In this document: in pieces, positions 1 through 64,000 of the stretch | Position numbering within the stretch: position 1 is the first letter of the stretch | How the letters are laid out: every line of letters begins with the position of its first letter | NCBI GenBank assembly: GCA_951406725.2 | Contig: OX597829.1 | Location: 11,036,001 to 11,100,000, forward strand | Reading direction: 5' to 3' | Length of the DNA stretch: 64,000 bases | Source of the DNA: Octopus vulgaris | Lineage: Eukaryota | Program-made: the position numbers and the translations under genes | The notes under the pieces: model-generated | What the model was told of the DNA's origin: nothing | What the model saw: the letters and a program-made list of their open reading frames with translations, nothing else | Database searches by the model: none

Positions 1-463
1 AAAATACCAATTTGGAGTGATTGATTAGCAGAATCGATAGCACGTTGAATGAGATAAGTTGAGGTGTTTCTCCGGTTCTATGCATTTATTTCCTGAATGG
101 TAAACTTAAAATCGTCACCCAATTTCACACCGACATAAGGATTTTGGTGCCTTTAGTGAAATTTATTCCGTTGCAAATAATTTTGACTGGTTTCTGGTAG
201 AGCGTAAATTACTCCCTTGATCCTACCACTCGGATAGGCCTTAATTTATCCTTCTTTACTTGATTCACTCGCTGGACTGCAACCATGCTGGAGCACCGCC
301 TCACCACCTTGAAGGGTTTAGTTGAACGAATCGAACCCAGTACTTATTTTTAAGTTTGGTACTTATTATATCAGTTTCTTTTTGCCGAATCGCTAAATTA
401 TGGTGACGTAAAGAAACCAATACCGGTCGTCAAACGGTGGTGGGGGCAAACACAAAAACACTC

Positions 464-546
<83 letters not shown>

Positions 547-547
<1 letters not shown>

Positions 548-952
548 GTTTCTTTATTGGCCACACAGGGCTGCACACAGATGGGACAAATTACAAGGTA
601 GAGCTTTTCTTTTGGGGGATGAAAAAAACAAAAAAAACAAAGGAAACAAAAAAAAGTGGCGTAGGTTTTCGATCAAAAGGGATCGTGAAAGGGGGAAAAA
701 GAAAGAAAGGAGAAAAAAAGAAACAAAAGGAAAGAAAAAGCAAAAAAGAAGAAAAAAGAGGAAAAGGGGAAGAGAAAAAAAACGATCAATAGGGATCGTG
801 TATCACAGTGTCATGATGTACGGTGTAAAGGGGGAAGCAGATGAGGTTTATCCGTGGGAAGAAAAGCCTACGAAAATGATCACGGTAACCTCGGTCAATA
901 TTGTTATATGTCACCACATTTGTTTGCAAGTGGGTAACCCTCTGTTTTCAAT
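547..952 (-). mobile_element. 3' UTR fragment of a Tx1-clade LINE inserted in (GATA)n
   Basis: Closely similar to 1046-1406. Ends ...GCCCTGTGTGGCCAATAAAGAAACT on the - strand and is flanked on both sides by (GATA)n. Confidence 0.75.
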
Positions 953-959
953 AGATGGC

Positions 960-1041
<82 letters not shown>

Positions 1042-1045
1042 GATA

Positions 1046-1698
<653 letters not shown>

Positions 1699-2314
1699 GT
1701 ATTCTATGGACCTCTTTCAGTTACCGTCCACCTAATCCGCTCACAAGTCTTTAGTCATCCAGGAGAAGACCGCTACCCAAGGCGTTAGGTCGTGGGTCTG
1801 AACCCGGAACTATGATGTTAGGAAGCAAACTTCTTGTCACACAGCAACGCCTGAAAGATATAAGGTTTCCGACCAAAATGAGAAAATAAGTTCATTACAC
1901 ATTACACATGACAACGACGTCGTATGTATCGTCTTAGTGTCGCTAACGTTAAGACATCAGTTACGAAGGTTTTACTGTTGCAACAAGTCGAAATTGCTTA
2001 AGGTTGATCTGTAAATAACTGTGTAAAAGAGAAGCTTCGTTGGCTTGTACTGAAAATAGGCAACTTAATTTATATCTATATTCAGGTTTTCTAAATCTCT
2101 TTAAACGTCACAGACAAGAATTCCTTTTAGCTAAATACATGAAATATTTGCAGTCGACAAAGAATCAGTAAGCATAGTTTTTCTAACGAAGTTTTAAGTT
2201 TTCAGGTTTTATTTATTTATATATTTATGTAGTTATGATTTATTTTATTGTATTTCGATTTGATTTTTTTTTTTTACTTTTTTATTAATCTTTAAAACAG
2301 GACGTAATTAATGC

Positions 2315-2385
2315 TTGCCAAATTCCCCAGACGTTAATCTGTTGAACTATTATTTTTCGTGTTACAGCAGGGTCGAAGTGCACAG
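2315..2385 (+). pseudogene. Tc1/mariner transposase remnant
   Basis: PNSPDVNLLNYY resembles the conserved (W)PPNSPDLNPLDY motif. Nothing else recognisable nearby. Confidence 0.4.
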
Positions 2386-2404
2386 AAACATCTTGCAGAA
2401 AAAT

Positions 2405-2436
<32 letters not shown>

Positions 2437-2916
2437 CAAAGAAAGAGAGAGAGACACACACAGAGAAAGAAATAGACAGACACACACAGAGACAGAGAGA
2501 GATACACACACAGAAAGAGAGAGAGAGAGAGAGAGTAGTAAAAAGAAAAAAAAAACTTGAATTTCAAAAATGTCGGTCAGAACCGACATATTGTTGACTC
2601 AATGATTATTGAACAAGCATATTGAGAATTTAAAATTTTGAAAGTGACATTCTATTCATATATATGGATTGCAGTTCACGCATCTGTTATGGCTCTGAAT
2701 TGTTAAATGTAATTTATGAAAGGAAATACAAAATAAACACATGCTTACATATTCATGCACGCACACACATACACAAACACACACACACACATATACATAC
2801 ATACATACATACATACATACATACATACATACGTAAGCATATATATATATTACATGTATATAGATGCATATATATTACATGCATACATATATATATTACA
2901 TATATATAAATACATG

Positions 2917-3042
<126 letters not shown>

Positions 3043-3702
3043 GTTTTATCCCTCAGACCTAATATTTTTTTTTTAAATTAACGTTATCGACTCTTTTTCG
3101 TACCAAGGGATACGATAACAGCGACCTAGTGACTGCCGGTTCAATATTCCTGGAGGTCGAGGGAAATGTATATTTTATGTTTATAATATTAGATTTCTTT
3201 TTGACTAGACACAATGACGAATTTTTGCAAAGGAAGAATTATTGTTGACTGTATGAAACCTCCAGTACTCTACTTACTGGTCGTTGATTTATCGTCCCCA
3301 AAGGGATGACAAACTAAGTCGAACCCTATGGGATTAGATCTCGGAATGTAAGACTGTAAGGAATTCAAGGCGATTCTTTACCATTCACCGCTCTTGTACA
3401 CTCAATATATTTTAGTTTATGAAGGAGACTTTCTCTAATATATATTCTGCAATGCTTCGAGTAAATTGCACCTCTGTTGTGTATATTTATAGTTGAAAGC
3501 GGGGTGGGGGGGAGGGCAAACATCTAAATAGAGAAACCTGAAGACTTGAGAAGAAAGAATGTTTGGAGAAGAATGGCTGGGAAAATGGTTGAAGGCCGCC
3601 CTGTGGGTACTTCATTCAACGAACATTCTGAAAGGGACAGATAGACAGAAACATAAAGCAAGAGAGAATAGAACTTCCGCCTTGACTAATATTTTATTTA
3701 TT

Positions 3703-4092
3703 CTTTTCTACTCTAGGCAAACGGCCCGAAATTTGGGGGGAGGGGGCCAGTTGATTAGATCGATCCCAGTGCGCAATTGGTTCTTAATTTATCGACCCCG
3801 AAAGGGTAAAAGGCAAAGTCGAATTTGGCGGAATTTGAACTCAGAACGTAGCGGCAGACGAAATACCTATTTCTTTACTACCCACGAGGGGCTAAACATA
3901 GAGAGGACAAACAAAGACAAACAAACGGATTAAGTCGATTATATCGACCCCAGTGCGTAACTGGTACTTATTTAATCGACTCCGAAAGGATGAAAGGCAA
4001 AGACCTCGGCGGATTTTGAACTCAGAACGTAGCCATGGGCGAAATACCGCTAAGCATTTCGCCCGGCGTACTAACGTTTCTGCCAGGTCGCA
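3703..4092 (-). mobile_element. SINE-B dimer (tRNA-derived head, gcctttcatcctttcggggtcgataaa core): Tx1-tailed monomer fused to a head-truncated monomer
   Basis: Two core copies. The junction gtaaagaaata|ggtatttcgtctgccg matches that at ~15850. Confidence 0.8.
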
Positions 4093-4399
4093 GTCTTCCC
4101 TGATATTTTATTTATTGATGACGAATGGTAAAGTTGATTTCAGTGGGATTCGAACTCATAGCACAAAGAGTCAGATCAAATACCGCAAGGAACTTTATAC
4201 AACATTCTAACACTCCCGTCAATTAGCCACCACATAGCAGAAATAATAATACCGAACAAAATAGCTTCTCATAGTTAATTATGCCAGTGGTTAAAACGAT
4301 ATATTCTCACAAGCAGTGTACACAGAGCAAGAGAATGTGTTTGTGTGTGTAACAAAACCTTCATAATGTTGTGTGTGTGTGTGTCTGTGTGGTGTGTTT

Positions 4400-4452
<53 letters not shown>

Positions 4453-4707
4453 TGTGTCTGTGTGTATGTGTGTGTGTGTGTGTGAAAGAAAGTGATGTTT
4501 TCAGAGTTTCACAATTTTCTGTAAGAATTGTCTCTCACAAATCCCTGCACGTTCACTCATCTCCTGACTCACACCGCAGCTGTAGTAGCTGTTTGTTTGC
4601 TTGCTTGTTTGTTTCTTATTTGATTTTTGTTCGTTTAATTTTCGATATTTGTTTTCAGTTGAATTCATTTGTCATCAATCTAACACACGCACACGCAAGC
4701 ACACACG

Positions 4708-4755
<48 letters not shown>

Positions 4756-4908
4756 TGAAATAGGATTGCGGCAGAAATATATATCTGGGTGTGTATGTAT
4801 AAATATGCATTTATATACATGCTTCCATATACGCATATTTTATTTCCGGAAAGGGTTTAAAATGCATAGGGAGTTTACAGTGTATGGTAGCTTCGTTTCA
4901 CACATTTA

Positions 4909-6389
4909 CAGCTGCGGCCAAAATGTTCAGAATGGCATTGTTTTCGCCAGAAAAGTAGGTATAAGTTTTTATTACAGTTGTTTTATATTCTATAATTTTC
5001 ACACACAATAAATACGATATTAACTGTTATTGTCTGGGATTTTGGTGTAATTTGAGGGGATAATACAAATGTTATGGATTTAGTGATTTACTGCAAAACC
5101 CATGGCGGCCAAAATGATCAGAACGGTTGAAAAAATAACAAAATAATCAAAAATGGCAGAGAATACTGGAATTATTTAATATTTAGTATGAAGCCCTTTA
5201 GCTTCAATCACACTTTGACATCTTCGACTGCATGAGGAAATTAAATTTTCAATTTCTTGCTAGGTGATCTTATTCCATTCTTCCTGAGGGCATTCCATAA
5301 TTGCTCGGTTGTTTTAGGATTTCTGGCTTTCGAACGTTCTCCTAGAATATTCCACACATTTTCAATAGGATTGAGATCTGGGCTTTGAGCAGGCCAATCC
5401 ATAACAATAACCTTTTCAGCCTTGAGGAAGTTCATGACCACCTTAGCCTTGTGACATGGGGCATTGTCCTGCATGAATATGGGTGGTCGCTTAGTTGAAT
5501 TTCTCAGCACAGGCAAGACATGATCTTTTACAAGTTGTTTATAAACTCCTGCATTTACCTTTCCTTATATTCGCACCAAAGAGCCCACACCATCTCCAGA
5601 TATCATCCCCCAAACCATGACACTTACTCTACCGAATTTAACACTAGTCTTAAGGCATTTAGGCGACAATTTTTCACCTACTTTTCAACGAACCAAATAA
5701 CATAAACCTAGATTCATCACTGAAATGCACCGTTTGCCATTTTTCTTGAGACCACAACACATGTTCGGTTGCAACGATAAGACAACACTTTTTATTTTTG
5801 GAGCTGATCAGTGGCTTCACTGCTGGTGATCTTGCTTGTAGATTATGTTCAACTAAACGATGAGACAAGTTTTTCGAGATAACGTTTTCTTCAGTACAAT
5901 GCTCATTTCTCGAGAAACAGCAGCAGCAATTTTAAATCTGTCCTTTTTAGCCAAATTTACCATAGCACGATCTTCTCTCTTGGTCGTTTTTCTTGGCATA
6001 TCTGTAGACTTTGTTGCTTCACACGAACCACAATCATCGAAGACCTTAAGAATACCGTGAACAACACTTTTTGACTTGTTAACAATCTTTGCAATAGACC
6101 CAATACTTAAATTACCCTTCTTTCGAAGCTTAATAATCTGCTGACGAATTGATAACGGAGTAAGTGGCATTATATTAACAAAGTACACTGCAGATATTCT
6201 TACTAATGTTTAGTAAACGAACCGTCACGAAACCAAATTCAAAACATTAGAGTTCGCCGGTTAAATATACTAAAACATGGATTAAAAACCATGGTTTTGC
6301 AGTAAATCACTAAATCATCCATAACTTTTGTATTATCCTCTCAAATTACACTGAAATCTCAGACAATAACAAATAATATCATATTTATT
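4909..6389 (-). mobile_element. Tc1-family (DD34E) DNA transposon with IR/DR-type long TIRs; degenerate, right end truncated
   Basis: TA|CAGCTGCGGCCAAAATGTTCAGAA at 4909 is repeated as an inner DR at ~5103-5128. 5008-5105 is inverted at 6289-6389. Transposase fragments lie between. Confidence 0.9.
5241..6170 (-). pseudogene. Tc1 transposase, frameshifted
   Basis: N-terminal HTH (IRQQIIKL...SIAKIVNKSKSVV), VHFSDESRF, FMQDNAPCH and WPAQSPDLNPIENVW spread over three frames. Confidence 0.9.
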
Positions 6390-6402
6390 AGAAATAGCCA
6401 GA

Positions 6403-6551
6403 TAACCGAAGAGATGGTGTTGTGGATTTCCACTTCGGCATCTGAAACTCAGAGTTTTATCTTGACTACCGAGTAATGTAACATATTGTATAGATAAATT
6501 TCCTCTATTTACATAATATTGAGGTCTCTTTCTTTCTTTTGTTATCTTACC

Positions 6552-6556
<5 letters not shown>
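6403..6556 (+). mobile_element. Short Penelope-type terminal repeat with degenerate hammerhead
   Basis: CCGAAGA-gatg...catc-t-GAAACTCAGAGT. Same stem III as the hammerhead at 48255; followed by (TA)n. Confidence 0.45.
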
Positions 6557-6601
<45 letters not shown>

Positions 6602-7475
6602 AACCTCGCCAAGTTAAGTATGTATTTATTTAAGATCTTCAAATTGTAAATTTTAATATTGTATAAGCCTTTGTAGTAATAATATTCTCCTTATGTAAAT
6701 ATCGTTGTTTGTAATGATCTAATCATCGTAATTTTCTATATTATTAGATATTAAATTTAAGTTTATTCGTAAAATACTTCTTAGTGATAGATTTATTATT
6801 TGATAGCAAGCATACTAGGTGTATTAAGTTAGGCTTTGTATATACATGTTTTAATAGTATTCATTGTAGTTTTAAATTTATAATTAAATTAGATAAACTT
6901 TGATAAACTTAGATATGTTTCGACTAAAGATTGGTCTAGGCCATGTCTAATTTAATAGCATAACTTAGTTATTTCTTTAAATTTATATTCGATAATTATT
7001 CCCATTCATAATTATATTTATAGTACTTATAGTATTTATTCGATACTATATTACTAAGAATTGATTATTTCTAAAAGTATTTTACATAAGATTTCTGAAA
7101 GTTCGTTTAAGTTAGTTTATTTGTATTTTGAAATTAGCTATTTCATCTTTAAATATGAAAAATTAAATTTATTAGGTTTTTATTATATACAATTATTTAT
7201 AGAGATTATTTTAGATCTTGATTATAATATTTATATATATATTTTCATTGATAATTTATATATATTAGTCATTTTAAATATTTATGTAATTAGATATAGA
7301 CTAATATTGATATTAGATTATGGGTTTCCTACCTTATAAATTAAAATTAATATTTAACATTATAGTCGATTTGGATATAATCATATTTGATAATAGAGTT
7401 TATTATAAGTAAAATTATTATATTATATATATTATTTATATCTTAAAAATATTGATTATATTTTAGATATTTAAA

Positions 7476-7540
7476 CCACCTGAAGAATGACTGTAACTCG
7501 AATTTTTACGAATTGGACAGCCATGAAACGATCGTAGTGT
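7476..7540 (+). ncRNA. Minimal type I hammerhead ribozyme (Penelope-type)
   Basis: cac-CTGAAGA-atgactgt...acagccat-GAAAC-GATC-GTA-gtg: full catalytic core, palindromic stem III, short stem I. Confidence 0.8.
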
Positions 7541-7809
7541 TATATTAATTATCTTTTTTAATAATTTAATATATATTTAAATAATATAAATTAATTAATC
7601 TTATGTATTGGCTTAAGTTTTTCATTGTATGATTTGCTTAATAGTGGTTTTGTCTCTAATTTAATATAATATAATTTTACTATAAAATTGGATTTAATCC
7701 TAAATCTGATTTTTCTCTGTAAGTTTGGATTTATTCCCTAATATTTTATTATTAATTAATATATTGATAAATTACGTATATTGAGTGTAATATCTCAACT
7801 TCGTAAATT

Positions 7810-10237
7810 ATGGAATTTACAGGTAAGATAGAACCGCTATTTTGGAATTCATCATTGAAGGATATTCCAGTACCTTCTAGAAAGGAATTTATTTTGAAAC
7901 TTATTAATAATATTAAGGATTTTGTTTCTAGAATTAAATGGAAAGCTTACTATTATAACTATAATATATCTAATTTTAATGATAGTATGAATGATAATTT
8001 TACCTCTAATTTTAAATCCAAAAAGGAACCCCCATTTAATAGAGAATTACAAATACTAGAAGATAATATTTGGAAGGTGGTGAAAAACATTAAATTTCAT
8101 AAATACCCAAACAGAAATAATGAATATTTAAGAAATTTAGCAATTAGAATTTAAAAAATGAGAAATATGGATGGTATTATTGTACAATCTGATAAAACTA
8201 GGAATCTCTATAAATTGGATGTTAAATTATATGATAACCTTTTAGAGAAAGAAATAATTAAAAAACATAAAATTGTTCCAGATAGTAAACTTTATAATAT
8301 TAATAAGGCCACTAAATTAGTAATGATAAACTATGAATTGGATAATAAAACTGAACCTTATGTACCTATGCACCCTAGAATTACTCTGAAAGACCATAAA
8401 GATAATTTTTATTCAGACCCTAAAGTTAGATTAATTTTTCCATGTAAATCTAACCTTGGTAAATTAAGTAAACTTATTTTAGATAAATATATTAAGAAAT
8501 TAAATAAACATAATTACTTAAAATTATGGTTTAGTAATGATAATACTTTGAATTGGTTTAATAATATTAAAGATAAAAATCGATATAAATTTATTCAAAT
8601 AGATATAGATAATTACTATTCTTCTATTAATGAAATTGTGTTTAATAAGGCCCTTATTTTTGCAATGAATAAAGTGGGAATGACATTTGAAGAAGTTAAT
8701 GTAATTAAAATGGCTAGGAAATCGTTTATTAAATATAAAAATAAATTATGGGCCAGGAAAGATACTAGAGATTTTTTTTGATATACCTATGAGAGCACCT
8801 GATTCTGCACAAGCTACGGATTTCGTAGGTATTTATCTTTTATCTGAACTCCAATTAGAAAATTTAAAAATAGAGGGTGGTTTATATAGGGATGACCTTC
8901 TACTAATTACTAAGAATTGCACTTATAGGAACCTAGAAGTATATAAGAAAAAACTTTATAGTTTCTTTAAAAGATATGGTTTAAGTATCACTATATATAA
9001 TGAGAATTTTAATGTTAATTATTTAGATGTTAATTTTAATCTAATTACAGGTAAAACACAACCATATCATAAACTTAATGAGAACCTTAGATATATAAAT
9101 GTTAATAGTAATCACCCACCATCAATTAAAAAATCGTTGATTAATAATATAAGTAAACGTATATCATTACTTTCTTATGATTTAGAGATTTTTAATAAAC
9201 ATGCTCCTTATTACAATGAGGCCCTTAGAGAGGCAGGTTATAGTAGTAATATCAAATTTTTTTAAAAATAAAGATAAAGATATAACTAATAATATTAGAG
9301 ATAAAAATATTAATAATAATTATAATAATTTTGTTAGTAATAGTGGTAATAATATTAGAAATTATAAAAATAAAAATAATATAAATAAAAATAAAATTAA
9401 TAACTTTAATAATTCTTTAAATGTTAATTATAAATATAAATCTGATAATAATAATATTAATATGATAAAGAAATATAATAATAACAATAATAATGACAGT
9501 TTTAATAATAAGAAGGAAAATAAGAATAAAATTTGGTTATAGTTCCTTATGGTGCTCAAGTTAAAACGAACATTATTAAAGAGATTTTAGATATTATTGA
9601 ACTATTTATTCGAGATAATCGTAAATATAAAAACATTTTCTCTAGTAATAATTTTGGAGTAGGTTATTCCACCACTAATAGTGTAGGTAGCATTATTTCT
9701 TTTAACAAATTTAAACTGAATAATTTTTATAAAAATAAATTATATAATAATACCAATAATAAAGACAAGACACTAATCAACTGTACATGTAGAGATAAAA
9801 CTAAATGTAAGTTAAATAATAAATGTGATATTAACGATGTAGTGTATAAATGTATAGTTACATTACATGATAAGAATAATAATAATAATAATGATAACTC
9901 AAACGCGATATATATAGGGTCCACTTCCTCTAAAATAAAATTAAGAATCACACAACATATGAATTCATTTAAAAATAAAAACTTAATTAACTCCACTGCA
10001 CTTAGCAAGAACATTTGGAGACTTAAATCCCAAAATATTAATTATAATTTATCTTGGGAAATAATTAGTAAAACTAAATCATATAGTATGGGAGCGAATT
10101 TTTGTTATTTATGTTCTAATGAGTTTAAGGAAATTTTATTTTATAAGCATGATAATTTACTGAATATCTGTGATGAGCGCAAAATAAAATGCAGACACAA
10201 GTTACTTTACTTATATAATAAATTTCTTGATAAATAA
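7810..10237 (+). pseudogene. Penelope RT/GIY-YIG polyprotein, interrupted by one TAA and three frameshifts
   Basis: SDKTRNLY, FIQIDIDNYYSSI, GLYRDDLL, NYLDVNFNL, YINVNSNHPPSI; Cys-rich CTCRDKTKCKLNNKC; VVYKC...IYIGST...LRITQHMNSF; C-terminal CYLC...CRH. Confidence 0.9.
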
Positions 10238-11119
10238 TGATTATTTCTTAGCCTTAATTAGCTCCCTATTTGTTGTTTTATGTAATAGTATTATAAATAT
10301 ACCAGGTGATTTGTAGTACTTATTATATTAGTTTATTTTAGTTATTTAGGTTCTGTTTTTAATTATAGTTAGATTATATATGGTTCATTTTATTACTAAA
10401 TATTTTATTACTAAATATATTTTTAATAAATATTTAATGGTTTATTGAATATAGAGTCTGGTAAGTTACAATTTTATTTATTTTATATATTTTGTTATTT
10501 TCTATTATAACTTCGTTAAATTATAATTTTGTTATATTAATCTATTTGTATGTAATCTCTTTATATTTGAAATAGTTTTATTTAGTTGTTTATTTAATCC
10601 ATTTTATTTAATATAGAAGTATAGATTAGTAGATTTAACTTATTTTGTATTGTAGTATGACTATATACATTTATATATCTATTTATTTTATAATATATGT
10701 GGATGTGTGTGTATGTATATATGTGTATATGATGATGTGTGTGTGTATATATGTATATACATTTATTTATGTGTATGTGTGTGGGTGTGTATATATTGTA
10801 AGTGTATATAGGTATATATTGTAAGTGTATATAGGTGTAAGTGTATATATTGAGTATTGTATTTATGTACATGTATGAGTGTGCATATGTGTGTGTATAT
10901 ATGTATATGAATGTATGTGTGTATGTATGTGTATATGTGTATGTATATGTATATGTATGTATATATATGTATATATATATGTATATATATATGTATATAT
11001 ATGTATATTTTCTTATATATTTATGTATACGTATGTATAGTTATACTACAAATTTTGATAAGTATTTAAAGATTTTGTTATGATCACTAATTTTAGCTTA
11101 TAATTATAAGGGCATGAGA

Positions 11120-11190
11120 AAGTTTCGAACCTACGCTCTTCGACAGAAAGGAACACAGAAATAAACAGAGAGAGAAAATAGAAAAAATAG
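11120..11190 (-). mobile_element. Short repeat with hammerhead-like variant core (family also at 16115, 34690, 38425)
   Basis: Minus strand ctttCTGTCGAagagcgtaggttcGAAAC. Confidence 0.55.
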
Positions 11191-11460
11191 AACACACACA
11201 CACACACACATATTCATACATACATAATACATACATATATTTTGTTTTTGTTGTTTTTGTTTATTCTTATTCAAATTCAAATTACATGAACATATATAAA
11301 CAGAAGATACAAATATTACAGGCATCTCCCCACATACACACACTAAATAAACATAGACGCACATAGAGATATAAGCATGCGCAAATGAAGACATACAATA
11401 GAAATACAAAATGGCTGACGGTTAGTAAGGAGAGACACAAATAAGAAAGAAGAAAACAAA

Positions 11461-11683
11461 GGACCACTGATGCGGTCATAGTAGTTTGACGAAAGAACTC
11501 TGGCCGAAATAAGATTAAGATTAATGTAAAAAATAAATAACACTGAAGCAAAATAACACCAAATATATAGTGCGTGTGTTTTTATTGGCTAAACTGGCAA
11601 TATGACCATTCCGAAATATAACAATATCTGTTTCAATACACGACTTCACATAAAAAATCTTGCACAACAAATATTTAAACGTA
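11461..11683 (+). mobile_element. Hammerhead-headed short repeat (retrozyme/PLE terminal-repeat-like)
   Basis: cca-CTGATGC-ggtca tagtagtt tgac-GAAAG AA CTC-tgg at 11464-11503. 11501-11683 is duplicated at 22884-23066. Confidence 0.65.
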
Positions 11684-11780
11684 TATATATATGCTTTAGA
11701 TCTTTATAAATCTTTGTACAGATGTACATTAAACATGCAATATACTCAAACGGAATACTGTCAAAAATATATATATAAAA

Positions 11781-11990
11781 GATGCCGAGTTGGCCGAACC
11801 GTTAGCACACCGGGTAAAACGCTTAGAAGTATTTTGTCCGAAATTCTGTGAGTTCAAATTCCGTCGAGGTTGACCTTGCCTTTCATCCTTCTGGGTTGGT
11901 AAAATAAGCACCAGTTCAACAGTGGAGTCGATGTAATCGACTTACCTCTTCCCACCAAATTGCTAACCTTGTGTCATAATTTTAAATCAA
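11781..11990 (+). mobile_element. SINE-B copy (standard tail)
   Basis: Head gagttggccgaaccgttagcac, B-box gagttcaaattcc, core gcctttcatccttctgggttggtaaa. Confidence 0.75.
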
Positions 11991-12007
11991 TATGAGATCT
12001 ATCTAAA

Positions 12008-12215
12008 TATTGATTTCAAATTTTGGCATAAGGTCAACAATATCGAGGGGCGGGCTGGGGGTGGGTTAAGCCGAATACATCGATACCACTGTTCAACTGG
12101 TGTTTGTTTTATCGGTCTCGAAATGATAAAAGGTAAAGTAGACCTCAGCGGAATTTGAAATTAGAACGCAGAGATGGACAAAATGCCGCTAAGCATTTAT
12201 CCGGCATGCTAAAGA
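12008..12215 (-). mobile_element. SINE-B copy
   Basis: Reverse match to the SINE-B core and tail; tail-to-tail with the 11781 copy. Confidence 0.7.
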
Positions 12216-13469
12216 TCCTGCTTCTATTTATCCTAATAATAGCAACTCGCTGGTATTGGTTTCTGCAAAAAAGAAAACAGAGACGCTAACAACTATTATT
12301 ATTAATAATAAAAATTGTGTGAATTTTTCCCAGAATCCAGGGCGATTATATTTATTCCTTTGTATGAGAGGCAACTCTTCGGTTTCCACTATTCATTGAG
12401 CTTTCTCTTCAACGGAGCTGTTGATTGCTTAAAGCAGTAAATAAAACAAAAATCCTTGTGTTATTGAAGGCGACTGCAAAGCATATGAAACATTAGATAT
12501 AAAAACAGCAATTAGAAAGATATTGAAATGTTACATAAGAAATATTTAATCACTTTTGATATTCCAGTTTAAAGGCTTAAATAAGCGAGAGCGAAAGAGA
12601 TGATGTGTCTGTTTGTCTGTTTGTTGGCGTGTTGAGTTCTTGGGTGCGATATTTGAAATGCCGAGTAAAAAATGTAGAAATCTGAAGCCGGTACATAATA
12701 TATGATGTGAACTATTCTCTATTCCTCAATTCTGTATCCTAGCTTTTTCTGTTACTTCTTCGTCTATGTTATCTCACACGATATCAATAATACTGTACTC
12801 ATGCCAAATATATGCCAAGTTCTCTTTCCAAGCTATAACTAAAATTGAATCGTTCCAAAAATCTGTCTTCTATATAAGGTTCAAAAATACTTCAGCTCTG
12901 ATCGGTTTCTGGCCCTCAACACATGTTATGTACGATGCACATTCGAGTACTGGTCCCATATCTGACACAGAACTGTTATTACACATACTGACAGCACAGA
13001 CTGCACCAAAAATAAGACGAATTGGCGGCGTCATTAGAGTGTGGGCCACGAGGATCTACGTTATACCGGCTCTCTGAGTTCTGTGTTCAAAATCTAGCTT
13101 CTGCTTTTAACTCTTTCAGAGTCGATAAAATAAAGTTATATCCCTGGTGTGAGTATGGTGAGGATAGGACTGGCTGAATTGTTAGAACATTGGATGAGAT
13201 GCATTGTGATATTTGTTCCGACTCTTTTGTAGGTTGTAAACTCAATCTGTTGCCTGGTTTAATACCACCATTTGGTTTTCGGATACCTTTAGCCGAGTTC
13301 ATGCTGTTTGCTAGCATTCGGGTCATATCTCCTATTTGAGGATAACTTCCTCCCCTCTACTCAACAATATTAGGAGAGTTGAAAAATAAAAGGGCTGTGG
13401 GTGCTGCACTCCCCTCCTCGTTTAAGCTTTAGAAAACAATGTTATAGGATTGATTGTACATTACATTAA

Positions 13470-13770
13470 GGCACTTAGCCAAGATGTCTTCTCAATCTGT
13501 AACTTTTATCATAACTACAATGGCCAATGCTCCACTGAACTAGCTTGTTGCACACAACCTGAAACCAATTTTTTTTTTTACGTACATGTCTTTCCTTCTT
13601 CACCTTCCAGATATCTCAGAAATTACTCTTTCCCTAATACTTCAACCGCAGAACTATATTCATTCTTTGGAATTACAAGCTCACACAAATGTTTTCTTTA
13701 AGCATTAACTTTCAGTTGTTTGATATAAATGTAATTATTAATGATCTTCTCCAAATTAGAACGCCAATAA
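13470..13770 (+). pseudogene. Degenerate 3' end of a Jockey/CR1-group LINE ORF2
   Basis: CNFYHNYNGQCSTELA resembles the FYRYYxGxCSxEL C-terminal motif of such LINEs; AATAAA downstream. Confidence 0.45.
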
Positions 13771-14434
13771 AGATAATGGACGCTGCTCGATCTCCAGTCT
13801 AAAACAAAAGACAAATATATCTTATTTCACTTACGGATTCCACATTAACAGTTATGCAGCCTCTCTTCTATTTAGAAGAAATCTTGTTTTGCTTATTTCA
13901 ATGATTTCTCAAAAGCAATGCTTCGGAATTGGTCTGAAGTTAATTTTAGGGAGGGAATATTTTTCTATTATTTCATCTGTGTTTATTTTACTTTCCTCTT
14001 TCTTCTCATATTTTGTATGTATTTATTTCCTTACTTCCTTCATTGTCTCGATGGCCTTCCTTCATATCTGTATATTTCTCTTTCTTTTCTACTCCCCATC
14101 GCTCTCTCTCTCTCTTTCTCTCTCTCTCTTTCCTTTCTCTCACTATCTTTCTCTTTCTCTCTTACCTCTGCTTTTAATATTAATACTCCTGCTGCTTCTA
14201 CTCTACTACAACAATTACTACGATAGTGTCCCCTTCACTCAGGTGTGCCTGAATGGAAATGTATCTTGACTAACCAGTTCTGTTGTAAGTAGAAGCCATT
14301 GTAACGGCGGAAGATAAAGCAGGAGACAGGAGACATTACGTCTTTGAGCGAGATTGGAGCGTATTTGAGCGTGTGTAACTTTTGGTGTTTCCCTGTGTTT
14401 GTCGTTTGTGTTTGTGAGAATCTTCATACCAATA

Positions 14435-14505
<71 letters not shown>

Positions 14506-14664
14506 CACCACCACCGCCACCGCCATCTCGGCGACCTCACTATTTCTACACTTCACTCCCTTTCTTTCCCATTTTCCCCTCTCCCCACTTTATCGCTTAA
14601 TCTTTCTATTCTTATTCTTCTTATTAATAACCTACAACAGGACCGTTGCTATTTCCTTAGTTTA

Positions 14665-14723
<59 letters not shown>

Positions 14724-14799
14724 TGTGTGTGTTTGTATGTATAAACGTACGTACATATATATATATATGTGCGTATGGATGCTTGCACATATATATTTA

Positions 14800-16066
14800 C
14801 TAGCTCAAAAGTCACCTGATAGGGCGGCTTTTAAGCTAGTGTATGGCTTTTAAGCAACTGACCCCGAATGGGAAGACTCTGCAAACAGATCTCTGACTTG
14901 TTTTGCAGAATTTGTTGCAATTGCTTCCTCCAGAGACATATCCAAATGATGATCATAGTCGTCGCAAAAAAATCATGTAAAAATAAAAAAATCGCCGAAA
15001 ACAATCGCAGTAATGAAAGCATAGGAATCGAAAATTTCAAGATTGCAGATCTGGATTCGGTCCAGAATGTCTTTAATTTACTCACGGAGCTAACCTTTTG
15101 ATTATAAAAAACTATTATCATACAAAAAAATTTGTCGCAAAAAATCACGTAAAAAAATCGCCGAAAACAATCACAAAAATGAAAACTTAGGAATTCAAAA
15201 TTTTAGTATTGTGACTCTGGATTCAGCCTGGAATGTTTTTAATTTACTCACGGAGTCAGCCTGATTCTAAAATGGTATGATATGTTGGGCTATGGCCTCT
15301 AGGAGTAAAGTTGAAAAAGTGTAACACACGGACATTCACATTTATTATATCATATATTATTATATTATATTAAGGCGGCGTGCGGGCAGAATCATTAGCT
15401 CGCCGAGCGAAATGTTTAGAGTATTTCGTCTGCCGCTACGTTCTGAGTTCAAATTCCGCCTAGGTCGACTTTGCCGTTCATCCTTTCAGGGTCGATTAAA
15501 TAAGTACCAGTTACGCACTGGGGTCGCATTAATCGACTTAATCCATTTGTCTGTCCTTGTTTGCCTCTCTGTGTTTAGCCCCTTGTGGATAGTAAAGAAA
15601 TAGGTACTTCGCAAAATAAGGCGGTGAGCTTGCAGAAACGTTAGCACGCCGGACGAAATGCTTAGCGGTATTTCGTCTGCCGCTACGTTCTGAGTTCAAA
15701 TTCCGCCTAGGTCGACTTTGCCTTTCATCCTTTCTGGGTCGATTAAATAAGTACCAGTTACGCTCTGGGGTCCCATTAATCGACTTAATCCGTTTGTCTG
15801 TCCTTGTTTGTCCTCTCTGTGTTTAGCCCCTTGTGGGTAGTAAAGAAATAGATATTTCGTCTGCCGTTACGTTCTGAATTCGAAATACACCATGGTCGAT
15901 TTTTCCTTTCATCCTTTTGGGGTCGATAAAATTAGTACCAATTACGTACTCGGGTCGATATAATTGAGTTAATGCCTTACCCCGAAATTTGAGTCCTTGT
16001 GCTTCCAGCAGAAAGGATTTATTAAAGTTGAAAAAGTGTGACACACTGACATTTATTATATTAGAT
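14800..16066 (-). mobile_element. Probable non-autonomous Helitron carrying nested SINE-B copies
   Basis: On the - strand it starts A|TCTAATATAATAAATG (~16065) and ends in an imperfect hairpin + CTAG|T (14800). Internal ~150-bp-period direct repeat 14984-15258. The 5' end also occurs at 15306-15350. Confidence 0.55.
15372..16018 (+). mobile_element. Tandem SINE-B cluster: Tx1-tailed monomer (15372-15612) plus dimer (15619-16018)
   Basis: Three core copies. Heads aaggcgg(c/t)g...gcagaa; tails tttgtctgtccttgtttg...tagccccttgtgg..agtaaagaaata. Confidence 0.85.
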
Positions 16067-16114
16067 ATGTTTAATTTGGGGGAAACTTTATTTCAATTAA
16101 AGTGTATGATATAT

Positions 16115-16262
16115 CGCTAGCCACTAAACCTTTTTCTATTTTCTCGCCCTGTTTATTTCTGTGTTCCTTTCTGTCGAAGAGCGTAGGCTCGAAACGTAAA
16201 AGACTTTCTCACTTCCCGAGTGTTAAACTAATACATCTGTTTTTTTTTTGTAAATTCTCACT
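16115..16262 (+). mobile_element. Short repeat with hammerhead-like variant core
   Basis: ctttCTGTCGAa-gagc gtag gctc-GAAACGTA-aaag at ~16167-16202; ends in (TA)n/(TATG)n. Confidence 0.6.
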
Positions 16263-16263
16263 A

Positions 16264-16299
<36 letters not shown>

Positions 16300-16346
16300 T
16301 GTATGTATGTATGTATGTATGTATGTATGTATTGTATATGTAATGT

Positions 16347-16706
16347 GGAGGTGCAATGGCCCATTGGTTAGAGCAGCGGACACGCGGTCGTAGGATCGTG
16401 ATTTCGACTTCCAGACTGGTCGTTGCGTTGTGAGTGTTTATTGAGGCTCTGGCAGGGGATGATGGCGGTCGCTGCTGTACTCTTTCACTACAACTTTCTC
16501 TCATTCTTTCTTCCTGTTTCTGTTGTACCTGTATTTCAAATGGCGAGCCTTGTCACACTCTGTGTCATATTGAATCTCCCTGAGAATTACATTAAGGGTA
16601 TACGTGTCTGTGGAATACTCAGCCACATGCACGTTAATTTCACGAGCAGGCTGTTCTGTTGATCGGATCAACTGGAATCACCGAAGTCACAACCAACGGA
16701 GTGTTA
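16347..16706 (+). mobile_element. tRNA-derived SINE, third family (SINE-C)
   Basis: Head ggaggtgcaatggcccattggttagagcagcggac...gatttcgacttcc with A/B-box-like motifs; embedded in microsatellite. Confidence 0.65.
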
Positions 16707-17020
16707 CACATATATGTATTAAAGAAAGCAAAACATAAAACAATAGTAATTGTGCTCAGTATGTTGGTGACAGGAATTTCTGTCAAAGAGACATGGTTAA
16801 ACAAAATTGTATATCATCATCTCCCTCTTTCTCTCACATACTCACTCTTTGCCTTTCTTTCTTTCTCTCTCTCTCTCTCTCTGTCTTTACCACCGCCCTC
16901 ACCGTTTCTATGCTCATTATCACTCTCATCCCATCATGAGGAATAGTAAGAGTGTCATTGTATAGTGAGAGAGGGGGTCTAAGTGTGACACACTGACACA
17001 CAGAAATTTGTTTTCGCATT

Positions 17021-17079
<59 letters not shown>

Positions 17080-17179
17080 CAAGCATCCATACGCACATAT
17101 ATATGTGAATCTATTCGAATATGACATATTATGACATGTATGTATTTATGTATATGTGTGTGTGTGCGTGCGTATGTGT

Positions 17180-17275
<96 letters not shown>

Positions 17276-19511
17276 TATTCAAACACAGAAAGAGTTTGAT
17301 AATTCCTCTTCAAAAACAACTACATGCGGATCCAGAATTATATGTTCTTTAATAACATCCTCGGCAAATTTTTTTCATTGAAGAATATAAACGTGCACAT
17401 TAACTAGAGAACTACTTGAAGACACTGCAATTCTTTGTCTTATCCTGCTAAAGAATAAAATGGTTACTGAAGACACAAATCGAATGTCAATCAAGAGAAA
17501 AATATGCCTGGCCCTCTCACCATCCCAATGTCAGGTTTTCTGTGTTCGTGTTGTTGAAATGCCTCACAAACCAGATAACTATTTTCTGCCAAGATACATT
17601 TTGACTGAAAAGACAACTCAATGCACTTTAATAAGCTCTGGTTCATAATGCTTGAACATGAAGAAAACAAGAGACTTGTAAACTATTTATACCCACCTCT
17701 GCTCCATCCTTGAAGTTTTCACGATTGAATATAAAGAGCAACTTCTTGTTTTTGTTCTTCTTATTGTAGTTGCTGTGCTTGATGTTGAAGATATTTTCTT
17801 GTTCTTATTTGTTTAGTCTGTACGGTGCAATGCCTGTAACCGTGGTAGACCGCCCGAAATTGGCGAGATTGTTACGATGAAGGTTCAATTTAACAGCTGC
17901 TCGTCGACTGTAAGGGAGGAAAATACGTGAAAGAGGGGATTACAAAGGGCCAGCGTTCTAGGTAAAGAAAAGTTGGGTGTATAGATTTATGAGGAGAATA
18001 TAAATGTTGAGAAGAGGAGAATTAATTAGATCGGAAGAATTTGAATCAAGATGACACAAGAACAGCTAACTTGGAGGAACATGAGTCATTGCGGATTGCG
18101 GTACGACAGAAACGACAACAGCGAGACAACAGCGAGACAACAGCGAGACAGCCAAAAATCGGAGAGGATATTGTTAGAGACTTCACGCGATCATATCAAT
18201 TGATTTTTCTTTGAATTAAGACGAAGATGTGTATGTGTATATAGCATCAAAACCAAGCCAAGTGTGGGAACTTTACACCACTATGGATCTCCTCTTCGAA
18301 GAGTTTAAAGTTATTAGAAACGGTTGTATTTTCTGACCATGCAAAGGAAGACGAGTTTGTACGTTATAATTTTGACTATATTGAGGATAAAGCAGCCTAT
18401 TATTTTCAGCAATCGTGAGGGTTTTCGTTGCTTGCTGCTCATATTTATATGGGCTTGATAATACTTTCTTGATATGTGCAAGGACTGTGTCTATGTGCTT
18501 TTGATTCCCTTATACTCTTGTAAGTTGAGACATTTTGTGTAATGTACTGTAAAGCCGTCTATAATCAGGGGTCAGTATTGACAGTGAGAGAAAGAGGAAA
18601 TGAAGAGAGATAAAAGAGTTAATTATTGCTAGGTGCGATTTGCTACGCATGTATTCTAAACTTTCGACTGGCAAACCTGCCAGCTGACAGGCACATCTCA
18701 ACCAGCTAGAGATATCAGTGAAATCCACCCCTTCATATTCGCCCATTTCTTGAATAAGAAAATGGCATATCACATGGGGTTTTTTTCTGTATATTCCAAA
18801 TAAGAGAGGGTGGAATATCTTTTGACATACGACTTCTAAACACCATAACAACGAAGTTGAAACCTTCACAGCGATTCAGTGTATCGTCTCAATATATTCT
18901 TCCTTGAATCATCAGATCTACAAATGATACATGGTAATTTCTTTGAATAGAATCAAGAATTTCTTATGGAATTTTCCTAGTTGACCAAAAAGCGGATTCT
19001 TTCGATTCCTTTCTGTTGTTTTTCTTTTTGTTCTTCATTTATATTAGACACCATCTTGTCGCAATGAATAGGAAAAAATAAAGAATTGAACAATCCTGAT
19101 AATCCACCACCATCTGATTGGTATTTCATTTAAAAGTAGTATGTGTGTGCGTATGTGTGTGTATGTGTGTGTGTGTGTGTGCGTGTGTGCACGCATTTGT
19201 TTGTGCATGCGTTTGTAGATAGATGTATGACTATATAGATGTAGTTGAAATTTACAGAAAAACAAAAGATGAAGACCGGTGTATAAACAAGAAACAACTG
19301 TACATTGATATTTACTGCGTGTTTTTTTTGCAAACAACTTGTACATGCGAGTGCTACCAGTTGAGGACTCCGCATACCAGAAACCAGCAAGTGTATGGGG
19401 GACATAAGAAGAAAATGCGCGCCGTTTCGGGGCCTACCTCTCGACGGCAACAGTGCGCACCGCCCCCCTCTTCACTGATATTTGTTTATATTTATATAGA
19501 TGTAGATTTAC

Positions 19512-19896
19512 TCTTTTACTCCTTTATTTGTTTCAGTCATTTGACTGCGGCCATGCTGCAGCACAACCTTTAGTCAAATAAATCGACCCAAGCACTTATT
19601 CTTTGTAAGCCTAGTACTTATTCTATCGTTCTCTTTTTGCCGAATGCTAAGTTACGGGGTCTTAAATTCACCAGCATTGGTTGTCAAGCGAAGGGGACAA
19701 ACACAGACATACAAACACACACACACACACACACGCACACACACACATACATACACACACACATATATATATATATATATTGGCCTGCTCGCTTAGCTAG
19801 CGGGGTGGCGTAATTCGAAGGCTAAAACAATGCAAACGCATTGTGACCAGCGATGTGTAACAACATCTGATGGTCTGGTCGGTCACATGATCACGT

Positions 19897-19954
<58 letters not shown>

Positions 19955-19997
19955 ACGGGCCCCTTTCTGTTTCCGTCAACCAAAATCTACTCACAAG
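19512..19997 (-). mobile_element. SINE-A partial copy with a ~120-bp insertion (19781-19899) in its internal (CA)n/(TA)n
   Basis: gtttcagtcatttgactgcggccatgctgcagcac ... cgacgggcccctttctgtttccgtc. Confidence 0.75.
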
Positions 19998-20098
19998 AAA
20001 GGGTGAAAAATAAGAAGGAGAGGGACAGGTAGAGAAGAAGACAGACAGGCAGGAAGGAAAGGTCAAGTAAAGGGTTAAAGAATGCGCGTCATAATTAT

Positions 20099-20951
<853 letters not shown>

Positions 20952-21090
20952 TATATATATATACACACTCACAGATATCAGACACACATGTACACATTCA
21001 TATCTATGTATAATTATATTTATATATAAATATACATATATATATATAATTATTTGTATATATGCTTGTGTGTATGTATGTATATATATA

Positions 21091-21264
21091 GGCGCAGGAG
21101 TGGCTGTGTGGTAAGTAGCTTGCTTACCAGCCACATGGTTCCGGGTTCAGTCCCACTGCGTGGCACCTTGGGCAAGTGTCTTCTACTATAGCCTCGGGCC
21201 AACCAAAGCCTTGTGAGTGGATTTGGTAGACGGAAACTGAAAGAAGCCCGTCGTATATATGAGC

Positions 21265-21295
<31 letters not shown>

Positions 21296-21518
21296 TATGT
21301 TTGTGTGTGGGGGTATGTTTGTGTGTCTGTGTTTGTCCCCCTAGCATTGCTTGACAACCGATGCTGGTGTGTCTACGTCCCCGTCATTTAGCGGTTCGGC
21401 AAAAGAATAAGTACTAGGCTTACAAAGAATAAGTCCTGGGGTCGATTTGCTCGACTAAAGGCGGTGCTCCAGCATGGCCGCAGTCAAATGACTAAAGCAA
21501 GTAAAAGAGTAAAAGAGA
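21091..21518 (+). mobile_element. SINE-A, intact copy (tRNA-derived head, CORE-like ggcaccttgggcaagtgtc, internal microsatellite, CR1/L2-like tail)
   Basis: A-box tggctgtgtgg, B-box ggttcagtccc; tail gctccagcatggccgcagtcaaatgact...(gtaaaaga)n. Shows the empty Tx1 target site. Confidence 0.9.
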
Positions 21519-22235
21519 GTATGTATGTATGTATGTATGTATGTATGTATGTATGTATGTTTGTATGCATGTGTGTATGTATTTACACATATGCATATAA
21601 ATCAGATCATAAAGAGCCGGAACGAACGCTACTAGTTACTTTGTCCGTCGCTCCAACGATTCTGTCAATAAAGCCCACGTGCTTTTTACAAGAATCCGCC
21701 ATTGAAAGAAAATAACAGACATCATATTATACATTATACTCATCTGGAAGATATGCAATAATGAGAACAGAATTTAAGTATTTTCAGTCAGTGAACTTTT
21801 GATTGGAATCATTTATAAAGATTCCTCGAGTCCATCCTCTTTTAGAAATGGAATAGTGGAATTCATCAAAAGGAAAATGGTTTAAATTAGGAAAGTAATT
21901 TATCATAATAACAGTAGTTTCATTGTAAGAGATGTAACAGATGGTAGTCAGATGTATAATGGATTAGCATAAATATAGTAACAGATTAACCAGTTAACTT
22001 CATTCAAATTATAAAGGTGATGAAAATGAAGACAACGACGATGACAACGGCAACGACAACGATGCCAACGACGACGACGACGACGATGATGATGATCGTT
22101 TAAGTATGTTCGGGTCAAGGCCGCGCATTCTCCATAAAATTTCAAACATATACATATGTTTATCTATTTACTTGTGTATGAGCTATCTCTCCATCTATCT
22201 GTCTATTTATCTATCTATTTGTTTATCATTCTGTC

Positions 22236-22296
<61 letters not shown>

Positions 22297-22535
22297 CCTT
22301 CGCCGCGTAAACCACTGGTTCGTTTTATTCTCTTACTTTATTATCATCTTATAATCATCTCATAATGATGGCCTTTATGACTCGTATTACTACTTCAGTC
22401 AATCTAAATGTATATATTTGTCACTACCTGTCATAAACAACATTTTTCTATTTGCAATAGACATTTTCGTTGATTTTTCATATTTTACCCTTACATTTCC
22501 ACGTGTATTTTATATTTCGTAACATATTTCGTATA

Positions 22536-22883
<348 letters not shown>

Positions 22884-23066
22884 TGGCCGAAATAAGATTA
22901 AGATTAATGTAAAAAATAAATATCACTGAAGCAAAATAACACCAAATATATAGTGCGTGTGTTTTTATTGGCTAAACTGGCAATATGACCATTCCGAAAT
23001 ATAACAATATCTGTTTCAACACACGACTTCACATAAAAAATCTTGCACAACAAATATTTAAACGTA
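22884..23066 (+). mobile_element. 183-bp copy of 11501-11683 inserted in (TTA)n
   Basis: Near-identical sequence and identical length; starts at the predicted hammerhead cleavage site. Confidence 0.85.
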
Positions 23067-23086
23067 TTATTATTATTATTATTATT

Positions 23087-26000
23087 CTATGTTTGACTTT
23101 TGTTTTACATTTGCACAAGCTGGCTCCAAGTCTCATCCAGAGACCTCAAGAGACAACAAGTTGGAAGTTCATGTTGGTGTTATGCCTAGGGTGCCATATA
23201 TTTGGTTTTGTACTTAGTGTTGTACTAGTGAATGCCTAAAAAAAACCATACGAAAATTGTTTGTTTAAAACTTGAGATTACGTAGAAAGTATTTTGCGTA
23301 GGATATGAGCTGTTCCCATGAACACTATCTTTTGAATTTCTGCCATTTGGGGGTTTCCTGCTTTCTGAGTCAGGTGGCAATCAGCCCCTTTTGCTATCAT
23401 TCCCAGGGCACCTATGACAACAGTTATTGTTTTAGTCTTCAGGTTCCAAATTTTGCTGATTTCTATTTCAAGATCTTTATATTTGCTCAGTTTCTGGTAG
23501 GTCTTGACAGATACGTTTATATCGATTGGGACAGTCATATCAATGAGGAGGCCTGTTCTTTGTCTGAAGTCGTTTACTATGATGGGTGGCCTATTCGCGT
23601 CTATCTTTCTGTCAGTTTGAATGGTGAAGTTCCAGAGGAGTGAGATGTGGTCATTTTCAAGCACTGGAGGTGGTTTTTGTTGCCACCAGTTTTTATCATG
23701 GGGCAAGTCAGGCTTTTGCAAATTACCCAGTGAATATATTGTGCAGCTCTATCATGTATGTTGAGATACTCTGTAGGCGCTAGAAGACTGCACTTGGAGA
23801 CAACATGATCAATGGTTTCATTTTGTTGTTGACATATACGACATGTTGGGCTACTGCCGTTCTTTAATATGTTGGCCTGGTAGTTCCTTGTAGGTAGGCA
23901 TTCATCTTGAGCTGCTGTGATAAACCCTTCTGTTTCAGATTTTAAGCCAGAGGCCATTAGCCATTGATGGGTCAGGGCTTTGTCAACATCTGCATTATTC
24001 GGTCTCTTTGGGTATTTGCCATAGAGAGGTTTTTCTTGCCATTTACCATTCAGAATATCTAAGGCAGCATATTTAGTACGGGTTTTCATGCGCTTAGCTT
24101 TTTCTGTGCTTGTTTCTTGTATGTCTAATTCCGAAATTTGTTGTATTCGGAATTCACTTAGATATTCCTTTGCCTGTTTTGTTACTGAGTATGATGCTTT
24201 CTTGTTTTCATGTTTTAAGACAAGTTTTAACATCCAGTCCTCAGAGTTTTTCTGGTAGGTGTCTAGGCCGATTGTAGCAATCTTCATTGTTATTGCCAGT
24301 TGTAAAAGTCCACGGCCTCCCCCTTTTCTTGGCAGATAAAGTCGTTCTATATCTGCCTTAGAGTGGTGCATTCTATGCATTGTCAACAGTTTTCGTATTT
24401 TTCTGTCAAGCTGACATATTTCAGTAATTGACCAGTTAACGATATTGAAACTGTAAGTCACGACTTTTATGGCTAAAGCGTTGATCGCTTCGATCCTGTT
24501 TCTCGCATTCAGCTCTGTCTTGAGTATTGCTCTTTTTCTGCGATAACATTCTGTTCTGATCCTTTCCTTCATCGCTGAATGCCTTATTCCATCCCCTTCA
24601 ATTACCCCTAGGTACTTGTAGCTCTCTGCTGGGTCTAACTCTTTTATGACATTCTGCTGGTCGAGGTAAACATTGCATTCTGATTGCAAAAAGCTTTAAA
24701 TCATCCATGTAAATGAGATGATTTATATTTTTACCAAACATTTTATATCCGTACTGTGCGTCATTGAGCAATTTTGAGAGAGGTATTAAGGCTAAACAAA
24801 AGAGGAGTAGTGATAGTGAGTCACCCTGGAAAATGCCACATGAAATTTTTACATCACCAGCATTTAGAGATTCACCGTCACTGTTCAAAGTTAGTGTGGT
24901 TCTCCATGATCTCATACTTACAGTCAAAAAGTTTCGCAGGGTAGGTGCTATTTTATACATTTCCAGACATTTCTTTATCCAGCTATGTGGTAGGCTATCA
25001 AAAGCCTTTTTATTGTCTATCCAGGCTATTGATAAGTATTTGTGTCGTTTGTGACAATCTTCTAAGATCATCTTATTGATGAGTAGCTGATCTTTACAAC
25101 CATAGGATCCACGTTTACATCCTTTTTGTTCATTAGGGAATATGCTGCTCTCTGTTAAAAAACTATAAGTATATTCCGTCAGGACAGATGTTAGCGTTTT
25201 ATACATAGTTGTTAAGCAGGTTATGGGTCTATAGTTTTTTGGTTCATTTGTTTCTTCACTTTTTGGGAGCAAGAATATTAAACCATTAACTAGCCAAGGA
25301 GGCATCCTACTAGGGTGTTGCAAAACATCATTGTACAGTTCTGTTAGCAGTTCATGGCTCTCTGGGAAGGCATTCAGCCAGAAGTTAGGAATTTTATCCT
25401 TTCCTGGAGACTTCCAATTGCTTGACCTCCTGAGAGCAGATCTTATATCTTCTACCTTGACACCCTCCCACTTTTGCTCTTCTAAGGAGTCCAGTTGTGT
25501 AGATATTCTATCAATTCAAGGGGCCTTTTCGTTGTGTGTTTTTTCTTCTGCCCCAATTTTATTCCAAAAATCGTGCACTTCTTTTGATGGTACAGACTTT
25601 ACAGTAACTGCTGTTTTCCCTATCTTCCTGTAAAAATTTTTGTGGTTATTTTTGAACATGTTGTCCTTGAAGAATCTAACACGCTTTTCATACCTCGCTA
25701 TGCGGGCAGCTTTAGCAGATACCTATTGCTTGATGGTTTCTATGGTGGCATCAATATCAAGTATAGTTTTCATATATTCTTTCTTTAATTTTGGGGTTTT
25801 TGTAGGTTTGGTAGTCTTGTCAACCTTAAGGTTTTTCAAACATTCAATGTCAGACCTAAGTAGTTTAATTTAATGTTGGATACGCTCCTGCCAAGAAGGC
25901 TTTTTGTGGGAATGTTGCCGTTTTCTAATCTTTACACCACATAGGATCGTTGAGATTTTCGCGGATGCATAGTACAGGTTGTTGAGATCTGTGATATTAA

Positions 26001-27820
26001 CATCATTAGCTGAAATTATATCCTTAAGTGCAAGGCGGATTTTACCAATTATTTTCATGTTTTGGTTAGAGTTGTGGATTCTCGGGAGTGTATCGCGTTT
26101 ATCCATAATGGTTTCTTTAATTTTCAGCCATTCAATCATGATTTGATTTTTTAGCTCATGTAGTTCTGTTGGGTCAATATTTGTGTGACTTTCTTTATCT
26201 ATTTGATGTTCATCTGTCTTAGTGTTTGTGATTGGTTCAGTGAGTATTTCACTTTGCCAATCAGTTATACTAGCTCTTCCAATCCTTACTGCGTTTTTAT
26301 CAGCCCTGGGCTGGTCTGTAATTATTTCCTCTGTATTATCTTCTTTAACTGCAGCTTCGTTCATTCTATCCGTTACTGCTTGTCTAATTTGATCAATCTC
26401 TACTTCAGTCAGTAATTGTTTTTTATAATGTTTCTTCTGACGTTGGCAGGTTTGTTACTGTCTGTGTAGGGTCTTACTTCAGGGTGTTTCTGTCTCCAGT
26501 TTATGTAGGTTTGTATAGTGTTAGATTTATCTTTGGGGAAATATATGGCATGGTAGAAGGCCATAAGAGCCTCTTTATTATCTTCCCGAGACCATCTTTC
26601 ATTCTTTTTCTCTTGGTTATTTGATGACGGGCATGGATGGCCATCTGTTGGAATATTTCGGTTGTGGGGTACGTCCAGCTCCTGTGTGTATGGAAGATTT
26701 AAACCAGTGGCTGATTTTTCAATCAGAATTTGGTTCAATGTACGGGTTTGTGGTATTTTGTAAACCGATCAATGACCATTGCGGTTTGTAATTTGTTTTG
26801 TTGACATTGAGGCATGACGAGCTTCGGCTGTTACATTAGGAGTCGGATCTGTTAGTATAGGGTTAGGTTTTTGCGACTACACCGCATCTGAACGTAAACA
26901 TCGCTCGTAGGGTAATTTCTTAAGGCTAGCAGATCTGTATTCGCCTGTATTTTTTTGTTTATAGAATTACCTCCGCACATAGTTTTTCTTGTAGTGTTTT
27001 TTAAACTTATGAAGGGTTCACTCTGTCTGTGTTAGTTCGAAAAAATGATAGTAAAATAAGAAGAAAACAAAAAGATCTGTCGGTAAAGGGTTCAGTTCTT
27101 GCGACGACACCGTCTCTGAATGTAAACATCACCTGTAGCGTAATTTCTTAAGGCTCGCAGATCGGTATTCGTCGGTATTTTTCTATTTATAATTTTGTTG
27201 TTGGTAGATTTACCTCCGGACATGGTTTTTTACTTCTTTGTGGTGCTTTTTACCCTTATGAAAGGTTCACTCTGTCTGTGGTAGTTCGAAAAAATGAGAA
27301 GTAAATAAGAAGAAAAACAAAGAAAGTTTTGATTTTGTTTTTGCTTGTTTTGTGACACGTTTTTTCACGTGCGTGAGTGTGTGTCCTGTAAATTTCACTT
27401 AGTGTGTTCAACTTTGGGATGTATGTGTAGTCCTATGGGTATCAAAATGTATATATGATCGTGTAGACATTCGAGTGTATGCGTAATTACTCAATTTATG
27501 TACTCACTATTTTTATTTATTTTGGTCCGTTTCTATTTTAATCTTTCCAGTGTTGATATCGTGCGTGTGTCCCGCACATGTTTCCTTGAGACACCGTGCG
27601 TAGGAGAAACTGTACTTTCTATGGCAGTAAAATTTCGTTTTAGTCTTAGTGTCTTCGTTAAAAGGTCGCTTCCTTCGAGTTTTCCTCAAGTTCCTTTATC
27701 TAATTCCATCGATGTTATTGGATTAGATTTGTTTTTGAATGGAGAGACCGGTTTAGTACATCCATGTTGTTATTCAGTGCGGGCTTCCTTTCTCCTTATT
27801 ATTGTTCGGCTTCCTCTCTC
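23087..27820 (-). mobile_element. R4/Dong-clade non-LTR retrotransposon (RT + CCHC + restriction-like endonuclease), near full-length, degenerate, in (TAA)n
   Basis: NYRPITCL, AWIDNKKAFDS, GIFQGDSLS, YMDDLK, CRICQQQNETIDHVVSKC, RP.IIV.D...LIDMTVP...KYKDL, VVIGALG; (TAA)n on both sides. Confidence 0.92.
23278..26738 (-). pseudogene. Dong/R4 single ORF, multiple frameshifts and two RT deletions near 24670-24690
   Basis: ORF pieces 26738-26409, 26364-25870, 25323-24598, 24689-23601, 23721-23278; compared with the second copy. Confidence 0.88.
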
Positions 27821-29028
<1,208 letters not shown>

Positions 29029-32000
29029 CTATGTTTGACTTTTGCTTTGTGCTTGTACAAGTTGGCTCCAAATCTCACTCAGAGACCTCAAGAGACCACA
29101 TGTTGGAAGTTCACGTTGTTGTTATGCCTAGTGTGCCATATATTTGGGGGGGGGGGTTGGTGTTGTACTAGTGAATGTCTAATAAATAAATTTTTTTTAA
29201 AAAGAGTTTATTTTAAACCTTGAGATTACATAGAGAGTATTTTGCGTTGGATATGAGCAGTTCCCATGAGCACTATCTTTTGAATTTCTGCCATTTTGGG
29301 GTTTCCTGGAATCTGAGTTAGGCAGCAATCAGCCCTTTTCGCTATCATTCACAGGGCACCTATGACAACAGGTATTGTTTTAGTCTTCAGCTTCCACATT
29401 TTGCTGATTTCTATTTCAAGATCTTTATATTTGCTCAGTTTCTGGTAGGTCTTGACAGATACGTTTATATCGATTGGGACAGTCATATCAATGAGGAGGC
29501 ATGTTCTTTGTCTGAAGTCTTTCAATATAATTTCTGCCCTGTTTGAATCAATCTTTCTGTCAGTTTGAATGGTGAAGTTCCAGAGGAGTGAGATGTGGTC
29601 ATTTTCAAGCACTGGAGATGGATTGTGTTCCCACCAGTTTTTTTTTTTCATGGGGCAAATCCAGGTTTTTGTAAATTACCCAGTGAATATATTGTGCAGC
29701 TCTATCATGCCTGTTGAGATACTCTGTAGGCGCTAGAAGACTGCACTTGGAGACAACATGATCAATGGTTTCATTTTGTTGTTGACATACACGACATGTT
29801 GGGCTACTGCCGTTCTTTAATATGTTGGCCTTATGTTTCTTGTTAGTAGGCATTGATCTTGAGCTGCTATGATAAACCCTTCTGTTTCAGATCTTAAGCC
29901 AGAGGCCATTAGCCATTGATGGGTCAGGGCTTTGTCAACATCTGCATTATTCGGTCTCTTTGGGTATTTGCCATAGAGAGGATTTTCTTGCCATTTACCA
30001 TTCAGAATATCTAAGGCAGCATATTTAGTACGGGTTTTCATGCGCTTAGCTTTTTCTGTGCTTGTTTCTTGTGAGCCTAATTCCGAAATTTGTTGTATTC
30101 GGAATTCACTTAGATATTCCTTTGCCTGTTTTGTTACTGAGTATGATGCTTTTTTGTTTTCATGTTTTGAGACAAGTTTTAACGTCCAGTCCTCAGACTT
30201 TTTCAGGTAGGTGTCTAGGCCGATTGTAGCAATCTTCATTGTTATTGCCAGTTGTAAAAGTCCACGGCCTCCCCCTTTTCTTGGCAGATAAAGTCGTTCT
30301 GTATCTTCCTTAGGGTGGTGCATCCTATGCATTGTCAACACTTTTCGTATTTTTCTGTCAAGCTGACATACTTCAGTAATTGACCATATTGAAACTGTAA
30401 GTCACGACTGGTATGGCTAAAGCGTTGATCGCTTCGATCCTGTTTCTTGCATTCAGCTCTGTCTTGAGTATTGCTCTAACTCTTCAATAACATTCTCTCC
30501 TGATCCTTTCCTTCATCTCTGAATGCCTTATTCTGTCCCCTTCAATTACCCCTAGGTACTTGTAGCTCTCTGTTGGGTCTACTTCTTTTATGACATTCTG
30601 CTGGTCAATGTTATCGTTAGATGTTTCTGTCATTTTTCCTTTGATAAATGTAGCTTTTGCACATTTATCGAGGCCAAATTGCATTCTGATGTCGTCACTG
30701 AATTGTTTGACTATCGCTAGTAAGCCCTTGAGTTGTTGGTCATTTTTTGCAAAAAGCTTTAAATCATCCATGTAAATGAGATGATATATATAATTATCAA
30801 ACATTTTATATCCGTACTGCGCGTCATTGAGCAATTTTGAGAGAGGTATTAAGGCTAAAAAAAAGAGGAGTGGTGATAGTGAGTCACCCTGGAAAATGCC
30901 ACATGAAATTTTTACATCACCAGCATTTAGAGATTCACCGTCACTGTTCAAAGTTAGTGTGGTTCTCCATGATCTCATACTTACAGTCAAAAAGTTTCGC
31001 AGAGTAGGTGCTATTTTATACATTTCCAGGCATTTCTTAATCCAGCTATGTGGTAGGCTATCAAAAGCCTTTTTATTGTCTATCCAGGCTATTGATAAGT
31101 ATTTGTGTCGTTTGTGACAATCTTCTAAGATCATCTTATTGATGAGTAGCTGATCTTTACAACCATAGGATCCACGTTTACATCCTTTTTGTTCATTAGG
31201 GAATATGCTGCTCTCTGTTAAAAAACTATAAGTATATTCCGTCAGGCAGATGTTAGCGTTTTATACATAGTTGTTAAGCAGGTCATGGGTCTAATTTTTT
31301 TGGTTCATTTGTTTCTTCACTTTTTGGAAGCATGAATATTAAACCATTAACTAGCCAAGGAGGCATCCTACTAGGGTGTTGCAAAACATCATTGTACAGT
31401 TCTGTTAGCAGTTCATGGCTCTCTGGGAAGGTATTCAGCCAGAAGTTAGGAATTTTATCCTTTCCTGGAGACTTCCATTTGCTTGACCTCCTGAGAGCAG
31501 ATCTTATATCTTCTACCTTGACACCCTCCCACTTTTGCTCTTCTAAGGAGTCCAGTTCTGTAGATATTTTGTCAATCCATGGGGTCTTTTCGTTGTGTGT
31601 TTTTTCTTCTGCCCCAATTTTAGTCCAAAATCCCTGCACTTCTTCTTTTGATGGTACAGACTTTACAGTAACTGCTGTTTTTCCTATCTTCCTGTAAAAA
31701 TTTTTTGGGTTATTCTTGAACATGTTGTTGTCCTTGAAAAATCTAACACGCTTTTCATACCTCGCACTGCGGGCAGCTTTGGCAGATACCTTTTGTTTGA
31801 TGGTTTCTATGGTAGCATCAGTATCAAGTATAGTTTTCATATTATATTTCTTCATTAATTTTTGGGTTTTTGTAGGTTTGGTAGTCTTGTGAATCTTAAG
31901 GTTTTTCAAATATTCAATGCCAGATCTAAATAGTTTAATTTGATGTTGGATACGCTCCTGCCAAGAAGCCTTTTTGTGGGAATGTTGCCGTTTTCTAATC

Positions 32001-32382
32001 TTTACACCACATAGGATCGTTGAGATTTTCGCGGATGCATAGTATAGGTGGTTGAGATTTGTGATATCAACATCATTAGCTGAAATTATATCCTTAAGTG
32101 CAAGCCGGATTTTACCAATTATTTTCATGTTTTGGTTAGTGTTGTCGGGAGTGCATCGCGTTCATCCATGCTGGTTTCTTTAATTTTCAGCCATTCAATC
32201 ATGATTTGATTTTTTAGCTCATGTAGTTCTGTTGGGTCAATATTTGTGTGACTTTCTTTATCTATTTGATGTTCATCTGTCTTAGTGTTTATGATTGGTT
32301 CAGAGAGTATTTCACTTTGCCAATCAGGGAGTATTTCACTTTGACAATCAGGTCTATAATCATTTCCTCTGTATTATCTTCT
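29029..32382 (-). mobile_element. Second, 5'-truncated copy of the same R4/Dong family
   Basis: Highly similar to 23087-26343; same 3' terminus next to (TAA)n; RT, CCHC and RLE motifs. Confidence 0.92.
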
Positions 32383-32774
32383 CAAAAAATGTGGTCGTTC
32401 CAACTGTAGGACTTGTATCCACCTCATTGAAGGACCAGTGTACAAATTCCAGTCGGGACACACTTTTGTCATAAAAAATAATTTCACCTGCGCACCAAAG
32501 AATTTACTCTATGTCATAAGATGTGAAGGGTGCCACAAAGATTACATAGGGCAAACGAGCCTTACCCTCAGAGAAAGGATGACAACAACTGAGGGATCCC
32601 ACCACAAGACATATACCACTTAGTGAGCATTTAGACTTCTGTGCACACAACAAGTCCCCCAAATTCCTAGTTTTCCCACTATACCAATGCCCAGACAACA
32701 CTACAGACCAAACACGAATAAATAGGAAAAATAATCTTATTCAAAAATACAGACCACAACTCAACATACTCTAA
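32383..32774 (+). pseudogene. GIY-YIG endonuclease C-terminal fragment of a Penelope-like (Neptune-type) element
   Basis: KCGRSNCRTC...NFTCAPKNLLYVIRCEGCHKDYIGQTSLTLRERM...PLSEHL...LIQKYRPQLN, with a CxxC between GIY and YIG; frameshifted. Confidence 0.85.
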
Positions 32775-32789
32775 CATACCCCCCAGGTA

Positions 32790-34085
32790 CACATCCAAAA
32801 CAAACAAACACACACACAGAAACACATATAGATATACAAAATCACACACACACAAAAACAATGCCAACCTCCGACGCAATTACACACATGCACAAACACA
32901 ATATCCTCACACTAGAGCACAAACACACACATTCCAAAAAAACACATACATATATACACTTACAATATGATACTAGCAACCATAACCAACACTCACAAAC
33001 ACATATACACATATGTAAACACGGACATGCACACACACACTACCCCGAAATTACAAATCACATTCACACAAACACACACACACATACACAGATACACAAA
33101 CACACAGCTACAACACAACTCACACAAACACACACGCATTTATGCATACCTGCACATACACAATACGCCCGAACCCCAGTAATAAAATCACACACACACA
33201 CTCAAAAGAAAAAAAACAGACATACACTCACAATACAATCCCAACAACCACAACAAACACTCACAAAAATACATATACACAAGCATACACACACAATGAC
33301 ACACACCTCACCCACAAATACAGGACATATAGACACACTCACACAAGCACACCCACACGTATACACACACACTGCACTAACAATACAAAAAAAACAAATC
33401 ACTTACAAATGCAGCACACACACACGGAAACTACATAAACGATACCCACATATACACACACACACACACTCAAACACATACTAAATACCAAAACACACAA
33501 AATGCATATGCACATACATACACACCACCCAGATAAACCCAACACACATGGACACAGAACCCCTGATAAATACAGCACACTTACTCACATATCCACACAT
33601 ATATATGCACCCTCACAGATACATAAGGTTGCTCACGCACACACACACCACAAGGACAATTAAAACACAAACATAATCAGACAGACATAACACATATACT
33701 CACATACACATAACATCCCCACCAACACAAAAAACACACAAACACACAAACCTACACGCGCGCACATACATACGCACACATACACACACGCGAACAAACA
33801 CATATACACACACATGCGCACACACAACACCATGACAAACACCAATCACATACATACACACACAACACCAAGACAACCATAACAACACATACATACTAAG
33901 ACAGAGATAAACACACACTCATGTACACACACATAACATCCCCACCAACACAAAAAAACACACAAACATACACACGCACCCACAGAGGCACACATACACA
34001 CACTAACAAATATTAATGACACACATACACACACAAACGTGCACACATATACACACACGCACACACACACACACACACTCACACC
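32790..34085. repeat. Degenerate (CA)-rich tract, probably the 3' UTR of the Penelope fragment
   Basis: Cryptic CA-rich sequence with an internal duplication (~33700-33770 vs ~33925-33990). Confidence 0.8.
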
Positions 34086-34689
34086 ATTCTGACCGCTGAG
34101 ACCAGTCCCCAAAACAACTGAACCATGAAAGACTAAAGAGAAACAACAAACATTTCCTTTCGATTCCACATTGCTCCTCCTTCCCCCCACCCAAACCAAC
34201 AGACACACTGTCCCTTTAAATAATAATCAGCCTTTATTTAGCTTCACAGAAAAGGAAAAAAATGGTAAAACAGGTCAGTTTATCTCAAATTCTTTGTAAA
34301 CTCCTAAATATATCTCCTGCATATATATATATATACCACCAAAATATGACCTTTTTGAACTTATAATTTTCTGTATATATATATAGATAGATAGATACTT
34401 CCAAACAAACCTGATTTTTAATGAAATCCTAATATTTTCAATGAGCTTTTTTATATTTTCTCAAGATTTTTCCTTGTAAACTGTTTTAACATTTTCTTAT
34501 TATTATCAAAGAATGCATACATGTATTGTAATATTTTGTGACAACCAGTACTTAACACAACAAAGTTTTACAAAGCTCTTACATTTTACTTTTGACAATC
34601 TTTTTCTAAAAAAGTGAAACCTTTTAAAATTGCATTTTCAAACTTTCTTTCATATATATATATATATGTACGTATGTATATATATATAT

Positions 34690-34972
34690 ATAGGGAAAGT
34701 TTACGAAAAATATCAAAAGACGAAGACAGGTGGTATACAAAACAAACATATATACGTGTATATATATATGTGTGTATATATATATAGGGGAGAGTTCACG
34801 CGATTAAACAAAAGACGAAGACAGATGGTGTACAAAACAAACAGATGTATTAGTATAACGCCCAGGAATTGAAAAAGTCTTTTACGTTTCGAGCCTACGC
34901 TCCTCTACAGAAAGGGACACAAAAAAACAAGGAGAGAAAAAAATATGTGTAGTGGCTACCGATCTATCATGA
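34690..34972 (-). mobile_element. Short repeat with hammerhead-like variant core
   Basis: Minus strand ctttCTGTAGAg-gagc gtag gctc-GAAACGTA-aaag (34880-34914). Confidence 0.6.
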
Positions 34973-35222
34973 TATATATATATGTGTGTGTGTGTGTGTG
35001 TTTGCGTGTGTGTGTGAATAAATATTTTATAGCAGTTCTATAGAATTATTTCATAGGCTAAATAATCACCGTAAAGGTAAAATCATAAATAGAAAATAGC
35101 GGTTCTAGATGTAAGACAAATACTTTTTTTATATTCGTTCTCCGCACACATCTTAGCCAGTATACATTCAGTGAAGCTTTACATAGGAGCAGGAGTAGCT
35201 GTGTGGTAAGTAGCTCGCTTAC

Positions 35223-37251
35223 TGCTACCAAGTTGTCGCGTTGTTTTTCGTCGCGGTGGAAGTCATGTCGTACGTGAAAAATTGAACATTTGAAGCATGA
35301 CCACAGGTAAAGCATTTGGTTTTTGGGAGCTTAGTGGGGTCTGCTGTTTGTATTTAAGTATTTTTTCGAACAGGGATCTCCACTGGGTTCCAGGCATTTT
35401 TTTGCCAGGAGTCATGCAAGAAGATTCACTTCGTAGTGAGAATTGAGTTGGGAGGCGCGTCCCTCCGAAAATGTTTTGGAATTTTCTATGACTGTGTTTG
35501 TGCCCTTTCAAGATTTTTACCATAAAGGATAAGAGTACAGCCAGAGTTGGACGGAATACTATTTGTGCTGTGAAGGACTACCAGTTTGGATTACCAGAGT
35601 AGCAGAATTGTGTTGTGTTGCCATTTTCGACTATCTTCCTTCGCTCTTTCTTCTCCTGTCTGTCTTTCTGATCATTTTTGAGTTTCTTTATAGACTTTCA
35701 TTTGAACATTTTGATTTTTGTTTGTGGATTTTTATTATTTTTGTTTTGGCTATCAACATGGCAACTGTGAAATCCGCTTTGGAGTGGAAAATTGTGGCCC
35801 CCGAAAAATGGTTGAAAAATTATACGGAGAGAACGGTGGTGTTAAGGACTTGTTCCAGGGTCCTTGACACCATCAAGGTCTTCTCTCAGGAAGAAATTAA
35901 GGAGTTGGCAGACTATCTGCAGGGGGGAGAAGTATGGAACTGTGTGTGTACTTTTTGACGCCCCTGTGGAAGCACGTGATTTTACGAGCATGCTTTGGAG
36001 GGGGAGAAAATTTTGTTTCTCCCTACTTACGGCGGTAGAAAGTTGACAAGAGCCTGGATGTGTGGTCTGCCACCCGGTATAGAGGCCGAGTGGAAAGAAG
36101 ATACTATCCGTCGGGTCCCGGGTGGCGGGCCTGCCAGGCTTTTAAATGTAAAAATGTGGCCTGCGGTTGATTGGGTTGGGTCAAAAGCAATTTTGACCCT
36201 ATGGATCCAATCAGTCGATGATCTGGTTTTACCAGATTTTTTAACAATGGCCGGTTCCAGGTATCTGGTGATGGTTGAGGGACGTCCCCCCAAGTGACAT
36301 CTGCGCCTGGAATCGGGCCATATAAAGAACTGTTGCCGGGAACAGACAGGGGTCTGGAACAGTTGGCTGAAAAGGTGTCCCCTAGTCCCCCACTGGAGGA
36401 AAAAGTCGAGGAGGAGGCAACATCCTCGAAAACAAAGGGGGAAAAAGAAAGAAGGGGCAACAATGGTTTCCTACCGATGAATCCTGAGACGGCGGGGCGG
36501 GGGTCCTCCGGAGATGTCGGAGGAATTCCATCCTACCGTCGTAAAAAGAAAAAAGAAGAGAAAGAAGAAAAATGGGGCATTGCCGGCGACGGCATGTCCT
36601 GAGATCACTTCGGTTGGATGTGTGCAACCAGAGCGGAGAGAAGATAACCTCGTCATTCGGATGTGTGCCACCGAGCGAGGGAGTTGAGGCCCCTCCCAGT
36701 AAAAGTGGTTAAGAATATATGTTCTATCTCAGTGGAAGAGCTATTGACAGTTTCGTGGAGAATGATATGGATAATCGGGTCCTGAGAAACCTGACTTGTA
36801 TAGACAGCCCAGAGTGGCCTTCGCAGGTGGCTGCTCTGGTGCTGGAAAGAAAGTACTGTGATCTTAGAATTGACTCATGTAAAAACGAGAATTATAGAAT
36901 TCTTTTTTGGAGACCCGGATTGCAGTTTCAGGAATGCCTGCAAGTTGCAAGGAAATTGCACGGGGAAGATTTGTAGAGGTTTATCGCCTCTAATTTGTGT
37001 ATAAATTATGTTTTGTATTTGTGTAGACTTTTGAGTTCAAATATATTGTATTTTAAACTGTAAGAGGGTTAATACCTCTGTATATGTGTTTTTAAAGAAC
37101 AATGTTTTAAAGAAGCAGAGGGTCGGCGGGCGCTTTCTCTCTTCTCCCATCCTTATCATCTTGTATCATTATCATTCGCCTCATCAATGTCTTGTCTAGC
37201 CCGCAAAGCTACCCATCTCTGTACTGCCTCTATGGCAAATGAAACGAATAA
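35223..37251 (+). mobile_element. ORF1-only (HAL1-like) non-autonomous Tx1-related retroelement
   Basis: 15-bp TSD (35208-35222 / 37252-37266); decayed ORF1 homologous to the Tx1 ORF1 at 59848; no EN/RT; 3' TGCC-N5-GGCA hairpin + AATAAA. Confidence 0.85.
35758..36976 (+). pseudogene. Tx1-like ORF1 protein, frameshifted, decayed zinc knuckle
   Basis: TERTVVLRT, RGEKYGTVCVLF, LFLPTYGGRK, VMVEGRPPK*HLRLESGHIKNC align with EKRTVVFKT, RGRAYGTVDVRF, VLFPSYRGRR, VQVEGRKPTCYACGKKGHIRVDC. Confidence 0.8.
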
Positions 37252-37628
37252 AAGTAGCTTGCTTACCAACCACATGGTTCCGTGTTCAAGGCCACTGCGT
37301 GGCATCTTGGGCAAGTGCCTTCTATTATAGCCTCGGGCCGACCAAAGCCTTGTGAGTGGATTTGGTTGACAGAAACTGAAAGAAGCCCGTCGTATATATG
37401 TATATATATATGTATGTGTGTGGGTGTACGTTTGTGTGTCTGTGTTTGTCCCATGAACATTGCTTGACAACTGGTGCTGTTGTGTTTATGTCCCCGTAAC
37501 TTAGCGGTTCGGCAAAAGACCGATAGGATAAGTAGTAGGCCACAGACAAATGACTGAAACAAAAGAGAATAGCGTCGTGTGGTTATCGACTGCTATTTCC
37601 AGAAAACATTGGTGCCTTGTTGTACCAC

Positions 37629-37671
<43 letters not shown>

Positions 37672-37999
37672 ACAGGCTTCTTTCAGTTTCCGTCTACCAA
37701 ATTCACTCACAAGGCTTTGGTTGGCTCGAAGTTATAATAGGAGACACTTGTGTAAGGTGCCACGCATGGGAAGCAAGCTTCTTACCACACAGCCACGTCT
37801 GTGCCTATATCATACGCAGGAGTGACTATAGGTGACTAATGATTCTAATATCTCTCTTGGCTATACTTTTGAATTAAGATTAGACTATTGGAATGGTTCA
37901 CTGGGATATTGGGCTATAAGTGAAAGGAATAAACGCATTTGAATTGCAGTCATTTCAATACTTGACCAGATTCTTCAAACTTCTCCCCTGGTTATACTT

Positions 38000-38053
<54 letters not shown>

Positions 38054-38583
38054 CGCGCGCGTGTGTGCACGTATTTGTGTATATGATTGTGTGTGTTTGT
38101 GTGTATTTTTCTGTATATGTTCGTAGCAACGAGAATGACTCTACGTGGAGGCTCACCGTCTAGAAATAGCTGCTAAATTACAAATCTATCTTAAATTAAA
38201 ATCTAAAGTCTTTAAAGATGCAGTTGTCCAGAAGCGTTTGATACATTTATCTAGAAACCACTTGCCTAAAATTAAATCAAGATTACCGTGGCTTGCAACG
38301 CCTTTCATCATATGTCTAATATATCAAGGGCAACAGATGGTTAAAAACAAAAATATAAAATTAAAAAGTCATTATTCAAATCTTAGTAACATATTTTATG
38401 GCTTTGGTCGCCATGATTGACGGCTAGCCATTAAACCTTTTTTTATTTTCTCTCCCTGTAAATTTCTATGTACCTATCTGTCCCAGAGCGTAGATTTTCT
38501 CACTTCCCGAGCGTTAAACTAATACATCTGTTTGTTGTTTACACACTCGTCTTCGTCTTATTTTTTTGTAAATTCCAAATATT

Positions 38584-38831
38584 TTATGGTTCTCAACCAT
38601 TTTTATCCATGGACCCCTTTGGCTCCTGTTTCACACAGATGGACCCTGTTTCACATAGATGTTTGAAGAATTTTATTATATATTGAAGAATTCTATTATA
38701 TCTTTATAATTAAATATTAAGGATTGTATAAAAAAATTGTTAAAATATTTTTTGTATTGTAAAAGCATAAACAATTTATTGCGCAGATTTTAACAACAAA
38801 ACCTTATGTGGATCCTCGTTGAGAACCATTG
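38584..38831. mobile_element. hAT (Charlie-like) MITE
   Basis: Terminal inverted repeats atggttctcaac ... gttgagaaccattg resembling CAGTGGTTCTCAAC. Confidence 0.65.
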
Positions 38832-39887
38832 CCTTAGACACAGGAGGAATGAACTACACCCATTATCTTTATCGAAGCTTCAGAGACGGGTGACAAGAAA
38901 ACAATGAAGTTATCTTCAAATTGGGAACAGTCAAAATATCGGCAGCAGAGTAGAATCAAAAAAATGCACATAAAGACTAGATGGTGCTATTAGATTCCTA
39001 AAAGCAAAAAAGCCTTCTGAATGGCTTCCATGAAACTTCCTTTAACCAAATTTCAAGGTTATTGTAGAGAATATATTCACAAGTTGCTGCACATCGCAAT
39101 TGAACCAGAAACTATAGAAATTTGAAGAGAACTTCTTATTCTCGTAGTTATTCCTGCGGCTATTGTGCACTCTTTCTAAGCAGTAATTAAAGAAAAAATC
39201 TCAGAATTTCATTAACTGTTATAATTAATTAGATTGTATAGACAAATAATTCCTACTCTCAAGTCTTCCAATAACTCGCTAAAGTCTTAAGTTTGTCTTA
39301 ATTCTTAACATTTGTTATGTCCTCGGATGAAGCTTTCGGTTAAAAAGAGGAAAAAATGGTGGAAAAATTATAAACAAATATGTATTATTTTATATTCTTT
39401 TGCATTCGTAGAAATGGTTTTCTTTCTTTTATTATAAATACATACGCTCTCACACACACACTTACACAGACTTACACTCACACACAAACAAATAATTATT
39501 TGGGTTTCCTCTTCTCCTTTTCCATTTCATCATGTCTTAGCAGTTTTTTCAGAATATGTGTGTGTATGTATGTGCTCCTATATATGCATATGAATACATA
39601 TATATATATAAGTGTGTGTGTATGTGTGCGTGCGTTTGTGTGTGTATGTGTGTGTGCGCGCGCGTGTACATGGTTATATATATAATGACATTCTTAAGTA
39701 ATTTTTTATGTATAGATTTCTGAAAATTTTATGTGTAGATATATGTACATGTCGGTTTATACACACATTCGCGCTCAGACACACACACACATATATATAT
39801 ATATCATGTTTCTATACGTATACATATACGTACGTACTTACGTATACATTGCGATGTGTTTTTAGTATATATATATATGTGTATATA

Positions 39888-39933
<46 letters not shown>

Positions 39934-40357
39934 CACTTGTTTATACGTGCATGTATACACTGATAAAAACAAAGAGAGATGGCTTAGGGCGGAGGAGGGG
40001 AAAAGCATGAAAATGGCAGAGGGAGATTAGCTATTTCCAACAACAGGAAGAACTGACTAGTTTTGGGGACAAAAATAAAGAAACCAACGGAGAATACAAC
40101 TAGCAGTCATTTCAACCGAATATAGAGACTGCTTTGTTTATTATGTCACGTGAAATATCTGTTTACTGAGACATCATGGTGATAGACTCGAAGAAGTGGG
40201 TACAAACGAACGAAGAGTCATAGCTTGTAGTAACTACAATTGTAGACACCGTGGTTAAGGGAGACTGTAAAAGTGAAATTGAATGATAAATGCTAGCTGC
40301 AATGGTAGATGGTAGAGAATTAGTATATACGGTGACCAATGTGCGGTGACCACTAGT

Positions 40358-40563
40358 TATTTTGACTTCAAAGTTTGGCACAAGTCTAGCAATTTCGAGA
40401 AAGTGGTTAAATCGACCACATCCGCCTCAGTACTCAATTACTACATATTTTATCCTTCCCGAAATGATGAAATGCAAGGTCAACCTTGGCGGAATTTGAA
40501 CTCCGAACGTAAAGTGGAACAAAATGGCCGGCATGCTAAAGTTTCCGCCATCTCACCACCTTA
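40358..40563 (-). mobile_element. SINE-B copy
   Basis: Reverse match to head and core (ggtcaaccttggcggaatttgaactc). Confidence 0.65.
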
Positions 40564-40703
40564 ACCTCTAGTTATATTGGCTGACTGTTGTGGTGTTATT
40601 GCATGTGGTGACCAATAATTACATTGCGAGACGAGTGTAAACGTACAAAGTGTTGTGACCAATAGCTGAGATGGTGGACGAAGGCAATATGCAATGACCA
40701 GTA

Positions 40704-40838
40704 GTGGCTGTGTGGTAAGTAGCTTGCTTATCAACCACATGGTTCTGGATTCAGTCCCACTGCATGGAGCTTCGGGCCGACCAATCCCTTGTGAGTGGAT
40801 TTGGTAGACGGAAACTGAAAGAAGCCCGTCGTAGATAT

Positions 40839-40877
<39 letters not shown>

Positions 40878-41032
40878 GTTGTGTGTCTGAGTTTGTCCCC
40901 AGCCCCTACCATCACTTGATAACAGAGCAGTTCGGCAAAAGAGACCCATAGAATAAGTTCTGGGGTCGATTTGTTCGATTAAAGGCGATGCTCCAGCATG
41001 GCCGCAGTCAAATGACTGAAACAAATAAAAGA
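40704..41032 (+). mobile_element. SINE-A copy with internal deletions; target site empty
   Basis: gtggctgtgtggtaagtagcttgcttatcaaccacatgg ... ccagcatggccgcagtcaaatgactgaaac. Confidence 0.85.
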
Positions 41033-41553
41033 AAATAATATTCTAATTGCAATATCTTTTGTTATCTAATTTGCTCACTAGCTCCCTCTCTAAACTATTT
41101 TCTCTGTAGTTACTTCTTTTAATTCTTTGCTATTCTAATTGCCGTTTCCGTTATAATCTCTTTTTACAACGTTCCACCAGATGTTGTTGGTGATCACTCT
41201 CATCAGTCGCCACCAAAATAATTTGCTAATCTGATTTTTAGCTTCTAGGGTACCTGGATTCCGATGTATAATTCCAATTTAAACCCATCACAAATTTGTT
41301 ATCTGTGTTTCAACCATTTAACAATACACATATTTGAATCCACTGGCGTAACAAATTCTCTATCTGAATAAGACCTGGACCACTCCATGAGGGTTTTTTT
41401 CCATGTCTACACACTGGAACATTCGGAAGATCCCATCTGTACTTGCCAGGAAGATGGAACTGCCTGATCAGATTTGCAAGTCTTTTATACATACTTCTGT
41501 TATTTGTCAATCTCACAGACCCAGCGTTCATTTGATATTTCATTCTAGTCAAA

Positions 41554-41990
41554 TGCGGTGAGCTGGCAGAATTGTTAACGCGTCGGAAAAAATACCTAGC
41601 GGCGATTTTCCGTCCTTACGTTCTGAATTCAATTGCCGCAAGGGTCGACTTTGCCTTTAATCCTTTTGGGGTCGATAAAATAAATACCAGTTGAGTATTG
41701 GATTCGATGTAATCGATTTTCGCTGAAATTGCTGGCCTCGTGCTGAAGGTTAAAACTATTATTATTGTTGTTGTTATTCAAAAACATTTTGTTTTGGTTG
41801 TTGTTATCGTCGTCGTTGTTGCTGTTGAGCCTCAAGTCGGCAGAATTGCTAGCACGCTGGACAAAATACTTGGCGACATCTCTCCCTTCTTTACATTCTG
41901 AGTTCAAATTCCGCTGAGGTCAACTTCGTCTTTCATCCTTTCGGGGTCGATAAAATAAGTACCGTCACCCAAATTTCAGACATTGTGTAG
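41554..41990 (+). mobile_element. Two SINE-B copies
   Basis: gcggtgagctggcagaattgttaac...ggggtcgataaaa at 41554 and a second copy from ~41836. Confidence 0.75.
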
Positions 41991-43149
41991 AAAACGTATT
42001 GCTGCTGCTGCTACTGTTGTTGTTGTTGTTGTTGCTGCTGCTGCTGCTGCTGCTGTTGTTGTTGTTGTTCTTGCTGCTGCTGCTGCTGCTGTTTTTGTTG
42101 TTGTTGCTGCTGCTGTTTTTGTTGTTGTTGTTGTTGTTGTTGTTGTGGTGGTGGTGGTGGTGGTGGTGGCGGCGGTGGATTGAATGTGTTACTGTTATCA
42201 CATTCACTATTTCTGAAACCGGCATTACTCTTCTTTTAAATTCTATTTTTTAATAGAATTTCTTTCCTTTTCGTGAGGGGCGTTTTGTTTACATTCCTAC
42301 ATGTACACCAGGTTGCTGCCACAAGTGGGAGAACCTCCTCACACTTGCATCATCGAAGTGTCGTATTTCTGCTAGAAATTCTAAAAAGTAAAATTAATAA
42401 AAGATAAAAGCAAAAACAAAAATATATATATATTATTCCACCCGTAGCACTTAAGACTTATTCCACCATCCCCGTTTAAAGGAGTTTACTGTAAGACAAA
42501 AATAGAAAGACACTTCAATCAAGAAAAAATTAGGAGCGAAAAAAGTAATGTATTTCGGTAGTGTCCTACTGGTTGGCCGTCGTACCATGTTCTGAGAAAC
42601 ATCTGAACATATTAGAGCGCATACATTTTCGCTTCAAATGATAGGAACAGGTTCCGCTGGTCAGGAAATTCACCTGATGTCAACTTCTGTTCAGTGGTAG
42701 CCTCAACTGAACTGGCATGCTGTGAGGTTGATCCTCCTGCAGAAATATCTGAACCACTGCGATGGCAACAACAACGATGAGGAAGGCGAGTGAACTGGGG
42801 TGGACATCTTTCGTCCAAACATATCTTTCTGCAACTCGTCTTCTTGACCATGCAGCAATCATGTGTCAAGCTAGAGTAAGGTTATACGTTCAACATCTAG
42901 AATATTACAATACACTACTAGTAGTATACCAGTTGGATAAAGCCGCCGGCGGGAAATATCTCTAGTTTTCGATAGACCGTTAACTAAGGATATCAGTGAC
43001 GATGGCCTAAAATTGGCTCTAATTTGTCTGTTTTAAAGGGATTTCAGGTTGGTGTTAACGAACAACTTCCAAAAATCCTTGGCAACATAATGTTACAGGA
43101 AGATGCAATGCATGTTCATGGTTCTATGACAGGCCTATTGAATTACAAA

Positions 43150-43274
43150 TGATACCCATTTTTGCCAGCTAAGTGAACTAGAAGAAAATGAAATGTCTTC
43201 GTGCCGCTGAGAATCGAACTCACAACTTTACGATCGTGAACCGAATACCTTAGCGCTTAATCCACGCGCCTTCC
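43150..43274 (-). mobile_element. tRNA-derived SINE, fourth family
   Basis: Minus strand gaaggcgcgtggattaagcgctaaggtattcggttcacgatcgtaaagttgtgagttcgattctc, with B-box gttcgattc. Confidence 0.55.
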
Positions 43275-44009
43275 CAACAGAAAGATGAACTACAAAAGCC
43301 CCAAAATATTTGTTTTCCCCATCAAAACATACAGACATCAACATAACATACAAAAGAACCTAGTGAACCTTCTGACTTAGGAGCTTCGTAGTGTGACGAA
43401 AGGAGAAACAGGAAAGTTATCAATAATGCTGCCGCAGTCAGAATGCCTGGAAGAGTACATAGGTGGAAGTCTTCCTTTTAACCAGCTGCACATCCACATC
43501 ATCACTACCAAAACCACAACTATAGCCACAACAAAAACAAAAAGCTCAACCATATCACCATTAACCATAATTCCTAGAAAACACAAAACACAACATATTA
43601 ATAGATATCGCCAAGCTGACATGGCAGTCCAGATAAATAGGATGAATGCTGCCGTTGATTAGCTCCAAGAGGTCATCGCCTCTAGCTAGCTATGTGACAC
43701 ATAAACCTGTGTCCTTTATAACCTCCGAATAGGGGAGGTCAGCAGCTTCCCCTTGCTGGTCTGGCATCCACAGACTATTAATACGTGATATTTCTACAAA
43801 ACACAACCTCAATATAACATCAATATCAGAATCAAATGAAACCCGTTCAACTCCATTTATACCACTGTTGTGAATTAGAACAACAGTGAATCGATGAATC
43901 ATATAAGAGAAAAGTGAAACGAATGACATGAGTGGAACACTAGGAGAAAGCACAGAATTGTTTCTATTAGTTCGTCTGTCGTTGTTAACGATGACCAAGG
44001 ACATCATAT

Positions 44010-44110
44010 GGAAGAAGATGGATCATGGTGTGTCTGCCTGTGGTGAATCAGTGCGATATGTGCTCCAAAGATCTTGCCGCACACTGGTGGTCTGTTCGAA
44101 TTGAAGGTGT
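44010..44110 (-). pseudogene. RTE-clade LINE C-terminal zinc-finger remnant
   Basis: Minus strand reads PVCGKIFGAHIALIHHRQT, similar to the CxxC...IGLxSH terminus of RTE ORFs. Confidence 0.45.
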
Positions 44111-44387
44111 TCCGAATGCTTAAAGCAGAGCGGACTCCAACTAAAGTGTCCCAAGAGCAAGCTGGCGATGTTATACTGGTCAACGGTTTAAGTCAACCAA
44201 CCAAGAACCATCCTTACGTCTGGTAAGTTTCCAACCACCGAATTCCACTCACATACGTTTTGTCGACCTGGAGTTACTGTTGAAAACACTTTAGCCAGGG
44301 TGCCGTGTGGTGGGGTCGAACTCAAAACTATGTAGTCACGAAGGGAACTTCATAACAACACAAGCCATACATACTCCTTAGCGAGAA

Positions 44388-44483
44388 CTTGATCCAGCAA
44401 ACCTATTATAAAAGTAATTCTTGATCCAGCAAACCTATTATAAAAGTAATTCTTGATCCAGCAAACCTATTATAAAAGTAATT
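44388..44483. repeat. 32-bp unit x3 perfect tandem repeat
   Basis: cttgatccagcaaacctattataaaagtaatt three times. Confidence 0.95.
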
Positions 44484-45788
44484 CTAGTTATGACCATCCT
44501 GTTGATGGTCATAACTAATCTAATGTGCCGTTTAGTTGTGAAGATGGTAAAGTATGATGAAGGGGATTTGGCTGCGATTTAAAACAGATCAAACGATCCA
44601 CGTAGATTTCTTCTATCTGTTTCTTTTGATGTAGTTCTTCATCTTTTTTCAACTCAGACTACTACTAATACTGCTACCACTACTACTATTACAGCTGCTG
44701 CTGCAAGTACTTGTTCATTTTCGTTTTCTCTTCCATTATTGTCTTCCTTGATGGTGGTTCCTTGTAGATGTGACTTTCTACATGCAAAGAAATAAGTATA
44801 GAAGCAGATCTGAGGCATTTATAACTGAAATGTTCGGTTTGAATCTGCTTTTATTTAAAATTTTATAGGCAGAATTTTATTGCATTTCCGTGAACAAATT
44901 AAGTTCATAATTGTAATTATAATCGTAATTACAATTATAATTATAATCATAATTATATTTTCTAAAGTGAACATATTAAAGTTCCCTTTTGCATGATGAA
45001 ATATATATATATACCCTTATTTCACCCTGACCCTACTTCGTAATATATTCTTACTTCTCCCTCTTCTGACTGGTACCACGCAAGGCAGCAGCTGGTAATC
45101 AGGAAATCCAGGGTGAGAAAAAGATATTTTAATTACAGTTTAGCACTTTGGTTTCGTTTTCCTTATTTTATGTGAAGATAATTAGTGAAGTTGCTTTGAA
45201 ATGTTATAAAAATATGACTGATTTCATAACATGATGTCAACTTATAGCACAGGACCACTGACAGAAGTTACAGGCCTGTCCTCCACAATTGTTAATGATA
45301 TAACAGTCTCCATGCTCTGTATTTTAGGAACTGTTCAGCAGCAAGCAAGACATTGCGCTATTTGAGGATTTTGTAAAAAATATTGAAATATAAGAAATAA
45401 CGGAAGTGCCTTAAGAATATTTTGCTGAATCATTAAATATTTTCGAATGATTTTGCAAAGGGCCATAGAGTTGGGAGATTAGCTCATGACAACAAGAAGC
45501 GTGATTTGGTTTCGATTCAAGGATGAAATCGTTTCACTTTACTTGCCTGAAAATACTCTTGGGAAAATTGCAACGCCATGACTTTCCCACTCTTGAATAA
45601 AAATACAGAGTTGTATTTTGTCTATTTTTCAACAGATTGCTAACATGAAATGGAAACGTTTCAAAGATTTAATCACACGAAAGATAAATGTTAAATATCT
45701 AAACACTAACCTCCAGCGTATATCAAGATATATCTCTCTCTATATGTTTTTCCGAGTCAAGTTGATAGTCATGCCATGTGTCTATCCG

Positions 45789-45859
<71 letters not shown>

Positions 45860-46369
45860 ATGTGTGTGTGTGCTTGCGGGTGTGTATGTGTGTTTGTCTG
45901 TGTTTGCGTGTGCATTTTGTTGGGGTACTATTTCTTCGTCATGGATGTGTCGTTGTCAGCTACACATCAACACATACAAGATTACGGGAAAAGCCGAGAG
46001 AAAAACACACACATGACAATATAAAAACATGAGAATAAATCAGAATAAATGTGTACCTCGAGAGGAGCTTCACAGAATTAAGTAAATAAGTGAATTCCAT
46101 TTTGTCACTCCGTTTAAATGATTTCCTTCAACCAATACAGACCATCCTTAGTTACTCTGGACTAACTTAAATGTTATTTTATGATGAAATGTAACGTGAA
46201 GATAATTACACATTTCATAAACGAATTTAGAATATTGGGTTAGGAGCAATTAATAAGTACAGTTATAATTATTCAGTGAGAATATTGTTTTTATAATCAG
46301 AACTATATACTGAACTGATTCATTCCACAGTTTAGTTATTTGTCTCTTTCTTTAATTAATTTATTTATT

Positions 46370-46890
46370 AGTTGGTCGGTTGGTCGGTTGGTTGACTGGT
46401 TGGTGGGTTGGTTGGTTAATTGCTTTGTTGGTTGCTTCGTTCGTTTGGTTGGTTGGTTGGTTGGTTGGTTGGTTAGAATATTGGGTTAGAATATTGGTTT
46501 GTTGTTTGGTTCGCTGGCTGGTTGTTTGTTGGTTGGTTGGTTGGCTGTTGGTTGGTTTGGTAGGTTGGTTTGTTGGTGGATTGGTTGGTTGATTAATGAG
46601 TTGGCTGGTTGGTTTCGTGTTGGTCGGTCGGTTGGTGGTTTGACAAGTTGTTGGATTGGTTGCTTGCAAGGATGGTTGCTTGGTTAGTTACTTGGTTGGT
46701 TGGTCTGTTGGTCGGTTAGTGGTGGGTTGATTAGTTTGTTGGTTGGTGGATTGGTTGGCTGGCTGATTGGTCAGCTGGTTGGTTAGTTGGATGGTTGGTG
46801 GATTGGTTGGGTAAAAGGTTGGTTGCTTGGTTAGTTGCTTGGTTTGTTGGTTGGTTGGTTTGGTTGGTTGGTTGGCTGGCTGGTTGGTTA
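46370..46890. repeat. Degenerate (GGTT)n tract
   Basis: Seen directly. Confidence 0.9.
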
Positions 46891-47267
46891 CTGGATTTCA
46901 TAAAAAACTAATCTTAATTGAATAACATATAATCAGTTTTCGACCAATTAGTTTAAACCTGATGAAGACAATATTTCCACCACTGTGTGTTCATGATTCG
47001 TTAACAATTCAAATAAGTGCAACGCCAATAACTTTAGGGACAAAGAAACAGCAGAATCTGAAATTATGAACTCTGAAGTTACATAGAAAATGATGATTCT
47101 GGATTTGTTTATATGAGTTGGCTTCTAGACTTCCGTCTAATTACAATTGAAATTTGAATGACAAAAAATAGAATATAGAGAAACATTGGAAGTAACATGT
47201 TCACAAACTAATACACATACACTCAGACACACAGACTAACACAAGCATTCATACATATGTATGTATG

Positions 47268-47317
<50 letters not shown>

Positions 47318-47492
47318 GTCCCATTTTGTGGCATCCTTGGGACAACAGCATTGGGCAACAAATGAGTTGTGAGAAAATTTTAGCAGATGGAAACAGTCAT
47401 ATATATAGATATATAATCTTTACACTTTTAGCAGATAGAGTGCTTTTCTACATGTCAAAGTATTTACCCTTAGTTATAAATGCATGTATATG

Positions 47493-48096
<604 letters not shown>

Positions 48097-48325
48097 CCGG
48101 AGTAAACACATAAATGTGAAACAAGGTGGAAAAAAGAGTACTCAAATACCAGTGGTAGAGTAATATGCTTTATTTTAAGCAGCAGAAAATTCAACAAAAT
48201 CTGTTACTCTGAGTTTCTCGTTGCCGTTCATCAGACAGTTTTTGCTAGAAAAAACTGTCTGATGAACGGCAACGAGAAACTCAGAGTAACAGATTTTGTT
48301 GAATTTTCTGCTGCTTAAAATAAAG

Positions 48326-48377
<52 letters not shown>

Positions 48378-48520
48378 AAGCACATAAATGCAAAACGAGG
48401 CGGAAAAAATAAATAGTACTCGAATACCAGAGGTAGAGTAATATGCGTTATTAAAAAAGCAGCAAAAATATATCACAAAAATTGTTACTCACAATTTCAC
48501 GTTCCCGTTCGTCGGGCAGG
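48097..48520. mobile_element. Cluster of hammerhead-bearing short repeats including a perfect 76-bp-arm palindrome
   Basis: 48168-48243 is inverted at 48250-48325; second diverged copy at 48373-48520 (-). Confidence 0.85.
48255..48292 (+). ncRNA. Minimal type I hammerhead ribozyme (mirror copy on - strand at 48201-48238)
   Basis: ctgt-CTGATGA-acggcaacga-GAAACTCAGAGTA-acag. Confidence 0.75.
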
Positions 48521-48795
48521 TATGTTTAGAATGGAACAAAGATAAAGTTATAGGTAAAAATATGCAATTAGTTTGATTGATATACATTTAAAAATGTTTT
48601 TCTTTCATTGGTCCTTTCAATGACCGGTTGCATGCAATAACAGATTGCAGTATAAGTTCATCGTATACTATTAAAAATCGAAGAAAACCTTAAATCAAAA
48701 ATAGCTTATAAAGAAGAACAGAGACTAAATACCCAGGGTAAATTATTGGCTGTAAAATATTAAACAATTAATAAATTAAAAGTCATATACGTTTT

Positions 48796-48829
<34 letters not shown>

Positions 48830-48847
48830 TGAAGTGTATAAACATAT

Positions 48848-49486
48848 ATATTCATCACCTAAAGGTCGACATTGAGTTAGAACACACACATACTGCGATA
48901 TTAACCAAAAGAGAAAAACTTTCATATGGTTTTTAGTGCATAAAAGCACATCGTAGCTATCGTCAGCGGTAGACAACCACCGCTTCTTCTGCTGCCAGAA
49001 CTACCAGATCACGTGACTCACCGTTTCTTCCGGTGCCAGGACTACCAGATCGCCTGAGTTCGGCTTCTTCTGGCCTTGTCAATGATAGATAACTCTCCGT
49101 AGAAAGCAGTAACTGCTGTGCTAGCGATATACATAGAAATACAAACCCCAAAAAGGCGCTGGTGTTGCTAAAAAGCCAGAGGGCTTATAAAAAAATAAAT
49201 AGAGCAACAGAAGCAGTATTTTGGTTCTGTATTTCTATGCATATTGGTAGCGCAGCAGTTACTGTTATTTCCAGCGGTGAGGTACCTATCGCTAACAAGG
49301 CCAAAAGAGGCCGAGATCACACGATCCGGTTGTCCTGGCAACGGAAATAGCAGTGGTTGTTTACTGCCGGCAATAGCGATGATGTGCTTTTATAGACCAA
49401 GAAACTATATGAGAGTTTTTCTCTCTTCATAAACATTGCAGTATTTGTGTGTTCTAACGCAACATCCACTTTTAAGTGGTGAATAT
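48848..49486. mobile_element. ~640-bp foldback (imperfect palindromic) non-autonomous DNA element
   Basis: Left arm atattcatcacc...aaaagcacatcgtagctat...cagtaactgctg...atagaaatacaaacc pairs with right arm ggttctgtatttctatg...cagcagttactg...gatgtgctttt...gtggtgaatat. Confidence 0.8.
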
Positions 49487-50578
49487 TTCACCTTAGGGTA
49501 TTATTACCGCTTCTATACGAGAACTGTTCTGAGTAGAAGGCACTGAGACGAAGGACTTAAAATTGATAAAATAGGACAGAAAGCCCAGTTTTTAAATTCG
49601 TCTGAGTAAAACACACTTTAGGGAAGAATAGCCGGAAGAACTGTAAAGGGGAAGTTTAAAGTTAACGAACAAGTGAAACTACTGACGCTTAGCAACTACA
49701 AAGTACAATGTCCCAATTTCCAATCTGCAGCCAATCAACACACTGGGGTTGGCAAGTGAAAAATCATTAAGTCTAGTATCAGAAATAAAGGAGTAAAAGC
49801 TTAGCCTCCCAACAACTTCACGCTATCTTGCAATAAGAAATAAATATTAGGGGCGCAAATTTACAAACGATTGACAAAAAAATATGAAAATAGATAAGAA
49901 AAAGATCACTGAGCCACCATAAAACAAAGGAATGGGTGAGGAGAAAGAACAATTTATCCCAACGAGTACGAAAAAAATGATGGTGAAAAGTTAACGAACT
50001 AATATGAACTGAGATTCGCCATTCTATAAAAATCGAGCAAACAGTTGAATGACAAAATTATGCATTTTTGGTCCCACGATCTCTCTGAATAAGCTAGAAT
50101 AATATAGTTTAGTATAACACCAAAACCATTTTTGTTCAGAATATAGACAACATACAAATGACAGATTATTTGAAAATTAAAATTAAGACTAATAGACTGA
50201 TTTTAAATGAGATTACCTTCAATATATACTAAACGTCTTAAAAATGCTTATTTATTTGAGATGGTCAACTGTCTCAACAAATAATTATATTAATTAACAA
50301 AAATTAATTACATTTCCAGACACCACATATTTTACGTCTAAGTCTACAAAGATATTTCCTATGAAAAGATATGTCTATTCAAAAACTCATATGCGCCATA
50401 ATTGTATGACATTAAAAAAGCGTTCGGATAACGCCAAAGAAAACATACATGATTAAGGGGTCAAAGCATGAAAAAGGGGGATCAGTCATGTTCTGGCTGG
50501 AAGCAATATCAAAAAGGAATATCGTTAAAAGCAATATCACGATATTGTAAAAAAAGAAAGCAGAAAAATATCGCGATA

Positions 50579-50770
50579 TTTTACTCGTTTCAGCCATGCG
50601 GCTGCGGTCATTCTTGAGCACCACTGTGGTCTTTCTGATTTCCTCAGTCGGGAGTGTTTCGCATCACCACTCTTGTTTGTGCCTTTGCCCCAACTGTTGG
50701 CCCGTTTAGTGTATAAGAGAGTTTGATTCCCTTGCCCTCGTCCGCATCTCATGTTAAGCTGTTAGTTCTG
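50579..50770 (-). mobile_element. 3' end of the CR1/L2-group LINE (second copy)
   Basis: Similar to 52860-53050. Confidence 0.8.
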
Positions 50771-50794
50771 TTGGGACTGTTTCGAGGAGAAAAG

Positions 50795-51388
50795 CAATCT
50801 TTCAGGATGATAGTGCACCAATTCTCACAGCTAAAGTGGTTACTGAATGGCACGAGGAGCATTCTAGTGAAGTTGAACATCTTATTTGGCAAAACACAGT
50901 CCCCAGATCTCAATATTATTGAACATTTATGGTAAATTTTAGAAAAACAAGTCGATATCCTCCACCATCATCACTACAAGAACTGGAGACTGGAAACTGG
51001 AGAAGGCGGTGAGCTGGTAGAAATGTTGGCACGCCGGGCGAAATGCTTAGCAGTATTCCGTCTGTCTTTACGTTCTGAGTTCAAATTCCGCCGTGGTCGA
51101 ATTTGCCTTTCGATAAATTAAGTACCAGTTTATGCACTGGGCTCGATGTAATCGACTTAATTCCAATGTCTGTCCGTGTTTGTCCCCTCTATGTTTAGTC
51201 CCTTGTGGACAATAAAGAAATATGAACTGGAGACTGTTTTAGCTGAAGAATGAACAAAAATTCCTCCGGAAACAATTCAAACTTTGTAAGAGTCCATACC
51301 TCATAGAATTCAAGCTGTAATTACTGCCAAAGGCGTTCATACTCCATATTAAAATTAATTTGTTTGAAATTTTAAGGTGTTTCCATTA
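50795..51388 (+). mobile_element. Tc1 transposase 3' remnant interrupted by a SINE-B
   Basis: FQDDSAPI...QSPDLNIIEHLW; continues after the SINE with ESIPHRIQAVITAKG. Confidence 0.8.
51003..51222 (+). mobile_element. Tx1-tailed SINE-B monomer with TSD
   Basis: Flanked by aactggaga on both sides; tail gtttgtcccctctatgtttagtcccttgtggacaataaagaaata. Confidence 0.85.
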
Positions 51389-51536
51389 TATATATATGTA
51401 TGCATGTATGTATGTATATATACACGCACACACACATATTCAGGCGCGTATCTATCAACCAACTAGTGCGTGTGCGACGGCAGATGGCTAGGTATGTTGG
51501 TGGGTAGGTATATGAGTGTGTATGTATTTATGTATA

Positions 51537-52332
51537 TCTCTCTATATATAAACGGCAGTTTGTCTGTCTGTGTGCCTGTCAGGTTGTACCCTCACCCTGA
51601 CCACGGCTTTCAACCGATTCTGATGAAACTTGACACACACATAGCCCAATGTCATAATTCAAAACTAACGCAGCGAAAGTTTTGAAAAGTTCCCCCAGTT
51701 CTGAAAAAAATCGATAAATTCGACATGGGTCGAGAATCTACGCTTTTTATATGCAACACATTTTCTACAGACTATCTAGGGGACGCAACTCGACCTTTTT
51801 AACTCTCGGAACACGTGGGGTAAGTATCCCAAAATGTATAAAAATGTACAAAAACGGCAAAAAAGCGGGCAGCAATGTAAGTGACAACGACGAAAAAGTC
51901 AAAAGTGACCAAACTGAACAAACGAATGGAAAAGGTTTTTGGTGCACACGACAAAAGCGGTTTATAATAAACCAAGAGTTTGCAAGTAGCGTCCGAGGAC
52001 CCTTAGGGTACGTCAAAAATTTAAGGTAAAATGTTTGGGGTGATAGTTATAAAGAAAGTGTAAACAAAAAAGTATTCGAATAACTTGCGGCTGCAGCAGC
52101 TATTAGCAGAAGTGGCGGTGTTGGGGGTAAAGTCTCGAATGTAATTTCTTCCTGGTAGGAATTGGTTAGGTTGAATTATCGATAGCTGTTTAATAGTTAT
52201 TTGGGAGTGAAGAGAAGACATTGCAACCTACACATGCGCCTTCGTTCCCTAGAGGGAAAGGACTAGATTGGGATTAGTCGTTGCCTACTAGGGACTCTTA
52301 CATACCCGGGCAACGCCGGGCTATGCTGCTAG
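51537..52332 (+). mobile_element. Non-autonomous Helitron
   Basis: A|TC 5' end (tctctctatatataaa), (gtct)n and caaccgattctgatgaaact near the 5' end, 3' hairpin cccgg-gcaacg-ccggg then CTAG|T; no TSD. Confidence 0.85.
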
Positions 52333-52343
52333 TATATATATAA

Positions 52344-52393
<50 letters not shown>

Positions 52394-52394
<1 letters not shown>

Positions 52395-52526
52395 GGCGAA
52401 GAACCACATGGTTTCAGATTCAGGCCCATTGCGTGGCACCTTGGGCAACTGTCTTCTACTATATTGTCGGGTCGACCAAACCCTAGTGAGTCGATTTGGT
52501 AGGCGGAAACTGAAAGAAGCTCGTCG

Positions 52527-52612
<86 letters not shown>

Positions 52613-52849
52613 CGTGTGCGTGCAGATGTTTGTGTATCTGTGTTTGTCTACTCCACCATTGCTTGACAACCAATGCTGGTGTGTTCACGTTCCCGTAACT
52701 TAGCGCTTCGCTAAAAGACACCTATACAATAAGTACTAGGCTTGCATAGAATGAGTCCTGGGGTCGATTTGTTCGACTAAAGGCGGTGCTCCAGCATGGC
52801 CGCAGTCAAATGCCTGAAGCAAATAAAAGAATAAAAGAGAGTAAAAGAG
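52394..52849 (+). mobile_element. SINE-A copy lacking the A-box/target segment
   Basis: taggcgaa|gaaccacatgg...; normal 3' part. Confidence 0.85.
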
Positions 52850-52859
52850 TATATACATA

Positions 52860-54275
52860 TTACCCGTTTCAGCCATGAGGCTGCGGTCATTCTGGAGCAC
52901 CACTGTGGTCTTTCTAATTTCCTCAGTCGCGAGTATTTAGCATTACCACTCTTGTATATGCCTTTGTTATAGCTTTTGGCCCATTTAGTGTATAAGGGAG
53001 TTTGTTCCCCTTGCCCTCATCTGCATCTCATGTTAGGCTGTTGGTTCATCTGGTATTGTGGAGAAGAGGATGTCTAGTTCCTTTTTGAAATCATCTACTT
53101 CCACCTGATGCAGATTTTAAAAATTTTTGTGGCAAGGCATTGAAGAGCTGTGGGCCTCTAAACCCTAGTCTATTGTAGTATGCATCCTGAATTTTGATGG
53201 AGTGGTTGGTGCGTTTGGTACAATACAATGGCGGCCAGTTCTAATATTTGTATAACACTCAATGCCCGAAATTAGGTACCTGTCCTAGAGTTTTTCATAT
53301 GTAGATTATTGCACACCTCTCGCGTCTTCGCTCCAGGGACTAAAGATGCAGTTCTCTCAGCCTATCCTTGTAGCTCATCCGCTGCACTTTCAAACTCTAT
53401 AGCATAGTAGCGTTAGACTGCTTCAAGCTCCACTGTTACTTTGGTACTGTGTGGTGACAATAACTGGGAGCAGCAGGGTCAACATAGTTTCTTGGTTTCT
53501 TGTCTTGGAGGAACTCAGCATCCATTCTGCCAGTTGTTTGCACTTGGCTGCCATTTTGATAATATGCATATGAAATGATGCGTCATTGCACATACTGATC
53601 CGCAAGTCTTTCTCTGCCTGTAACTCTAGGATTGTAGTACCTTCGGGTCCCTTATATGTCGGCTGTAGTGCATTCATGACTTGATAGTACAGTATTTGAA
53701 ATTTTCCAGCATTAAACTGCATGTTGTTTATTTCGGCCCACTTGTATATCGAATTCAGGTTCCGCTGTAAGCTTGCGATGTCATGATTTTTTGTTGCCTG
53801 TGATAATTTTGTATCATCGGCATGGCTAGTGACAGTGGCTGTCCAAGTGAACGTGGGCATGTCTAAAAGGGTTATTATGAACAGTAATGGCCTCAGAATA
53901 GTTCCTTGGGAAACGCCACTTATGATTTGAGTTTCCTCAGAAAGGGCACCATTGGCTGCAACTACCTGACTTCTGCCTTTAAGGAATTCATGCAGCCACT
54001 CTCCTACTTTACCAGCAATGCCAAGGTTTCGTAGCTTATGAGATATCATGCCGTGATCTACCTCAACAAATTCCTTTGGAAAGTCAAGGTATATCACGCT
54101 GACGTATGAATGTTTCAAAACCCAGTCAAAGTACTGCAGGAGTTGTACGAGGAAGCCTCTTCCTGGACGCAAGCCATGTTCTGTATTGTTCATTTGGTCA
54201 TTTTCTTTTAGGAACATTATCAGCTTCTTTCTGATGATTCGCTCCATGACTTTACTAATAGACACTGGCCTTTAG
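52860..54275 (-). mobile_element. 5'-truncated CR1/L2-group LINE (degenerate RT + 3' UTR)
   Basis: VIYLDFPKEF..VDH, SGVSQGTILRPLLF, HADDTK, WAEINNMQFN..K, EKDL; the 3' end matches the SINE-A tail. Confidence 0.85.
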
Positions 54276-54332
54276 CTTTTGGCCTCTCTGTATATGTTAT
54301 TGCATGTATGCATGTATGTGTTTCCATACATT

Positions 54333-54387
<55 letters not shown>

Positions 54388-55005
54388 TCTTTTACTCTTT
54401 TACTTGTTTCAGTCATTTGACTGCGGCCATGCTGGAGCACCGCCTTTAGTCAAGCAAATCGAACCCGGGACTTATTCTTTGTAAGCCCAGTACTTATTCT
54501 ATCGGTCTCTTTTGCCGAACCGCTAAGTGACGGGGACGTAAACACACCAGCATTGGTTGTCAAGCAATGCTAGGGCGACAAACACAGACACACAAACATA
54601 TACACACACGCTTATATATATATATATACATATATACGACAGGCTTCTTTCAGTTTCCGTCTACCAAATCCACTCACAAGGCATTGGTCGGCCCGGGGCT
54701 ATAGCTGAAGACACTTGCCCAAGATGCCACGCAGTGGGGCTGAACCCGGAACCATGTGGTTGGTTAGCAAGCTACTTTATTTCATATAATTTGCCATTTA
54801 GGCATTTACAAAGAGGGGACAAACAAGGACAGACAAATATAAAGGGTGAAGTAGCTTAACACAGTTACAATTTTCGAATGAAATTACGGATAAGATTATA
54901 AACAATGAATTTTACGAAGGCAATGTTTAAAAATATTAATGATCATGTCGAAGGACGGACACCCAGCCATCCGGGTAGAACCTTTACTTTCTGATCCGGT
55001 CACAC

Positions 55006-58000
55006 TTACCTGGTGCCAAACATACCGATCTTGTATGCCACAGGCTTCCATCTTTTCACAAACATATCTCGTGACAGACACCTCTTCTCCAGCCTGATTT
55101 TGCTACAGAGGTGGTAACTAAAAAAGTTAATCAACCCCTGGCCGGAGACAAAGGTGCCTGTCACTATACCTTTCGTACGCGTCTTCCATACTGTTTCTTT
55201 CAGTATGGCTACTACACAGAAAAAACAAGCCTTTCTTTCCCTGTTAAGGAAAGGGGGCAGCACAATCTCGATGATAGACTCAGCTGATAGCTGTACTCTT
55301 CCCATCACTGACAACAGTTGTTCAACAAAAGCTATCAGTCCCGATAACTCCGGACACTCCACGAATGCGTGCAAGACGGTCTCCCTATCCTGCTCACATC
55401 GCGGGCATGTCGGCGAGACGGCACTACCGTGCCTTGAAAGCTTGTCGCGAACAGGTAAAGCCGCACGGAAACACTGCCAGGCTAGGGATTTCTGGTAATT
55501 ATACAGATACCCCGGCCCGAACGTCCTCCGGAACAGGTTGACCAACTGATTTTCATCGTAGCCCAGGGTCTCCCCCAAGGCGTCTTCGGACTTAATCTCC
55601 ACTAACCCGCTATAGAAATCCGTGGTGGAACTCCTGTTGCCGGCGTTGCCCACCCGAGATAGTAGCTGGAGCGCCTGACGGCACTCCAAATGCCGTTCAC
55701 TCAGTTTAGGTCTCCGCTTGATCCATGCACCGATGTCCGTTAGGGATGTTAACTGGGGAAGGTAGAACCGGACGTGCGGCGACCACACCTGCTCTCCATC
55801 CAGGTAAATACAGAGGTGCCTCAACCTTAACGCGAGTTTTCGCATCCTCAGCCAAGGCATCCCTAGCCCACCCTTCAGCGGTTTCTGGCAGCAGACAGAG
55901 CGCTTTACAAGTGGCTTTCCTCCTTTCCACAAAAATCGGAAAAGGATTCTCTCCAACTTGTTCAGCCACAAATCGAGGCAAGGCACCACGGTCAGACGGT
56001 AGGTGATTACTGATGCTATAAACATCTGCACCACCTCCGCCTTCCCTAGCAGGGATAACGCCCGCCCAGACCAGGTCTGGGTTAGAGCGGTCACCTTGTT
56101 GGCCACCTCACTCCAATTTTTCTCAATCTGGATCTGGCCCGAACCAGACTCCGAGCAGCTTAACAGGACCTTCCGTCCAACGCCCTACGACGTTATTGGA
56201 CGGCATCGGCTTGCCCCTCCAGGTGCCGAGTTGCAAACCGACCGACTTGTCCTTGTTAACCTTTGCTCCTGCCACCGCCTCGTAGCTTTTGATGGCCTCT
56301 TCCACCACTGGAAGCTGGCCTTCGTCTGCCACGATGATGGAGGTGTCATCCGCATACGCCGTAGCTCCTCTTCCACACCATAGATCATGCGGCGCGCCCC
56401 CTAGTGCCTCCAACTTCCGCAGCAAAGGCTCAAGAGCCAATACGTATAGGAGCGAGGACAGGGGACACCTTTGACGAACTGAACGCTCGATCCTGAACGG
56501 CTTCGAAAAGGAACCGTTCACCTTGACTACAGACTCGATGTCGCTATAAAAGCAGCGATCCAACCTCGAAAGGTCGGGCCTAGGCCAGCCTCTCCGAGGA
56601 CCGCCGCCAGGTACCGATGGTCGACCCTATCATATGCTTTGGACTGGTCTAAATGTACCAGTGCTCCCCCTGCGCCAGAAAGCTTCCTCACCCTCTCTAA
56701 GGAGTAGTGTATAAGGTGGAGATTGTCGTGGATCGTTCTGCCGGGGATAGCGCACGTTTGCGCTTCCCCGACAAGTTTGTCCACGACCCGCGCCAACCTT
56801 TTTGCTAGCACCTTGGCCAGAATCTTTAACTCTGTGTTTAACAGAGTTATGGGCCTGAAGTTCCCTATCTCGTCCCCCTTGTTCGGGTCCTTCCTGATCA
56901 ACGTCACCGCCCCCCGGCTCGCAGACTTGGAAATCCTCCCATTCTGCTGCCAGTTGGCGTAGACGCTAGCCAGCAGGTGCCCGAACAAGTCTGGCATACT
57001 TCTATAAAATTCATAGGGCAGACCATCGAGACCCGGCGACTTCTCCCCGGGGCACTTGCCCAACACCTCGATTACTTCCTCGGCTGTGATTGGCCCTTCA
57101 CAGCACTCAGCCTCTCGTGTCGAGAGGCGCGGGCCACCAGACAGGAAGTCCCTAAGGGCCTCACTTTGATCCAGCGTCCCGCACCTCCCGAACAACTCGG
57201 CGAAGTGCTTGTGAAGTGCCTCACACATCTCGTCCCGCTTCTTGATCGTGCATCCGTTTTCATCAACAAGAGACCCAATTGTGGCATCGTTTCCACGCTG
57301 TGTTTCTATCGTACGGGCCCATCCGGCAACATTAATTCCCTCACGGCCCAATGCTCGTACTTTAGCCCGGACTCTACATCCCTCATGTTTGGTTTTGAGG
57401 TGACGGTCTAATGCCGTTCTCGCCGCTAAAATGTGAGATGCAGAGCCCAACCTCAACGCCTCCTCTAAGTTCTTAACTAGTTGCCCTTCTATTCTAGCCC
57501 TATCTAGTCTTAGTTGTTTACTAAATCTAATGGACTCGAATCGAATGGCTCTTTTGAGGGTGAACCACCACCGGTTATTAACCACGGCTCCGGTTAACGC
57601 CCTCTGCACTAACACCTTAATCCGGCTACGGTATGCCTCGCGTGTCAAAATAGACTTGTTCAGCTTCCAGTAGCCGGTTCCTATCTTAAGTGTGCTATCT
57701 ATGTCCAGTCTACACGTGACCATTCTATGGTCAGTATAGGGCGCCTGGACGAGCTGTGGACAACTAAAACTAGACTTATCTCTAGTTCTTATCACTATCC
57801 TGTCTAGATAAGACTTGAACCTTCCGTCGCCACTCATCCAGGTCCACTCTGGGACGTTCGGATGGTCAAGTCTGTAATGATCTGCTAGCTGAAACCGCTT
57901 AAGCAGATCCACGAGACGTGAGTTCACTTTCCTATAGATCGAGCCAACGCTATCGATGTGTACGTCAACGATAGCATTAAAGTCCCCTAATATCACTAAA

Positions 58001-58404
58001 GTCTTCGACGTCACGAGAAAGCCCTCTAGGCGCCGATAAAAATCAGTTTGGAAACCTCTAGCACAAGGTGCATAGAGTCCGATCAACCTGAAGGCCTTAC
58101 TGCTGTATGTCACATCAAGGACGACCAGCCCACCTTCTGGGTCTACATAGACTGTACTTGTCTGTAGAGCCAAGTCTTTACGGATCAGTACCACTACGCC
58201 CCCTCGCCCTCCGGTCTGGCCAGGAGACATGATTTTCTCGTAGCCATTCAGGAGAGGCGAGAAGGTTTGTAGGCTGTCCAGCTTGGTCTCTGTAGCAACC
58301 ATCACATGTATATCATGTGATCTGAGGTCGTCGAGGAAACAAGCCTGCTTCCACTTCGAACTCAGACCACGCACATTTAAACAACCAAGGTTAAGCGAAG
58401 CCAT
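55006..58404 (-). pseudogene. Tx1 ORF2 (apurinic endonuclease, reverse transcriptase, C-terminal zinc finger), two frameshifts (~56545, ~56115)
   Basis: LNVRGL, TETK, LGDFNA, SYLDRI, TDH, GYWKLN, KSPGLDGLP, NFRPITLLN, LDQSKAYDRVDH, RQRCPLS, YADD, GGLGMP, CPRC...ETVLHAFVEC. Confidence 0.95.
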
Positions 58405-58421
58405 TACAAAAAGTAAAAGTT

Positions 58422-59848
58422 CTACTTACATTTCGTTGGAGGGGTGGGGGCCGACCTCACCACACGTTTGTGGGCCCCTTCTTTCTCCTCTTTCTTCAGA
58501 TAGTCCGGCAAGTTCGCGATATGCCGGATGGCGTTTGGGTGTCTGTCTTTTAATTGTTTGAACGTTGTTTCCGCAATCCACGCGTGTCTATTTCGATCTT
58601 TGTATTTGTTGTACAGTCTTGCTGACTGATGCTGAACCACAATATCGTTTATGTATTTGTCTTGTGTGTCGAATTCAATTAATATGAGTTCATTTTCTTT
58701 TTTGTCTTCTTTTTCTGGGCCAGTTGAGCGGGATTTTTTTTTTCGTGTCTGTGGTGTGTCTTTGTTTTTATTATTTTTTGTAGGGGATGTGGACGGGGAT
58801 GCTGCACGAATTATTTTACGAACTGGTGTAAATCCCCCCTCTGATACCTTCATGGTATCGTCTGGGGTAGCAATAGTTTGTTCGGTAGGCGCCGCAGTTT
58901 TTAGGGGGTGGGAGGTTTTAATAGTGTAGGGGTTTGTGAGTGCGAGGGCTGGGTTTTTTCTTCAGTCTGTTTTGGGGTTGGCACCGTAACGGCAGGAGTG
59001 GGATTTTTTGTTTTTGTAGGGGTAGGTGTGTTTGCAAGGGTAGGGACTTTTTTATTATCTGAGGGGCCTGGTGTCTGCGGTTTCTTTTGCTTGTCTGGAC
59101 AGTCTACACGAATGTGGCCCTTTTTGCCGCAGGCGTAACAGGTGGGTTTTCGGCCTTCGACCTGTACCCTGAGGGCTACGTTCTCGCCCACGAGCACCCT
59201 CTCAGGAAGGAGCTGAAGGTCCTCCGCTGTTCCTTGAATTAATATATTAATGTTACGCCCGAGCCAAAATCGAGGGGTAGAGCATGTTACTTCTAGTATT
59301 TTTATTTTGTCCGCCCTTTTATATAGCAGGGCGGCCACTACCTCTACCGGATCTACTTCCGGCGGGGCTTCTACAATCCTGACCCGGGACGTCCTGCGTC
59401 CCCTATAGCTTGGGAAAAGTACCACCTCCTTGGTTTTTAGGGGGTTCCCAGAATGACCGCGGGCCATTTCTTCCCCTGAGAAGCGGACATCCACAGTGCC
59501 ATATGCCCGTCCCCTGGCGACGTACACGATGTCCTTCCAAATCGGGGACAGGCATTTCTCGATGGTGCTTTTTTCAAAGTGTTTGAACCTTCTGCTTTGT
59601 GGACAGAAAGTTTTAAACACTACGGTCCGCTTCTCGGTCTCCACGATACTGGCGGAGGGTGATATTTTAACATCACCACCCTCCTCTTGCATTCTTTTAA
59701 ATAGCTCGACGAGCTGGTTGACATCGATGTCAATGTTGTCGGTAGCCACTGCGGCTACCTCAGAAAATTTTTTAACATTGCTCTCCTCAAGAGCACTACT
59801 TTCGTGAATAATTTCAACAGACATTATTCTGTTGAAATTAGACAACAC
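58422..59848 (-). CDS. Tx1 ORF1 (RNA-binding, CCHC zinc knuckle), one frameshift near 58900
   Basis: CYACGKKGHIRVDC, then a Pro/Thr/Lys-rich tail continuing in ORF 58853-58422. Confidence 0.88.
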
Positions 59849-60252
59849 AAAAATTACGAGTATTGGTTTCCCACAAAACTGGGAAACCTATAGAAAGTTT
59901 TTCTTCCAAAGTAGTTCAAAAAAGCAGTTCAAAAATTCCAATTCCCACCCCCATTCGGGGGAGGGGCACGAAAATAGTCTGGCAGGACTATATATAGTCA
60001 CGTAAATAAAAAGCCACAGTGGCTAACAGTTCAACGGTAAGAAATTATTCAATTATTTCCCGGTAAAACCGGAGAACAAGACAGTTCAGCAACGTTTAAA
60101 GGCAAATTTTCAGTAGTAGGAATTCAACAATTAACAACACAGCAAAACTCTTACCGGGAAGAAAACGCGTCCACACCGTAGTACGGTAGGCAAAGTCACT
60201 CTTCTGTCAGTGAGGTTAGCAAAGCTACTTACCACACAGCCACTCCTGCGCC

Positions 60253-60309
<57 letters not shown>

Positions 60310-61628
60310 GCATATATATATATATGTGTGTGTGTGTATGTATGTTTATATATATGTGTGCGTATGTGTGTGTATACATATACATATATAAATACATATA
60401 TACATACAACATAGAACTATACATTTAGTTGATTCATTTCAAGTGTGGACGTGTACAACATTCCTATTTAATAGGTGATGATATTGAAATCTACACTTTT
60501 GACCATATCAATGAACTAAGTGACTCATAACGATTATCTCTAACTTACAAAACGCTAACTATAATAAATAATAATAAAAAATAAGTAAAAAAAAAAAAAG
60601 ATTTTACGCATAAGATCTTGACTAATGTTCTTCCGGATACGGACATGCATCTTTTCTTTGTGAAGATTCCTAAAAATCTATCCAGTTACGATGATTTCTC
60701 CTCTTCTTTGTTCTTCTTTTTCTTGTTCTTCTTCTTCTTGTTCTTCTTCGTTGTTAACCATAGGAATTGTAGATTATCACATGAATTTATTCATTCTATT
60801 GATTCAATAGGTGTTTACCCTCCTATCAAGTTAAATTTTCCTCCACTTTATTCCATTAAAGGCAGTACCTTGTCGAACTATTTCAAAGAAGAACCAACAA
60901 TAAACATTGACAGAGATTTCTGCAAATGAACTCTCATTTTGTTCAGTTTGATTCTCCTATTGATTTTGTCATTGATTTAGTATTGATTGTGGTTAAGGTT
61001 TTTGTGTTCTTAAAACCTTTCTTGTGTTCGACTTTCACAGACAAATCCTAAAGAATCCTATTATAAATGGCAGTCATACATTAAGTTGTATAGGTTTTCA
61101 TTCCTCAGTTACATGTATACTTACAACTTAGGCTTAATTTAAATCATTTCATAAAGAAACGGTAACACTTTATACCTAAATGGCCACTAACAGATGATTT
61201 TGTTCCTCTTCGACAATATATGTTGTTTCAATGTACTTCAACTTCGATTTTTCTATTTTATTTTTTATCTATTTTTTTATCCATTAACAACATATCGATG
61301 ACAAATATATATTTGGAAATCAAGTCGACATTAGTCTATACTCTATCTTTTGTTATAATATTAAAATAAATGTATAAAGAGAGGTGGGGAAAAGAGAAGG
61401 AAAAAGACAAAACAACAAAACGACAATACAGTCAGCAAATGTCGAGAAACAGCGAATGAATGAACTGTTATCAAAAGACTTAATAAAAAAAAATACTAAC
61501 TATGAAGGGAGAGAAAGGGGGAGAGGGAGAGAGGAACAGAGAATGCATAGATACACACGTGGGTAATTATATATATATACACACACACATATATATATAC
61601 ATATATATACATATATACATGTGTATTA

Positions 61629-61682
<54 letters not shown>

Positions 61683-61720
61683 TCCTCTGTGTGTAAATTA
61701 CCACGTGTAATTATATATAT

Positions 61721-61759
<39 letters not shown>

Positions 61760-62501
61760 TCATACGTATATGCATACATAAATATATACATACATACATA
61801 CACGTACATATATATATATTAACCAAAGAAAAATATTCCTGGTAATTAACTCCTGCACTAACATGGAAGAGTTGTGCAAAGCCTTTGTCTTATTCTTATA
61901 TAAACATACCTACAGACACACACGCACACACACATACACACACACATACACACACATACACACACACTCACACACAAGTCATTTACGTGCATACACTCAT
62001 ACACACATACACATAAAGTCTGTATAATTATTTATAAATGTGAATATCTTTATATGTTTGCGTGCGTCTATATATATATATATATATTCATTTATATATG
62101 TATGCATGTATGTATGTATGCATGTATGCATGTATGTATGTATGTATGTATGTATGTATGTATGTATGTATGTATGTATGTATGTATGTGTACGATTACT
62201 GGGGTCAGTTGTTTTTTTATACTTGATTTTTTTTTCACCTGACTGCCCAACTTGTTTCGTTTGGAATTATCAGCAGGTACCTAAAAAGAAATAGTTAATT
62301 AATGCTTTCATCACCATAAAGATAGATCTCCCAGTTTGAGAGATCAAAATCGATGTTATTACTTTCAACCCATCCACTAGTCAGCCATTTAAACACTCTT
62401 CCCTTCATCTTTTCCCTCTCTTTCTCTCTTCCTATTTCTCTGCACACCTCATTCTGTGTTTCTCTTTCTTCCTCTCTCTCTTTCTCTCATTCTCTCTCTC
62501 T

Positions 62502-62568
<67 letters not shown>

Positions 62569-62904
62569 ACTTGCCATTCCCATCACAAAACCTAAGTGTC
62601 AATATTCTGAAATAAACTGAAACTGCAATCTCTCTCCATTTAAGAGCTATATATATATTCTTGCACACGCACGCACGCACGCACGCACGCACACGCACAC
62701 ATACACATACGCGCACGCGCATCACAAACACGCACTCGCAGAGAGAAACATCCTTGTATCGCCTTATTACGATATATATGCGAACACACGTACTACATAT
62801 ATATGGAGACAAATATATGTGCGCGCGTGACAGTGTATGTGTCTGGGAATGTATGTGTGTCTATGCGTGCGTGTATGTGAGTGCGCGTGCGAGTGCGTTA
62901 GTGT

Positions 62905-63055
62905 AGGGCATGGAATTAGCGCAATCGCTAGAGCGTTGGATTAAATGCATTGTAGTATTTGCCTCGGTTCTCTGCACTGTAAGTTCAAATCCGTCCGAGG
63001 TCGCCTTTGCTTTTTATCCTTTCATGGTTGATAAATAGAGTGTCGGTCAAGTAAC
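62905..63055 (+). mobile_element. Degenerate SINE-B
   Basis: agttcaaatccgtccgaggtcgcctttgctttttatcctttcatggttgataaa. Confidence 0.6.
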
Positions 63056-63559
63056 GAGAACGTATTTTATGTCTCTCTCACTCTCTCTATCTATCTATCT
63101 CTATCTATCTTTCTCTCTCTCCCTCCCTCCTTCTCTCTCTTTTTTATATTTCTCTCTTTCTCTCAGTCTTTCTTTCTTACTCGCTTTCTCTCTCCACATG
63201 CGTGTGTGTTCGTGCGTGTGTTCGTGTGTGTGTGAGTATGTACGTATGCTCGTGTGTGTGTGTGTATGTTCGTGTGTCTGTATGTATGTTCGTGAGTGTG
63301 TGTTCGTGTGTGTGTGTGTGGGGTGGATTATATCTGTAATTCAAGCTCCATCTCTGTGACATTTTACCACTCTGATTCGGTCACTTAACATGTTAATTTC
63401 ACAAGTATAGACTCATTCGATCATACAAGCGGATGCTCGTCTTTGAAGCAGACGTAGAACCCCCCCACACACACACACACATACACACACATACATACAC
63501 ACATATATGTATATGAGAGCGTCTGTACCTATTGATAAAATATAAGTTGAATTATTATT

Positions 63560-63601
<42 letters not shown>

Positions 63602-63654
63602 ATTTATTATCCTCATCATCATTATTATTATCATCATCATCATCATCATGATTA

Positions 63655-64000
63655 TCCAATATCGTGATGTTGATTGAAGATATTGTGTGTACCCGGATTT
63701 TGTACCGTTTGCCAAGTCACAACAAGGACCTCAGACAGACACTACTTTACGCAATATGCATGCTGTTCCAAGTAATGCCGACTTTTGCATTACACCTAGA
63801 TTGTAGGATATTTCTAAAGTTTACAGATGTTTTTTTTTTTCAGGTTGTTGGTATTGAACCCAATGGCAGCAGAGACAAACTTTATGTTCAAATCCTGCAG
63901 CTGCCACATCTTAGCGATCTCAATTCTCAAATTTCTATATTTATCAACCTTTTCTCTTTCTTTCATTATAATATATTGATCCCCTGGCACTACCACGTCG
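63655..64000 (-). mobile_element. 3' end of another R4/Dong-like LINE (RLE domain) next to (TAA/CAA/ATC)n; runs off the window
   Basis: DVVVPGD...EREKVDKYRNLRIEIAKMW and QKSALLGTACILRKV. Confidence 0.8.

What the first reader, a model, noticed from the sequence alone, without database searches (positions are those of the whole stretch)
15372..16018. SINE-B subfamily carrying a Tx1-derived 3' tail (tail swap)
Seen: SINE-B at 15793-15850 shares 21 identical nt (tttgtctgtccttgtttgtcc) with the Tx1 3' UTR (54817-54837, -) and then resembles the GATA-Tx1 terminus. Other SINE-B copies (11781, 41554) have a different tail. The monomer at 51003-51222 ends at this tail with a TSD (aactggaga). Inference: a SINE switched partner LINE by capturing a Tx1 3' end; SINEs with Tx1-derived tails are rarely reported.
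Basis: partly seen in the sequence, partly recalled or inferred. Interest (0 to 1): 0.7.

Follow-up and report, generated by a model that had tools for sequence, protein, structure and literature searches.

The report
Octopus SINE swaps Tx1-type tails
A very abundant short jumping element in this octopus-like genome ends in the same 60-letter tail, with a predicted small hairpin, as a group of Tx1-type retrotransposons that likely copy it; this tail likely replaced an older tail from the same group, and the element often inserts into its own copies, building chains like the one in this window.

Summary
SINE-B tail T1 (15788-15850) is homologous to the poly(A)-less 3' terminus of a radiation of L1/Tx1-type LINEs in this genome. 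A profile built from 27 LINE ends alone finds only T1 tails and LINE ends in 464 kb (38 of 38 hits). T1 is the youngest SINE-B tail, has at least 125,772 copies, and works as a true 3' end, with target-site duplications (TSDs) of mostly 11-20 nt. The interpretation needs three corrections. (1) The window's LINE is probably not the donor or main partner: another clade matches better, and only 67 T1 copies sit at its fixed target. (2) The older tail T2a also matches a Tx1-type terminus, so the swap is likely within the group, not from another clade. (3) The locus is a nested array: SINE-B inserts into its own position 50 (74 matches against 1 and 5 at two other positions), so T1 is internal in about 45% of units. 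SINE-LINE tail sharing and tail exchange are known. A shared Tx1-type tail was not found in 10 literature searches. This scan noted the shared tail before on other DNA (e1-9594145, e1-9580941).

The parts
15372..15602 (+). SINE-B unit 1: tRNA-like head, central domain and T1 tail; read as the 5' part of an outer composite element
15603..15612 (+). Degenerate left copy of the SINE-B position-50 target (7 of 10 identical to the right copy at 15851-15860); likely the TSD of the nested insertion
   Evidence: nested pattern
15618..15850 (+). SINE-B unit 2 (head, body, T1); likely a monomer inserted at position 50 of the outer composite's second body
15788..15850 (+). T1 tail: TGTC/pyrimidine tract, hairpin and A-rich end, homologous to the Tx1-type LINE terminus
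15793..15813 (+). 21 nt identical to the window LINE 3' UTR at 54817-54837 (-)
15826..15838 (+). Predicted 4-bp hairpin with a 5-nt CTTGT loop, conserved with stem changes across the LINE families
15851..16020 (+). Third SINE-B body starting at position 50 and ending in a degenerate older T2a tail
51003..51223 (+). T1 monomer with a compensatory stem variant; 13-nt TSD at 50980-50992 and 51224-51236
3692..4097 (-). Composite head-body-T1-body-T2a copy
11781..11995 (+). Old SINE-B copy with T2b tail
41552..41770 (+). Old SINE-B copy with a T2b-like tail
54776..60213 (-). Full-length L1/Tx1-type LINE (fam1): ORF1 with CCHC knuckle, ORF2 with endonuclease, RT and zf-RVT (frameshifted here), inserted in a SINE-A head with a 14/15-nt TSD; its 3' end shares the T1 tract
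1046..1560 (-). 5'-truncated sister LINE (fam2) in (CTAT)n; its terminus resembles the T1 hairpin end; a second copy ends at about 547

Best explanation
SINE-B is a tRNA-headed SINE whose youngest subfamily ends in a 60-nt tail homologous to the poly(A)-less 3' terminus of this genome's L1/Tx1-type LINEs; the tail was likely captured from one such family, likely replacing an older tail from the same group, and likely lets their enzymes copy the SINE. Steps: (1) Shown: all LINE families sampled end in a TGTC tract, a small hairpin and AATAAA, and T1 has the same layout. (2) Inferred: the LINE reverse transcriptase binds this hairpin and starts target-primed reverse transcription a few bases after it. 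Shown: TSDs, and insertions truncated down to the hairpin alone. (3) Inferred: T1 has no run of four T, so a Pol III transcript would run on past it, and the bases after the tail (GGTA in the commonest subtype) pair with the nicked target. Shown: 12 of 31 TSDs start with GGTA. (4) Shown: T1 elements insert at GGTA-TTTCG at position 50 of other SINE-B copies. Inferred: transcripts from the inner head then carry tail plus host body, which gives the head-body-T1-(body-T1)n-body-T2a composites that move as units. The window locus is such a nest. The donor and current partner family were not identified; they are probably not the window's LINE.
For: Homology: 24 of 27 LINE UTRs beat all 300 dinucleotide shuffles (local score), and 26 of 27 do so end to end. 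A LINE-only profile gave 38 hits at E<0.01 in 464 kb: 33 T1 tails and 5 LINE ends, with no microsatellite or SINE-A hit. Structure: RNAalifold on 20 ends predicts a 4-bp stem with a 5-nt loop and double-sided changes in 3 of 4 pairs; a 3-pair register on the 29-row alignment is 87% paired with 11 double changes, reached by 0 of 500 shuffles. Function as a 3' end: TSD of 8 nt or more in 30 of 48 T1-ended elements against 3 of 200 swapped flanks; hairpin-only truncated insertions with TSDs (L206, L210, L213, L225, L227). Order: median divergence from own consensus is T1 6.0% (n=29), T2a 13.0% (n=19), T2b 17.0% (n=15); T1 against T2a p=4e-5. Older tail: T2a matches the end of an ORF1-only Tx1-type element at 25 of 29 nt, score 36 against a shuffle maximum of 26; T2a-ended elements have 10-16 nt TSDs in 13 of 28. 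Self-insertion: 74 matches at position 50 against 1 and 5 at two other positions; of 23 independent loci read, 21 have an inner T1 element and 19 of these resume with the target copy.
Against: No LINE carrying the whole T1 tail was found: 0 of 30 loci read out of 164 matches, 0 of 30 out of 69, and none apparent among the first 100 of 1,413 listed matches. T1 is a mosaic with respect to the sampled families: its tract matches the fam1+L284 clade and its hairpin the fam5 clade, which lie on different branches. The hairpin is weak on its own: 2 of 29 sequences reach p<0.05 against shuffles, the consensus energy is -2.9 kcal/mol, and within SINE copies only 2 of 116 show a compensatory change while several break the stem. 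The covariation shuffles ignore relatedness. The T2b match to Tx1-type ends is not significant (7-9 of 300 shuffles), and T2b-ended copies show no TSD (0 of 8). T2a lacks the TGTC tract, and its match is to a non-autonomous element, so the direction of transfer is open. The TSD set was not an unbiased sample and some T1 TSDs lie in microsatellites. No RNA ends or activity were observed.
Confidence: 0.7

Rival explanations
1. One reading: SINE-B depended on a LINE of another clade and switched to Tx1 by capturing T1.
For: T2b is the oldest tail, has no significant match to Tx1-type ends and shows no TSD in 0 of 8 copies. Tail exchange between clades is known (PMC4824008, PMC5786205; passages).
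Against: T2a, the tail next older than T1, matches a Tx1-type terminus and gives similar TSDs. T2a, T2b and T1 all carry a CTTGT-loop hairpin. No other LINE end in the window resembled T2 on reading. A clade switch may still have happened earlier, at T2b.
Confidence: 0.2
2. The window's SINE-A-targeting LINE (fam1) or its direct ancestor donated T1 and mobilises it.
For: 21-26 nt identity in the tract; 67 T1 ends lie at or near the fam1 target.
Against: Its hairpin and spacer differ from T1, and L284 scores higher. All 30 fam1 copies are followed by the same target start, against 67 of 125,772 T1 ends, about 47 of them offset by 4 nt.
Confidence: 0.12
3. The multimers arise mainly by template jumping or tandem duplication at the GGTA microhomology, not by nested insertion followed by read-through.
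For: Most composites lack an upstream host head. Head-only tandem arrays show that local amplification happens.
Against: Nests with the host head and a duplicated target exist at position 50 and are rare at two other positions. Composites flanked by a single TSD move as units.
Confidence: 0.2
4. The similarity is a chance match of low-complexity T/G/C sequence.
For: The tract is simple, and weaker hits to a TG-rich stretch inside SINE-A appear in BLAST.
Against: Shuffle controls and the LINE-only profile, which hits no SINE-A or microsatellite at E<0.01. The match is terminal in both elements and includes the hairpin and A-rich end.
Confidence: 0.02

Closest known systems
SINEU and Tx1-Mar of crocodilians (Kojima 2015, PMC4494074; parts 1-4 of 5 read)
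   Same: A SINE inferred to be mobilised by Tx1-clade LINEs; sequential tandem insertions at one target; Tx1 families targeting microsatellites or other transposons.
   Different: SINEU has snRNA heads and poly(A) tails, and the paper found no LINE sharing its 3' terminus; the link rests on shared targets. Here the link is a shared poly(A)-less terminus, and the SINE does not share the fixed targets of the families tested.
Stringent L1-clade pairs: maize ZmSINE2/3 with LINE1-1_ZM, Chlamydomonas SINEX-3_CR with L1-1_CR (Ohshima 2012 PMC3472496, 2013 PMC3747384; passages)
   Same: An L1-group 3' end of about 45-80 nt shared with a SINE, with a hairpin showing compensatory changes. Only 3 of 58 SINE-LINE pairs had L1 tails.
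   Different: Those are plant and algal L1 lineages. This is an animal Tx1-type radiation, with successive tails and self-nesting.
Tail exchange in SINE superfamilies (MetaSINEs PMC4824008; Kojima 2018 PMC5786205; mollusc SINEs PMC4758252; passages)
   Same: One head and central domain combined with several tails; template switching proposed as the mechanism.
   Different: The partners named there are CR1, L2 and RTE or are unidentified. Tx1 does not occur in the text of the first two.
HAL1 half-L1 elements (PMC5753468, passage)
   Same: The ORF1-only elements (family X) whose end matches T2a have this layout.
   Different: They derive from Tx1-type, not mammalian L1, and end in the hairpin terminus.
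Octopus SINEs OK, OR1, OR2 (Ohshima and Okada 1994; text not held; seen only as cited)
   Same: Abundant tRNA-derived octopus SINEs; SINE-B may be one of them, or the tRNA-Deu class listed in PMC13282606.
   Different: Could not be compared; no sequence was available.

Membership tests
tRNA-derived SINE (SINE2) | tRNA-related head with A and B boxes | tested here: inconclusive
   Box-like motifs are visible by eye (consensus recalled), but ARAGORN and Rfam gave no hit
tRNA-derived SINE (SINE2) | Short, non-coding, interspersed, high copy, with TSDs | tested here: met
   233 nt; 125,772 exact tail-motif matches; TSD in 30 of 48
tRNA-derived SINE (SINE2) | Pol III transcription | not testable with these tools
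   Only contigs were available
SINE with LINE-derived (stringent) tail | 3' end homologous to a LINE 3' terminus beyond chance | tested here: met
SINE with LINE-derived (stringent) tail | Shared 3' hairpin with compensatory changes | tested here: met
   Across families; weak per sequence and within the SINE
SINE with LINE-derived (stringent) tail | One partner family with a near-identical tail and matching age | tested here: not met
   Best match L284 clade; no family with the full T1; the search was incomplete
SINE with LINE-derived (stringent) tail | Tail required for mobilisation | not testable with these tools
   Needs a retrotransposition assay
L1 group of non-LTR retrotransposons (the LINEs) | APE endonuclease plus RT closest to L1 ORF2p | tested here: met
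   Pfam; human L1 ORF2p E 7.9e-66 against R2 8e-22
Tx1 clade (the LINEs) | Target preference for microsatellites or other repeats | tested here: met
   fam1 in the SINE-A head, fam2 in (CTAT)n, fam3 in (ATT)n, one family in (CT)n
Tx1 clade (the LINEs) | RT phylogeny grouping with Tx1L, Keno, Kibi, Koshi | not testable with these tools
   No named Tx1 reference was returned
Deu/Nin-domain SINE | Central domain homologous to Deu/Nin | not tested

The most novel reading that the evidence does not exclude
Octopus Tx1-type LINEs read their RNA by a conserved poly(A)-less hairpin terminus. One SINE has tracked this radiation through three successive hairpin tails (T2b, T2a, T1), and in its youngest form the SINE's own read-through bases choose the landing site, a feedback loop that makes it insert into itself and grow into multimers, with a different self-target in related species.
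Probability: 0.35. Interest if true: 0.7.

Novelty: new variant of a known kind. Interest (0 to 1): 0.52.

Why it matters
Animal L1-group elements are the textbook case of relaxed, poly(A)-based template choice, and only 3 of 58 catalogued SINE-LINE pairs had L1 tails (PMC3472496, passage). A SINE with over 125,000 copies that carries a Tx1-type hairpin terminus points to stringent recognition in this branch. It also gives a natural series of tails and sister enzymes with which to test what the reverse transcriptase binds and how RNA-target pairing and endonuclease preference divide target choice. The nested multimers show one way composite SINEs and internal LINE-derived segments can arise. 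The general phenomena, shared tails and tail exchange, are well known, which caps the score.

Tried and rejected
Exact donor: four pattern searches that excluded SINE context and four protein searches for sister families (40 further ends fetched) found no LINE with the whole T1 tail. Window LINE as partner: rejected by target counts. (CTAT)n family as main partner: at most 243 matches, many double-counted. A LINE family fixed on SINE-B position 50: 32 heterogeneous matches that look like mutated T1 ends, flanks not read, and none among 267 non-SINE termini held. TSD length as a marker of partner: it does not separate T1 from T2a. Per-sequence hairpin significance: mostly not significant. The first pair count was one column out of register (53.5% paired) and was redone; the register was chosen after seeing the alignment. 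The first tree omitted the genome rows through a script fault and was redone. Naming the clade through homologs, Atlas or cluster names gave nothing. tRNA and Rfam scans were blank. The 1994 octopus SINE paper is not held. A possible RNA run holds the SINE but is a guess and contigs only, so no expression claim is made.

Full report
Setting. The window lies in a 2.8-Gb genome, G000, which is octopus-like: an Octopus sinensis protein matches one LINE family at 80-95%.

Observation. The 21-mer is at 15793 (+) and 54817-54837 (-) and nowhere else in the window. The element at 54776-60213 (-) is a full-length LINE with a CCHC knuckle in ORF1 and endonuclease, RT and zf-RVT domains in ORF2. An intact sister copy is closest to human L1 ORF2p among solved structures (E 7.9e-66, against 8e-22 for R2). 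The (CTAT)n elements at 547 and 1046 are ends of a second family, about 58% identical in ORF2. The monomer at 51003 ends at T1 with a 13-nt TSD.

The tail is a LINE terminus. Protein searches recovered many more families, forming one clade. I extracted 27 termini; one further row, L309, gave no terminus and was dropped. All end without poly(A) in a TGTC/pyrimidine tract, a small hairpin and an AATAAA-like signal. The window tail beats all 300 dinucleotide shuffles for 24 of 27 UTRs by local score and for 26 of 27 end to end. A profile built from the 27 LINE ends, with no SINE sequence in it, was run over 400 kb of arbitrarily placed genome stretches plus the window. It gave 38 hits at E<0.01: 33 T1 tails and 5 LINE ends, one of them in the training set. 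The termini were first located with the help of the SINE tail, so their boundaries, though not their letters, are not independent of it. The low-complexity explanation fails.

Hairpin. RNAalifold on 20 ends predicts a 4-bp stem with a 5-nt loop and double-sided changes in 3 of 4 pairs, at only -2.9 kcal/mol. A three-pair count on the 29-row alignment gave 87% paired and 11 double changes, reached by 0 of 500 shuffles; the register was set after a misplaced first try, and the shuffles ignore relatedness. Single sequences are mostly not significant (2 of 29 at p<0.05). Among 116 SINE tails, 88 have the canonical stem, 2 a compensatory change, and several break it. The hairpin is a prediction with fair comparative support.

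T1 works as a 3' end and is the youngest tail. TSDs of 8 nt or more flank 30 of 48 T1-ended elements, against 3 of 200 swapped flanks; most are 11-20 nt and some lie in microsatellites (the set comes from all loci held, not a random sample). Several insertions are truncated down to the hairpin alone and still have TSDs (L206, L210, L213, L225, L227). In the 400-kb sample, 84 body hits split into 30 T1, 34 T2 and 20 unclassified. Median divergence from each class's own consensus is 6.0% (T1, n=29), 13.0% (T2a, n=19) and 17.0% (T2b, n=15); T1 differs from both (p=4e-5 and 6e-7), while T2a against T2b does not reach significance (p=0.065). The terminal 20-nt motif occurs 125,772 times. Contigs bridging body and T1 occur in runs of three other coded organisms (X7, X9, X13), so the capture is probably older than their split.

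Which LINE? Probably not the one in the window. All 30 near-identical copies of that family are followed by the same target start: 26 continue as SINE-A, 2 as a tandem LINE and 2 as another element. Only 67 T1 ends lie at that site, about 47 of them shifted by 4 nt. At most 243 lie next to (CTAT)n. The best whole-tail match is the older L284 clade (62 against 50), sister to the window's family. The hairpin half matches a separate clade (L194, L196, L301). No LINE with the complete tail appeared in 30 of 164 loci, 30 of 69 loci or the first 100 of 1,413 listed matches. The donor is unsampled, extinct or recombinant.

Was it a change of partner clade? Probably not at this step. T2a and T2b also carry a CTTGT-loop hairpin with a different stem. 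A scan for that hairpin outside SINE-B led to family X: elements of 1.7-1.9 kb with only a Tx1-type ORF1 (CCHC; E down to 1e-32 to the LINE ORF1s) and the same terminus layout. T2a matches their end at 25 of 29 nt (score 36, shuffle maximum 26 in 300). T2b shares 11 nt, which is not significant (7-9 of 300). T2a-ended elements have 10-16 nt TSDs in 13 of 28, and T2b-ended in 0 of 8. So T1 likely replaced another tail from the same group; the origin of T2b is open.

How the locus is built. Of 51 T1 ends in an unbiased set, 21 run into a SINE-B body at position 50, 2 into head position 16, and 28 into genomic DNA. Genome-wide, 25,999 tail motifs are followed exactly by the position-50 sequence. 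A search for a SINE-B head directly after the position-50 target of another copy gave 74 matches, including tandem-amplified arrays, against 1 at a control position and 5 at position 16. The 30 loci read are 23 independent sites: 21 have an inner T1 element, and 19 of these resume with a second copy of the target. In 12 of 31 T1 TSDs the target itself starts with GGTA, against a background of 0.27%. The subtype with a different last stem base tends to be followed by AGAA instead (3 of 7 against 1 of 17; small numbers). I infer that read-through bases after the tail pair with the nicked target, that position 50 is therefore a preferred site, and that transcripts from the inner head yield composites, which move as units with one TSD. 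Endonuclease preference could also contribute. The window locus reads as an outer composite (15372-15602 plus 15851-16020) with a monomer (15618-15850) nested at that site between degenerate target copies. In runs X9 and X13 the leading tail junction among the listed loose ends is head position 16, not position 50.

Known and new. Shared SINE-LINE tails and tail exchange are established (PMC4824008, PMC4758252, passages; PMC5786205, part 1 of 5 and passages). L1-group tails are rare: 3 of 58 pairs (PMC3472496 and PMC3747384, passages). Kojima 2015 links SINEU to Tx1-Mar by shared target and found no shared 3' terminus (PMC4494074, parts 1-4 of 5). An octopus repeat annotation lists L1-Tx1 and tRNA-Deu classes without pairing them (PMC13282606, parts 1-2 of 3 and its supplement; PMC8967140, passages). 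HAL1 is described in PMC5753468 (passage). Ten searches returned no SINE with a Tx1-derived tail. The 1994 octopus SINE paper, Repbase, Dfam and SINEBase could not be consulted and may already describe SINE-B; bioRxiv supplements were closed. The Deu/Nin label for the central domain is recalled, not tested. This scan noted the shared tail on other DNA (e1-9594145, e1-9580941); I saw those notes after my own tests.

Verdict. The feature is real: a new variant of a known kind, interest 0.52. Shown: the homology, terminal function, age order and self-insertion. Inferred: hairpin recognition, within-group succession and RNA-guided target choice. Not found: the exact donor.

Noticed in passing
window 54776-60213 (-); L001-L030: A very young LINE family (99-100% identical copies) inserts at one base in the SINE-A head with a 14/15-nt TSD; 30 of 30 copies share the target start, and some stack in tandem.
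   Followed up: partly
L448-L453; L388-L447: ORF1-only (HAL1-like) elements of 1.7-1.9 kb with a Tx1-type ORF1 and terminus, in at least two subfamilies.
   Followed up: partly
L121-L150, L282/L297, L061-L090, L181-L189: Sister LINE families with distinct targets: (ATT)n (intact, in tandem arrays), (CT)n, (CTAT)n, and a fixed site in another repeat.
   Followed up: partly
window 54399-54442 (-) and 52860-52901 (-): The SINE-A tail matches the 3' end of another RT-bearing LINE in the window (32 of 42 nt; score 44 against a maximum of 38 in 500 shuffles); CR1-like by my reading, untested.
   Followed up: partly
window 15308-15351 and 16025-16065: An imperfect duplication of about 45 nt flanks the whole nested locus, much longer than the usual TSD; unexplained.
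   Followed up: no
window 50702-51350: The 51003 monomer sits in a decayed transposase-like sequence (SPDLNIIEHLW motif, Tc1/mariner-like by recall) and has a 10-nt partial re-copy of the target at its 5' junction.
   Followed up: partly
L476-L482: A tandem array of more than 14 SINE-B heads with a 67-nt period, grown from a nested insertion.
   Followed up: no
runs X9, X13 against X7, X10: Related organisms differ in the leading listed tail junction: head position 16 against position 50.
   Followed up: partly
window 37212-37269: A short diverged LINE-like terminus directly upstream of a SINE-A head at the same target site.
   Followed up: no
window 8155-10234 (+): Broken ORFs without a Pfam hit; Penelope-like by eye, untested.
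   Followed up: no

Follow-up and report, generated by a model that had tools for sequence, protein, structure and literature searches.

The window, by which we mean the whole 64,000-nt stretch of Octopus vulgaris DNA analysed here, contains a 2029-bp ORF1-only element (35223..37251, +) inserted in a tRNA-like SINE. The element opens with a 5' UTR of 535 bp (35223..35757, +; 548 bp in the family consensus), which is followed by a decayed ORF1 (35758..36976, +; ATG at 35758, stop codon ending at 36976) and a 3' UTR of 275 bp (36977..37251, +), exactly as an earlier sequence-only reading of this DNA had placed them. The ORF1 of this copy has 5 stops and 9 small deletions. Its layout comprises two RRM-like domains, a CCHC knuckle near 36292, a disordered basic linker, and a short C-terminal region, with the fold borrowed from the intact ORF1 of a sister family. 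The 3' UTR holds a predicted hairpin, TGCC-N5-GGCA with a 4-bp stem (37225..37237, +), which is common to the neighbouring Tx1-type LINE, and AATAA(A) follows downstream (37247-37252, +) with no poly(A) tail.

The host SINE matches, in both its head and its body, an uninterrupted copy at 21086..21500 (+), which provides an empty-site reference. Its 5' piece contains the A-box-like half of the promoter (35183..35215, +) and is 92.5% identical to the intact SINE over 35183-35222, and the remainder, including the 3' target copy (37252-37266), extends over 37252..37519 (+) at 82.7% identity in 294 columns. Rfam and ARAGORN gave no name and no tRNA for this SINE, so the label “tRNA-like” leans on promoter-box-like motifs, the A-box and B-box in the head being assigned by eye. 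The octopus SINE names OK and OR are not equated with it. A 15-bp direct repeat, identical at 14 of 15 positions, lies at both flanks of the element (35208-35222 and 37252-37266), in keeping with the earlier description of the element as bounded by a target-site duplication. That description holds for the proximal part of the 5' repeat (35208-35215, closing the SINE head piece), which by junction comparison looks truly duplicated; the distal, TSD-like part (a variable junction base plus GCTTAC, 35216..35222, +) behaves as element-borne and is probably a 5' target mimic.

The same SINE site is occupied elsewhere in the window by a 5438-bp autonomous LINE on the reverse strand (54776..60213, -), with ORF1 at 59824-58422, ORF2 at 58404-55006, and the hairpin at 54804-54792 (all -). 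Both ORFs are frameshifted in this copy and full-length in another (L039). The ORF2 matches the Pfam families Exo_endo_phos (APE endonuclease), RVT_1, and zf-RVT, and its best solved relative is human L1 ORF2 (E 1e-66), which places it in the L1 group. We call this LINE Tx1-type on the basis of its anatomy and its sequence-specific insertion, all 23 listed copies lying at the target, rather than of an RT phylogeny. At least 22 full-length copies of its subfamily are 96-100% identical to the window copy, while older copies of the lineage with the same tail show 78-86% DNA identity to the young consensus; among the best 150 endonuclease matches, identity grades from 100% to about 73% and then falls to 61-69%. 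The window also contains two RT-bearing LINE pieces (RVT_1, zf-RVT) about 5.95 kb apart at 23278-32161 (-), with a long AT-only repeat between them near 27500-29000, and an unrelated decayed RT fragment (RVT_1; 53423-54271, -) just downstream of the SINE that hosts the Tx1-type LINE.

We searched the 2.8-Gb genome for relatives of the window element. The DNA search gave at least 56 matches (40 of 2635 candidates scored), and of the 30 loci cut out, 14 held near-full-length copies. Aligning 26 copies gave a consensus of 2086 bp with a single open ORF of 419 aa bearing the CCHC knuckle; an intact ORF1 was not found among these aligned copies. Twenty-five copies are 87-95% identical to the consensus, the family being about 7% diverged (one misaligned cut-out, L024 at 46.5%, was excluded from the identity and dN/dS figures). 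In each of the 25 copies that have a 3' end, the ORF1 stop is joined directly to the 3' UTR, and no endonuclease or RT matches were found across the 30 loci; the consensus likewise gave nothing significant against the neighbouring ORF2 (best E 0.026). The copies are SINE insertions dispersed over many contigs rather than telomeric, and together with the target duplication and 5' truncation this indicates that the family amplified by retrotransposition of its own. These results confirm that the window element is a genuine multicopy non-LTR retroelement with ORF1 and without ORF2, and the earlier reading, which would have failed had the element been single-copy or had other copies carried an ORF2 between ORF1 and 3' UTR, passed on both counts. 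The single ORF1 in the consensus and the dN/dS below 1 that it proposed to look for were also borne out, dN/dS between families lying well below 1. In the alignment of L001-L029, the diagnostic positions of the 5' UTR give another grouping of the copies than those of the 3' UTR, a hint that subfamilies have recombined.

Selection on ORF1 was evaluated by the Nei-Gojobori method between family consensuses over codons 6-205. The dN/dS values range from 0.08 to 0.47 over 28 family pairs, mostly 0.1-0.3, with 0.14-0.35 in the seven pairs that involve the family of the window element and 0.12-0.19 in four close pairs (dS of at most 0.4); dS exceeds 1, near saturation, in many distant pairs, and the highest dN/dS values come from family F7, whose consensus covers only about 117 codons. 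As a control, copies compared with their own consensus gave 0.72 and 20 stops in 24 copies, a value that we take as the neutral baseline given the observed transition bias. The ORF1 of the ORF1-only families is thus under purifying selection. Pfam found no match in the ORF1s of clade A, the group that includes the window family. From an alignment of 6 rows, AlphaFold gave a model with confidence limited to residues about 10-200, which match tandem-RRM proteins (E 2e-5) with low TM-scores, and the CCHC knuckle comes next. The named closest relatives of the window proteins are from Octopus and Argonauta. In Octopus sinensis, one clade-A ORF1 is annotated as an uncharacterized protein (P0001), and another clade-A ORF1 sequence lies inside an annotated host protein with an integrase Pfam match (P0002), a join that is probably a gene-model artefact. 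With no RT and no Pfam match, such elements are likely to be left unclassified by standard repeat annotation or to be called as genes, as in P0001.

The window family is one of many. A search with the pattern hairpin plus ATAAA plus target gave 725 matches in the genome and none with the reversed control, and we read 89 of the first 100 listed junctions, omitting 8 with young Tx1 tails and 3 units of one seven-unit array. Among these 89 elements, 66 carry ORF1 without ORF2, 6 carry ORF2, all belonging to one Tx1 lineage, and 17 show neither. When the omitted junctions are added according to their tails, there are about 69 ORF1-only and 14 autonomous elements (16 with two short autonomous-type tails), that is, about 4-5 ORF1-only elements to each autonomous Tx1-type element in this sample. 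The junction elements cluster into seven multicopy ORF1-only families and many singletons, with lengths of 2.0-2.3 kb. Families F0 and F1 are young, their copies being 98-100% identical, like young Tx1, and both include intact ORF1s; one locus (L116) holds intact ORF1s of 414 and 415 aa in tandem, and a protein search revealed many further open frames of 416-422 aa.

In the ORF1 tree, which is rooted at the midpoint only, clade A is monophyletic (16 rows and an Octopus sinensis protein, support 100/100, stem 1.62) and sits far from the Tx1 ORF1, as the earlier reading had anticipated. The consensus ORF1 of the window family is 26% identical to the neighbouring Tx1 ORF1 over 300 aa (E 1e-19), in line with its description as homologous yet strongly diverged, and clade A as a whole is only 26-28% identical to Tx1 ORF1, its nearest autonomous counterpart; the best 150 hits per query included no close autonomous parent that carries a clade-A ORF1. 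A separate clade B (seven ORF1-only rows, 98/98) lies nearer the Tx1 ORF1, to which it is 39% identical. It is thinly sampled, 6 of 40 chosen clade-B-like loci having been read, and none of these 6 further loci showed a downstream endonuclease within the 2.6 kb read. One clade-B element (L172) shares the hairpin and target at its end. Five others (L168-L171 and L173) have ends lying away from the SINE target, some in tandem units of about 1.6 kb, and four of the five end in CCC-N5-GGG plus TAATAAA at another site; they are possibly partners of another Tx1, and the G-C to C-G change in their stem is a single hint of covariation. Two origins of ORF2 loss, in clades A and B, would be the simplest reading of this tree, which does not resolve its basal branches.

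The families exchange parts and share arrays. A mosaic family (F5; L157, L161, L163) combines an ORF 92-95% identical to F1 with a 3' part 86-94% identical to F0 and a distinct 5' UTR, which shows exchange between families. Mixed arrays of Tx1 and ORF1-only elements occur at L052, L093, L110, and L116. At G000:C1:223692258-223706788, seven junction units of about 2.0 kb stand in tandem and are followed directly by a young Tx1 copy. By-eye comparison of 150 listed endonuclease places with two 150-place lists of clade-A ORF1s gave one pair at ORF1-ORF2 spacing (L174; G000:C4:127356150-127357500, -), where a young F0 element (99%) runs, from a point inside its 3' UTR, into Tx1 sequence (98%) that covers the ORF1 end and the ORF2 start. 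This junction is single-copy, and we reject it as a family with clade-A ORF1 and ORF2; its origin is a template switch or a deletion in a tandem pair.

Insertion is specific to one position. In the window family, the target was found at 25 of 26 5' ends and 22 of 25 3' ends, and genome-wide all 20 exact 5' ends fall at one site of the tRNA-like SINE; ORF1-only elements and the Tx1-type LINE both insert between the halves of the SINE promoter boxes. When the target was omitted from the pattern, hairpin plus ATAAA gave 1724 matches as compared to 32 in the control. By eye, the target adjoins about 75 of the first 100 of these tails, 59 in its common form and 16 in a second SINE variant, while about 25 have no target downstream. 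The roughly 16 tails of this second kind abut the SINE-head variant GAAGCTTGCTTCCC, suggesting that some families have adapted to another SINE subfamily.

At the 3' end, Tx1 and the ORF1-only elements share, besides the target, the last ~25 nt (TGCC-N5-GGCA plus AATAAA). For the window element, the last 24 nt are the sole notable DNA match to Tx1, which upholds the previously noted likeness of the two 3' ends. The last ~150 nt of the 3' UTR are conserved in all clade-A families (z 22-65, as compared to about 2 for young Tx1), and upstream of the last 35 nt it bears no clear resemblance to the UTR of young Tx1 (z about 2); longer homology to older Tx1 copies is not convincing, although one older-type UTR reached z 6. 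The hairpin stem never varies, so covariation cannot prove its pairing, which is predicted; in comparison with shuffled sequences, folding energy did not single the hairpin out (z -0.78 for the window 3' end, -2.07 for Tx1).

At the 5' end, all 23 listed young Tx1 copies have TAACC on the 5' side, and four of them have TTAC on the 3' side; F0 shows TAAC on all 14 5' sides and TTA on three 3' sides, and in all seven such discordances of Tx1 and F0 it is the 5' side that carries TAAC. In Tx1, 8 of 23 copies have one-base insertions clustered midway along the 5' repeat, and in the window family the middle repeat base is other than T in 8 of 14 5' copies as compared to none of 14 3' copies. We infer that the 15-bp repeat consists of a true duplication of about 8 nt and an element-borne target mimic, which is probably common to the helper Tx1 and its ORF1-only partners.

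Taken together, we put at roughly 85% the probability that the window element is an ORF1-only non-LTR element of the old, self-perpetuating clade A, packaged by its own ORF1 and moved by the SINE-targeting Tx1 lineage; the shared target, shared ends, and age argue for mobilisation in trans by the Tx1 ORF2. Drawing on established biology of target-primed reverse transcription, the element RNA would be packaged by its own RRM-RRM-CCHC ORF1 protein and would present its 3' hairpin and AATAAA to the Tx1 ORF2, whose endonuclease would nick the SINE and whose RT would copy the RNA, while a short 5' target copy may help to join the second side. Because nicking and copying would be done by the Tx1 ORF2, target specificity would be borrowed, and because each insertion would restore the target at both ends, mixed tandem arrays could build up. 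The window family is older than the neighbouring Tx1 subfamily, which is therefore too young to have moved the window copy. An older subfamily of the same lineage was probably the mover, and the younger sister families are contemporary with young Tx1. The earlier proposal that the neighbouring Tx1 is the partner thus stands at the level of the lineage and gives way to an older subfamily for this copy.

The element could instead be ORF1-only and yet have been moved by another autonomous LINE, undetected or extinct, with a clade-A-like ORF1 and the same target by chance. The low identity between clade-A and Tx1 ORF1s and the presence of further Tx1-like endonucleases at 61-69% identity speak for such a LINE, which we nevertheless regard as improbable, since the ORF2-bearing junction elements (6/6) belong to one Tx1 lineage, the young clade-A families are of the same age as young Tx1 and stand in tandem with it, and the comparison of endonuclease and clade-A ORF1 lists (150 each) gave only the single-copy chimera. 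It is a good deal less probable still that the whole SINE-ORF1-SINE composite is mobile, through the LINE partner of the SINE or by segmental duplication, so that the site is merely inherited, and the data already largely refute this. SINE does flank nearly all copies on both sides, as a mobile composite would predict, but 5'-truncated pieces, 51-336 bp long, separate the SINE head from the target at L090, L096, L109, L120, L134, L135, and L146, different families are stacked with the target repeat alone between them, and copies of one family occur in different SINE variants with different outer flanks.

Had a one-off or recent internal deletion in the neighbouring Tx1 produced the element, the shared target and the shared last 24 nt would be accounted for, but we give this origin next to no weight: sequence comparison and the ORF1 tree refute it, as DNA similarity is absent outside those 24 nt, protein identity is 26%, and the family is older than that of the neighbour, with many copies and many sister families. 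The view of the element as an independent ORF1-only lineage rather than a recent deletion derivative accordingly holds, with the amendment that there is a radiation and a second lineage instead of one.

More tentatively, and as a reading that we consider possible but would not favour, the locus may belong to a three-tier system, in which a SINE is the target, a Tx1 splits the SINE promoter, and at least two independent ORF1-only radiations outnumber the helper, with a swappable 3' address of ~25 nt and a 5' mimic. The ORF/tail mosaic of F5 and the clade-B branch with a CCC-N5-GGG tail at another site are what a swappable address would look like. In the boldest form of this reading, the ORF1-only proteins would take an active part in the Tx1 particle and set its activity, whether as helpers or as competitors; if so, the system would amount to a retrotransposon that is split and modular, and to a minimal natural recipe for inserting RNA site-specifically in trans. 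Independently of this reading, the 3' ends of helper and partner have no more than about 25 nt in common, which suggests that ORF2 recognises a minimal RNA signal. Intact helper and partner copies exist, so the system is directly testable, as is the question of why a non-autonomous element retains its own ORF1.

ORF1-only LINEs are already known, and the comparisons that follow draw on the available parts of the cited papers. HAL1 of mammals is non-autonomous, encodes ORF1p only, and arose several times (PMC5753468); it derives from the L1 clade (PMC5786205). The octopus element is likewise ORF1-only and non-autonomous. Unlike HAL1, which is A-tailed and not known to be site-specific, it is Tx1-type and sequence-specific, with an RRM-RRM-CCHC ORF1 and an end formed by hairpin and AATAAA without poly(A); its CCHC ORF1 and its relatives in Octopus and Argonauta set it apart from a HAL1 proper of mammalian L1 derivation. 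The non-autonomous LINEs with ORF1 that PMC5786205 describes come from the Jockey, L1, and CR1 clades, and Ag-Sponge of Anopheles, of the CR1 clade, is grouped there with HeT-A and HAL1; the list in its available part includes no member of the Tx1 clade.

Among Tx1 LINEs, Tx1-Mar with SINEU of crocodilians and Xenopus Tx1 in Tx1D target other transposons, and the non-autonomous partner in the Tx1-Mar/SINEU case was inferred from shared target and age (PMC4494074). Those systems have non-coding SINE partners and DNA-transposon or LTR targets, whereas in the octopus the partners encode protein and insertion is into a SINE head. The supplement of PMC13282606 gives L1-Tx1 families and, in its available part, does not mention ORF1 or non-autonomous forms. 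In the literature searched, which includes the available parts of PMC4161310, PMC4758252, PMC9115989, and PMC8967140, we found neither an ORF1-only LINE of the Tx1 clade nor a SINE-targeting Tx1, and a sequence-specific, Tx1-type, SINE-targeting radiation is apparently unreported there; Repbase, Dfam, and deposited libraries may hold entries.

The closest parallel in evolutionary pattern to the octopus radiation is given by HeT-A and the other telomeric Jockey elements of Drosophila, which are ORF1-only, need the ORF2 of another family, and form head-to-tail arrays, with repeated loss of ORF2 and monophyletic clades of 2-6 ORF1-only families (PMC13534243). Loss of ORF2 is seemingly absent from non-telomeric Jockey elements (PMC13534243), so a shared, regenerating target may favour it. 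The HeT-A type is of the Jockey clade and telomeric, whereas the octopus elements occupy one site in a dispersed SINE with no evident host benefit, and they extend the ORF1-only LINEs to a sequence-specific, Tx1-type system that radiates outside telomeres.

What the first reader, a model, noticed from the sequence alone, without database searches (positions are those of the whole stretch)
54778..54842. Shared 3' stem-loop + AATAAA signature across Tx1, the ORF1-only element, the GATA-Tx1 and SINE-B tails
Seen: Tx1 TGCC-TAAAT-GGCA; ORF1-only TGCC-TCTAT-GGCA; GATA-Tx1 GCC-CTGTGT-GGC-CAATAAAGAAA; SINE-B GCCC-CTTGT-GGGT-AGTAAAGAAA. Each is preceded by a pyrimidine-rich (tttgt)ccc.tct.tgt-like motif, and none has a long poly(A). 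Inference: a conserved ORF2-recognition element, i.e. stringent 3' recognition in an L1-superfamily lineage usually regarded as poly(A)-dependent.
Basis: partly seen in the sequence, partly recalled or inferred. Interest (0 to 1): 0.7.

Follow-up and report, generated by a model that had tools for sequence, protein, structure and literature searches.

The report
Poly(A)-less Tx1 retrotransposons share hairpin tail
Dozens of related LINE jumping-gene subfamilies and two kinds of passenger element in this probably octopus genome end without a poly(A) tail, just after a tiny hairpin whose letters change while its pairing is kept, which is likely the handle by which the copying enzyme picks its RNA and its start point, unlike human L1.

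Summary
I aligned 35 tails by sequence alone: 33 Tx1-like subfamilies, the ORF1-only element and SINE-B. They give one 4-bp hairpin, with changes on both sides at all 4 pairs. A tree-aware null was never reached: 108 of 124 cells paired against 80±10, 0 of 3000. The arms are less conserved (48%) than their flanks (69%). No end carries poly(A) (0 of 123). The hairpin sits a fixed 11-15 nt from the element end, but not at a fixed distance from AATAAA; in Tx1-A that hexamer is completed by the target site. A sister lineage from another organism keeps the same loop on an inverted stem. Recognition by ORF2p is inferred, not shown. Stringent hairpin tails are known in most LINE clades and in plant and algal L1; my ten searches found none for an animal Tx1. 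This scan noted the SINE-Tx1 tail earlier on other DNA of this genome (e1-9594145). Verdict: new variant of a known kind.

The parts
54778..60213 (-). Tx1-A, full-length Tx1-like LINE. ORF1 (zinc knuckle) and ORF2 (endonuclease, RT, zf-RVT) are each broken by frameshifts in this copy. It sits in the tRNA-like head of SINE-A.
   Evidence: near-identical copies elsewhere have an open 1150-codon ORF2
54792..54804 (-). 3' hairpin of Tx1-A, TGCC-TAAAT-GGCA, 14 nt before the element end
54808..54837 (-). Pyrimidine-rich stretch before the hairpin; its first 21 nt are identical in SINE-B
   Evidence: sequence
54849..54857 (-). 9-nt reverse complement of the target site within the Tx1-A tail (A group only)
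54762..54777 (-). 3' target-site copy in SINE-A; supplies the last two A's of the AATAAA at 54776-54781
60214..60230 (-). 5' copy of the target site, with one extra T that is also seen at tandem junctions
35223..37251 (+). ORF1-only non-autonomous element (about 2.0 kb) between target duplications at the same SINE-A site; ORF1 is 23-33% identical to Tx1 ORF1s; no ORF2
37225..37237 (+). 3' hairpin of the ORF1-only element, TGCC-TCTAT-GGCA
547..952 (-). 5'-truncated GATA-Tx1 copy (3' UTR) in a (CTAT)n microsatellite; 3-bp hairpin at 560-571
   Evidence: sister copies carry Tx1-type ORF2 upstream
1047..1580 (-). Second truncated GATA-Tx1 copy; hairpin at 1059-1070
15618..15850 (+). SINE-B copy (A/B-box-like head by eye) with Tx1-type tail; hairpin GCCC-CTTGT-GGGT at 15826-15838
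15372..15602 (+). SINE-B copy with one stem mismatch
3868..4097 (-). SINE-B copy with intact stem
51003..51222 (+). Older SINE-B copy with stem GTCC/GGAC (both sides changed, pair kept) and a 13-bp target duplication starting just after the tail

Best explanation
These Tx1-like LINEs and their passengers end in a conserved 3-4-bp hairpin followed by 11-15 A-rich bases and no poly(A), and ORF2p likely binds this hairpin to choose its RNA template and fix where reverse transcription starts. Shown: the hairpin is kept by compensatory change across the lineage; its loop (4-7 nt) ends in AT or GT; copies end at a fixed distance from it; SINE-B and the ORF1-only element carry the same tail. Inferred: the RNA is longer (read-through or polyadenylated further on), the stem docks on the ORF2p C-terminal surface as an Alu-like stem does on human L1 ORF2p, the short single strand threads to the active site, and copying starts internally so no A-tail is copied. 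Also inferred: passengers ride the family whose tail they carry and inherit its target.
For: Covariation at 4 of 4 pairs on a sequence-only alignment. Tree-aware null: 108 of 124 cells paired against 80±10, and about 5.6 double-change branches against 0.6, both 0 of 3000; slid registers reach their nulls in 291 and 781 of 1000 for cells paired. Arms 48% identical, flanks 69-70%. A-run of 8 or more at 0 of 123 Tx1 ends, 0 of 30 ORF1-only and 0 of 30 Tx1-A ends. In 16 of 19 usable target duplications the end lies 15-19 nt after the start of the 3' arm, while the distance to the hexamer runs from 4 to 15 nt. ORF1-only shares only its last ~50 nt with Tx1-A, yet 21 of 30 copies sit at the A-group target; 0 of 67 SINE-B rows do. 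A sister lineage keeps the CT(T/C/A)GT loop on an inverted AAGGC/GCCTT stem and lacks poly(A). In human L1 ORF2p a template stem-loop sits on the C-terminal segment, 15 nt of single strand lead to the active site, and unpairing the stem scatters start sites (PMC10830416, passages).
Against: No binding or retrotransposition data. The stem is marginal: pair probability is under 0.5 in 9 of 34 folded tails. Per copy, 85 of 123 reach 4 pairs, 27 reach 3 and 11 reach 2 or fewer by an automatic rule. Three copies (L137, L138, L205) lack the 5' arm yet end normally; exact searches found the L137 and L138 junctions once each, which fits later deletion but does not prove it. Three target duplications give other distances (6, 11, 20 nt). 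Ends in the alignment were set by a per-family rule, so the small spread is partly built in. The ORF1-only target match could come instead from its target-complementary motif (22 of 30) or from read-through target sequence. Crocodilian Tx1-mobilised SINEU have poly(A) tails, and no LINE sharing the SINEU-1 3' end was found (PMC4494074), so the trait is not Tx1-wide.
Confidence: 0.62

Rival explanations
1. The hairpin only positions the start of reverse transcription. Template choice stays relaxed and still needs a poly(A) tail on the RNA, as with Alu on human L1 ORF2p; the tail is simply skipped.
For: Human L1 ORF2p binds a stem without much sequence specificity, and unpairing mainly scatters start sites (PMC10830416, passages). 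Stem letters vary freely here. AATAAA-like hexamers are present or regenerated at nearly all ends.
Against: Loop-end RT is nearly fixed (34 and 33 of 35). SINE-B, presumably a Pol III transcript, copied a long stretch of the tail rather than an A-tract. Tail type tracks target site.
Confidence: 0.2
2. The hairpin is an RNA-processing or stability signal (controls polyadenylation at AATAAA, ends transcription, or blocks exonucleases) read by host factors, not by ORF2p.
For: It abuts AATAAA in most families and follows a U/GU-rich stretch. The RNA 3' end could not be observed.
Against: Spacing is fixed to the insertion junction, not to the hexamer. Elements end about 5 nt after the hexamer, closer than usual cleavage sites (established knowledge). 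The A group lost the proximal hexamer and kept the hairpin. No Rfam family, the histone stem-loop included, matches the window.
Confidence: 0.13
3. Shared descent or chance: the tails are homologous and a 4-bp stem in them is incidental.
For: Short stems are common (36% per row in shuffles). The candidate lower stem shows no covariation (456 of 1000 nulls reach it).
Against: The core stem exceeds swap, slide and tree-aware nulls, and its arms diverge faster than the flanks while staying paired.
Confidence: 0.03

Closest known systems
Stringent L1-clade pairs: maize LINE1-1_ZM with ZmSINE2/3 (monocot 1a) and Chlamydomonas L1-1_CR with SINEX-3_CR (PMC3472496, part 1 of 3 read; PMC3747384, passages and Table 1)
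   Same: L1-clade LINE and tRNA-type SINE share about 50 nt of 3' end; hairpin with compensatory changes, conserved loop letters and variable stem; stringency inferred from sequence only.
   Different: Those are plants and algae, with more stable hairpins (-11 to -18 kcal/mol); the Chlamydomonas pair ends in poly(A). Here: an animal, target-preferring lineage, a 3-4-bp stem, no poly(A) or terminal repeat, fixed spacing, and also an ORF1-only passenger.
Stringent L2/R1-type LINEs (UnaL2, ZfL2-1/2, SART1; PMC4176376 listing and passages, PMC3747384 passages)
   Same: ORF2p recognises a small 3' stem-loop, and SINEs copy the tail.
   Different: Other clades; they end in tandem repeats or poly(A); recognition there is shown experimentally.
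Human L1 ORF2p with Alu-like template (PMC10830416, passages; PDB match E 8e-67)
   Same: Same enzyme superfamily; a stem-loop docks on the C-terminal segment with 15 nt of single strand to the active site and helps set the start.
   Different: Human L1 needs 20 or more A's read base-specifically and its own 3' UTR lacks such a stem; here the stem is in the LINE itself and only 11-15 mixed A-rich bases follow.
Crocodilian Tx1-Mar with SINEU (PMC4494074, passages)
   Same: Tx1 families that target another mobile element, and passengers that share the target.
   Different: All SINEU have poly(A) tails, and no LINE sharing the SINEU-1 3' end was found.

Membership tests
Tx1 clade (L1 superfamily) | ORF2 with APE endonuclease, RT and C-terminal zinc domain, closest to L1 among solved structures | tested here: met
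Tx1 clade (L1 superfamily) | ORF1 with CCHC zinc knuckle | tested here: met
   PF00098
Tx1 clade (L1 superfamily) | Target preference with target-site duplications | tested here: met
   SINE-A site, (CTAT)n, U1 snRNA and others; duplications of 11-20 bp. Some families (B group) show no clear target.
Tx1 clade (L1 superfamily) | Phylogenetic placement with a named Tx1 reference | tested here: inconclusive
   No named Tx1 protein came up. The tree puts the families in one clade with an Argonauta protein, apart from poly(A)-ended distant L1-like loci. The Tx1 label rests on features.
Stringent-type LINE/SINE pair | SINE and LINE share the 3' sequence | tested here: met
   SINE-B hairpin and end match B/C-group Tx1, its upstream 21-mer matches Tx1-A. 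No single partner family was pinned down.
Stringent-type LINE/SINE pair | Conserved 3' stem-loop with compensatory changes | tested here: met
Stringent-type LINE/SINE pair | 3' tail required for retrotransposition and bound by ORF2p | not testable with these tools
   needs an assay
Stringent-type LINE/SINE pair | Does not mobilise arbitrary poly(A) RNAs | not tested
   no genome-wide retrocopy survey was run
Relaxed, poly(A)-dependent L1 | Insertions end in poly(A) | tested here: not met
   0 of 123, 0 of 30 and 0 of 30 ends with an A-run of 8 or more
Histone 3' stem-loop | Rfam match; 6-bp stem with 4-nt loop (consensus recalled) | tested here: not met
   no Rfam hit in the window; the stem here is 3-4 bp with variable letters
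ORF1-only LINE derivative (HAL1-like; name recalled) | LINE ORF1 homologue, no ORF2, bounded by target duplications | tested here: met
   (ORF2 C-terminus upstream of 0 of 30 tails)

The most novel reading that the evidence does not exclude
An animal L1-superfamily lineage has swapped poly(A) reading for a hairpin ruler. A mini-hairpin ending its loop in AU/GU docks where human ORF2p holds the Alu stem and starts copying 11-15 nt downstream inside the RNA. The signal predates octopods (same loop in a sister lineage at about 51% RT identity), works as an address label that pairs passengers with driver families and their targets, and has been captured by several SINE families, including the inverted-stem sister SINEs, that together fill much of this genome.
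Probability: 0.35. Interest if true: 0.76.

Novelty: new variant of a known kind. Interest (0 to 1): 0.58.

Why it matters
Whether the ancestral L1 was stringent or poly(A)-relaxed is an open question that Ohshima (PMC3747384) proposed to test in new L1 lineages. This lineage offers young copies with open ORFs, a natural series of compensatory stems and two passenger types, so the test can be done directly in the closest structural relatives of human L1 ORF2p. It names a likely driver for a very abundant SINE (45 hits in 400 kb sampled). A target-preferring L1-type enzyme that selects its RNA by a short tail would also interest people building RNA-templated gene-insertion tools.

Tried and rejected
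Lower stem (pyrimidine stretch pairing with AATAAAGA): predicted in many single folds and 81% paired, but without covariation; left as a possibility. RNA end: no RNA holder listed, and the four runs laid are contigs that cannot show an RNA end. A Tx1 partner for the inverted-stem sister SINEs: 16 of 17 such hairpins had the SINE body upstream and the other looked like a diverged SINE; a search with the outgroup protein returned only GATA-group families in the 30 loci read. Viral contigs gave nothing. Distant L1-like metagenome loci (about 27% identity): 31 of 80 had a long ORF and enough 3' flank; several end in AATAAA plus poly(A), and no common hairpin was seen; single copies, so only a contrast. 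Rfam and ARAGORN find nothing in the window. The second outgroup hairpin showed no double changes on the automatic alignment, though its outer pairs differ by eye. The 30 of 30 Tx1-A copies at the SINE-A site were not used as evidence of targeting because the query held 13 target bases. 'TX1' in PMC4176376 is a construct name.

Full report
1. Setting. The window is G000:C16:11036001-11100000 in a 2.8-Gb assembly. The nearest named protein hit is from Argonauta hians (65%), so the host is probably an octopod; this is inference.

2. Observation. All four motifs are at the stated places. Tx1-A spans 54778-60213 (-), with a zinc-knuckle ORF1 and an endonuclease-RT-zf-RVT ORF2, both frameshifted in this copy. 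It sits in the head of SINE-A between copies of AAGTAGCTTGCTAACC. The element ends in GAAATA, so its AATAAA is completed by the target. The ORF1-only element (35223-37251) uses the same site. Its ORF is 23-33% identical to Tx1 ORF1s, no ORF2 C-terminus lies upstream of 30 of 30 tails, and it shares DNA with Tx1-A only over the last ~50 nt. GATA-Tx1 sisters carry Tx1-type ORF2 upstream (22 of 30 loci). SINE-B copies end just after the tail, as target duplications show.

3. Family survey. I gathered 140 loci: 30 by the GATA tail and 110 chosen from protein searches that did not use the tail. Three places were fetched twice. Of these, 132 matched the ORF2 C-terminus and 123 had a callable 3' end; 9 were truncated or interrupted. 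Clustering at 90% gave 37 subfamilies. I left out four redundant GATA singletons and used the window's copies for two clusters, then added the ORF1-only and SINE-B tails: 35 rows, aligned by sequence alone.

4. Covariation. RNAalifold predicts only the 4-bp hairpin, with both sides changed at all four pairs. 87.9% of cells pair against 62.5±2.8 in shuffles; cells with double changes are 42 against 12.7, 0 of 500; slid registers reach at most 51.5%. Stems include TGCC/GGCA, GCCC/GGGT, GCCC/GGGC, AACC/GGTT, ATCC/GGAT, ACCT/AGGT, GATC/GATC, GATT/AATC and AATC/GATT. To allow for kinship I built an ORF2 tree (33 rows; a sister copy stood in for the truncated GATA copy) and redistributed each column's changes over its branches. 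Observed: 108 of 124 cells paired against 80±10, and 5.6 double-change branches against 0.6; neither was reached in 3000 runs. Slid controls were reached in 291 and 781 of 1000 for cells paired; double changes in the +1 slide were reached in 29 of 1000. The arms are 48% identical, the flanks 69-70% and ORF2 DNA 63.5%. The loop ends in a purine (34 of 35) then T (33 of 35). Further GATA subfamilies found later show AGCC/GGCT in the printed tails (26 of 30 loci called; my script picked a G-T-rich register for 20 of them, and two of those read GGCC or GGCA).

5. Ends. No A-run of 8 or more occurs at 123 Tx1, 30 ORF1-only or 30 Tx1-A ends. Of 125 loci scanned, 21 gave a direct repeat of 11 bp or more (most lacked the 5' junction); two had miscalled ends. 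In 16 of the other 19 the end lies 15-19 nt after the first base of the 3' arm, that is 11-15 nt after a 4-bp stem; three give 6, 11 and 20. The distance from the arm to the hexamer runs from 4 to 15 nt. So the hairpin is tied to the point where copying begins, not to AATAAA.

6. Passengers. All 20 protein-selected A-group ends (19 places) are followed by the SINE-A site or a variant of it. So are 21 of 30 ORF1-only copies, found with a query that held no target bases. None of 67 SINE-B rows is; 24 are followed by part of a SINE head. SINE-B carries the B/C-group hairpin, with GGGT and GGGC variants like the LINEs. In 40 stretches of 10 kb at fixed positions, the tail model gave 51 hits: 45 SINE-B and 6 Tx1-type ends.

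7. Outside this genome. A sister clade at about 51% RT identity was found as tandem arrays in contigs filed under a bacterial MAG, probably mis-binned animal DNA. All 20 distinct ends read AAGGC-CT(T/C/A)GT-GCCT, then a second hairpin, AATAAA and no poly(A). The loop matches the B/C groups and the stem polarity is inverted. The stem lies farther from the end in sequence because of the second hairpin. SINEs in G000 with the SINE-B body but other tails end in CCCC...AAAA...NGGC-CTTGT-GCCN, with outer pairs T-A (5), G-T (4) and A-T (4), which resembles this outgroup tail; I found no matching LINE in G000. Distant L1-like loci (27%) include poly(A)-ended ones.

8. Results against. The stem is weak, and 38 of 123 copies fall short of four pairs by the automatic rule; most of these are the 3-bp GATA and (TTA)n families or old copies, and some are rule misses. 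L137, L138 and L205 lack the 5' arm; the first two junctions are single in the genome by exact search, which would miss diverged sisters. The lower stem lacks covariation. The RNA itself could not be seen. The Tx1 label was not tested against a named reference.

9. Mechanism. Selection on pairing, fixed spacing, no poly(A) and shared tails are shown. I put stringent recognition with start-site setting at 0.62, start-site setting alone at 0.2, host RNA processing at 0.13 and chance at 0.03.

10. Literature. Seen: PMC3472496 (part 1 of 3); PMC3747384 (passages, and part 1 of 2 of the tables section, whose Table 1 lists no Tx1 pair and three L1-clade SINEs, all plant or algal); passages of PMC4494074, PMC10830416, PMC13282606 (13 recently active L1-Tx1 families in O. 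vulgaris; the passages seen say nothing on tails), PMC4758252, PMC4176376, PMC11203168, PMC11121367, PMC10294476 and PMC5786205 (no 'Tx1' or 'octopus'). PMC4795812 was not held. Ten searches found no report of a hairpin-tailed, poly(A)-less animal Tx1 or of a SINE with a Tx1 tail. Repbase reports, Ohshima and Okada 1994/2005, Kojima and Fujiwara 2004 and all supplements were not seen and could hold a prior notice. HAL1 and the histone stem-loop consensus are recalled. Earlier notes of this scan reported the SINE-Tx1 tail and the SINE-A targeting on other DNA of this genome, and a similar mini-hairpin in another genome; they are leads, not support.

11. Verdict. Real, under selection as a structure, and most likely a stringent-type signal. 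New variant of a known kind; interest 0.58.

Noticed in passing
window 54849-54857 (-); L121-L140: A-group and ORF1-only tails carry a 7-9-nt reverse complement of their target site 64-80 nt before the end in the A group; the motif reads differently in L132/L133, and L133's target matches the change. Not seen in the other groups.
   Followed up: partly
window 60214-60230; L190; G000:C2:73046133-73062761: Tx1-A begins with a copy of its target, so each insertion can rebuild the site; head-to-tail arrays occur (L190; four ORF2s about 5.4 kb apart on C2).
   Followed up: partly
L207:1396-1559; L175:148-308: One H-group copy ends directly at the 5' end of a U1 snRNA gene (Rfam 125 bits); another lies near an 18S rRNA fragment.
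   Followed up: partly
window 15372-15990; L283, L287, L163: SINE-B forms head-to-tail multimers whose later units start at position 17 or 50 of the head; self-targeting or template jumping could explain it.
   Followed up: no
window 15853-15990, 41552-41963, 11787-12221; L251-L290: SINEs with the SINE-B body but at least three other tails end in an inverted NGGC-CTTGT-GCCN hairpin; no partner LINE was found in G000.
   Followed up: partly
L371-L410: Contigs filed under a bacterial MAG consist of tandem arrays of intact Tx1-like elements (period about 6.5 kb), probably mis-binned animal DNA; each ends in two hairpins.
   Followed up: partly
window 54410-54423 (-): SINE-A's own tail has a 5-bp hairpin, CAGTC-AAAT-GACTG, before short GTAAAAGA repeats; partner LINE unknown.
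   Followed up: no
window 23065-26264 and 29007-32327 (-): Two copies of another LINE end in (TAA)n arrays and have a different, longer hairpin about 45 nt before the end; they do not match the tail model. The R4/Dong-like label is recalled, not tested.
   Followed up: no
window 48163-48330 and 48848-49486: A 168-bp near-perfect palindrome (97.6%) and a longer, looser inverted repeat.
   Followed up: no
window 53423-54271 (-): Separate RT fragment (RVT_1) just downstream of the SINE-A host; clade not determined.
   Followed up: no
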